Source: an uncultured bacterium
Lineage (GTDB): Bacteria; GCA-001730085
NCBI GenBank assembly: GCA_964565945.1
Contig: CAZMGY010000019.1
Coordinates: forward strand, 30,001 to 62,000
Direction of reading: 5' to 3'
Length of the DNA stretch: 32,000 bases
Shown in pieces: positions 1 through 32,000 of this stretch. Made by a program: the position numbers and the translations under genes. Under the pieces are notes generated by a model, which did not search any database, was not told where the DNA came from, and worked only from the letters and a program-made list of their open reading frames with translations. Each line of letters opens with the position of its first letter. The first letter of the stretch is position 1.

Positions 1-1
1 A

Positions 2-130
2 TATTGGTTTGGGTATTCGCAAGAGTACATTCGAGTGGGCTTAGCTAGTGATCAGGACTTGTCGAATCAGATTATTCGCGTCAAAATTAAGAATTTAGCA
101 GGTGATTTTATGGAGGGGTGTGTGGGGTAA
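2..130 (+). CDS. 3' end of an unidentified upstream gene (partial, starts beyond the window edge)
   Basis: The frame is open from the window edge (...YWFGYSQEYIRVGLASDQDLSNQIIRVKIKNLAGDFMEGCVG*) and stops at TAA 128-130, 1 nt before the next ATG. No family recognised. Confidence 0.3.
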   Translation, partial: YWFGYSQEYIRVGLASDQDLSNQIIRVKIKNLAGDFMEGCVG

Positions 131-131
131 T

Positions 132-935
132 ATGGAATACCAGGGAGTATTAAGTAAAATGGCAACAAGCCATAAAACAGACACCTCCGAAGTGTCTTAT
201 ACTTTGCGTTTGGATGCTCAAGACTGTGTTGATATGAATGCTTGTGTAGGTCAAGAGGTACAGTTGATTTTTGAGAATAAGATCCATTGCGTGAATTGTG
301 GGCGCAATATTCCCAAAACGTTCAATAACGGGTATTGTTTTCCTTGTAGTCAATGTTTGGCCGAATGTGATATTTGTATGGTGCGCCCTGAGAAGTGTCA
401 TCACTCCTCTAGAACCTGTCGTGATGAACAGTATGCCGAGTCACAATGCTTTCAGTCCCATACCTTGTATTTAGCACGGAGTGATGTGATTAAGGTCGGG
501 ATTACGCGTGAGTGGAATCGTTTTCATCGTTGGATGGATCAAGGAGCAGTCCAGGCGATGCCGATAGCTGTGTTGCCGAGCCGAAGAGATGTGGGGTTGG
601 CAGAGGTTGCTATTGCACAGGTTTTGAGCGATAAAGCCAATTGGCGTAAAATGCTCAAGGGAGATATTAACCGTGATCCATTTGATTTTTATTTGGTGCA
701 AGCCCAAAAACTCTTGAATGAGGAGCAAAAATTCTTTTTACTGGATGAGATGCTGGTGTACGATTTTGAGTATCCCGTGCAAAGTTACCCTGAAAAAGTC
801 CAGTCGGTTAAGTTAGATAAAATTTTGCAAATCAAAGGTGTTTTAACAGGCATTAAGGCACAATATCTTATGTTTGGAGATCAAGTAATCAACCTCAGAT
901 CTCATGCAGGTTATTGTGTTAGGTTTGTGAAATAA
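132..935 (+). CDS. DUF2797-like zinc-ribbon protein, function unknown
   Basis: ATG 132 (MEYQGV...) directly follows the upstream stop; the ORF-track GTG at 102 overlaps that gene. Contains a Cys cluster CVNCG...CFPCSQCLAECDIC, then a LYLARSDVIKVGIT...RWMDQGA core that I recognise as DUF2797. Confidence 0.6.
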   Translation: MEYQGVLSKMATSHKTDTSEVSYTLRLDAQDCVDMNACVGQEVQLIFENKIHCVNCGRNIPKTFNNGYCFPCSQCLAECDICMVRPEKCHHSSRTCRDEQYAESQCFQSHTLYLARSDVIKVGITREWNRFHRWMDQGAVQAMPIAVLPSRRDVGLAEVAIAQVLSDKANWRKMLKGDINRDPFDFYLVQAQKLLNEEQKFFLLDEMLVYDFEYPVQSYPEKVQSVKLDKILQIKGVLTGIKAQYLMFGDQVINLRSHAGYCVRFVK

Positions 936-978
936 AAAAGACTTATTATATGAGTGAGGTCATAAAAGGAGATACCCC

Positions 979-1233
979 ATGGCGAAAATAACATTTGAAG
1001 GAGATACTCTTGACGTTGATGCTGGTTACATTATCGAAACTTGTGAGGATTTAGGTATACCTTTTGGCTGTCGAGGTGGGACTTGTGGCACTTGTGAAGT
1101 GGGGGTTCTTAAAGGCAAAGACAGTTTGTCACCCAAGTCAGAAGCTGAAATAGACTTTGGACTAGAAGATAATTATCGCTTGGCTTGCCAGTGTGTGATT
1201 AAGCAAGATGGTGACGTCGAGATTAGTCTTTAA
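979..1233 (+). CDS. plant-type [2Fe-2S] ferredoxin
   Basis: 84 aa with the cysteine pattern CRGGTCGTCE...LACQC. AAAGGAG Shine-Dalgarno upstream. Confidence 0.85.
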   Translation: MAKITFEGDTLDVDAGYIIETCEDLGIPFGCRGGTCGTCEVGVLKGKDSLSPKSEAEIDFGLEDNYRLACQCVIKQDGDVEISL

Positions 1234-1251
1234 AGAAAGGACATTAATAGC

Positions 1252-1719
1252 ATGTTAAAAACTGGAGATAAGGCCCCTGAGTTTACTTTGTTAGATGCTG
1301 ATGAAAACGAGATGTCGCTTAAGGACTTTAAAGGTCAAAGTATAGTAATTTATTTTTATCCCAAAGACAACACCCCAGGTTGTGCCACTGAGGCGATCGA
1401 TTTTTCTGAAGCCATAGAGACCTTTTGCGAGCATAATGCCGTTGTGTTGGGTGTGTCCAAAGATTCAACGGTGTCTCATAAGAAGTTTATTGCCAAACAT
1501 AACTTGAAGGTTATCTTGCTCAGTGATCCCGAGGCCACCCTGATTGAAGCCTATGGTGTTTGGCGTGAAAAGAAAAACTATGGCAAGACGTACATGGGGA
1601 TTGTGCGTTCGACGTTTTTGATTGATGACAAAGGCGTGATTCAGGAAATTTGGGACAACGTTTGTGTTAAGGGACATGTCGAAAAGGTAGTTGCTTGTTT
1701 GATTGGAGAAGGTGCATGA
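1252..1719 (+). CDS. bcp: thiol peroxidase / peroxiredoxin, Bcp type
   Basis: [11 protein letters not shown] peroxidatic-Cys motif and overall AhpC/TSA fold signature. Confidence 0.9.
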
Positions 1720-2258
1720 AAGAATTATATTTAGAGCTAATCAAACAACTGGGGGAAGATCCTAATCGTGAAGGCTTAGTGAAAACCCCCGAACGAGCGG
1801 CCAAGGCGATGCAATTTTTGACCCGTGGTTATGAGCAAAATGTGGAAGACGTGATCAATGGAGCCATTTTTGAGTCGGACAACGACGGAATGGTGATTAT
1901 TAAGGACATTGAGCTGTATTCCATGTGTGAGCATCACTTGATGCCCTTTATTGGAAAATGTCATGTGGCCTATATTCCGCAAGGTAAAGTTTTAGGTTTA
2001 TCCAAGGTGGCACGGATTGTCGATATTTATGCGCGCCGTTTGCAGATTCAAGAAAACTTGACGCGCGAGATTGCGGATACGCTTATGGAGCATACGAATG
2101 CTTTGGGTGTGGCCGTGGTGATCGAGGCCAAGCATTTGTGCATGATGATGCGTGGTGTGGAAAAACAGAATTCTGTGATGTCGACATCGTGTATGTTGGG
2201 TTCTTTTCGCAATGAAACTTCGACACGTATGGAGTTTATGAGCTTAATAAAGGATTAA
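1716..2258 (+). CDS. folE: GTP cyclohydrolase I
   Basis: ATG 1716 overlaps the bcp stop (ATGA). [13 protein letters not shown] and CEHHLMPF motifs of FolE type I. The ORF-track start at 1695 is an upstream extension inside bcp. Confidence 0.9.
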
Positions 2259-2261
2259 ATT

Positions 2262-2966
2262 GTGAGATTTGGGGCGTTAGTGACAGGAGCTTCTAAGCGA
2301 ATTGGCCGAGCAGTGGCTTTGCAATTGGCTGATAGCGGCTATGATATTGTTATCCATTACTGGTCTTCGTCTGAGGAAGCTCAAAAGCTTCAGAAGGTGA
2401 TTGAGTCTAAGGGTTGTCGGGCTTTTCTGGTTCAAGGTGATCTTGCTTTGGAAGACAATGTGCAAACCATTTGGGATGAGGCTTGCACTCAAGCTCCTGG
2501 TTTAAGTGTTTTGGTCAATAGTGCATCTATTTTTGAGCCGAGTGGTTTAAAGATGATGGCGATGAATGACTTCGATCAACATGTTAACATTAATCTTAAA
2601 GTACCTTTGATGCTTATGCAAGCCATGGCAAAGTCTGTTACTCAAGGCCTTGTGATTAACTTTTTAGATACACGTATTGAACGAGACCATGCGGACTATT
2701 TTGCTTACAATTTATCCAAGAAAGCACTTAGGGAGGTAACGCGGATGGCGGCCTTAGAGTTGGCGCCATCTATTCGAGTGAATGCGATTGCTCCAGGTTA
2801 TATTTTGCCAGGACATCGAACCCATGATGACTTGATTCAGAATATACCGCTTGCTAGGCGGGGGAGTTTAAAAGAAATTCAAGAATGTGTAAACTATCTG
2901 GTGACGAATACTTTTGTCACTGGTCAGGTCCTTTATTGTGATGGTGGAGAACATTTGGTACCCTAA
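2262..2966 (+). CDS. short-chain dehydrogenase of the pteridine reductase / FolM (dihydromonapterin reductase) type
   Basis: GTG start 3 nt after the folE stop. N-terminal VTGASKRIGRAVA (the TGxxKRIG signature typical of PTR1/FolM), catalytic YNLSK, and a position between folE and folB. Confidence 0.7.
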   Translation: MRFGALVTGASKRIGRAVALQLADSGYDIVIHYWSSSEEAQKLQKVIESKGCRAFLVQGDLALEDNVQTIWDEACTQAPGLSVLVNSASIFEPSGLKMMAMNDFDQHVNINLKVPLMLMQAMAKSVTQGLVINFLDTRIERDHADYFAYNLSKKALREVTRMAALELAPSIRVNAIAPGYILPGHRTHDDLIQNIPLARRGSLKEIQECVNYLVTNTFVTGQVLYCDGGEHLVP

Positions 2967-3190
2967 TGGATGATGCAAAAGCCGAAGAATGGCTCGATAT
3001 GAATCAAAAAATATGTTTGTGCCTAGGGATTTCAAAAAAAAAGTTTTTGGATGAGATGAAGGGGGGCTGTCCGAGCATTGAGCAGATTAATAAGAAGCTT
3101 GGTTCGAGCCGAGGGTCTTGTGGAGGTAAGCGATGTCAGCCTCAGTTAAGAAAGTTGCTAAGAGAATATAAAGAGTGGGGTCAATCGTGA
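2966..3190 (+). CDS. small BFD-like [2Fe-2S]-binding domain protein
   Basis: 74 aa with ICLCLGISKKKFLDEM...SCGGKRCQPQLRKLL, i.e. CxC...Cx4C as in bacterioferritin-associated-ferredoxin-like domains. Overlaps both neighbours by 1 nt (TAATG, TGATG). Confidence 0.55.
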   Translation: MDDAKAEEWLDMNQKICLCLGISKKKFLDEMKGGCPSIEQINKKLGSSRGSCGGKRCQPQLRKLLREYKEWGQS

Positions 3191-3567
3191 TGATTCATAT
3201 AGAAGAAATACGTATTAAAATTAGGAATTTGAGATTAAGAGCTATTGTTGGTATTTTTGATTGGGAGCGAGAAAAAAAACAAGACCTTGTGATCAATTTG
3301 GAAACACAGGTATCGGTGGATAAAGCTCTCAAAGAAGATCAATTTGAAGAGACAGTTGATTATAAATCCTTAACCAAAGAGATCATTCATTTGGTTGAGA
3401 ATTCGAATTATTTTTTGATTGAAAAAATGGCGTATGCCATTTTGGAATTAACGCTCAACAAAGATAAAGTGGTAGCGGCCGAAGTTTCGGTGGACAAACC
3501 TCATGCCTTGCGCTTTGCTGACTCGGTGGCGATTTGTGTGAGAGGATCACGTGAGTCAAATGAATAG
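3190..3567 (+). CDS. folB: dihydroneopterin aldolase
   Basis: ATG 3190 (MIHIEEIRIKIRNLRLRAIVGIFDWEREKKQDLVINLE...) is a typical FolB N-terminus, and the gene sits next to folK. Confidence 0.8.
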   Translation: MIHIEEIRIKIRNLRLRAIVGIFDWEREKKQDLVINLETQVSVDKALKEDQFEETVDYKSLTKEIIHLVENSNYFLIEKMAYAILELTLNKDKVVAAEVSVDKPHALRFADSVAICVRGSRESNE

Positions 3568-3952
3568 TGCCGTTATTGGCTTAGGGTCGAATATTAAGCC
3601 CGAACATAATATATTGTTAGCGAAACGCTTGCTTGACCAGTTGGATCATCTTGTTATTGAGGGTGGAACCAAGGATCTTGTGACGGAACCCATTGGTTAT
3701 AAGCAGCAAGATAACTTTGTTAATAGTGCTTTAAAAATTACCACAGTTAAGGATATTGATGGTTTACGTGCTGATTTGACTAAAATTGAGCAAACGCTTG
3801 GTCGGGTTAGGACCGAAAACAAAAATGGGCCAAGAACTATTGACTTAGATGTTTTGGTGTGGAATGATAGGTTTTTAGATAATGATGTCTATGATTATTA
3901 TTTTTTGAAGGATTTTGTGTGGCAGTTATGTCCGCATTTAGATATAAAATGA
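3560..3952 (+). CDS. folK: 2-amino-4-hydroxy-6-hydroxymethyldihydropteridine pyrophosphokinase (HPPK)
   Basis: MNSAVIGLGSNI... and GPRTIDLDVLVW motifs. Overlaps the folB end by 8 nt. GTG 3551 is an alternative start. Confidence 0.85.
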   Translation: MNSAVIGLGSNIKPEHNILLAKRLLDQLDHLVIEGGTKDLVTEPIGYKQQDNFVNSALKITTVKDIDGLRADLTKIEQTLGRVRTENKNGPRTIDLDVLVWNDRFLDNDVYDYYFLKDFVWQLCPHLDIK

Positions 3953-3965
3953 GGTGGATTAAACT

Positions 3966-5183
3966 ATGACAGAAAATGTTAGAGCGGAACGTTTGACTCA
4001 AAGCCAAGAATTGGCTCTTTTGCGTCGTATGGCTCAGATAATGATTGAAGAGCTGGACTTGGATCGGGTTCTTAAGGAGGTTGTTGCACTTATCAGTGAG
4101 GCGACCTTGGCAGATTCTGTTTTTATTTATTTGTTTGACCTCAAAAAAGAACATCTTTTGCTCAAGGCTTCCAAGACACCTCACGAGGGCGAGCTAGGGC
4201 ACGTTGCCCTTAAAATTGGTGAAGGAATTACTGGTTGGACTGCCGAGCGTAATGAAAAAGTTATGATTACGAAAAATGCTTACGAAGATAACCGATTCAA
4301 AGAGTTTTCGGTTTTGCCCGAAGACAGGTTTGAATCTTTTTTAGCGTTGCCTATTGTTTACAAAGACGATCCGATTGGTGTTGTTAATATTCAAAATAAA
4401 GAAATCAAGCGCTTTTCTAAGCGTATGGTTCAATTGCTTGAAACCATTGCGTGCAATGTGGCTGGTTTGATTGAAAACGCCCGTTTGTACGAAGAAACCA
4501 AAAAGAAAATGCAGCGCTTTGAGAGTTTGGTTCGAATCAGTACGTCGATCACATCTGAGCAATTGCTGGAGGGTATTTTGCAGACTGTTGTCGAAGTTAC
4601 GGCCCAGCTACTTAATTCTAAAATCTGTTCGCTCATGTTAGTTAGCGAAGACAAGAATGTCTTGGAAATTAAGGCGTCCCAAAGCTTAAGTGAGGAGTAT
4701 GTCGATAAGCCCTCTGTTGATATTCATAATAGTTTGAGTGGAGATGTAGTGAAGTCTCAAAAAGCTGTGGTGATTTATGATGTGAAAAAAGATTTTCGTT
4801 ATCAGTTTGGTGAATTGGCCGTTAAAGAAAATTTAACCTCGTTATTGATTGTTCCTATGATACTTAAAAATGAGGTTATTGGCGTTTTGAATGTTTATAC
4901 ACAAACGTATTATCACTTTGGTCAGGAAGAGATTGATACTTTGCAGATCATTGCTAATCAAGCCGCTGCGACGATCGATAATCGGCACTTAATGGAAGAA
5001 AATATCAAAACTCGTGAAGCTCTGAAAACGCTTAAGTTGGTCGAAAGAGCTAAGGGGATTGTGATGAAGCGTAATCAGATTGATGAGGACACGGCTTATC
5101 GTCTTATCCGTAAGAAAAGTATGGACGCCTGTCGTTCCATGAAAGAAATCTCAGAAGCTATTATCCTAACAGAAACTATTTAA
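3966..5183 (+). CDS. GAF-GAF-ANTAR RNA-binding antitermination-type regulator
   Basis: Two GAF-like halves (GEGITGW...ALPIVYKDDPIGVVNIQN and SLLIVPMILKNEVIGVLNVY). C-terminal ANTAR signature LKLVERAKGIVMKRNQIDEDTAYRLIRKKSMDACRSMKEISEAII. Begins 13 nt after folK. Confidence 0.8.
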   Translation: MTENVRAERLTQSQELALLRRMAQIMIEELDLDRVLKEVVALISEATLADSVFIYLFDLKKEHLLLKASKTPHEGELGHVALKIGEGITGWTAERNEKVMITKNAYEDNRFKEFSVLPEDRFESFLALPIVYKDDPIGVVNIQNKEIKRFSKRMVQLLETIACNVAGLIENARLYEETKKKMQRFESLVRISTSITSEQLLEGILQTVVEVTAQLLNSKICSLMLVSEDKNVLEIKASQSLSEEYVDKPSVDIHNSLSGDVVKSQKAVVIYDVKKDFRYQFGELAVKENLTSLLIVPMILKNEVIGVLNVYTQTYYHFGQEEIDTLQIIANQAAATIDNRHLMEENIKTREALKTLKLVERAKGIVMKRNQIDEDTAYRLIRKKSMDACRSMKEISEAIILTETI

Positions 5184-5312
5184 TTCTAATTTAATAATTT
5201 TTAATTGTTATAAATAAATTTTCTGAATTTATTGTTCAAGATGAATATCTTAGGGACTGCCCTCACATCCAAAACTGGCTTGTTATATTTCGTTTTTGTT
5301 TGAAAAGAGTGA

Positions 5313-5342
5313 TTGCCAAAGGTAAGGAGATTCCGTTATAAT
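5313..5342 (+). promoter_or_regulatory. candidate sigma70 promoter for secG
   Basis: TTGCCA (5313-5318), 18-nt spacer, TATAAT (5337-5342), about 78 nt upstream of the secG ATG. Confidence 0.45.
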
Positions 5343-5419
5343 AAGGGCTTTGATTTTAGAGATTTTTTTGCTTTAATGATTAGCAAGAGGGTTGTGTAAC
5401 ATTTCGAGGAGAGAAGAAA

Positions 5420-6031
5420 ATGTCTCTGATTATTTCTATTTTTCATGTGGTTGCAGGGTTAACCTTAATTTTGGTTGTATTGCTTCAGGCTGGTAAAGAT
5501 TCTGGTTTGGCTGGAGCTTTTGGTGCTGGCGGTGGAGGGGGAGCCAGTGACAGTGTTTTTGGAGCTCAGTCCAACACCTTTTTAAATAAATTTACTAGCG
5601 GGATGGCAATTTTGTTCATGGTGACGTCGCTTGTTTTAGCGATTCTTTCATCTCGGGAAAATCGTTCTTTGGTGATGAAGCAAAAAACCGAAGCTCCTCA
5701 ACAAGCTGTGGCTGATCAATCTGGCTTGGCTAGTGCCGTGGCTGAGGTTAAAGACTCTGTTGTCGATCCAGTTGAGGAAAGTGTTCAAAAGGTTCAGTCG
5801 GCTGTTGAGGACGTCGCTCAAGATGTGACCACACAGGTGGTTCAAGCGGTCAATCAAACGGTAGAGGACGTGGAAACTAAGGCACAGGACGTGGTTGCCA
5901 AAACCGAAGCCTTGACTCTTGAAAAACTTGAGCAAGAAGTGGCCGAAGCGGTTAAAGCAGCGGAAGCGCTTGTGGCCTCGGTTAGTTCTTCTGAAGACAA
6001 GTCAGGGCCCTCTCAAAATCAAGTGACATAA
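5420..6031 (+). CDS. secG: preprotein translocase subunit SecG with ~125-aa acidic C-terminal extension
   Basis: The first ~78 aa are canonical SecG (two TM helices flanking LLQAGKDSGLAGAFGAGGGGGASDSVFG). GAGGAG SD upstream. The rest is low-complexity, rich in V, E, Q and A. Confidence 0.85.
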   Translation: MSLIISIFHVVAGLTLILVVLLQAGKDSGLAGAFGAGGGGGASDSVFGAQSNTFLNKFTSGMAILFMVTSLVLAILSSRENRSLVMKQKTEAPQQAVADQSGLASAVAEVKDSVVDPVEESVQKVQSAVEDVAQDVTTQVVQAVNQTVEDVETKAQDVVAKTEALTLEKLEQEVAEAVKAAEALVASVSSSEDKSGPSQNQVT

Positions 6032-6046
6032 TCAAGGCTGGTTTTT

Positions 6047-7291
6047 ATGCAACAGCCCCAGCGAATGTGCGAGGTCTTTCTTAATGGCAACTTCTTTGCT
6101 TTTTGGCTAGGTCAAATTGTGGCTCAGTTTGGGGAAAAATTAACCCAAATGGCTCTGGTTGGTTTAATTTATGAACAAGTGTCTTTTTCGACACAAGATA
6201 TGTCGCTATTGATGATTTTTATGATTTTGCCTGTCTTTTTGTTCAATCCAATTGCTGGTATTTGTGTTGATTTGTGGGATCGTAAGCGGACAATGATTTG
6301 GTCGGATCTTGGTCGAGCTGTCTTGCTATTGCTTTTACCCTTGGTTTTATATGCGTTTCCACCTGAAGGGCCTTGGGGTTTGTTTCCTATTTATATTATG
6401 GTTTTTGCTATTTTTTCTGTGGCGCGTTTTTTTATTCCTGCGAAGTCGGCCATTATTCCCGAGATCATGGATTTTCAAGATTTGCGCACGGCTAATTCGA
6501 TATCGGCCACGAGTAAAATGATTGCCATACTCTTGGGTGTTCTTGGTGGAGGAACAATTGTGGTTTGGGTGGGGGCTGAGGTGTGTTTCTACATTAATGG
6601 AGTGTGTTTTATTGTTTCGGCAATATCTCTGGCGTTTATTCGTCGTAAACATCGCGTGGAGTGTCCCGAGCCTACGTTGTTTCAAAATAAGCCAGGTAAA
6701 GTTTGGCATGAGTTCAGGGTTGGTTTGAAGGAATTATGGCATAATCCCGATGTTTTGTATTTGGTGAAATTGATTTCGGTGATTATGTTTTCGGGAGGCG
6801 CCACTTTTGTTGTGTTTCCTGTTTTCGTGCATGAGCATTTTGGAGTGATGACGCATGGGCTTAGCATTTTGATTACAGCTTTAGGTGGAGGCCTTTTTAT
6901 TGGTGCCATCATCTTAGGGCGAATGAAGGGGCTGTCGAATAATCGTATGTTATTGTCTTGGAGTATGGCTCTCGTGATAGTCTTTTTTGGCTTTTTGGTG
7001 ATGATCAAATCATTTTATTTGGCTGTTCTCCTTATGTTTTTTATTGGATTTATTGGTGTGCCTATTGCCATTTGCACCGAAACAATGATTCATGAGTTTG
7101 TTGAGCAGCATAAGATCGGTCGAATTTATTCGGCCATGGAAGTGGTGATTCATGCGGTATTTCTTGTTTCGATGACAATTGCTGGTTATTTGGGGAAATT
7201 TGTCGAATCAGGAGCTGTTCTTATGATCAATACTGTGTTGACGGGGGTGTTGTTTTTGGCAATGTTCCCTTTACATCGAGAAGTTTCATGA
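6047..7291 (+). CDS. MFS transporter
   Basis: 414 aa, about 12 hydrophobic segments, MFS motif-A-like GICVDLWDRKRTM after TM2. Confidence 0.75.
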   Translation: MQQPQRMCEVFLNGNFFAFWLGQIVAQFGEKLTQMALVGLIYEQVSFSTQDMSLLMIFMILPVFLFNPIAGICVDLWDRKRTMIWSDLGRAVLLLLLPLVLYAFPPEGPWGLFPIYIMVFAIFSVARFFIPAKSAIIPEIMDFQDLRTANSISATSKMIAILLGVLGGGTIVVWVGAEVCFYINGVCFIVSAISLAFIRRKHRVECPEPTLFQNKPGKVWHEFRVGLKELWHNPDVLYLVKLISVIMFSGGATFVVFPVFVHEHFGVMTHGLSILITALGGGLFIGAIILGRMKGLSNNRMLLSWSMALVIVFFGFLVMIKSFYLAVLLMFFIGFIGVPIAICTETMIHEFVEQHKIGRIYSAMEVVIHAVFLVSMTIAGYLGKFVESGAVLMINTVLTGVLFLAMFPLHREVS

Positions 7292-8391
7292 AGGTTTTAA
7301 TTCTGTCGATTTCCGATTTTTCTGGACACCGTTCGGTTGCGGATGCGATTGAACAAGAGTTGCGTTCTGCTGATCCTTCGATCGTTGTGTGCAACGAGAA
7401 TTTTTTTCATTATTTACCCCAATCTTTTGTGCGCAAAATTGATGCCATCTATTATGCTATGCTCGATAAAAAGCCTGCTTTATGGCATGGCTTGCGTGAG
7501 AATAAATGGCTGGCCTTATGGATCAAAGTTTTGCAAGTGATTTTTTATTTGGTCAGTGGTATGAAGATTTACCGTAAACTTATTAAGGAGTTTAAGCCTG
7601 ATTATATTATTTGTACACAGGCCTACCCTTGCAATGTGATGGGCTATAATCGTCGTTTGTGGAGGCAACCTTATCGTTTAGGAGCTGTGATTACCGATTA
7701 CAATATGAATGCCTATTGGCTTAATCCTTACGTTGATGATTATTTTTTAGCTTCGCAACAGATGAAAAAGGAGCTTGAGCTCAAAGTGTCTGCCAAAGTA
7801 AATCTTCATTCAATGGGAATTCCTATTCGTTCGATGTTTGCTAATTCCCGTGCGGTGGAGGACTTTTTCGAAAAAGACGTTTGGGATCCGCACTGTTTAA
7901 CTTTATTGATGATGGGAGGTTCTCTAGGGATGGGGGCCTATTTGAGCTGGCTGAACACCTTGTTGGCCGATGAGGCAGAGATTCGGGTGCTTGTGGTTAC
8001 GGGAAGAAATCAAAAGCTTCAGCAAGACATCGAACGTTATTATGGGCATGATAAACGTGTGCTAACTCTTGGTTTTATGGACCATATTGCTGAGCTCATG
8101 TGTGCGGCTCATGTGTTAGTCTCTAAACCTGGCGGTGTGACGATGGCCGAAGCTTTGGCGGTGGGGATTCCTATTGTTTCGATCAATCCCTTAGCTGGTC
8201 AAGAACAGGTTAATCAGGATTTTTTAAAAAATTATTATCATGTTGATGTGGCTTTGACTCCAAAAGATTTGCTGCTCTTATGTCGTCAAAAACGCTCTTA
8301 CTGGGTGCAACTAGCCAAACAAACGCATGAATTAGGTTTTCCGTTGGCCACACAGGATCTTGTGGCCTTCATTCTAAGTTCCTTAACTTAA
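7288..8391 (+). CDS. monogalactosyl/glucosyl-diacylglycerol synthase family glycosyltransferase (GT28, UgtP/YpfP-like)
   Basis: ATGA overlap with the MFS gene. KPDYIICTQAYPC in the N-terminal MGDG-synthase domain and SKPGGVTMAEALAVGIPIV in the C-terminal GT-B nucleotide-sugar domain. Confidence 0.8.
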   Translation: MKVLILSISDFSGHRSVADAIEQELRSADPSIVVCNENFFHYLPQSFVRKIDAIYYAMLDKKPALWHGLRENKWLALWIKVLQVIFYLVSGMKIYRKLIKEFKPDYIICTQAYPCNVMGYNRRLWRQPYRLGAVITDYNMNAYWLNPYVDDYFLASQQMKKELELKVSAKVNLHSMGIPIRSMFANSRAVEDFFEKDVWDPHCLTLLMMGGSLGMGAYLSWLNTLLADEAEIRVLVVTGRNQKLQQDIERYYGHDKRVLTLGFMDHIAELMCAAHVLVSKPGGVTMAEALAVGIPIVSINPLAGQEQVNQDFLKNYYHVDVALTPKDLLLLCRQKRSYWVQLAKQTHELGFPLATQDLVAFILSSLT

Positions 8392-8667
8392 ATAATATTT
8401 AATTTAGCCTACATTTGCCTTCTTTCATGACCTTTCAGCAGATTTTTTTATGATTCTTATAAGCAAAAGATTTTGGCGATTCACCAGAAAATATCTAAAA
8501 AGGATTATTTATCTTAATTGGAACTGGAATAGAGACATGTGTTCGCGCGATTTGTGCTTGAATGCACAGGTTCTGCTTGATGTGTTTGACACGCTTGGGC
8601 AATACACTTAGTTGGGTCAATCTAGTTTAAGACTTAGAAAAGAATAGTGAGATGGAAAAGAGGTGGA

Positions 8668-8697
8668 TTGACAGTAGAAAAAAGTGTGTGATACTAT
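8668..8697 (+). promoter_or_regulatory. candidate sigma70 promoter (extended -10) for the lipoprotein pair
   Basis: TTGACA (8668-8673), 18-nt spacer, TGaTACTAT with -10 at 8692-8697, about 30 nt upstream of ATG 8728. Confidence 0.45.
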
Positions 8698-8727
8698 GAC
8701 CCTGTAGGGATTTTGGGGATTTAAACC

Positions 8728-8868
8728 ATGTTTAAAAAAGTGATATGTGCGAGTGTTTTTGTGTCTTCAGTGATTTGGGGGACAGGGTGTTCGGCGAAGC
8801 AAAATATGGTTTCGGAGTCCTTTCGTAAAATGGGTGAAGATATTTCTTGGTATTTTTCTAATGAGTAG
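8728..8868 (+). CDS. small putative lipoprotein (46 aa), below the ORF-track size cutoff
   Basis: MFKKVICASVFVSSVIWGTGCSAK... has a signal-peptide-like N-terminus ending in a Cys lipobox. It lies just downstream of a strong promoter-like site and upstream of the OmpA-like lipoprotein gene. Confidence 0.4.
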   Translation: MFKKVICASVFVSSVIWGTGCSAKQNMVSESFRKMGEDISWYFSNE

Positions 8869-8894
8869 CGATAATCGTTTTGAGGATGAGATTT

Positions 8895-9593
8895 ATGAAA
8901 AAATATATGAGGGCACTAACCGTACTTATGCCTTTGATGGTTATGGGGTGTTCAACAAATCGTTTAGGTGATCTTAAAAAGTCTCAGTACATTGAGCATT
9001 TGTCCAATCAGGGCGAAGAGATTATGGAGCAAATTGACCAAGTCTTATCCGAAAAAGAGCGTGCTGCTTTAGCTCTCAAGAAACAACTATTGGCCTTGCA
9101 GTCGCGTATCAAACAAAAGTATGGTGAGCATAACATTCGCATGAAACAAATTAAAGAGGGTTGGCAAGTAACCATTTTGGATCAAATCTTGTTTAATCCG
9201 GGCAGTGACCAGGTTAATTCTTTAGGTAGGAAAGTTTTGGAAAAAGTGGCTGATGTTGTCAAAACTACGCACAAAAAGATTCAGATCTCTGGTCACACCG
9301 ACAATGTTCCCGTTCAGAAAAGTAAGTATAAATACAAAAATAATTGGGATCTTTCGGTCAAACGTGCGCTATCTGTAGTGCATCTGTTTGAAGGTAAAGG
9401 TGTTGAGCCCAACAAAATATTTGCTGTTGGTTTTGGGGAGCATCGTCCGATAAGCTCGAATGCTACTGAAAAAGGACGTCACCAGAATCGCCGTGTTGAG
9501 ATTCTTATTTTGAATGAACTTGAGCGCATTAACTGGGCTGAAACTCCGAAACGAGCTCGAAAAGCCAAATCCAAAAAGTCTTACATCAAATAA
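8895..9593 (+). CDS. OmpA/MotB-family peptidoglycan-binding lipoprotein
   Basis: ATG 8895 (MKKYMRALTVLMPLMVMGCSTN lipobox) with GAGGA SD 8 nt upstream. C-terminal OmpA_C signature ISGHTDNVP...NWDLSVKRA...NRRVEILI. The ORF-track TTG at 8880 is probably too far upstream. Confidence 0.8.
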   Translation: MKKYMRALTVLMPLMVMGCSTNRLGDLKKSQYIEHLSNQGEEIMEQIDQVLSEKERAALALKKQLLALQSRIKQKYGEHNIRMKQIKEGWQVTILDQILFNPGSDQVNSLGRKVLEKVADVVKTTHKKIQISGHTDNVPVQKSKYKYKNNWDLSVKRALSVVHLFEGKGVEPNKIFAVGFGEHRPISSNATEKGRHQNRRVEILILNELERINWAETPKRARKAKSKKSYIK

Positions 9594-9696
9594 GTGGTTT
9601 TTTTCACGGCTTTCTTTATGTGTTAGTCTGGGTTTTTTTGCCGTGCATCGTGTCTGGTGCTATGGAATATAGGAGTTCTAGAAAGTGAGCCAAAAC

Positions 9697-9725
9697 TTGA
9701 CATCTGGTTGAAGCCTATATATACT
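9697..9725 (+). promoter_or_regulatory. candidate sigma70 promoter of the sulfur operon
   Basis: TTGACA (9697-9702), 17-nt spacer, TATACT (9720-9725). Confidence 0.5.
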
Positions 9726-9726
9726 A

Positions 9727-9759
9727 CATACTTAATTAAATTACTAGGGATTAAGTATG
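9727..9759. promoter_or_regulatory. perfect 10-bp inverted repeat (candidate operator or start-codon-sequestering hairpin)
   Basis: CATACTTAAT (9727-9736), 13 nt, ATTAAGTATG (9750-9759). The right arm contains the rrf2 ATG (9757-9759), and the repeat starts 1 nt after the -10 hexamer. Confidence 0.4.
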
Positions 9760-10188
9760 AGATTGTCAGCCAAAATTGAATATTCGCTTAAAGCTATCAT
9801 GGCTTTGGCTCAGCTGTATGCTTCACAGAAACCTTTGAGTATGTCGAAAATTGCTGAGAAGCAAGGAGTTTCGAGTAAATTTTTGCTGCAATTAATGATA
9901 CGCATGAAGAATGCTAAAATAGTGACCAGTGTGCGTGGGGCGTCTGGGGGATATTATTTGCTCAAATCACCAGCCGAAATTTCGGTGGGAGAGGTGGTGG
10001 AGGCTGTTGACAGCACCGTGACAACCACGAGTTTGAAGCAAGAGCATTCGTTAAATATCGAAGAGAACGCCATCGTTCATTTTTGGGATAGGCTTAATGA
10101 AGGTGTTAAGGTTTGTTTAGAGCAGACGACGATTGAAGATCTGTTAAAAGATACTCAACAACAGGGCGTTTTGGTTTACTCTATTTAG
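9757..10188 (+). CDS. Rrf2-family transcriptional regulator, cluster-less (CymR-like)
   Basis: MRLSAKIEYSLKAIMALA... winged-helix N-terminus and RGASGGYYL motif. The three-Cys Fe-S ligand segment of IscR/NsrR is absent (only one Cys in the protein). Confidence 0.85.
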   Translation: MRLSAKIEYSLKAIMALAQLYASQKPLSMSKIAEKQGVSSKFLLQLMIRMKNAKIVTSVRGASGGYYLLKSPAEISVGEVVEAVDSTVTTTSLKQEHSLNIEENAIVHFWDRLNEGVKVCLEQTTIEDLLKDTQQQGVLVYSI

Positions 10189-10225
10189 TTTTGAGGGCAT
10201 TTTTTAGAAAGCGAGCAAAGTTTGT

Positions 10226-10444
10226 ATGGATTCGCGTAAGAAATCAATTGCTAAGACATTGACTTGGCGAGTAATTGCTATATTTATTACAATGATAGCT
10301 GTTTATATCTACAACAAAAATATTAAGGAGTCAGTTGTAGTTAGCTTAATGGCGAATAGTGTGAAGATGGTTTTGTATTATTTGCATGAACGCGTGTGGA
10401 ACAATGTGGGATTTGGTCGTAAACGTCCAGACTATGAGATTTAA
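10226..10444 (+). CDS. DUF2061 small membrane protein
   Basis: 72 aa. KTLTWRVIAIFITMIAVYIY... and YYLHERVWN match the DUF2061 pattern as I recall it. Confidence 0.6.
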   Translation: MDSRKKSIAKTLTWRVIAIFITMIAVYIYNKNIKESVVVSLMANSVKMVLYYLHERVWNNVGFGRKRPDYEI

Positions 10445-10459
10445 GGAGGGCTTTAAGAT

Positions 10460-11380
10460 ATGGCTAAGATAGCACAAGATATGACCGAACTTGTTGGAGG
10501 GACACCTCTGGTACGATTGAATCGTTTGTCTGATGGTCATGCCACAGTTCTTGCGAAATTGGAGTTTTTTAATCCTGCAGGGTCTGTGAAAGATCGTATT
10601 GGCTTTTATATGTTGCGTGTCGCTGCCGACGAAGGTTTGATCAGAGAAGGTTCATTGATTGTTGAACCGACAAGTGGTAACACAGGCATTGCTTTAGCGT
10701 GGGTGGCGGCAGTCAAAGGTTATCGTCTGATTTTAACGATGCCAGAATCGATGAGTCGCGAGCGTGTGGCTATGTTGGAGGCCTTAGGTGCGGAAGTGCG
10801 ACTAACGCCAGCCCACTTGGGCATGTCGGGAGCGATTGAAGAGGCTCAAGAGATTTTGAAGGATAATCCTGGAGCTTTTATGCCTCAGCAGTTTAGCAAT
10901 GCTAACAACCCAGACATTCATCGTAAAACCACTGCCGAAGAGGTGTGGAACGATACGGATGGTGAGGTAGACATTTTTGTGGCAGGTGTTGGAACCGGAG
11001 GAACGATTACGGGTGTGGGTGAGGTTCTTAAGGATCGTAAGTCCGATGTGAAAATTGTGGCAGTGGAGCCAGATGATTCCCCTGTGTTGTCTGGTGGAGA
11101 ACCTGGACCGCATATAATTCAAGGGATTGGCGCTGGTTTTGTTCCAGATAACCTTAATCGTGACATACTTGATCAGATATTTCGTGTGACGAATGAGCAG
11201 GCCAAAGAGACGGTGGTCGCTTTGGCACGCAAAGAAGGTATTTTTTCTGGGATTTCGAGTGGAGCCAATGTGTATGCAGCTTTGCAGTTGGCGCAGCTAC
11301 CAGAGAATAAAGGCAAGACAATTGTTGTGATTGTGTGCGACTTAGGGGATCGTTACTTGAGTACTCAAGTATTTGAGTAA
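10460..11380 (+). CDS. cysK: cysteine synthase A (O-acetylserine sulfhydrylase)
   Basis: [11 protein letters not shown] (PLP Lys), [21 protein letters not shown]. Confidence 0.92.
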
Positions 11381-11401
11381 TCTAACTAAGAGGAGAACGC
11401 A

Positions 11402-11617
11402 ATGGACATATCGATCAATGGCAAGACAAAGAGTTTTGAAGAAGCAAGTTTGACAGTGACCGAATTATTTGAAAAAGAGAACGTCCAAATGCCTGAAATG
11501 GTGTCCCTTGAAGTCAACGGGGAATTTTTGGATCGAGAGGCTTTTGAGGCCACCATTGTGAAGGATGGGGATAAAGTCGAGTTTTTGTATTTTATGGGTG
11601 GCGGGAATCTAAAGTAA
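11402..11617 (+). CDS. ThiS/MoaD-like ubiquitin-fold sulfur carrier protein with masked C-terminus (HcyS/CysO-like)
   Basis: 71 aa. The pattern MDISINGK...LEVNGEFLDRE...VKDGDKVEFLYFMGGG is typical of ThiS. The diglycine is followed by the extra residues NLK. AGGAG SD upstream. Confidence 0.75.
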   Translation: MDISINGKTKSFEEASLTVTELFEKENVQMPEMVSLEVNGEFLDREAFEATIVKDGDKVEFLYFMGGGNLK

Positions 11618-11635
11618 ATGAAAGAAGTTCGATAT

Positions 11636-11664
11636 GGATCTCGCGAGCAAGTCGCGAGATGACG
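11636..11664 (+). repeat. GC-rich palindromic element, copy a
   Basis: GGATCTCGCGAGCAAGTCGCGAGATGACG. 9-bp stem ATCTCGCGA/TCGCGAGAT with a 5-nt loop. Lies in the carrier-metY spacer. Confidence 0.8.
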
Positions 11665-11746
11665 CAAGGCAGGACATTAAGTTGATGGACAAGCAACAAA
11701 GTTGATCCTGCTTACGAAGTGGAAGGGCTATGAGGAGAAAAGAATC

Positions 11747-12991
11747 ATGTCGGATTATAATTTTCAAACACAACAAATTCACGCGCCAGTCGATCAACGC
11801 AAACGCTCAGGGGAAACAACATCAGGTCCTGCGCAGTCATCAGCTTTTGAGCATGAACTAGCCGAGGATATTCAGGCCGTTTTTGGCCAGCATCAATTTG
11901 GTTATATTTATTCCCGAATTGCCAATCCTACGGTGAATCAGCTTGAGCAAAGAATCACTGCTTTGGAAGATGGTATTGGAACGGTGGCCACATCGTCGGG
12001 AATGGCGGCTGTTAGTAGTGCTCTGATCAATATTCTGCAAACGGGTGATGAATTTATTTCGGGTAATAGTTTGTTTGGAGGGTGTTTTTCTTTGTTCACA
12101 CAGGTGTTTCCTCGCATGGGTATCACTCCTGTATTTGTGGAAGCTTCGGATGTGGATGCGTATGCGGTTGCCATTACACCCAAGACCAAAGCTCTTTTTT
12201 TTGAAGTGATTGGGAATCCTAAAATTGATGTGCCAAATGTGAAGGCGATTGCAGGGGTGGCACATGCTCACGGTCTTCCGTTAATTTTAGATAACACAGT
12301 GGCGACGCCATGGTTGTTTAAGGCTAAGGATTTTGGAGCTGATATTATTGTTCATTCGACCTCCAAATATATTAACGGACATGGTAATGCCATTGGTGGT
12401 TCGATCACCGATTGTGGCACATTTTCTTTTGAAGGTGAAAAGTTTGCCGAGTTTGAACCTTTTTACAAAAAGTTTCGTCACTTAGCCTTTTTGGCTAAGT
12501 TGCGCAAGCAAATAGTGATCAATATGGGGCCTTGTCAGTCGCCTCAAAATGCATTTTTGCAACTGGCGGGCTTGGAAACCTTATCGTTGCGCATGAAGCA
12601 ACATTCGGACAATGCTTTGGCATTGGCTCAGTTTTTGGAAAGCCATAACAAAGTGACTAAGGTAAATTACGTTGGTTTAACTTCTAGCCCGTGGCATGAG
12701 ATCGCTAAAGTGCAATTTCAAGAACACTTTAGTGGCTTACTTAGTTTTGAGCTTAAAGATCGTGAAACGGCTTTTCAGGTGATCAATCATCGCAGTTTTG
12801 CACGTAATTTGCCGAATATTGGCGATGCCAAAACGCTTATGGTTCATCCTGATACAACGATTTATCACGATTATTCAGATGAGGATAAAGCGTCTTTAGG
12901 TGTGACTCCAGGTTTAATCCGTTTGTCGGTGGGATTGGAATCAACTAATGACATTATTGACGATTTGGATAAAGCTTTGCAAAAAGCTTAG
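11747..12991 (+). CDS. metY: O-acetylhomoserine sulfhydrylase
   Basis: ATG 11747 (MSDYNFQTQQIHA) with GAGGAG SD. HSTSKYINGHG carries the PLP lysine of the Cys/Met-metabolism PLP family, with MetY-type length. The ORF-track TTG at 11702 is an upstream extension. Confidence 0.9.
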   Translation: MSDYNFQTQQIHAPVDQRKRSGETTSGPAQSSAFEHELAEDIQAVFGQHQFGYIYSRIANPTVNQLEQRITALEDGIGTVATSSGMAAVSSALINILQTGDEFISGNSLFGGCFSLFTQVFPRMGITPVFVEASDVDAYAVAITPKTKALFFEVIGNPKIDVPNVKAIAGVAHAHGLPLILDNTVATPWLFKAKDFGADIIVHSTSKYINGHGNAIGGSITDCGTFSFEGEKFAEFEPFYKKFRHLAFLAKLRKQIVINMGPCQSPQNAFLQLAGLETLSLRMKQHSDNALALAQFLESHNKVTKVNYVGLTSSPWHEIAKVQFQEHFSGLLSFELKDRETAFQVINHRSFARNLPNIGDAKTLMVHPDTTIYHDYSDEDKASLGVTPGLIRLSVGLESTNDIIDDLDKALQKA

Positions 12992-13005
12992 ATTTTACAT
13001 TGATT

Positions 13006-13034
13006 GGATCCCGCGATCAGGTCGCGGGATGACG
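13006..13034 (+). repeat. GC-rich palindromic element, copy b
   Basis: GGATCCCGCGATCAGGTCGCGGGATGACG. 9-bp stem ATCCCGCGA/TCGCGGGAT. Starts 15 nt after the metY stop. Confidence 0.8.
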
Positions 13035-13058
13035 AGAAAAAATTGCGGGAGATAGATT

Positions 13059-13088
13059 CCGTCATTCTGCGGCTTGATCAGAGAATCT
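13059..13088 (-). repeat. GC-rich palindromic element, copy c (degenerate, inverted orientation)
   Basis: The reverse complement AGATTCTCTGATCAAGCCGCAGAATGACGG aligns with copy b across GAT, GATCA, CGC and ATGACG. It forms a tail-to-tail pair with copy b. Confidence 0.6.
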
Positions 13089-13108
13089 AGTGAAAAGGAA
13101 GAAAAATA

Positions 13109-13912
13109 ATGGACTTGAACGAAGAACAAATTGAACGATATTCGCGACATATTCTTTTGCAAGGCATTGGCTTGGAAGGTCAAATCAAATTAAATCAAGG
13201 GAAAGTCTTGGTGATTGGCGTTGGTGGCTTAGGCGCGCCTATTGCGATGTATTTGGCTGCTGCGGGTGTCGGAACCATTGCTTTGGTCGATGATGATGTG
13301 GTTGAAATTTCTAATTTGCAACGTCAAATTATTCACTTCACGAAGGATATCAAGGTTCCTAAGGTTGATTCGGCGGAAGAGAAAATGGTGGCCATGAATC
13401 CCGATATCAAGGTGGTTAAAATTCATGAATTTGTTAACGCCAGAAATATTCGCGATATTATTCGAGATTGGGACTTTGTGATAGATGGCACAGATACGTT
13501 TGGGATTAAGTTTTTGGTGAATGATGCTTGTGTGATGGAGAAAAAGCCTTTTTCGCATGGAGGGATATTGCGTTTCGATGGTCAAACGATGACCATTAAG
13601 CCACATGAGTCGGCATGTTATCGTTGTGTTTTCTTGCAGCCTCCGCCAGTTAATGCTGTTCCAAGTTGCTCGCAAGCTGGTGTATTGGGAGCCATTGTTG
13701 GCATGTTGGGAACGATTCAAGCGACAGAAGCTTTGAAGTTTTTAACTGAGGTTGGTGATTTGTTGGAAAATAGGCTGTTAAGTTTTAATGCTAAAACGAT
13801 GCGTTTTCGTGAAGTGAATTTTAAGAAAAACCCAAAATGTGGTGTGTGTGGAGATAGTCCAACCATCACTAAATTGAAAGATGCTCCTGCAGTGGTTTGT
13901 GATTTGAAATAG
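13109..13912 (+). CDS. ThiF/MoeB/HesA-family E1-like adenylyltransferase (HcyF/MoeZ-like, no rhodanese domain)
   Basis: RYSRHILL, GVGGLGAP nucleotide loop, CYRC...CGVC zinc site, PSCSQAGVLG. Confidence 0.85.
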   Translation: MDLNEEQIERYSRHILLQGIGLEGQIKLNQGKVLVIGVGGLGAPIAMYLAAAGVGTIALVDDDVVEISNLQRQIIHFTKDIKVPKVDSAEEKMVAMNPDIKVVKIHEFVNARNIRDIIRDWDFVIDGTDTFGIKFLVNDACVMEKKPFSHGGILRFDGQTMTIKPHESACYRCVFLQPPPVNAVPSCSQAGVLGAIVGMLGTIQATEALKFLTEVGDLLENRLLSFNAKTMRFREVNFKKNPKCGVCGDSPTITKLKDAPAVVCDLK

Positions 13913-13943
13913 TAAGTTATTGCTAAGATGGCATGAGGTGGAC

Positions 13944-14339
13944 ATGAAGATTAAAAAAGACATTATAGAGAAGATGTTTGCTCAAGCTAAACAAGGCTTG
14001 CCTAATGAGGTTTGTGGTTTTTTAGCTGGGGAAAAGGGTGAAGTGACTAAGCACTACGAGTTAACCAATGTGGATGCATCGCCAGAGCATTTCACTATGG
14101 ATCCTAAAGAGCAGTTTGTGGCGGTGAAGGATATTCGCAACGAGGGCCTAACGCTGATGGCGTGTTATCACAGTCATCCCGAAACACCTGCCCGTCCATC
14201 GGATGAAGATATACGTTTAGCCTACGATCCCAACCTCAGTTATGTGATTATGTCCCTTAAGGATGGACAAAAAAATGTGAAATCTTTTCGTATTCAAGAT
14301 ATGAATGTCGAGCATGAAAAATTAGAAGTAACTGAATAA
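13944..14339 (+). CDS. JAMM/MPN+ metalloprotease (HcyD/Mec/QbsD-like)
   Basis: NEVCGFL (Glu) plus HSHPETPARPSDED, which is the JAMM motif HxHx7Sx2D (14169-14204). ATG 13944 is preferred over the ORF-track TTG at 13920. Confidence 0.85.
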   Translation: MKIKKDIIEKMFAQAKQGLPNEVCGFLAGEKGEVTKHYELTNVDASPEHFTMDPKEQFVAVKDIRNEGLTLMACYHSHPETPARPSDEDIRLAYDPNLSYVIMSLKDGQKNVKSFRIQDMNVEHEKLEVTE

Positions 14340-14352
14340 AGGAGCTTGGATA

Positions 14353-16731
14353 ATGAAGTTTTATGAACTTCCCGATGTTTTAGAAAAAGAAGTGAATATT
14401 TTTGATCAGCAAATCAAAGATTATCAAAAGGGTGATATTGATCCTGTTGGATTTAAAGGGATTCGTGTTGCGCATGGTATTTATGAGCAGCGCAAACCAG
14501 AAACACATATGGTTCGTATTCGCTGTGCTTCTGGAGGGGTGACACCTGCCCAGCTACGGAAAATATCTCAATTGGCCCAAAAGTATGGCTCTGGAGAGAT
14601 GCATGTCACGACACGCCAAGAGATGCAGCTTCATTATGTTGACTTAAACGATGTGATTACGGTGTACAACGAACTTCGTTCTGTGGGTTTATCTTCTCGT
14701 GGTGGTGGTGGAAATACAGTGCGCAACATACTGGCTTCCTATGATTCAGGCGTGACCACAGATGAAGTTTTTGACGTGGCTCCTTATGCGATCGAGCTGA
14801 CCACTCGCATGATTAACGAAGCCGATTCTTGGAATTTACCTCGTAAGTTCAAAATTGCTTTTTCTAATAACGATTATGATCGTTCTCGTGCGGCGGTGAC
14901 TTGTTTAGGTTTTATTGCTAAAAAGCAAGGTGAGCAAAAAGGTTTTAAGGTTTATTGTGCTGGAGGCCAAGGATCTAAGCCAATGTTGGGTCAGGTTTTG
15001 TTTGATTTTGTTGAACATGACAAAGTTTATCACATTACTAAAGCGATTAAGATCATGTTTGATAAGTACGGAAATCGTCGCCAACGTAGCAAGGCTAAGT
15101 TAAAGTTTTTGTGGGATAAGTTAGGCAAGGAAGAGTTTCTGAAGAAGTTTCACGAGGAGTATGATGAGCTTGTCAAGGATATGTCTCTTGCGTTAGACCT
15201 GAAGCCTATTGGCAATGAAGCGCAGGTGAAAGATGGATATGAACCTGAGTTAGTTTTTGGGGAGAGCTATAAGCGTTGGAAAAAATGTTATGTGAAGGCT
15301 CAAAAACAAGATGGTCTTGTGATGATTAAAGTTCCTTTGAAGCTCGGTGATATTGAAGGGTCAGATGGTGAGAGAATTGCTGATGAGCTCGAGAACTTTG
15401 GTGATAATGTTCTACGTTTTTCTGTGGATCAAAATGTTCATTTTCGTAATATTCCCGAAGCATATTTAGGTAACATTTATAACTTGATTCAGCTGATTGA
15501 TTCCTTATCGAGTGATCCAGAAATGTTTGGCCAAATGATTGCTTGTACTGGGGCCGATACTTGTAAATTAGGTATTTGTTTGCCTCGCGGTGTGACGCCA
15601 AAAATTCAAGATCTATTGCGCGATAGCGAATTAGATATTGATGCCCTATCGCATGTCAAAATTCATATTTCTGGATGTCCCAACACTTGTGGATGTCACC
15701 ATGTGGCAGATCTTGGCTTTTTTGGAAAAGTGATGCGTCAAGGCAAGGATATGATGCCTGCTTACAATGTGTTAGCGGGTGCTATTTCTGACGAGGGGAA
15801 AACACGTTATGCCTTAAAGGTTGATGAGATAGCGGCCAAAGATTTGCCAGTCTTTGTGAAAGAGTTTTTTGCCGTTTATCTTGCTAAGAAAGATACATAT
15901 GCAACGTTTACCGAATACATTGATGCCGAGGGGCAAGATGATATTAAGGCTGTGTGCGAGCAATTTCGTACTTTGCCTAGCAAAGATGAGAATGAAGATT
16001 ACTATTTCGATTGGGGTTCCGAAGAACCGTTCACTCTATTGAAAGGTCAAAAAGCCGAGTGTTCTGCTGGTATGTTCGACATGATTAATGTGGACAACAA
16101 GATGGTTAAAGAAGCCCAAGTGCACTTTGAAGCTACTGAAGATAATCAAGTGCGGATGGAAGATTTATACCAGATGATGTTTTCGACATCGCGCATGCTT
16201 TTGGTCACTCGGGGCATCGAGTCTAAAACAGATGAGCAAGTGTTTGAGGACTTTATTCAGCACTTTATCAAAACCGATCTGATTGCCGAGTCTTTTACGG
16301 ATATTGTTCTTGTGGCTAAGGACAAAAAAGCCGAAGAGCTTCTTGCGCATCAAGATAAAGTGATCAGTTTGGTGGAAGCTGTTCGGGAGTTGTATAAAAA
16401 TATGGATGATTCTCTACGCTTTTTGGACAAAGAAGGCAATATTTCAGGCGAATCTTTCAATGCTAAGAAAAATGATGATGCTTCTGCAGATAAACAAGAT
16501 AGCACGTCAGCTGAACGCTTTAAAGACTTGCGTGGTGTGGGGTGTCCGATGAACTTTGTGAAAGTTAAAATTGAGATGGCAAGCATGAAATCGGGTGAAA
16601 AGATTGCCGTATTTTTGGATGATGGAGCTCCTGTTGAGAATGTTCCCAGTTCGGTGCGCAACGAAGGTCATACGATTGTGGTTTTGGAGCAACAAGGCAG
16701 CCACTGGATGCTTGTGATTCAAAAAGCGTAA
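14353..16731 (+). CDS. sir: assimilatory ferredoxin-type sulfite reductase hemoprotein fused to an unassigned helical region and a C-terminal TusA/SirA-like domain
   Basis: NIR_SIR repeats (RIRCASGGVTPAQLRKISQLAQKYG...TTRQEMQLH). Siroheme/[4Fe-4S] cysteines CTGADTC and CPNTCGC. The last ~72 aa (DLRGVGCPMNFVKVK...) resemble TusA, with the Cys codon at 16543-16545. Confidence 0.85.
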   Translation: MKFYELPDVLEKEVNIFDQQIKDYQKGDIDPVGFKGIRVAHGIYEQRKPETHMVRIRCASGGVTPAQLRKISQLAQKYGSGEMHVTTRQEMQLHYVDLNDVITVYNELRSVGLSSRGGGGNTVRNILASYDSGVTTDEVFDVAPYAIELTTRMINEADSWNLPRKFKIAFSNNDYDRSRAAVTCLGFIAKKQGEQKGFKVYCAGGQGSKPMLGQVLFDFVEHDKVYHITKAIKIMFDKYGNRRQRSKAKLKFLWDKLGKEEFLKKFHEEYDELVKDMSLALDLKPIGNEAQVKDGYEPELVFGESYKRWKKCYVKAQKQDGLVMIKVPLKLGDIEGSDGERIADELENFGDNVLRFSVDQNVHFRNIPEAYLGNIYNLIQLIDSLSSDPEMFGQMIACTGADTCKLGICLPRGVTPKIQDLLRDSELDIDALSHVKIHISGCPNTCGCHHVADLGFFGKVMRQGKDMMPAYNVLAGAISDEGKTRYALKVDEIAAKDLPVFVKEFFAVYLAKKDTYATFTEYIDAEGQDDIKAVCEQFRTLPSKDENEDYYFDWGSEEPFTLLKGQKAECSAGMFDMINVDNKMVKEAQVHFEATEDNQVRMEDLYQMMFSTSRMLLVTRGIESKTDEQVFEDFIQHFIKTDLIAESFTDIVLVAKDKKAEELLAHQDKVISLVEAVRELYKNMDDSLRFLDKEGNISGESFNAKKNDDASADKQDSTSAERFKDLRGVGCPMNFVKVKIEMASMKSGEKIAVFLDDGAPVENVPSSVRNEGHTIVVLEQQGSHWMLVIQKA

Positions 16732-16743
16732 GGTAACAGAGAG

Positions 16744-17451
16744 ATGAGTGAGCAATTGCAGGCCTATAGAGAACAGGTTCAAGGTTTAGAGGCCAAGGTC
16801 ATTGTGGCATGGGCGTTCGAAACCTTTGGTGTTAAGGATTTGGTTTTGGCTTCGAGTTTGGGGGCAGAAGACCAAGTGTTGACGGACATGGTCTGTTCGC
16901 AAGAGCCTGAAGCGAGAGTGTTCACTTTGGATACGGGACGTTTGTTTCAAGAATCTTATAATGTGATGCAAACCTCGATGAATAGATATCACCTCAAGTA
17001 TGAGGTTTATGCGCCTGAGGCTGATGAAATTATTGATTTGGTTCGGGATAAAGGTCCTAATTTATTTTATGATAGTGTTATGGATCGTAAACAGTGTTGC
17101 TATGTGCGCAAGGTTCGTCCTTTGCAGAAGGTTTTAGGCACGGCCAAAGCTTGGTTAACTGGTTTGCGATCTGAGCAGTCGGTGACGCGTGATGCTCTTG
17201 AAGTGGTTGAGGGGGATGACAACTTTGGTCTTTATAAAATCAATCCCTTGGCGGCTTGGTCCGAAGCAGACATTTGGTCCTACATTAAAGATAAGGATGT
17301 TCCTTACAATGCTTTACATGAGCAAGGATTTTTGAGCATTGGTTGTGTTCCGTGCACACGTGTGGTTAAGGACGGTGAAGATGTTCGCGCTGGTCGTTGG
17401 TGGTGGGAAGACCCTAAACACAAAGAATGTGGCTTGCATGCCAAAAAATAA
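16744..17451 (+). CDS. cysH: adenylylsulfate (APS)/PAPS reductase, Fe-S-cluster type
   Basis: PAPS_reduct fold and C-terminal KECGLH. Carries the extra CC (17095-17100) and CVPC (17344-17355) cysteine pairs characteristic of [4Fe-4S] APS reductases. Confidence 0.9.
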
Positions 17452-17465
17452 AGAAAGATAAAGCT

Positions 17466-18347
17466 ATGACAGAGTTAGATAAATTAGAAGCCCAAGGGAT
17501 TTATATATTCCGTGAAGCGTATCGCAATTTTAAAAATCTAGCCATGCTATGGTCAATCGGAAAAGATAGTACCGTTTTGCTATGGTTAGCTCGTAAGGCA
17601 TTTGCGGGGCATGTGCCGTTTCCTTTTGTTCATATTGATACTTCTTATAAGGTTCCTGCCATGATTGCTTATCGTGATCAATTGGCACGTAAATGGAAAC
17701 TAAACATGGTTTATGGACAAAATCAAGAAGCCTTAAAGCAAAAGCAAACGTTTCCTGATGGTGCGATCGATCGATTGGCTTGTTGCAAAGCCTTGAAGAG
17801 TGAAGCTCTTAAGCACACCCTTTCTGGAGAGTGGACACGTTTTCGCATGAATCATGACAAAGGTGAATACGAAGTTGATCAGAACACTGAACCCTACACT
17901 GGTGTGATTGTGGGTGTACGCTCTGACGAAGAAGGTACGCGTTCCAAAGAAAGATATTTTTCGCCACGTGATCATCAAAATGAATGGGATATTGCTAATC
18001 AACCACCTGAGCTTTGGAATCAATTTAAGACAGATTTTGCTCCAGGAACGCATGTGCGGGTGCATCCCTTGCTTGATTGGACAGAGCTTAATATTTGGGA
18101 ATACATTGAACGTGAAAATATTCCGATTATTGATTTATACTTTGACCGAGGGGAGGGGACACGTTATCGTTCTTTAGGCTGTATGCCGTGTACATTTCCT
18201 GTCGAGTCGACAGCCAAGAATGTCAAGGATATTATTGAAGAATTACGCAGTGGAAAGTTTGCTAACATTGCTGAACGTTCAGGTCGCGCGCAAGATAGAG
18301 AGGATGGCGGAACACTTGAGACACTAAGAAAAGATGGGTATATGTAA
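17466..18347 (+). CDS. cysD: sulfate adenylyltransferase subunit 2
   Basis: ATG 17466 ([22 protein letters not shown]...), [16 protein letters not shown]-loop and the C-terminal ...[14 protein letters not shown] signature. Confidence 0.92.
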
Positions 18348-18348
18348 A

Positions 18349-20157
18349 ATGAGCACAGATGTATTGAATAACGAACAAATGAATATTGTGGTGGTTGGTC
18401 ACGTGGATCATGGAAAAAGTACTGTAATTGGCCGTTTGATGGCGGATACAAACTCTTTGCCACAGGGTAAGCTTGAACAAGTGAAATTTAATTGTGAGCG
18501 AAATTCCAAGCCCTTTGAATATGCATTTCTTTTGGATGCACTCAAGGATGAGCAAGCTCAAGGGATTACGATTGATTCGGCACGTTGTTTTTTTAAGACC
18601 AACAAAAGGCATTACATCATTATTGATGCCCCTGGGCATAGCGAGTTTTTGAAAAATATGATCACAGGAGCCACTCGTGCCGAGGCAGCGTTATTGATTA
18701 TTGATGCTCACGAAGGCGTGCAAGAAAACTCACGTCGCCATGGTTATATGCTATCGATGTTAGGTATCAAACAAATTGCGATTTGTGTGAATAAAATGGA
18801 TTTAGTCGATTACTCTCAAGAGGTTTTCGACAATATCCAAAAAGAGTATTCCGAATTTCTTAAGGAAATCAATATAACACCTAAGTTGTTTCTTCCGATT
18901 AGTGCTCGAAAAGGCGATAATATTGTATCGTTGTCGGATAATATACCTTGGTTTAAGGGTATGCATGTCTTAGAAACGATGGATGACTTCAAAAAAGAGC
19001 TTGATGAGAAAGATAAATCTTTTCGTTTTCCTTTGCAAGATATTTATAAATTTACCGAAAATAGGGATGATCGTCGTATTTTTGTGGGACGCATCGAAAC
19101 AGGCGAGATTCGCAAGGGTGACAAGGTTGTGTTTTTACCTTCGAGTAAAACCTCGACGATTCGAGCTGTGGAGGGGTTTCATATGCCCGATGATAGCTAC
19201 GCCTATTCGGGACAATCAACGGGGTTTACCTTAGAAACACAGATCTATGTGAAACCAGGTGAAATCATGTGCAAGGCTGGGGAAGAATTACCTAAAATCG
19301 GAGCACGTTTTCGTGCCAATATTTTTTGGTTAGGTCGCCAGCCGATGGTGAAGCAAAAACAGTACAAGCTTAAGATTGGAACATCGCAAATGCCAGTTTG
19401 GCTCGAGGGCATTCATCATATTTTGGATGCTTCGGAATTGTCGACGGTTCAAAATAAACAAAAGATTGATCGCCATGATGTGGGGGATTGTATTTTGCAA
19501 ACCTACAAGCCGATTGCTTTTGACCTAACTGGTGATATTGCAGCTACTAGTCGCTTTGTGATTGTCGATGATTACGAAATTACTGGTGGAGGGATTATCG
19601 TTGAGGATTTGGGGACCGAAAATAAGCGCTTACAAGATTACATTGATCGCCGTGAGCAAAATTGGGCGCGTAGTGCGATTACGCCTGAAAAACGTCGTTC
19701 TCGCTATGGACATGCAGCGACGCTTGTTTTGTTCACAGGTCCTCGTGGAGTGGGTAAGCAGCCTATGGCCGGTAAATTGGAAGAAAAGCTTTTTGAATGT
19801 AATTTTTTTACCTATTATTTAGGTTTAGCGAACACTTTGGAGCATTTGACCAGTCGTACAGGGATGGACAAAGATCGGGTGGGTTTATTAACTCAACTGG
19901 GAGAAATATCGCACATATTCACCGATGCGGGCCTTATTTTGATCACAACTATCTCCGAAATGGACGATTATGAATTGCAAATGTTGCGCACCTTGAATCA
20001 CCCCAGTGATTTGGTGGTGGTTAATGTAGGAGATAATCTGTTTTCTTCAGAGAAAGTGGATCTGGATCTGCCCGAACAAGCCGATCCAGAGATCTATGTG
20101 CAACAGGTGGTTCAATTCTTGCAACAAAGAAACGTAATCACGGATTATATGATTTAA
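18349..20157 (+). CDS. cysN: sulfate adenylyltransferase subunit 1 (GTPase) fused to a degenerate APS-kinase-like domain
   Basis: ATG 18349 lies 1 nt after the cysD stop. [14 protein letters not shown] and NKMD GTPase motifs. The C-terminal ~170 aa align to CysC, but the P-loop is GPRGVGKQ (19738-19761) and the LDGD motif is LGLA. Confidence 0.9.
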
Positions 20158-20188
20158 TCTGCATTATGCAAGATATTGACATCCTTAA

Positions 20189-20218
20189 CGTTATCCCACG
20201 ACTTGATCAGTGGGATCC
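20189..20218 (-). repeat. GC-rich palindromic element, copy d (inverted orientation)
   Basis: The reverse complement is GGATCCCACTGATCAAGTCGTGGGATAACG, with a 7-bp stem ATCCCAC/GTGGGAT. Lies in the cysN-mnmA spacer and overlaps the spurious GTG at 20210. Confidence 0.7.
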
Positions 20219-20248
20219 AGGGAGTTTAAAATATTGAATTTAGTTAAC

Positions 20249-21325
20249 ATGGATAGCAATAAAACAGAAGTTGTGTTAGTTGCTCTTAGCGGAGGAGTGG
20301 ACTCAGCTGTTGCAGCGCGCCTTTTGATGCAAGAGCATGAGACTGTGATTGGGGTGTCTCATCGCCATTGGCCAGAATCGAACTGTTGTTCGACCGCATG
20401 TTTGGATCGTTCTGCTGCTCAATGTATCGATATGGGTATTCCTTATTATCCGCTTGATTGTATGGTCGAATTCGCTCAGGCGATTGTAGATGACTTTGTG
20501 GCCATCTACCAAAGAGGTCAAACGCCGAATCCATGTGTCTTGTGCAATCAAACCATTCGCTTTGATTTGATGATTCAGAAGTTTTTTGAACAACATCCCG
20601 ATTATATCGGGCGTGATTATCGGATTGCGACTGGTCATTATGCCAAAGTTGAGAAGATTGAGGGGATTTATCGTCTTAAACGTGGGGTTGATCTGGACAA
20701 AGACCAATCGTATATGCTTTATCGCTTGTCTTCTGAGCAGTTGCAACATTGTTTGTTCCCTTTGGGTAGTCTATACAAAACGCAAGTGCGTGAAAAAGCA
20801 GAGCGCTGGAACTTACAATCGGCCAAGCAAAGTGAGAGTCAAGATATTTGCTTTGTGACTGACACCTACCAAACTTTTTTGGATCAGTACACGGGCCAGC
20901 AACAGAGTCCCGGTGATTTTGTTGATCAGAAGGGGAAGGTGTTGGGACAACATCGTGGCGTGGCTTATTATACCCGTGGTCAGCGTAAAGGTTTGGGCTT
21001 AAGTGATGGTCCTTGGTATGTGGTGTACACGGATGTGACCACGAACCAAGTAGTTTTGGGGGCGCGTGAAGATTTGGCTACGTCCTCCTTTAGGATTCAT
21101 ACAACGCGTTGGAGTGATCCTTATGTTCACTTTCCATTAGAGGCGACTGTACAGTTGCGTTATCATGCTCAGCCTGTTCCTGTTCTGGTGGAACAAATAG
21201 AGGAAGATAATTATCGCTGCCAGCTTAAGGATTTGTCCTATGATGTGAGTCCGGGTCAGTCGGCTGTGACTTATCAAGAGGATTACGTGGTGGGGGGAGG
21301 ATTGATTGCCTATGACCCAGTTTAA
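20249..21325 (+). CDS. mnmA: tRNA 2-thiouridine(34) synthase
   Basis: ATG 20249 (MDSNKTEVVLVALSGGVDSAV PP-loop). Catalytic Cys contexts NPCVLCN and SQDICF. Confidence 0.9.
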   Translation: MDSNKTEVVLVALSGGVDSAVAARLLMQEHETVIGVSHRHWPESNCCSTACLDRSAAQCIDMGIPYYPLDCMVEFAQAIVDDFVAIYQRGQTPNPCVLCNQTIRFDLMIQKFFEQHPDYIGRDYRIATGHYAKVEKIEGIYRLKRGVDLDKDQSYMLYRLSSEQLQHCLFPLGSLYKTQVREKAERWNLQSAKQSESQDICFVTDTYQTFLDQYTGQQQSPGDFVDQKGKVLGQHRGVAYYTRGQRKGLGLSDGPWYVVYTDVTTNQVVLGAREDLATSSFRIHTTRWSDPYVHFPLEATVQLRYHAQPVPVLVEQIEEDNYRCQLKDLSYDVSPGQSAVTYQEDYVVGGGLIAYDPV

Positions 21326-23252
21326 AGTGGTGGCTCGTTGCAGCCCTCTATCGCAAATTCAAGTTCAAGAAGTGGTGCAGTTGCGCCCTGATCTTGAGTT
21401 GGATATTGATATGATGCCAACCTTGGGCGATCATGATAAGGCCAGTTCTTTGCGAGATCCTGTGGTTAGTGATTTTTTTACACGTGAATTAGACGAGGCT
21501 ATTCTTAAAGGATATGCTGATATTGCGATCCATTCGGCTAAAGATTTGCCAGTTCCGTTGCATCCCGATTTGCGAGTGGTGGCTTTGCTTCCTTGTTATG
21601 AGGCGAGTGATTCCTTAGTTTCACGAGGCAATCTTTCTTTGGTAGAACTATCTTCTGGGGCTTGTGTTGCTACCAGTTCCAAACATCGCCAACAGGCCAT
21701 AGCTGATTTGCGTGATGATTTAAATTATCGTGATATTCGAGGCACGATTGAAGACCGTATCGCCCAAATTGATGAGGGTTTGGCCGATGCCGTGGTGGTG
21801 GCGACCTGTGCGCTCCAACGTTTAGGCTTGCAGGATCGGATTGCCGAGGTTTTGCCGATTGAGACATGGCCTTTGCAAGGGCATTTGGCGATTGTGGCAC
21901 ATCGTGATCGCCCTGACTTGGTGAAGTTGTGGGCTTCGAGTAATATACGTCAAGGTTTTGGTAAAGTTTATTTGGCTGGCTTTGGTCCTGGCAATCCTGA
22001 GTTAATAACGGTTAAGACACATCGTTTGATTCAGGAAAGTGATGTGATTTTGTATGATGATTTGATAGATCCATCTATCCTTCGGGATATGCCTGGAGAA
22101 GCGATTTATGTTGGTAAACGTAAAGGTGTTCATTATCGCAGTCAAAAAGAAATCAATCGCTTGATCAAAGATAAGGCGTGGCAGGGTTTGCAAGTTTTAA
22201 GACTTAAAGGGGGAGACCCTTGCATTTTTGGACGGGTTGGTGAAGAAGTTGAGTGGTTGCAGCAATGGATGATTCCTTTTGAGATTATTCCAGGTGTGAC
22301 TTCAGCGATGGCGGCTGCGGCGAGTCAAAATATTTCTTTAACGCAACGGGGTGTATCGAAGACCTTTTCTTTTTTAACGGGACATCATGCCCAAAATCGT
22401 CAGATCGAAGTACCTCCAGTGGATACTATTGTCTATTACATGGCGGCGACGGAGTTAGAGACCTTGGCTAAGCATCTTCTTAGGGAAGGTCGTTTGCCAG
22501 ATGAGCCCGTCCTTTTGGTGCAAAATGCCACTTTTGCTCATGAAGTGTCTGAATTGAAGACGGTTTCCACGATGGCGCAAACGTCGTTATCGTCTCCATT
22601 GATGGTAATTGTGGGGTATGTGGCTAAACGCGCAATACCCACTCATTGCGTTCTTTACACTGGCTTGGATGCACGTCGTTACCGTTCGCTTTACAAAGTG
22701 GTGCATTATCCCTTAATTCGTACAAAATTTGTTGGTTTGGATCCCGCGGGCAAGCCACGGGATGACGTAGCTCAGTATGACGCTCTTCTTTTCACCAGCC
22801 GTGAGGCGGTGAGATACTTTTATTCTAAGCATAGAGTGTGCCGTGATCAAGAGGTTCTTGCGATTGGTTCTGGAACAGAAAATCTGTTGCAAGATTATGG
22901 TGTTCATGTGAGCCATAAGGCTGAACAGCCTCATTCCGATGCTATGGTGGCTCTGTTAGAGACTTTGTCTTACAGATCTTACCTTTATCCATGTTCGAGT
23001 CTTTCAAACAATGCTTTGCACACACATGATAAAGTGACCCCATGGGTAATTTATACAACCGAGCCTGTTCTTCAAGATCCCGTGGACTTGAATGTGTTTG
23101 ATTGGATCGTGTTCACTTCTCCTTCAACGGTGAATAGTTTTTTACAGATTTATCCGTTTTTGCCCGAACATGTTGTTTATGAGGTTTTAGGGCCTTTCAC
23201 ACGCCAAGCTCTCAATGATCATGGTATTAAAGACACATCTATTGTGGGTTGA
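21312..23252 (+). CDS. tri-domain fusion: porphobilinogen-deaminase-like domains 1-2, uroporphyrinogen-III C-methyltransferase, uroporphyrinogen-III synthase
   Basis: N-terminal ~215 aa resemble HemC (HSAKDLP, ATSSKHRQ, RGTIEDR, LQGHLAIV). The middle has VYLAGFGPGNPELITVK...LKGGDPCIFGRVGEE (SUMT/CobA). The C-terminus has YPLIRT...YDALLFTSREAV...WIVFTSPSTV (HemD). ATG 21312 or TTG 21306; the gene overlaps the mnmA end. Confidence 0.8.
   Translation: MTQFKVVARCSPLSQIQVQEVVQLRPDLELDIDMMPTLGDHDKASSLRDPVVSDFFTRELDEAILKGYADIAIHSAKDLPVPLHPDLRVVALLPCYEASDSLVSRGNLSLVELSSGACVATSSKHRQQAIADLRDDLNYRDIRGTIEDRIAQIDEGLADAVVVATCALQRLGLQDRIAEVLPIETWPLQGHLAIVAHRDRPDLVKLWASSNIRQGFGKVYLAGFGPGNPELITVKTHRLIQESDVILYDDLIDPSILRDMPGEAIYVGKRKGVHYRSQKEINRLIKDKAWQGLQVLRLKGGDPCIFGRVGEEVEWLQQWMIPFEIIPGVTSAMAAAASQNISLTQRGVSKTFSFLTGHHAQNRQIEVPPVDTIVYYMAATELETLAKHLLREGRLPDEPVLLVQNATFAHEVSELKTVSTMAQTSLSSPLMVIVGYVAKRAIPTHCVLYTGLDARRYRSLYKVVHYPLIRTKFVGLDPAGKPRDDVAQYDALLFTSREAVRYFYSKHRVCRDQEVLAIGSGTENLLQDYGVHVSHKAEQPHSDAMVALLETLSYRSYLYPCSSLSNNALHTHDKVTPWVIYTTEPVLQDPVDLNVFDWIVFTSPSTVNSFLQIYPFLPEHVVYEVLGPFTRQALNDHGIKDTSIVG
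22739..22767 (+). repeat. GC-rich palindromic element, copy e, inside a coding sequence
   Basis: GGATCCCGCGGGCAAGCCACGGGATGACG, with 8 of 9 stem pairs. It is read in frame as GLDPAGKPRDDV within the HemD domain. Confidence 0.75.
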
Positions 23253-23472
23253 TTTAGAAAAAATATCCGAATGATTTGAAATTTTCAGCTAAAATTATCT
23301 AGACTTAGCCATGTGCGTATATTTGCTTCAAAGGCAACATTGGGGGTTATGGTTGAGGTCTTTAGGCGCCTGTAGCTCTAGTGCAACAACAAATGTGAGA
23401 ATTTGGTACAATGGAGGAACTATTATGGAGGAGATCTTTGGTGAAACGTTTGAAAGTCGGAAGGGGGGGGGT

Positions 23473-24069
23473 ATGAAAGATGTTAAGAAGTTGTCCCACT
23501 TGTTAAAGCTCCTAGAGGACGAAAGTGGCTCAGTGCAACAAGCCGTTCTTAAAGAGCTATATTGTTATGGCCCTGGTCTTGAAGACGATATTCAGCTTTT
23601 TTATCCTGAATATGCAGAACAGGCACACCCTTCTTTGCAAAAAGTTTTGGATATTCATCATGAACAAACATTTTCTCGTTCATGCAAAGCTTCATTGGAG
23701 AATAATACATTTTTAACAGAAATTGAGACGATCGATGCTGCTTTGCAAGATACACAAAGCATTGTGTTTACTCCAGGCACCCTGGTCAGGCATACTCGTT
23801 ATGAATATCGTGGGGTGGTGGTCGATTTAGATCCTTTTTGCCGTGCGAAAGAAATTTGGTACCAGTCCAATCAGACGAGACCTGATAAAGAGCAACCATG
23901 GTATTATATTTTGGTGCATAGTACAGATAAGGTGACATATGTGGCTCATATGCATTTGAGTTACGATCAAAGTGGTGAACAGGTGCTTCATCCCTTAAGA
24001 GATTATTTTTTCGATAGCTTTCGTTGTGGTTCTTATCCGCGCAATAGGCGGAGATGGGCCAAGTGCTAG
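23473..24069 (+). CDS. HspQ/YccV-like hemimethylated-DNA-binding-domain protein with ~100-aa N-terminal extension
   Basis: C-terminal LVRHTRYEYRGVVVDLDP...QPWYYILVH...TYVAHMHL matches the YccV/HspQ domain. The start is uncertain: ATG 23473 after a G9 tract, or ATG 23425 with a GGAGG SD. The ORF-track start at 23311 is unlikely. Confidence 0.65.
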   Translation: MKDVKKLSHLLKLLEDESGSVQQAVLKELYCYGPGLEDDIQLFYPEYAEQAHPSLQKVLDIHHEQTFSRSCKASLENNTFLTEIETIDAALQDTQSIVFTPGTLVRHTRYEYRGVVVDLDPFCRAKEIWYQSNQTRPDKEQPWYYILVHSTDKVTYVAHMHLSYDQSGEQVLHPLRDYFFDSFRCGSYPRNRRRWAKC

Positions 24070-24144
24070 ATAGTTAATGGTTAGGATGAACAAAAGAAAA
24101 TAAAAAAGCATGGATGTAAAGAGGCTTCAAAGGAGTAAATAGCA

Positions 24145-25557
24145 ATGACAGTGGCAATTCAGGCAGATTATAAAGTTAAAGATATATCTTTGGCCGATTT
24201 TGGTCACAAAGAAATCACTATCAGTGAGCAGGAAATGCCAGGTTTAATGGCTTTGCGTGAGAAATATAGGCAAAATAAACCTCTTAAAGGTGCCAAAATT
24301 ATGGGATCCTTGCACATGACTATTCAGACCGCTATTTTGATTGAAACTTTGGTCGAGTTAGGTGCGGATGTTCGCTGGGCCTCTTGCAATATTTTTTCGA
24401 CTCAAGACCATGCAGCGGCGGCGATTGCTCAGGCGGGAATACCTGTGTTTGCTTGGAAAGGTGAAACTTTAGAAGAATACTGGGAGTGCACTTTGGATGC
24501 TTTAAATTTTCCTGATAACGAAGGCCCAGATTTAATTGTGGACGATGGAGGTGATGCAACCTTATTGGTGCATCGTGGTGTTGATGCAGAGAAAGACGCC
24601 TCTATTCTTGACGAGCCGACTGATAACAAAGAGCTTCTGATTATGAATGCCTTGCTTAAAAGAATGCTGCAAAATGATTCTCAGAAATGGACCAAGATGG
24701 TGGCTAAGATCCAAGGTGTCTCCGAAGAGACAACCACAGGAGTTCATCGTCTTTACCAAATGTTGGATCAAGGGAAGTTGTTGTTTCCAGCTATTAATGT
24801 GAATGATTCTGTGACCAAATCTAAGTTCGACAATTTTTACGGCTGTCGTGAATCTTTGGCCGATGGTATCAAACGAGCCACTGATGTGATGTTGGCGGGC
24901 AAAGTGGTGGTTGTGTGTGGTTATGGAGATGTTGGTAAGGGCTGTGCTCATTCGATGCGCACTTATGGTGCTCGCGTTTTGGTGACCGAGATTGATCCGA
25001 TTTGTGCCTTACAAGCTGCCATGGAAGGCTTTGAAGTGACTACGATTGAGGATGCTTTGGCCGAAGGAAACCTCTTTGTAACAACTACGGGCAATAAAGA
25101 TGTGATTCATATTGAGCACATGGAACAGATGAAAGATCAGACAATCGTGTGTAATATTGGTCATTTTGATAATGAAATTCAGGTGGAAAAATTGGAAGCT
25201 TTTAAGGGAATTCAAAAAACCAATGTGAAGCCTCAGGTTGATCTGTATGAGTTTCCTGATGGTCATCAAATTATTTTATTGGCCGAAGGGCGTTTGGTGA
25301 ATCTTAGTTGTGCCACAGGACATCCTTCGTTTGTGATGAGTAATTCATTCACCAATCAAGTGTTGGCCCAAATTGATCTATGGGAGAACGATCACAAAAT
25401 CGGTGTGGAGTGTTTGTCGAAAAAGCTTGATGAAGAAGTGGCGCGCCTTCACTTGGAGAAGCTAGGTGTGAAGCTAACGGAACTCACAACTGAGCAGGCT
25501 GATTATATTGATGTGCCTGTTGAAGGGCCTTACAAGCCAGAGCATTATCGTTATTAA
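24145..25557 (+). CDS. ahcY: adenosylhomocysteinase
   Basis: 470 aa. [40 protein letters not shown] loop, C-terminal YRY. AAGGAG SD upstream. Confidence 0.95.
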
Positions 25558-25591
25558 GTAATAGTCCCGTGTTATTTAAGAAGCACTGTTG

Positions 25592-26404
25592 ATGACAATG
25601 AAAAAAATAGCGTTTTTAGGCTGTGGGTGGTTAGGATTACCCACAGCCCAAGCCTTTTTATCAGAGGGTTGGCAGGTCTCCGTGAGTACGACTTCGTCAA
25701 ACAAACTGGAGACATTTCAATCCTTGGGACTTAAATTCTATCTTTTGGACATCTATGGCGAACTCTTGGATGCACAACCTTTTTGGCAATCGGACGTTTT
25801 GTGCATCACTGTTCCGTTTAAGCGCAGTTTAAATGATCCTTGGGTTTATCCTGAAGCGATGCAGAAAGTGATGCAAGTTGCTCGGACTGCTGGTATAACA
25901 CGGGTGATTTTGACAAGTTCAACGTCGGTGTATGCTGCTGATGTGGGCTTATGTGATGAGATGTCTCCCACGGGATCTTCTGAACGGTCAAAGGTTTTGC
26001 ATCAAGTTGAGCAGTATGTCTTAAATGTCGAGGGATGCAAGGCAACGGTTTTGCGTTTGGCTGGTTTGATTGGTCCTGGTCGCGAACCAGGGCGTTTTTT
26101 GAGAGGCATGACTGATTTGCCAAATCCCAACCATCCCGTTAATTTGGTTCATCTTGCGGATGTGGTTCAAGTGATCAGAGCAGTGGTTGATCAGGAGGCT
26201 TGGGGGCATATTTTTAATGTTGTGGCGGATGAACATCCCACACGTCAAGAATTTTATATGCATCAAGCGCAGCAGATTGGCTTGGATCCGCCGATATTTT
26301 TGGCAGGAACACAGACCTCAGGCAAACACGTGTCAAATGATTTGGTTAAAGAGGTCTTGGGGATTTCTTTTTACCATGGCTTGAAGTATGATTATAAAAT
26401 ATAA
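25592..26404 (+). CDS. NAD(P)-binding Rossmann-fold oxidoreductase (atypical SDR / epimerase-like)
   Basis: KIAFLGCGWLG dinucleotide loop at the N-terminus and an extended-SDR-like length. The start is ambiguous (TTG 25589, ATG 25592, ATG 25598). Confidence 0.55.
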   Translation: MTMKKIAFLGCGWLGLPTAQAFLSEGWQVSVSTTSSNKLETFQSLGLKFYLLDIYGELLDAQPFWQSDVLCITVPFKRSLNDPWVYPEAMQKVMQVARTAGITRVILTSSTSVYAADVGLCDEMSPTGSSERSKVLHQVEQYVLNVEGCKATVLRLAGLIGPGREPGRFLRGMTDLPNPNHPVNLVHLADVVQVIRAVVDQEAWGHIFNVVADEHPTRQEFYMHQAQQIGLDPPIFLAGTQTSGKHVSNDLVKEVLGISFYHGLKYDYKI

Positions 26405-26449
26405 TAAAAGAAATTATTTAAGATGTTTCAATGCTTTCTTTTATGGAGA

Positions 26450-26478
26450 TTGACAGGTTTTGAACACTTTGTTATACT
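26450..26478 (+). promoter_or_regulatory. candidate sigma70 promoter for the rpmF-plsX-fab operon
   Basis: TTGACA (26450-26455), 17-nt spacer, TATACT (26473-26478). Confidence 0.5.
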
Positions 26479-26537
26479 CACCTTTTATGACTTGACCATT
26501 TTGTCCGTGGCATTGGTGAGATGAAGGAGTGAGTACA

Positions 26538-26714
26538 ATGGCGGTACCAGTTAAAAAAACATCGAGAACAGAAAAAAATATTCGACGTCATTCTCAAAAA
26601 AAGAAAATTGTTTTGAGTATTGATTGCCCTCAATGTGGAGAACCTAAGCGTCCTCATGTTGTTTGTGTAAAGTGTGGCTATTACAATGGTCGCAAAGTTT
26701 TGGCGGTGGGTTGA
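26538..26714 (+). CDS. rpmF: 50S ribosomal protein L32 (zinc-ribbon form)
   Basis: ATG 26538 (MAVPVKKTSRTEKNIRRH...) with GAAGGAG SD. CPQCG...CVKCG zinc ribbon. Confidence 0.9.
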   Translation: MAVPVKKTSRTEKNIRRHSQKKKIVLSIDCPQCGEPKRPHVVCVKCGYYNGRKVLAVG

Positions 26715-26727
26715 AAGTCTATAAACT

Positions 26728-27732
26728 ATGAAAATAGCTGTTGACGCGATGGGTGGCGACTATGCTCCCTTAATGGCTTTGCAGGGGGTGTATCAGGCAG
26801 CTCAGTTGTTTCCTGATATAGAACTGATTTTGGTGGGGCAGCAATCCCTTTTGGAAAAAATGATTGTTGCTCAAGGGATTATTCTGCCTGCGACAGTTTC
26901 TTTGTGCGATGCTCCTGATGTGATTGCTATGGACGAGGCTCCTGTTGCTGCCTTGCGCAAAAAAAAGAATTCCTCTATTGCGGTTGCGGCCGATTTGGTG
27001 AAACAAGAAAAAGCGGACGCGTTGGTAACCGCTGGTAATACTGGTGCTGCTGTGGCGGCGACAACCCTCAAATGGCGTCTTTTGCCTGGCATCGATCGAT
27101 CGGGGATTGCCTTGCCTTTTCCTAATGCTGATGGTGTTTCTGTATTGCTAGACGTGGGAGCTAACGTAGAATGCAAACCTCTACATTTTTATCACTATGC
27201 CATTATGGGGAAAATTTATGCTGAAATCATCCTCAAAAAGACCAATGCGGGCATTGGTTTACTCAATGTTGGTGAAGAGGCTGGTAAGGGTGGTGCCGAG
27301 ATTAAGGAAGTTTTTCACTTATTTAAAGAAGCTTACTTCAATTTTATAGGCAATGTGGAAGGTTGTGATGTTTTCAATGGTCGGTGTGATGTGATTGTGT
27401 GTGACGGCTTTGTTGGAAATATTGTGCTCAAAGTGGCTGAAGGTGTGGTTGGGGCTACGGTGAGTTTAACGAAAAAAGAAATTAAGAGAAACATTATTTC
27501 TATGTTAGGGGCTTTTTTATGCAAGCCTGCGTTGCAAAGAATTAAGAAAAAAGTGGATTATGTTGAGTATGGAGGGGCTCCCTTGTTGGGAGTGAACGGG
27601 GTTTGCATTATTAGTCATGGTTCCTCCACTGCTAAAGCGCTTTTTAACGCTATTCGTGTTGCGCGCGAGTTTACCACATATGATGTGAACTCTGTGATTG
27701 TGAAAGAAATTGAAGAACATGCAAAAAACTAA
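26728..27732 (+). CDS. plsX: phosphate acyltransferase
   Basis: MKIAVDAMGGD..., GNTGA and ISHGSS motifs. Canonical position after rpmF. Confidence 0.92.
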   Translation: MKIAVDAMGGDYAPLMALQGVYQAAQLFPDIELILVGQQSLLEKMIVAQGIILPATVSLCDAPDVIAMDEAPVAALRKKKNSSIAVAADLVKQEKADALVTAGNTGAAVAATTLKWRLLPGIDRSGIALPFPNADGVSVLLDVGANVECKPLHFYHYAIMGKIYAEIILKKTNAGIGLLNVGEEAGKGGAEIKEVFHLFKEAYFNFIGNVEGCDVFNGRCDVIVCDGFVGNIVLKVAEGVVGATVSLTKKEIKRNIISMLGAFLCKPALQRIKKKVDYVEYGGAPLLGVNGVCIISHGSSTAKALFNAIRVAREFTTYDVNSVIVKEIEEHAKN

Positions 27733-28714
27733 GCCATTTTATGCCGAACTTGTTGGAGTAGGTTCCTACGTGCCCGAGCGTGTTTTGACCAATAAAGATC
27801 TCGAAACAATGGTCGACACTTCGGATGAATGGATTCGCACGCGCACGGGAATCTCCGAGAGACGCATTGCGGCAGAGGATCAAGCAAGTTCGGATTTGGC
27901 TGCTCAGGCGGCACGTGAAGCTTTGAAAAATGCGCAGCTAACTCCCGATGATATCGATATGATTATTGTGGCGACTGTCACACCCGATATGTTGTTTCCT
28001 TCGACAGCCTGTTTTGTGCAAAAAGCGATAGGAGCTTCACGTGCAGCGGCATTTGATTTGTCGGCGGCTTGCACTGGGTTTGTTTATGCGATGAGTGTAG
28101 GGGCTAATTTTATTGAAAGTGGTCAATGCAAAAAAGTTTTGGTCATTGGATCGGAAGTTCTATCGAAATTTGTTGATTGGGAGGATCCAAGTACCTGTGT
28201 TTTGTTTGGAGATGGGGCTGGTGCGGCAATTATGTCGGCCACGGACACTCCAAAAGGTGTTTTGAAGTCGCATTTGCATTCCGAAGCCGAATACACCGAT
28301 TTGCTTTACTTGCCAGGTGGAGGAAGTTCTTTTCCTGCGAGTGTAGAGACTTTGGAACAGAGGATGCATTCGGTCAAGATGAAAGGTAACGAGGTCTTCA
28401 AAATTGCGGTCAATACGATGGTTGAATCGGCTCAAAATATTTTGAATGAGTGCCAGATTGATCCCGATAAGTTGGCCTATGTGATCCCTCATCAAGCTAA
28501 TGTGCGTATTATCAATGCTGTTGGTAAGCGACTTGGCATCGATGAAAATAAAGTGTACATTAATGTGGATCGGTTTGGAAACACCTCGGCGGCTACTGTG
28601 GCTATTGCCCTTGATGAAGTGATTCATAAAAAGTTGGTGGTGCCAGGAGATTTGATTTTGTGCGTGGCTTTTGGTGCTGGGTTTACGTCGGGGTCTTTGT
28701 TATTACAAATTTAG
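27719..28714 (+). CDS. fabH: 3-oxoacyl-ACP synthase III
   Basis: ITERRIA-like GISERRIA, active-site AACTGF, HQAN and GNTSAA motifs. ATG 27719 overlaps the plsX end by 14 nt. Confidence 0.92.
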   Translation: MQKTKPFYAELVGVGSYVPERVLTNKDLETMVDTSDEWIRTRTGISERRIAAEDQASSDLAAQAAREALKNAQLTPDDIDMIIVATVTPDMLFPSTACFVQKAIGASRAAAFDLSAACTGFVYAMSVGANFIESGQCKKVLVIGSEVLSKFVDWEDPSTCVLFGDGAGAAIMSATDTPKGVLKSHLHSEAEYTDLLYLPGGGSSFPASVETLEQRMHSVKMKGNEVFKIAVNTMVESAQNILNECQIDPDKLAYVIPHQANVRIINAVGKRLGIDENKVYINVDRFGNTSAATVAIALDEVIHKKLVVPGDLILCVAFGAGFTSGSLLLQI

Positions 28715-28727
28715 GAAAGGAGTGAAT

Positions 28728-29474
28728 ATGTGTCAGTTAAAGGATCAAGTTGCGATTATTACTGGGTCAAGCCGAGGTATTGGGCGTGTGATTGCTCAAA
28801 AAATGGCCGAAGAAGGAGCCAAGGTGACTTTATGTGGGACCAAAGAAGAGACACTGCAAGATGTGTCCACTCAGATGGCTCAAGAGACAGGAGCTGATGT
28901 GGATTATGCGGTGGTCGATGTTTCGCAAGTAAATGATGTGCAAGCCTTAGTGGCGCAGGTCATGGACAAACACGGTCGCATCGATGTTTTGGTGAATAAT
29001 GCGGGAGTGACGCGAGATAACCTCTTGTTGCGTATGAGCGAAGACGAATGGAACAAAGTGATCGATATTAACTTAAAAGGGGCTTTTTTATGCACGAAGG
29101 CAGTGTTAAAGTCAATGATAAAGGCTCGTTATGGGCGGATTGTGAATGTGGCTTCGGTGGTTGGTGTTATGGGCAATTCAGGTCAGGCCAATTATGCAGC
29201 ATCTAAGGCTGGTATGATAGGTTTTAGCAAGTCTGTAGCGAAGGAAGTAGCGACCAGAAATATTAATGTCAATGTGGTGGCACCAGGCTATATTGAGACT
29301 GGTATGACGAGTGTTTTGCCCGAAAAAGTGACTGAAGCTGCCAAGACAATTATTCCGCAAGGACGTTTGGGACAACCCGAAGATGTGGCTGGACTCATTT
29401 TATTTTTGACAAGTGACGCTTCATCTTATATAACAGGTCAGGTAGTCCATGTCGACGGTGGTATGGTCATGTAA
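28728..29474 (+). CDS. fabG: 3-oxoacyl-ACP reductase
   Basis: ATG 28728 with AGGAAAGGAG SD. TGSSRGIG, NNAG, YAASKAG, and the C-terminus ITGQVVHVDGGMVM. Confidence 0.92.
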   Translation: MCQLKDQVAIITGSSRGIGRVIAQKMAEEGAKVTLCGTKEETLQDVSTQMAQETGADVDYAVVDVSQVNDVQALVAQVMDKHGRIDVLVNNAGVTRDNLLLRMSEDEWNKVIDINLKGAFLCTKAVLKSMIKARYGRIVNVASVVGVMGNSGQANYAASKAGMIGFSKSVAKEVATRNINVNVVAPGYIETGMTSVLPEKVTEAAKTIIPQGRLGQPEDVAGLILFLTSDASSYITGQVVHVDGGMVM

Positions 29475-29571
29475 AATAGCAAACAATGTTAGGCAAAAAA
29501 AACTTTGTTTTTATGTTGGAGTGTTTGTTTGAAATTAAGTGTTAAATTGAGAATAAATGAGGGATAGAGGA

Positions 29572-29817
29572 ATGAGCCTAGAAAATCAAATTCGCGAGAT
29601 CATTGTTGAACAACTTGATGTGACAGCAGAAGAAGTTGTGCCTTCGGGGTCATTTATCGATGACTTAGGGGCGGACTCTTTGGATACAGTGGAACTGATC
29701 ATGGCACTAGAAGAAAAATTTGGAATGACAATTTCTGATGAAAATGCTGAAAAAATGACCACAGTTCAACATGTGTATGACTACGTTGAGGAATACCTGG
29801 GAGGCTCAGCTGAGTAG
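29572..29817 (+). CDS. acpP: acyl carrier protein
   Basis: ATG 29572 ([11 protein letters not shown]...). [20 protein letters not shown] phosphopantetheine-attachment site. Confidence 0.92.
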
Positions 29818-29821
29818 GCCG

Positions 29822-31084
29822 ATGCGACGAGTTGTTATTACAGGTTTCGGTGTTATTTCTCCTTTGGGAAATGAGAAGGGTCAGTTCTTCAAAAACTTAT
29901 GCGAAGGTCGTTCTGGGATAGATCAGCTTAAAACCTTTGATACGAGCGGATTTTCTTCAACTGTGGCAGGCAGCGTCAAGGACTTTGATCCTGTGCAATA
30001 TATTTCTAAAAAAAAGATACGTCGCATGGATGAATTTACTCAATATGCCATGGCGGCAAGTGTGATGGCCTATGATGATGCCAACTTGGAAGGCGCTTCG
30101 ATTGATTTAAATCGTGCTGGCGTTATGGTTGGCTCGGGCATTGGCGGTTTGAAGACTGTTGAGGATCAGGTTATTAAGTATTACGAAATAGAAAAAGAAC
30201 ACCCTGGTAAAGGGCCTTCTAAAATTTCACCTTTTTTGATCCCGATGCTGATTACCAACATAGCTGGTGGAGAAATAGCCATTAGGTTTGGCTTTAAGGG
30301 GCCAAACTTTTGTGTGGTGACGGCTTGCGCCACAGCCACTCATTCGATAGGTGAGGCTTATCGAATGATTCAGCGCGATGATGCCGATCTTTTTCTTACT
30401 GGGGGAACAGAAGCTGCGATAACGGAACTTGGCTTTGGGGGTTTTTGTGCCTTACGAGCCGTTTCGACCGCCTATAATGACGATCCCACGCGTGCTTCAC
30501 GCCCTTTTGATGCCAATCGTGATGGTTTTGTGATGGCTGAGGGTGCAGCTGTTCTTGTTTTGGAGGAATTAGAGCACGCGGTTAAGAGAGGGGCTTCTCT
30601 TTATGCCGAAGTGATTGGTTATGGTCTTTCGGATGATGCGAATCATATCACGGCTCCAGCTCCTGAAGGGGATGGAGCTGCGCGATCAATTCAAATGTCT
30701 TTACGTGATGCTAAAATTGATTGCACCGAGGTGGATTATATTAATGCTCACGGGACATCGACTCAGCTGAACGATAAGTTTGAAACCCAAGCGATCAAGT
30801 CTGTTTATGGTGAGCATGCCTATAAGTTGGCAATTAGTTCTCTTAAATCGATGACGGGGCATATGTTAGGAGCTTCTGGAGGTGTAGAAGCTGCTGCGAC
30901 GGCGATGATGCTTAAAGAGGGTATTATTACACCCACCATCAATTACGAAACTCCCGATCCTGAATGCGATTTGGACTATATTCCTAATCAATCCCGAAAG
31001 CAAGACATCAGAATTGCGACTTCGCACTCTTTTGGTTTTGGTGGTCATAATGCATGTTTAGTTTTCAAACGGATTGAGGACTAA
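29822..31084 (+). CDS. fabF: 3-oxoacyl-ACP synthase II
   Basis: ATG 29822 (MRRVVITGFGVISPLGN). Active-site ACATATH, NAHGTST, and HMLGASGG motifs. Confidence 0.95.
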   Translation: MRRVVITGFGVISPLGNEKGQFFKNLCEGRSGIDQLKTFDTSGFSSTVAGSVKDFDPVQYISKKKIRRMDEFTQYAMAASVMAYDDANLEGASIDLNRAGVMVGSGIGGLKTVEDQVIKYYEIEKEHPGKGPSKISPFLIPMLITNIAGGEIAIRFGFKGPNFCVVTACATATHSIGEAYRMIQRDDADLFLTGGTEAAITELGFGGFCALRAVSTAYNDDPTRASRPFDANRDGFVMAEGAAVLVLEELEHAVKRGASLYAEVIGYGLSDDANHITAPAPEGDGAARSIQMSLRDAKIDCTEVDYINAHGTSTQLNDKFETQAIKSVYGEHAYKLAISSLKSMTGHMLGASGGVEAAATAMMLKEGIITPTINYETPDPECDLDYIPNQSRKQDIRIATSHSFGFGGHNACLVFKRIED

Positions 31085-31085
31085 T

Positions 31086-32000
31086 GTGGATCCTCGTCTG
31101 GATGCACTGAAATCTAAAGTTCAAGACTTACCTCTTCAGCCAGGTGTTTATATTTTTAAAAATGCAGAAGGCGCACCCATTTATGTAGGCAAGGCCTCTG
31201 TGTTGAGAAGTCGCGTGATGTTCTATTTCCGTGGCCTTCAGAAACATCAAGCTAAAACACGCACACTGATGAGTCACGTCTATGATCTTGAAGTAATTCC
31301 TCTAGCGAGTGAACAAGAAGCTCTAGTGAAAGAAAATGAGCTCATTAAAAAATGGCAGCCTCATTACAATATTATGTTGCGTGATGATAAGACCTATCCT
31401 TGGGTTAAAGTCACGGTGATTGATACTTTTCCACGCATTTATTTTACACGTAGTGTTCGTATGGACGGATCTGTGTATTACGGACCTTATCCCAAAGTTG
31501 CTGATGCGAAAAAAATCATTCAGTATGTGATTGAATCTTATAAAATTCGTGATTGCAAACAGGATATTCAGGAAGGTATTTCTGCCCCAGCTTGTTTGAG
31601 TTTACAAATTGGAAAGTGCGATGGGCCTTGCATCGATGAGATTAGTGTTAAAGATTATCGGACTTTGGTTCTAAAAGCGTGTGCGTTTTTAGATGGTCAG
31701 AAGCGTGATATTATTCGTACGCTCAAGCGAGAGATGGATGAGGCGTCCAAGTTGATGAAGTTTGAGCTTGCTGCAGAAAAGAGAGATATGATAGCAGTTG
31801 CACACTCGATTAAAAAAGGTGTGACTTTAAAAAAACAGGTCAATGGCACGGTTGTCCTTCAACAGTTGCAAAAGTCTTTAAAACTGAAAATAATTCCCAG
31901 GTATATAGAGTGTTTTGATATTTCGAACGTGTCAGGGATGTATTCGGTTGCCTCGATGGTGGTGTTTAAAAGCGGTGAACCTTTTAAAAAAGATTATCGA
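31086..32000 (+). CDS. uvrC: excinuclease ABC subunit C (5' part, runs off window end)
   Basis: GTG 31086 lies 1 nt after the fabF stop. It translates VDPRLDALKSKVQDLPLQPGVYIFKNAEGAPIYVGKASVLRSRV... (GIY-YIG domain) with ...IKKWQPHYNIMLRDDKTYPW. The frame is open to the window end, which is why it is absent from the ORF track. Confidence 0.9.
   Translation, partial: MDPRLDALKSKVQDLPLQPGVYIFKNAEGAPIYVGKASVLRSRVMFYFRGLQKHQAKTRTLMSHVYDLEVIPLASEQEALVKENELIKKWQPHYNIMLRDDKTYPWVKVTVIDTFPRIYFTRSVRMDGSVYYGPYPKVADAKKIIQYVIESYKIRDCKQDIQEGISAPACLSLQIGKCDGPCIDEISVKDYRTLVLKACAFLDGQKRDIIRTLKREMDEASKLMKFELAAEKRDMIAVAHSIKKGVTLKKQVNGTVVLQQLQKSLKLKIIPRYIECFDISNVSGMYSVASMVVFKSGEPFKKDYR

Follow-up and report, generated by a model that had tools for sequence, protein, structure and literature searches.

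The question raised by this locus was whether a small ThiS-fold protein encoded among sulfate assimilation genes carries sulfur as a thiocarboxylate and, if so, which enzyme would receive it. The window, a 32,000-nucleotide stretch of DNA from an uncultured bacterium, contained at 9757–20157 on the + strand genes for an Rrf2 regulator, a DUF2061 protein, CysK, a 71-aa ThiS-fold carrier, MetY, an E1, a JAMM protease, a sulfite reductase fused to TusA (SiR-TusA), CysH, CysD and CysN. All genes named in the preliminary description were recovered on the + strand at or very near the positions given there, and the profile search that it suggested matched ThiS, ThiF, Prok-JAB, Cys_Met_Meta_PP, PALP, NIR_SIR and TusA. 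Its term "complete sulfate-to-thiol operon" was slightly generous. The sulfate reduction and carrier genes were present, but genes for a sulfate transporter, a cysE/metX acetyltransferase and the final steps of siroheme synthesis were absent from the operon.

The gaps between the operon genes were 12–37 nt, save for the carrier-metY gap (129 nt) and the metY-E1 gap (117 nt); the genes were co-directional as first described, but the gaps were not all tiny. Each of the two longer gaps held one copy of a 29-nt palindromic hairpin repeat (11636–11664, +, RNA fold z-score −2.3; 13006–13034, +, z-score −3.9). Pattern search found three copies in the window (0 expected), the copies had compensatory changes in the stem, and matches were confined to contigs of the same genome. 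Upstream of the first gene, the best promoter-like match of the region was a sigma-70-like candidate, TTGACA-17-TATACT (9697–9725, +; 11/12 positions), which is a consensus match only; the closest relative (L007) had a TTGACA/TATAAT pair at the equivalent place upstream of its operon. The first gene (9757–10188, +) encoded a CymR/IscR-like Rrf2-family transcription regulator (Pfam Rrf2 1e-29; NCBIfam rrf2_super 110 bits), with a CymR score of 94 bits, below the CymR cut-off. The second gene (10226–10444, +) encoded a small DUF2061 membrane protein (Pfam DUF2061 5e-15), also found in the cluster of Wolinella succinogenes (33% identity) and in many related loci.

The synteny survey covered 80 genomes having a SiR-TusA relative. 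The E1 and JAMM genes lay alongside SiR-TusA in 61 of the 80, and the order carrier>metY>E1 was found in 47, showing that the carrier-metY-E1-JAMM-SiR synteny was conserved. In most related loci the Rrf2 gene lay 5' of cysK. The Wolinella locus (L087) was recovered through a MetY 100% identical to that of PDB 3ri6.

The carrier gene (11402–11617, +) encoded an HcyS-type ThiS-fold sulfur-carrier pro-protein of 71 aa (Pfam ThiS 8e-12; TIGR01683 59 bits), of which a close homologue has a solved structure (2k5p/3cwi, E 7e-20). It shared 53% identity with Wolinella HcyS and ended in YFMGGG followed by a three-residue tail, NLK, while Wolinella HcyS ended in YFMGGG-A. YFMGGG with a variable tail was a family trait, present in 50 or so related loci. 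The E1 gene (13109–13912, +) encoded an HcyF-type adenylyltransferase of the ThiF/MoeB fold (ThiF 3e-80, residues 11–246 of 267), with intact GxGxxG and two CxxC motifs; domain search detected no rhodanese domain in its 267 aa. The E1 scored 338 bits against Wolinella HcyF (60% identity), compared with 180–191 bits against E. coli ThiF/MoeB structures. The third gene of this set (13944–14339, +) encoded an HcyD-type JAMM metalloprotease (Prok-JAB 8e-26) with 53% identity to Wolinella HcyD and 2kks as the best solved structure. Its motif HSHPETPARPSDED, of the pattern HxHx(7)SxxD, was intact.

The sulfite reductase (14353–16731, +; Pfam NIR_SIR and NIR_SIR_ferr, two copies each; TusA 5e-19, residues 725–791) could be divided into three parts: a siroheme/4Fe-4S reductase from residue 1 to about 545 with intact catalytic motifs, a conserved helical domain (about 545–715) and a C-terminal TusA domain (725–792). 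Alignment of 60 sequences showed an invariant Cys570 in the helical domain and an invariant Cys731 in TusA. The AF2 model had a mean pLDDT of 89, and Foldseek matched M. tuberculosis NirA (1zj8, E 6e-32) and E. coli TusA (3lvj_C, TM 0.88). The protein shared 41% identity over the full length, and its motifs, with Wolinella Sir. CysH (16744–17451, +) was an Fe-S-type APS reductase (PAPS_reduct 1e-45; TIGR02055 APS_reductase 245 bits, cut-off 235) with the motifs CC118, CxxC201 and ECGLH228. CysD, the ATP sulfurylase small subunit (17466–18347, +; PRK05253 352 bits), probably starts at 17466, although the ORF reaches up to 17427, and shared 67% identity with Wolinella CysD from residue 14 on. 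CysN (18334–20157, +) was a GTPase subunit (GTP_EFTU 3e-46) with a C-terminal APS-kinase-like domain, which scored only 29–33 bits for APS_kinase and had a degenerate P-loop, GPRGVGKQ, with Q replacing the usual S/T.

Downstream, a co-directional neighbour (20210–21325, +) encoded the tRNA 2-thiouridylase MnmA (tRNA_Me_trans 3e-59); it held the same position in L007 and L028 and is probably outside the pathway. It was followed by a HemC-CobA-HemD fusion (21306–23252, +; Pfam Porphobil_deam, TP_methylase and HEM4), which makes precorrin-2, the precursor of the siroheme that SiR needs. Related genes adjoined SiR in many loci, as cysG did in Wolinella.

The metY ORF opened at 11702; the real start was the ATG at 11747, preceded by a GAGGAG ribosome-binding site. 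The product (11747–12991, +; Cys_Met_Meta_PP 3e-113) was an O-acetylhomoserine sulfhydrylase of the carrier-linked clade. The neighbour-joining tree placed it in one group (bootstrap 93/100) with the MetY of Wolinella and every operon-linked MetY, and this clade, the window MetY included, had lost the PDPSYHG loop of canonical MetY. The identity to Wolinella MetY was only 38% and the raw score was higher against canonical MetY structures (349 bits) than against Wolinella MetY (294 bits); clade membership therefore rests on the neighbour-joining tree and one indel. Natural fusions of the carrier with MetY were found three times, and in P0156 and P0221 the junction was exactly at YFMGGG. The sole CysK-carrier fusion candidate, P0489, was a frameshifted fragment and was rejected as not reliable.

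CysK (10460–11380, +; PALP 2e-77) matched the model of canonical O-acetylserine sulfhydrylase A (TIGR01139 441 bits, cut-off 351); a CysM-type identity was rejected, the TIGR01138 cysM score of 281 bits falling short of the cut-off of 394. The best solved structure was M. tuberculosis CysK1 (2q3b, 390 bits, 62% identity, almost no indels), a sulfide-using enzyme. Identity to operon-linked CysKs of other phyla was the same as to CysK1, and the tree contained no operon-specific CysK clade, the solved canonical CysKs nesting among the operon-linked ones. Judged by its sequence, the window CysK is an ordinary, generic CysK-type enzyme, and its most likely role is the usual one, cysteine synthesis from O-acetylserine and free sulfide. 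It may, in addition, act as a partner of the neighbouring Rrf2 regulator.

The genes present, the architecture of their domains, their motifs, their orthology and their conserved order, all shown here, make it probable, with good confidence, that the region encodes an HcyS-type, protein-thiocarboxylate-dependent homocysteine pathway within an assimilatory sulfate-reduction operon, orthologous to that of Wolinella. The carrier module proposed in the preliminary description was well supported by the Wolinella homologues, the YFMGGG end with its tail and the MetY clade. By analogy with Wolinella at every chemical step, APS would be produced by CysD/CysN, reduced to sulfite by the Fe-S APS reductase and then to sulfide by the siroheme sulfite reductase. 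The JAMM protease would cut the NLK tail off the 71-aa carrier pro-protein and expose the C-terminal GGG, whose exposed glycine would be adenylated by the rhodanese-less E1. The carrier adenylate would react with sulfide to give the thiocarboxylate; the sulfide may arrive as a persulfide from the TusA domain fused to SiR. The specialised MetY would join the thiocarboxylate to O-acetylhomoserine and, after an S-to-N acyl shift, JAMM would hydrolyse the carrier-homocysteine amide, releasing homocysteine and recycling the carrier.

The Wolinella model leaves the conserved position of cysK beside the carrier unexplained. It is conceivable, though rather unlikely, that one carrier thiocarboxylate serves both MetY for homocysteine and the adjacent CysK for cysteine, with JAMM releasing both products. 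The cysK gene lay directly 5' of the carrier with a 21-nt gap, and the order cysK>carrier>metY occurred in 28 of the 80 surveyed loci, from many phyla. Two Prolixibacteraceae loci (L077 and L082) had cysK-carrier-E1-TusA-JAMM without metY, one locus (L061) had cysK between E1 and TusA/JAMM, and in Acidobacteriota relatives a CysM-type enzyme adjoined JAMM-E1, next to SiR-TusA. That the CysK active site accepts the C-terminal tail peptides of other proteins, for example that of serine acetyltransferase, was also counted in favour of a shared carrier. However, the evidence leans against it. The window CysK belongs to no specialised clade, whereas MetY does, and is not of the CysM type known to use the CysO thiocarboxylate; the reliable fusions all joined the carrier to MetY, and the Wolinella cluster had no cysK. 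In addition, adjacency to cysK was confounded with adjacency to Rrf2: in L034 the Rrf2-cysK pair was separated from the carrier, at the opposite end of the operon.

It is very improbable that carrier, E1 and JAMM make up a ubiquitin-like conjugation system, comparable to the archaeal SAMPs, UbaA and desampylase, which mainly modifies or regulates the sulfur assimilation enzymes instead of carrying sulfur. Archaeal SAMPs act in both sulfur transfer and conjugation, which speaks for such a role, as does NCBIfam likeness to the SAMP-activating E1 UbaA (310 bits) and the Haloferax desampylase (86 bits), but both scores fell short of the cut-offs of their families (450 and 130 bits). The orthologues characterised in Wolinella work in sulfur transfer, and the tight genetic linkage, like the fusions with MetY, speaks for a role in metabolism. 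That carrier and E1 are plain thiamin (ThiS/ThiF) or molybdenum-cofactor (MoaD/MoeB) parts merely beside sulfur genes is hardly credible and already largely refuted: automated models would name them ThiS (TIGR01683 above cut-off) and MoeB (PRK05690 277 bits, cut-off 266), and public sources label relatives "sulfur carrier protein ThiS", but no thiG, thiH, thiO or moaE was present within the 32-kb window, the E1 was far closer to HcyF by score, the synteny was conserved, and the locus has a masked carrier C-terminus and a JAMM protease, JAB proteins never occurring in thiamin or Moco operons (Iyer et al., 2006; PMC1779556).

Compared with known systems, the ThiS/ThiF and MoaD/MoeB systems resemble the window in the folds of the carrier (beta-grasp) and of the E1 and in the chemistry of adenylation and thiocarboxylation, but they have no JAMM protease and no masked C-terminus, and their acceptors are ThiG and MoaE. 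The CysO/MoeZ/CysM/Mec+ cysteine pathway of M. tuberculosis has in common with it a ThiS-fold carrier thiocarboxylate, an E1, a thiocarboxylate-accepting PLP enzyme and an amino-acid-releasing JAMM hydrolase. However, its PLP enzyme, an O-phosphoserine sulfhydrylase, is of the CysM type, while that of the window is CysK-type and most like M. tuberculosis CysK1. MoeZ has a rhodanese domain, and the C-terminus of CysO is GG with no tail. [quoted passage not shown] The published list for class 4e is without cysteine synthase, which is a feature of classes 4c/4d, where the E1 is fused to rhodanese (PMC1779556); unlike that list, canonical cysK was common in the 4e-type operons of the 80-locus survey.

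The closest system is that of Wolinella succinogenes, in which the carrier-to-homocysteine route was shown biochemically (Krishnamoorthy and Begley, 2011, as cited in PMC6225789 and PMC8191291). All five components of the HcyS pathway had full-length homologues in the window (38–60% identity), and CysN and CysH shared 48% and 44% identity. The Wolinella cluster contained DUF2061, cysH, cysD, cysN, HcyS, HcyF, HcyD, Sir-TusA and cysG, with a divergent metY. Its order was cysHDN-hcyS-hcyF-hcyD-sir, without Rrf2, whereas in the window Rrf2, DUF2061 and cysK head the operon and metY lies between carrier and E1. The window CysN (607 aa) has the extra degenerate APS-kinase-like domain; Wolinella CysN has 459 aa. 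The absence of rhodanese from the E1 and the relay domain fused to SiR, both correctly noticed at first, had been taken as differences from the precedents, but Wolinella HcyF (272 aa) is likewise a ThiF domain only, in keeping with class 4e, and Wolinella Sir (764 aa) has the same helical domain and C-terminal TusA. The carriers are alike in having GGG and a removable tail (NLK or a single Ala), and the two MetYs fall in one clade with a common loop deletion. The carrier position between cysK and metY does differ from Wolinella, but this order is widespread and not unusual. The locus is a known bacterial operon in well-preserved form, and the features flagged as odd are shared with Wolinella or common to many phyla.

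ORF listing and profile searches of the window confirmed every gene named in the preliminary description, all of them on the + strand. Behind a predicted sigma-70-like site with a strong match (9697–9725, + strand), the operon consisted of an Rrf2 regulator (9757–10188), a small DUF2061 membrane protein (10226–10444), CysK (10460–11380), a 71-aa ThiS-family carrier (11402–11617; Pfam ThiS, 8e-12), MetY (11747–12991), an E1 of 267 aa (13109–13912), a JAMM protease (13944–14339; Prok-JAB, 8e-26), a 792-aa sulfite reductase whose C-terminal ~70 residues were a TusA domain (14353–16731; TusA 5e-19, residues 725–791), an Fe-S-type APS reductase with CC, CxxC and ECGLH motifs (16744–17451), CysD (17466–18347) and CysN (18334–20157). 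The true start of MetY was the ATG at 11747, with a GAGGAG site 5' of it. The mnmA gene and then a hemC-cobA-hemD fusion followed 3' of the operon in the same direction. The fusion (21306–23252, + strand) encoded a 648-aa protein combining porphobilinogen deaminase, uroporphyrinogen-III methyltransferase and uroporphyrinogen-III synthase, and its product is the precursor of the siroheme that the reductase needs.

All substantial genes of the window were on the + strand, the G+C content was about 42%, and the GC skew stayed above zero along its whole length (+0.13 to +0.33 per kb), a pattern expected of a long leading-strand stretch. A GAF-GAF-ANTAR RNA-binding regulator (3966–5183) was located 5' of the operon, and an S-adenosylhomocysteine hydrolase of the methionine cycle (24145–25557) 4 kb 3' of it. 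A 7-bp inverted repeat (9730–9736/9750–9756) was a candidate Rrf2 operator, which comparison with relatives did not distinguish from a ribosome-binding site. Neither riboswitches nor other known RNAs were detected by an Rfam scan of the whole window. Three + strand copies of a palindromic 29-nt repeat, GGATCYCGCGANCANGTCGCGRGATGACG, were present (11636–11664, 13006–13034, and 22739–22767), with 0 expected by chance. The first two, which showed compensatory stem changes, filled the operon's only two long gaps between genes, 3' of the carrier and 3' of metY; the third, with three mismatches, was within the hemC-cobA-hemD ORF. The repeat was considered REP-like and not a terminator because no T-run was present 3' of it, and it might tune mRNA stability differentially along the operon.

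The carrier ended in ...EFLYFMGGGNLK (YFMGGG-NLK), and HcyS, the carrier of Wolinella succinogenes, ended in YFMGGG-A. The nearest solved structure was 2k5p/3cwi (E 7e-20), a ThiS-like protein of 78 aa ending in ...FLYFMGGGKL; this match supported a beta-grasp fold, so that the objection foreseen in the preliminary description, a carrier that does not model as beta-grasp, did not apply. The motif (F/Y)xYFMGGG was invariant in the carriers of about 50 loci. The tail behind it was variable, with a length of 0 to more than 20 residues, as would be expected if the neighbouring JAMM protease cut back a pro-protein. In the ThiS-fold carrier of the window, the C-terminal Gly-Gly(-Gly) was likewise covered by a putatively removable tail. 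The E1 was orthologous to Wolinella HcyF, both having a ThiF domain only (267 and 272 aa), and scored 338 bits against it but merely 180–191 bits against the E. coli ThiF and MoeB structures. The JAMM protease adjoined the E1 and had an intact metal-binding motif (HSHPETPARPSDED). The carrier and E1 of such operons are routinely mislabelled ThiS and MoeB.

The AlphaFold2 model of the reductase, built from 60 homologues (mean pLDDT 89), consisted of three parts: a ferredoxin-type NirA/SiR fold with M. tuberculosis NirA as best match (1zj8, E 6e-32); an all-helical domain at residues ~545–715 (~572–682 in the model; window 15985–16497); and a TusA fold matching E. coli TusA (3lvj_C, TM 0.88, rmsd 1.6 Å). 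The helical domain had no Pfam match, and a fold search returned nothing significant, the best hit being a weak HEPN-like bundle (2hsb, E 0.037). Invariant in the 60-sequence alignment were the cluster cysteines C398, C404, C442, and C446, the pair E569-C570 in a flexible loop directly before the helical domain, and C731-P732 of TusA; Wolinella Sir, its sulfite reductase, had the same invariant motifs and the same helical domain. It is attractive to infer a putative persulfide relay from Cys570 to Cys731, toward the carrier adenylate bound by the E1, and the helical domain may belong to this sulfur relay. Literature searches on HcyF/HcyD/HcyS and on thiocarboxylate with TusA and sulfite reductase found nothing on the fused TusA. 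The C-terminal 155 residues of CysN (19690–20157) were APS-kinase-like with a degenerate P-loop, GPRGVGKQ (29–33 bits to the Pfam model); this domain, which Wolinella CysN lacks, is probably inactive or regulatory, in line with an operon whose reductase is of the APS and not the PAPS type.

In the neighbour-joining tree of 63 MetY-family sequences, all 54 operon-linked MetYs, including those of the window and of Wolinella, formed one clade (bootstrap 93/100), apart from Thermotoga MetY, M. tuberculosis MetY, the second Wolinella paralogue and other solo copies. The window MetY belonged to this carrier-linked clade although it shared merely 38% identity with Wolinella MetY. The clade lacked a loop of about nine residues, PDPSYHG(V/L)xY, which was present in all canonical MetYs compared. 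Three natural carrier-MetY fusions, P0156 (478 aa), P0221 (482 aa), and P0434 (a fragment), were found in other metagenomes, with the carrier N-terminal and MetY following immediately on YFMGGG or a degenerate form of that motif, so that JAMM cleavage would free both halves. A further candidate carrier fusion, P0510 (a RhaA fragment with ThiS), looked like a gene-calling artefact and was rejected.

The SiR-TusA fusion had thousands of relatives, more than 100 of those listed having the same three Pfam domains at 48–75% identity. The survey, with one genome per species, yielded at least 572 encoding loci, and the best 80 were taken with 10-kb flanks; their ORFs were labelled by phmmer with the window proteins as queries. 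Among these best 80 of at least 572 loci, in which SiR-TusA was the most frequent architecture and many of which ended at contig edges, E1 and JAMM accompanied SiR-TusA in 61, the order carrier-metY-E1 was found in 47, the exact order cysK-carrier-metY in 28, cysH-cysD-cysN downstream in 26, and the complete string Rrf2-cysK-carrier-metY-E1-JAMM-SiR in 17. The operon occurred in Marinamargulisbacteria, PVC bacteria, Planctomycetota, Omnitrophota, Bacteroidota, Chlorobiota, Desulfobacterota, Fibrobacterota, Acidobacteriota, and Spirochaetota. The nearest named genome was that of the symbiont 'PVC group bacterium (ex Bugula neritina AB1)' (locus L007; SiR identity 73%), where the gene order was identical to that of the window from Rrf2 through mnmA and hemC-cobA-hemD; the hemC-cobA-hemD fusion was likewise located 3' of the operon. 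The DUF2061 protein recurred in such operons of many phyla, including Wolinella, either 5' of cysK or between SiR and cysH; a literature search gave no functional information on it. In four Acidobacteriota loci (L041, L042, L046, and L048; ~12300–13300 in each), SiR-TusA preceded a CysM-type cysteine synthase, whose top match in the PDB was cysteine synthase B, and then JAMM, E1, and MetY, a variant cluster that looks like a mycobacterial-Wolinella hybrid.

The best-supported reading, which is probably correct, is a Wolinella-type pathway in which the carrier thiocarboxylate serves homocysteine synthesis and CysK works on free sulfide. The genes present, their domain architecture and motifs, and their orthology and synteny were observed, and by analogy with Wolinella we infer a chemistry in which sulfate would be converted through APS and sulfite to sulfide. 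The carrier would be trimmed by JAMM and adenylated by the E1. The thiocarboxylate would be made with sulfide, possibly via TusA, and passed to O-acetylhomoserine by the specialised MetY; JAMM would release homocysteine, and CysK would use free sulfide.

The part assigned to CysK bears on a proposal of the preliminary description, that one thiocarboxylate serves both MetY and CysK. The best structural match of the window CysK was M. tuberculosis CysK1 (2q3b; 62% identity, almost no indels), which is a sulfide-using enzyme. The cysK model TIGR01139 scored 441 bits (cut-off 351), and the cysM models scored 281–300 bits, below their cut-offs of 394–413; no CysM was among the best 60 structure matches. 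Operon-linked CysKs from other phyla were 48–64% identical to the window CysK, and that of L007 was 74% identical to it; three solved canonical CysKs nested among the operon-linked CysKs in the tree. Judged by their sequences, the window MetY is specialised and the window CysK is not. No reliable CysK-carrier fusion was found among the best 150 cluster representatives; the candidate P0489 was a 152-aa fragment with a frameshifted carrier part and was discarded. The literature searches on the Hcy proteins and on thiocarboxylate with TusA and sulfite reductase found nothing on cysK linkage either. Among the genomes, the strongest pointer to an occasional partnership between a canonical CysK and this carrier came from two Prolixibacteraceae loci (L077, 7035–10312; L082, 12453–15896), which contained SiR-TusA, cysK, carrier, E1, a free-standing TusA, and JAMM, with no metY in the locus; in a third locus, L061, cysK was located between E1 and TusA/JAMM. 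However, adjacency of cysK to the carrier was confounded with adjacency to Rrf2, and in L034 the Rrf2-cysK pair was at the far end of the operon, distant from the carrier. The Bacillus subtilis Rrf2 protein CymR acts in complex with CysK, and a partnership of this kind could instead explain why Rrf2 and cysK are kept as a pair. What the placement of cysK beside the carrier means is ambiguous, and a dual-output carrier is rather improbable. The fuller version, a carrier charged via the reductase relay (Cys570 to TusA Cys731) and serving the specialised MetY as well as a CysK that is canonical in other respects, has a slim chance of being correct; if true, sulfite sulfur would reach homocysteine and cysteine without release of free sulfide.

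A SAMP-like role of the carrier, E1, and JAMM in protein conjugation is very unlikely, the UbaA model scoring 310 bits against a cut-off of 450 and the desampylase model 86 bits against 130. That the carrier and E1 are thiamin or Moco components is extremely unlikely, as no thiG/thiH/thiO was present within the 32-kb window and the E1 was adjoined by a JAMM protease, of a kind (JAB) reported absent from thiamin operons (Iyer et al., 2006; PMC1779556).

The window proteins were compared with the Wolinella locus itself. The window MetY matched PDB 3ri6, the W. succinogenes MetY structure, and the reference locus was rebuilt from the 3ri6 sequence through the 100%-identical protein P0121 to contig L087. 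One strand of L087 contained DUF2061 (9558–9785), cysH, cysD, cysN, a 69-aa ThiS protein, a 272-aa ThiF-only E1, a 130-aa JAB protein, a 764-aa NIR_SIR protein with C-terminal TusA, and siroheme synthase; metY was divergent from the rest of the cluster. The 69-aa protein ended in ...NFLYFMGGGA, in agreement with the 'HcyS-Ala' form, whose terminal alanine is reportedly removed by HcyD (Krishnamoorthy and Begley, 2011). Pairwise BLASTP of the window proteins against L087 gave identities of 53% for the carrier (HcyS), 60% for the E1 (HcyF), 53% for the JAMM protease (HcyD), 41% over the full length for SiR-TusA (Sir; TusA part 57%), 67% for CysD, 48% for CysN, 44% for CysH, and 33% for DUF2061. 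This orthology upheld the core of the preliminary description, a thiocarboxylate carrier module in a sulfate operon.

The argument for novelty in the preliminary description fails for the most part. The thiocarboxylate homocysteine pathway was reportedly demonstrated in Wolinella in 2011. The sole described structure of a carrier-dependent MetY is that of Wolinella (PMC8191291), and the operon class of carrier, E1, JAB, and SirA was described in 2006 (Iyer et al., 2006; PMC1779556). An E1 without rhodanese and a persulfide-relay domain found only fused to the reductase had been put forward as departures from precedent; Wolinella HcyF and Sir are alike in these respects, and the 2006 study (PMC1779556) reports the same for the E1 and SirA as always present. 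With pathway and operon class already known, the window copy alone adds little. The M. tuberculosis CysO/CysM pathway differed in its acceptor enzyme, which is CysM-type (O-phosphoserine) whereas the window enzyme is not, and in MoeZ, an E1-rhodanese fusion; the MoeZ model PRK07878 scored 275 bits on the window E1 (cut-off 647). The position of the carrier between cysK and metY is a real difference from Wolinella but a common conserved order (28 of the best 80 loci). The SiR-TusA/carrier/E1/JAMM/MetY operon is far commoner across phyla than the literature implies, with a canonical cysK and an Rrf2 regulator as frequent members.

Follow-up and report, generated by a model that had tools for sequence, protein, structure and literature searches.

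What does a sulfite reductase do with a C-terminal extension of some 260 residues? The question is raised by an intact ORF (14353-16731, + strand) in the window, the whole 32,000-nucleotide stretch of DNA that was analysed. Cysteine and methionine are known to be made by way of protein thiocarboxylates, but in systems whose E1 enzyme has no rhodanese domain the transfer of sulfur from sulfite to the carrier has so far only been predicted, and the fusion family to which this gene belongs places a candidate relay on the reductase itself. The gene is read here as that of a ferredoxin-type siroheme sulfite reductase with an assimilatory function, belonging to an operon for sulfur assimilation through protein thiocarboxylates, in which a tethered two-cysteine relay would hand reductase-derived sulfur to an adenylated carrier; for this reading as a whole we put the probability at about one half. 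The idea behind the relay is not new, since SirA/TusA was already predicted to stand in for rhodanese in these operons (Iyer et al. 2006, PMC1779556); the operon type has been known since then, and the fusion of a sulfite reductase to a TusA domain is not rare.

The ORF encodes a 792 aa protein in which the reductase core is followed by a helical domain, a predicted disordered linker and a TusA domain (Table 1). The core contains two NIR_SIR_ferr/NIR_SIR pairs (Pfam, E 1.3e-39 and 9.7e-31), and its closest solved relative is NirA of M. tuberculosis (1zj8, E 4e-40). Since this alignment stops at residue 530 of the query, the remaining ~260 residues are extra. Both results agree with the sequence-only reading of this DNA, which had described a NirA/Sir core with two NIR_SIR halves, the motifs CTGADTC and CPNTCGC, and a long extension. 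Conservation was assessed in an alignment of 57 full-length representatives, no two of them more than 50% identical, which were taken from an index-free profile search with the helical domain. The [4Fe-4S]-siroheme ligands (Cx5C ... Cx3C) Cys398, Cys404, Cys442 and Cys446 are each present in 57/57 homologues, and Cys448 of CPNTCGC shows no conservation in the same alignment. Every score of the core against the NCBIfam equivalogs lies below its cut-off; the presence of CysH, CysD, CysN, CysK and MetY in the cluster favours sulfite rather than nitrite as the predicted substrate.

Table 1. Features of the reductase gene and of its neighbours, in positions of the window
Feature	Position	Strand	Basis or remark
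Rrf2-family regulator, cluster head	9757-10188	+	Pfam Rrf2, E 1e-29
Cysteine synthase-like PLP enzyme (CysK/CysM type)	10460-11380	+	Pfam PALP, E 2e-77
ThiS-like sulfur carrier, end FLYFMGGG-NLK	11402-11617	+	Pfam ThiS, E 8e-12; TIGR01683
O-acetylhomoserine sulfhydrylase (MetY type)	11702-12991	+	Pfam Cys_Met_Meta_PP, E 3e-113; TIGR01326
E1 adenylyltransferase (ThiF/MoeB family), 267 aa	13109-13912	+	ThiF domain aa 11-246; NCBIfam MoeB, UbaA, ThiF
JAMM metalloprotease, HSHx7Sx2D motif	13920-14339	+	Pfam Prok-JAB, E 8e-26
Ferredoxin-type NirA/Sir siroheme/[4Fe-4S] sulfite reductase core, aa 1-~536	14353-15960	+	Pfam; 1zj8 match
CTGADTC, aa 398-404, cluster/siroheme ligands Cys398 and Cys404	15544-15564	+	
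CPNTCGC, aa 442-448, ligands Cys442 and Cys446	15676-15696	+	
Connector with conserved YYFDWG (aa 550-555)	15961-16056	+	Alignment consensus
Helical domain, apparently specific to this sulfite reductase family, aa 569-690	16057-16422	+	pLDDT 92-99
Cys570 codon, ECSAG motif, at or near N-terminus of first long helix	16060-16062	+	
Predicted disordered linker, aa ~691-722, ~30 aa	16423-16518	+	Length and composition variable
TusA-type domain, aa 723-792	16519-16728	+	PF01206; Foldseek
Cys731 codon, RGVGCPMNF	16543-16545	+	
CysH	16744-17451	+	Pfam PAPS_reduct
CysD	17427-18347	+	Sulfate activation/reduction genes 16744-20157
CysN with partial APS-kinase domain	18334-20157	+	Pfam GTP_EFTU, APS_kinase
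MnmA	20210-21325		In the window's cluster
HemC, uroporphyrinogen methyltransferase and HemD fusion, siroheme precursor supply	21306-23252	+	Pfam Porphobil_deam, TP_methylase, HEM4

The fold of the extension was predicted with two AlphaFold2 models that cover the C-terminal part of the protein. The connector has low pLDDT values (51-77) when modelled without the core, and the first long helix starts at aa 562 in model 1 and at aa 570 in model 2. The helical domain is characterised by the motifs ECSAGxFDxIxxD, SRMLLVTRG and LYxxMDDSLRF; it matches no Pfam or NCBIfam family at E <= 0.1, and a sequence search of the PDB was also blank. The linker that follows falls below a pLDDT of 50 at aa 701-717, and, depending on the locus, 138 to 166 aa separate the Cys570 motif from the Cys731 motif. 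A helical segment at ~16051-16512 that resembled no recognised family had been marked out beforehand; the lack of a family match stands, the folded part is restricted to ~16057-16422 and the rest is predicted to be disordered linker. The earlier description of this segment passed over Cys570, which lies in its first motif.

The best fold matches of the helical domain are HEPN four-helix bundles, namely 2hsb, 1ufb, 1wol, the HepT toxins and the C-terminal domain of AadA. The Foldseek matches to 2hsb, 1ufb and 1wol are marginal (E 0.025-0.5, TM 0.43-0.57, 9-14% identity; the best has E 0.025 and TM 0.47/0.57), and for this reason the domain is not filed as HEPN. The Rx4-6H motif is absent, as the domain has no conserved histidine and its conserved arginines lie within RMLLVTRG, and there is no Pfam HEPN match at E <= 0.1. 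The profile search returned 315 clusters; of the 150 matches listed, those that are full-length proteins are sulfite reductases of ~780 aa with the domain at ~aa 540-700. Among these listed matches it was found attached only to this kind of sulfite reductase. Short matches on long contigs (P0046, P0072/P0074 and P0078) suggested standalone proteins made of the helical and TusA domains, but such a module was rejected because the P0046 locus is a frameshift-ridden assembly in which every operon gene is split.

The C-terminal domain matches PF01206 over residues 725-791 much more strongly than chance would allow (E 4.5e-19, 68.5 bits against a cut-off of 28.6 bits). Its model is a two-layer alpha/beta sandwich with the order beta-alpha-beta-alpha-beta-beta, which can be superimposed onto 1dcj and 3lvj with TM scores of 0.84-0.88 and an rmsd of 1.5-1.9 Å, so that the TusA fold first proposed from a short motif is confirmed in the model. 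Like E. coli TusA, the domain carries its cysteine just before the first helix (Cys731, in LRGVGCPMN at aa 726-734). The third position after this cysteine is a proline in E. coli TusA (CPEP), TM0983 (CPVP) and YedF (CPYP), whereas the window protein has an asparagine. This departure from CPxP had been noticed for the single protein and turns out to hold family-wide, the family motif being CPxN[F/Y]: proline follows the cysteine in 52/52 aligned residues and asparagine stands at +3 in 51/52, with the row of a rhodanese-bearing variant misaligned in these columns. All NCBIfam equivalog scores of the domain lie below cut-off, with YedF at 35-38 bits (cut-off 79), TsuB/YeeD at 23-25 (147.5) and TusA at 18-21 (78), and its best fold matches include the YeeE-YeeD complexes 8j4c and 8k1r.

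Cys731 is conserved in 51/51 diverse TusA-bearing homologues, so that the conservation among orthologous fusions which the sequence-only reading required does hold. No other feature of the extension is as well conserved as Cys570, which is present in 57/57 homologues including the TusA-less and rhodanese variants, and thereby equals the four cofactor-ligand cysteines. Counts of cysteine conservation from 79 genome loci were dropped in favour of the alignment of profile-search matches, because these loci had been retrieved with the two cysteine motifs as patterns and the result would be circular.

The reductase gene lies in a cluster of sulfur assimilation genes. Pfam and NCBIfam detect neither a rhodanese nor any other extra domain in the E1 protein, and the HxHx7Sx2D motif of the JAMM protease reads HSHPETPARPSDED in translation. 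The cluster closely resembles the protein-thiocarboxylate methionine pathway HcyS/HcyF/HcyD/MetY/Sir of Wolinella succinogenes (Krishnamoorthy and Begley, J Am Chem Soc 2011, cited in PMC5764234 and PMC8191291). The two share a ThiS-like carrier whose GG is followed by further residues, a JAMM protease, a rhodanese-less E1, MetY, and genes for sulfite reductase and sulfate activation. Unlike the Wolinella pathway, the window's cluster adds a CysK-like enzyme, an Rrf2 regulator, MnmA and the HemC-SUMT-HemD fusion. The window's operon also fits exactly the published description of operon class 4e, in which a ThiS/MoaD protein, JAB, E1, SirA and sulfate assimilation genes occur together, the E1 is always without rhodanese and SirA/TusA is always present as the predicted rhodanese substitute (Iyer, Burroughs and Aravind 2006, PMC1779556).

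The reductase-helical-TusA fusion is encoded by no fewer than 595 species genomes, among them those of gut Bacteroidales, Margulisbacteria, Spirochaetes, Planctomycetota and Desulfobacterales. Neighbourhoods were counted within 10 kb in 41 loci flanked by 5 kb or more on each side. E1 and JAMM genes lie within 10 kb of the reductase in 28/41 loci, and 26 of these 28 also have a ThiS-like carrier, so that the co-occurrence survey proposed at the outset lends support; the window's gene order recurs in L001, L030, L032, L039, L040, L051, L073 and others. The neighbouring carriers end in FLYFMGGG followed by a tail of 1-10 residues in 41/42 cases, the remaining tblastn match (L041) being without a clean tail. 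In the other 13 of the 41 loci the TusA domain and its cysteine are kept without ThiS, E1 or JAMM within 10 kb, and the reductase gene stands alone or beside siroheme genes. Coupling to the carrier, E1 and JAMM is therefore not obligatory, and the module must be of use even with no carrier gene next to it, provided that those genomes do not encode the carrier elsewhere.

Two natural variants are informative about the domain's role. ThiS, E1 and JAMM neighbours are absent from all three TusA-less relatives (3/3), which are closely related proteins and thus not independent evidence. These relatives keep the helical domain and Cys570, so that Cys570 must have a function independent of Cys731. In one homologue, P0334, a rhodanese domain (Pfam E 2.3e-11) takes the position of TusA, the exchange that a sulfurtransferase function of the domain would predict.

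From these features we infer the chemical steps of the relay and the pairing of Cys570 with Cys731. The JAMM protease would trim the GGG-NLK tail of the carrier, which E1 would then adenylate, while sulfur derived from the siroheme would be caught as a persulfide on the tethered Cys731. An oxidising equivalent is needed for this capture since the reductase yields sulfide (S2-), whereas the persulfide carried by TusA holds sulfane sulfur; the invariant Cys570 could supply it. Sulfide would attack a Cys570-Cys731 disulfide to give Cys731-SSH and Cys570-SH, after which the TusA domain would swing to the complex of E1 and carrier and its persulfide would attack the acyl-adenylate to form an acyl-disulfide. 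The acyl-disulfide would be resolved by the second thiol, freeing the carrier thiocarboxylate and re-forming the disulfide, which would make the cycle redox-neutral. For ThiF/ThiS-ThiI and the rhodanese-fused E1 enzymes (MOCS3/Uba4 and MoeZ), resolution of an acyl-disulfide by a second thiol is the accepted route. The thiocarboxylate would be used by MetY, and probably also by the CysK-like enzyme, to make homocysteine and cysteine, and the JAMM protease would release the amino acid.

Several observations argue for such a relay. Both cysteines are invariant and are separated by a linker that is predicted to be disordered and variable in length, the E1 is without rhodanese, E1 and JAMM accompany the reductase in 28/41 loci and the TusA-less relatives are without carrier genes. 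Moreover, the carrier tails need trimming and a JAMM gene is adjacent, rhodanese has replaced TusA in P0334, and the same role was predicted earlier for SirA/TusA in these operons (PMC1779556). A tethered relay had already been put forward by the sequence-only reading; the domain, its cysteine, the survey and the P0334 exchange lend it weight, whereas the 13/41 loci without the partner genes speak against it and its chemistry was incomplete.

The best-surviving rival, which we consider rather unlikely, is that released bisulfide attacks the acyl-adenylate of the carrier directly and that the C-terminal module lies off the thiocarboxylate pathway. The module could then buffer or sequester sulfide, pass persulfide to tRNA thiolation, Fe-S or molybdenum cofactor synthesis, or regulate the enzyme. 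The 13/41 loci that keep TusA and its cysteine without the partner genes, and the persistence of the helical domain with Cys570 where TusA is absent, favour this and count against the relay, as does bisulfide chemistry: the Wolinella pathway published by Krishnamoorthy and Begley in 2011 reportedly runs on free bisulfide, which is said to be competent against carrier acyl-adenylates in vitro. Their scheme reportedly assigns no role to the C-terminal module. MnmA, a client of the TusA pathway in E. coli, is encoded in the window's cluster, but this linkage is seen in just 3/80 loci (the window and 79 related loci). Direct attack by bisulfide also sits poorly with an E1 that is consistently without rhodanese in operons where a TusA domain is supplied instead, and with the lack of carrier genes around the TusA-less relatives.

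A very unlikely alternative, drawn by analogy, is that the extension acts as a co-substrate like DsrC, its two cysteines attacking partially reduced siroheme-bound sulfur so that protein-bound zero-valent sulfur (a persulfide or trisulfide) would leave after four electrons and not sulfide after six. As in DsrAB-DsrC, a siroheme sulfite reductase is combined with two invariant cysteines on a flexible C-terminal arm, which would load a persulfide carrier without a separate oxidant, and the rhodanese swap fits sulfane-sulfur chemistry. Unlike DsrC, the extension has no DsrC or TusE profile or fold match in Pfam and Foldseek, one of its two cysteines is left in the TusA-less variants, and the core and the gene context are those of a typical assimilatory NirA/Sir enzyme.

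An equally unlikely alternative is an input-side role in which the TusA or rhodanese domain would handle oxidised sulfur upstream of the reductase, by binding or cleaving thiosulfate like TsuB/YeeD or by accepting S-sulfocysteine from CysH and delivering sulfite. In its favour, YedF and TsuB/YeeD outscore TusA proper, YeeE-YeeD complexes are among the best fold matches, rhodanese splits thiosulfate into persulfide and sulfite, and the next gene encodes a CysH with an ECGLH tail. Against it, the YedF and YeeD scores are weak and below their cut-offs, the cluster genes that were profiled include no recognisable YeeE/TsuA thiosulfate transporter, and an output role better explains the link to a rhodanese-less E1.

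Cys570 and Cys731 might form a built-in sulfur-capture device, either through the redox-neutral disulfide/persulfide cycle, which would turn nascent sulfide into a carrier thiocarboxylate with no free sulfide leaving the enzyme, or through interception of zero-valent sulfur at the siroheme in the manner of DsrC. This is considered unlikely; in the latter version, if true, what this assimilatory sulfite reductase really makes would be a protein persulfide.

The proposed relay can be compared with known systems. The window domain shares the fold of E. coli TusA, but it is fused to the reductase whereas TusA is free-standing, and its sulfur source would be the reductase and not a cysteine desulfurase. 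MoeZ/MoeBR, MOCS3/Uba4 and CysO-CysM-Mec+ of M. tuberculosis likewise comprise a ThiS/MoaD-like carrier that is adenylated by E1, a tethered persulfide domain, a JAMM protease and a PLP enzyme that uses the thiocarboxylate. Unlike in the rhodanese-fused E1 enzymes, the sulfurtransferase domain sits on the sulfur-producing reductase and is of the TusA type, with P0334 (rhodanese) as the exception. In the literature searched, no paper treated a sulfite reductase and a TusA-like domain together, and the other matches were confined to work on TusA in dissimilatory sulfur metabolism. The class 4e account in PMC1779556 is extended here by the helical domain, which among the listed matches appears confined to this kind of reductase, by the invariant Cys570, by the CPxN[F/Y] motif and by the rhodanese-swapped and TusA-less variants.

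Targets for experiments are thus offered by Cys570 and Cys731, the helical domain that belongs to no annotated family, and the natural TusA-less and rhodanese-swapped variants. A working relay would be a case of sulfide being channelled with no release of a toxic and volatile intermediate; failing that, some other reason must be found for the module's persistence in genomes that have no carrier genes adjacent to it. The reductase-helical-TusA C-terminus is shared by Campylobacterales relatives, for which the homologue search returned only Campylobacteraceae and Helicobacter MAG fragments. The position of the Rrf2 regulator at the head of the cluster is filled in related loci, too.

The reductase-TusA gene is an uninterrupted ORF that encodes a 792 aa protein, whose core is by Pfam a siroheme sulfite/nitrite reductase with both NIR_SIR_ferr/NIR_SIR halves and carries the cysteine motifs CTGADTC and CPNTCGC where the sequence-only reading had placed them. 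Among solved structures M. tuberculosis NirA comes closest (1zj8, E 4e-40), in an alignment that stops at query residue 530, two residues short of the end of the 1zj8 chain, which makes about 260 residues of the protein additional. The same reading had divided this extension into a helical region and a TusA-like end, and the overall architecture is real and was correctly read.

The last 70 residues match the TusA family PF01206 (E 4.5e-19, 68.5 bits against a Pfam threshold of 28.6 bits), bearing out the proposed C-terminal domain, and they also match the solved-structure sequences of TM0983, YedF and TusA. In an AlphaFold2 model covering aa 541-792 (55 homologues as input, mean pLDDT 85), the terminal domain shows the beta-alpha-beta-alpha-beta-beta order of TusA and is predicted to adopt the TusA fold; its top PDB matches in Foldseek are E. 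coli TusA (1dcj, 3lvj; target-normalised TM 0.84-0.88, rmsd 1.5-1.9 Å), followed by the TusA-like YeeD and other SirA-like proteins. Conservation was read by aligning the window protein and 56 full-length matches to the helical-domain profile, mutually at most 50% identical; this replaces motif counts from 79 genome loci that were set aside because these loci had been retrieved using both cysteine motifs themselves. Cys731, the TusA-domain cysteine, is present in 51 of the 57 aligned proteins and is missing only where TusA itself is missing: five of the remaining six stop shortly past the helical domain, and the sixth (P0334) carries a rhodanese domain. The CPMN that had been remarked upon in place of CPxP reflects a motif found throughout the family, C-P-x-N-[F/Y], with the Asn in 51/52.

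No Pfam or NCBIfam model matched residues ~560-720 at E <= 0.1, in agreement with the earlier description of a helical segment without a recognisable family at nt ~16051-16512, although the folded part covers only some 120 residues of it and is followed by a linker predicted to be disordered. The pLDDT is 92-99 for the helical bundle and below 50 for aa 701-717; a second model, limited to the helical domain, has a pTM of 0.74. Fold matches to the helical domain are marginal (E 0.025 or worse, TM 0.47/0.57, identity 9-14%) and comprise the HEPN proteins 2hsb, 1ufb and 1wol, HepT toxins and the C-terminal helical domain of AadA. As the domain also lacks the conserved histidine that an Rx4-6H motif would need, its assignment as a HEPN domain was rejected, and on the modelled fold it would best be called a bundle of helices that is HEPN-like but of unassigned ancestry.

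The helical domain contributes a second cysteine, Cys570 in the motif ECSAG, which had been quoted from the sequence before without remark on its conservation. Cys570 is present in all 57 aligned proteins, equal to each of the four cofactor-ligand cysteines, and beyond these five and Cys731 the alignment holds no other conserved cysteine. Both models place Cys570 at or beside the N-terminal end of the first long helix, a position that by likeness to TusA, thioredoxin and rhodanese may be typical for a reactive thiolate.

The architecture is widespread. A full-length protein search returned more than 100 proteins of ~780 aa with reductase and TusA content (48-74% identity) from Spirochaetia, Verrucomicrobia, Planctomycetota, Margulisbacteria, Bacteroidales and Actinobacteria, including a homologue with 73% identity from a PVC-group bacterium of Bugula neritina, and an identical protein is encoded on one Logan contig. 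Databases name these homologues either 'sulfite reductase (ferredoxin)' or 'sulfurtransferase TusA family protein', and a scan of one genome per species confirmed at least 595 loci. An index-free search of 1.84 billion cluster representatives with a profile of the helical domain only gave just 315 matches at E <= 0.001. Where the best 150 of these are full-length proteins, the domain occupies roughly residues 540-700 of ~780 aa. In 79 matches it is preceded by 200 or more residues; a simple pattern finds the reductase motif GCPNxC in 75 of them, and the remaining four are of similar size (547-792 aa). Owing to this constant position and company the helical domain appears to be specific to this sulfite reductase family, although the 165 weakest matches could hold exceptions.

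Neighbourhoods were counted in the 41 related loci in which the reductase gene is flanked by 5 kb or more on each side. E1 and JAMM genes lie within 10 kb of it in 28/41, the carrier gene is also present in 26 of those 28, and the gene order is often that of the window. Every recovered neighbouring carrier, in the window and in 41 related loci, ends in FLYFMGGG plus 1-10 variable residues, which implies that C-terminal trimming by the JAMM protease would be a built-in and obligatory step in this family.

Coordinates of the protein features, the surrounding genes and the variants (nucleotide positions refer to the window unless a related locus, L, is named)
Feature	Position (nt)	Residues (aa)	Remarks
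Rrf2 regulator	9757		
DUF2061 membrane protein	10226-10444		72 aa; between Rrf2 regulator and CysK-like gene
CysK-like	10460		
ThiS-like carrier	11402-11617		ends GGG-NLK
MetY	11702		
E1	13109		267 aa, ThiF domain only
JAMM protease	13920		HSHx7Sx2D
Reductase-TusA gene	14353..16731 (+)		
CTGADTC motif		398-404	core
CPNTCGC motif		442-448	core
Folded helical domain	16057-16422	~569-690	AlphaFold2 model
Cys570 codon	16060-16062		
Predicted disordered linker		~691-722	AlphaFold2 model
CysH	16744		
CysD	17427		
CysN-like GTPase	18334-20157		
MnmA	20210-21325		
HemC-SUMT-HemD fusion	21306-23252		single 648-aa ORF; start overlaps MnmA end
TusA-less relatives	L080:8001-10100, L082:8001-10142, L083:4287-6416		~700 aa, 58-63% identical to window protein
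Rhodanese variant P0334	L084:1966-4341		
Siroheme-synthesis genes directly after reductase-TusA gene	L054:10727-13716, L070:10726-12157, L010:10781-12700		

Natural variants lack the terminal domain or replace it. The relatives at L080, L082 and L083 retain the helical domain and Cys570 and end before TusA; the three TusA-less proteins that could be placed (P0127, P0129, P0137) have no ThiS, E1 or JAMM gene within 8 kb, and being close kin of one another they amount to roughly one observation. P0334 has the same core and helical domain and a rhodanese domain in the place of TusA (Pfam E 2.3e-11, aa 691-782). Its gene is located downstream of an Rrf2 gene, with heavy-metal-binding proteins also among its neighbours, on a short contig without carrier genes.

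Iyer, Burroughs and Aravind (2006; PMC1779556) described the exact neighbourhood class of the window cluster, predicted that its SirA/TusA protein takes the place of the rhodanese missing from the E1, and named Wolinella succinogenes among the organisms that carry it. No paper treating the reductase-TusA fusion, the helical domain or Cys570 was found in the literature library searched. The Wolinella pathway, a protein-thiocarboxylate route to methionine, was later reconstituted by Krishnamoorthy and Begley in 2011, in whose scheme bisulfide made by the reductase reportedly attacks the carrier acyl-adenylate. Both the architecture and its proposed role had been put forward before as a prediction, and the family is a large one; new here are the invariance of a second cysteine, the apparent confinement of the helical domain to the reductase family, the CPxN motif and the natural TusA-less and rhodanese-swapped variants, which make this long-standing prediction directly testable.

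The TusA fold, the invariant cysteine and the flexible tether, together with the rhodanese substitution in one lineage, the linkage to rhodanese-less E1 enzymes and the loss of TusA where carrier genes are absent (in three close relatives), support reading the C-terminal domain as a functional sulfurtransferase coupled to the carrier system. The sequence-only reading had proposed that sulfide is captured on the tethered cysteine and handed to the adenylated carrier, a scheme with a chemical gap: the product of a six-electron reductase is sulfide, but what TusA carries is sulfane sulfur. We infer that the invariant Cys570 offers a way across. Sulfide would open a Cys570-Cys731 disulfide to give a persulfide on Cys731, this persulfide would attack the carrier adenylate, and Cys570 would then resolve the acyl-disulfide and restore the Cys570-Cys731 disulfide, the net reaction being redox-neutral. 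The proposed chemistry is in line with the route accepted for ThiF/ThiS and for rhodanese-fused E1 enzymes, and we give such a two-cysteine relay from reductase to carrier a probability of about one half.

Since Cys570 is retained in the absence of TusA, this residue must have another or an additional role. In addition, 13 of the 41 loci have no ThiS, E1 or JAMM gene within 10 kb, the reductase gene standing alone or upstream of siroheme-synthesis genes, and TusA and both cysteines are kept in 8 of these 13, namely those where the motif scan recovered the cysteines; the module thus has a use, or is at least kept, away from the operon. A distinctly less probable alternative to the two-cysteine relay is a free-sulfide route, in which the C-terminal module would serve other acceptors or buffer sulfide. 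It is improbable that the module intercepts partly reduced sulfur in a DsrC-like manner, and just as improbable that it acts on the input side with thiosulfate or a CysH sulfo-intermediate.

Several further genes accompany the cluster. The C-terminal APS-kinase domain of the CysN-like GTPase is weak and partial (29 bits, profile positions 3-87 of 152), so that sulfate reduction here may proceed by way of either APS or PAPS. MnmA is a tRNA 2-thiouridylase that is supplied through TusA in E. coli; among 80 loci compared it is linked only in the window, L001 and L077, and this linkage may be incidental. In L081, a long-read metagenome contig, the same operon has nearly every gene split by frameshifts, which give rise to false 'standalone' helical-TusA proteins in the protein database. 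L081 also has a DUF2061 gene, there located downstream of the reductase, which suggests that the association of DUF2061 with the cluster is recurrent. The sulfur cluster of the window closes with a siroheme-precursor module that joins porphobilinogen deaminase, uroporphyrinogen-III methyltransferase and uroporphyrinogen-III synthase, and siroheme-synthesis genes also directly follow the reductase-TusA gene in the three Bacteroidales and Brevinematales loci without carrier genes that are listed in the table.
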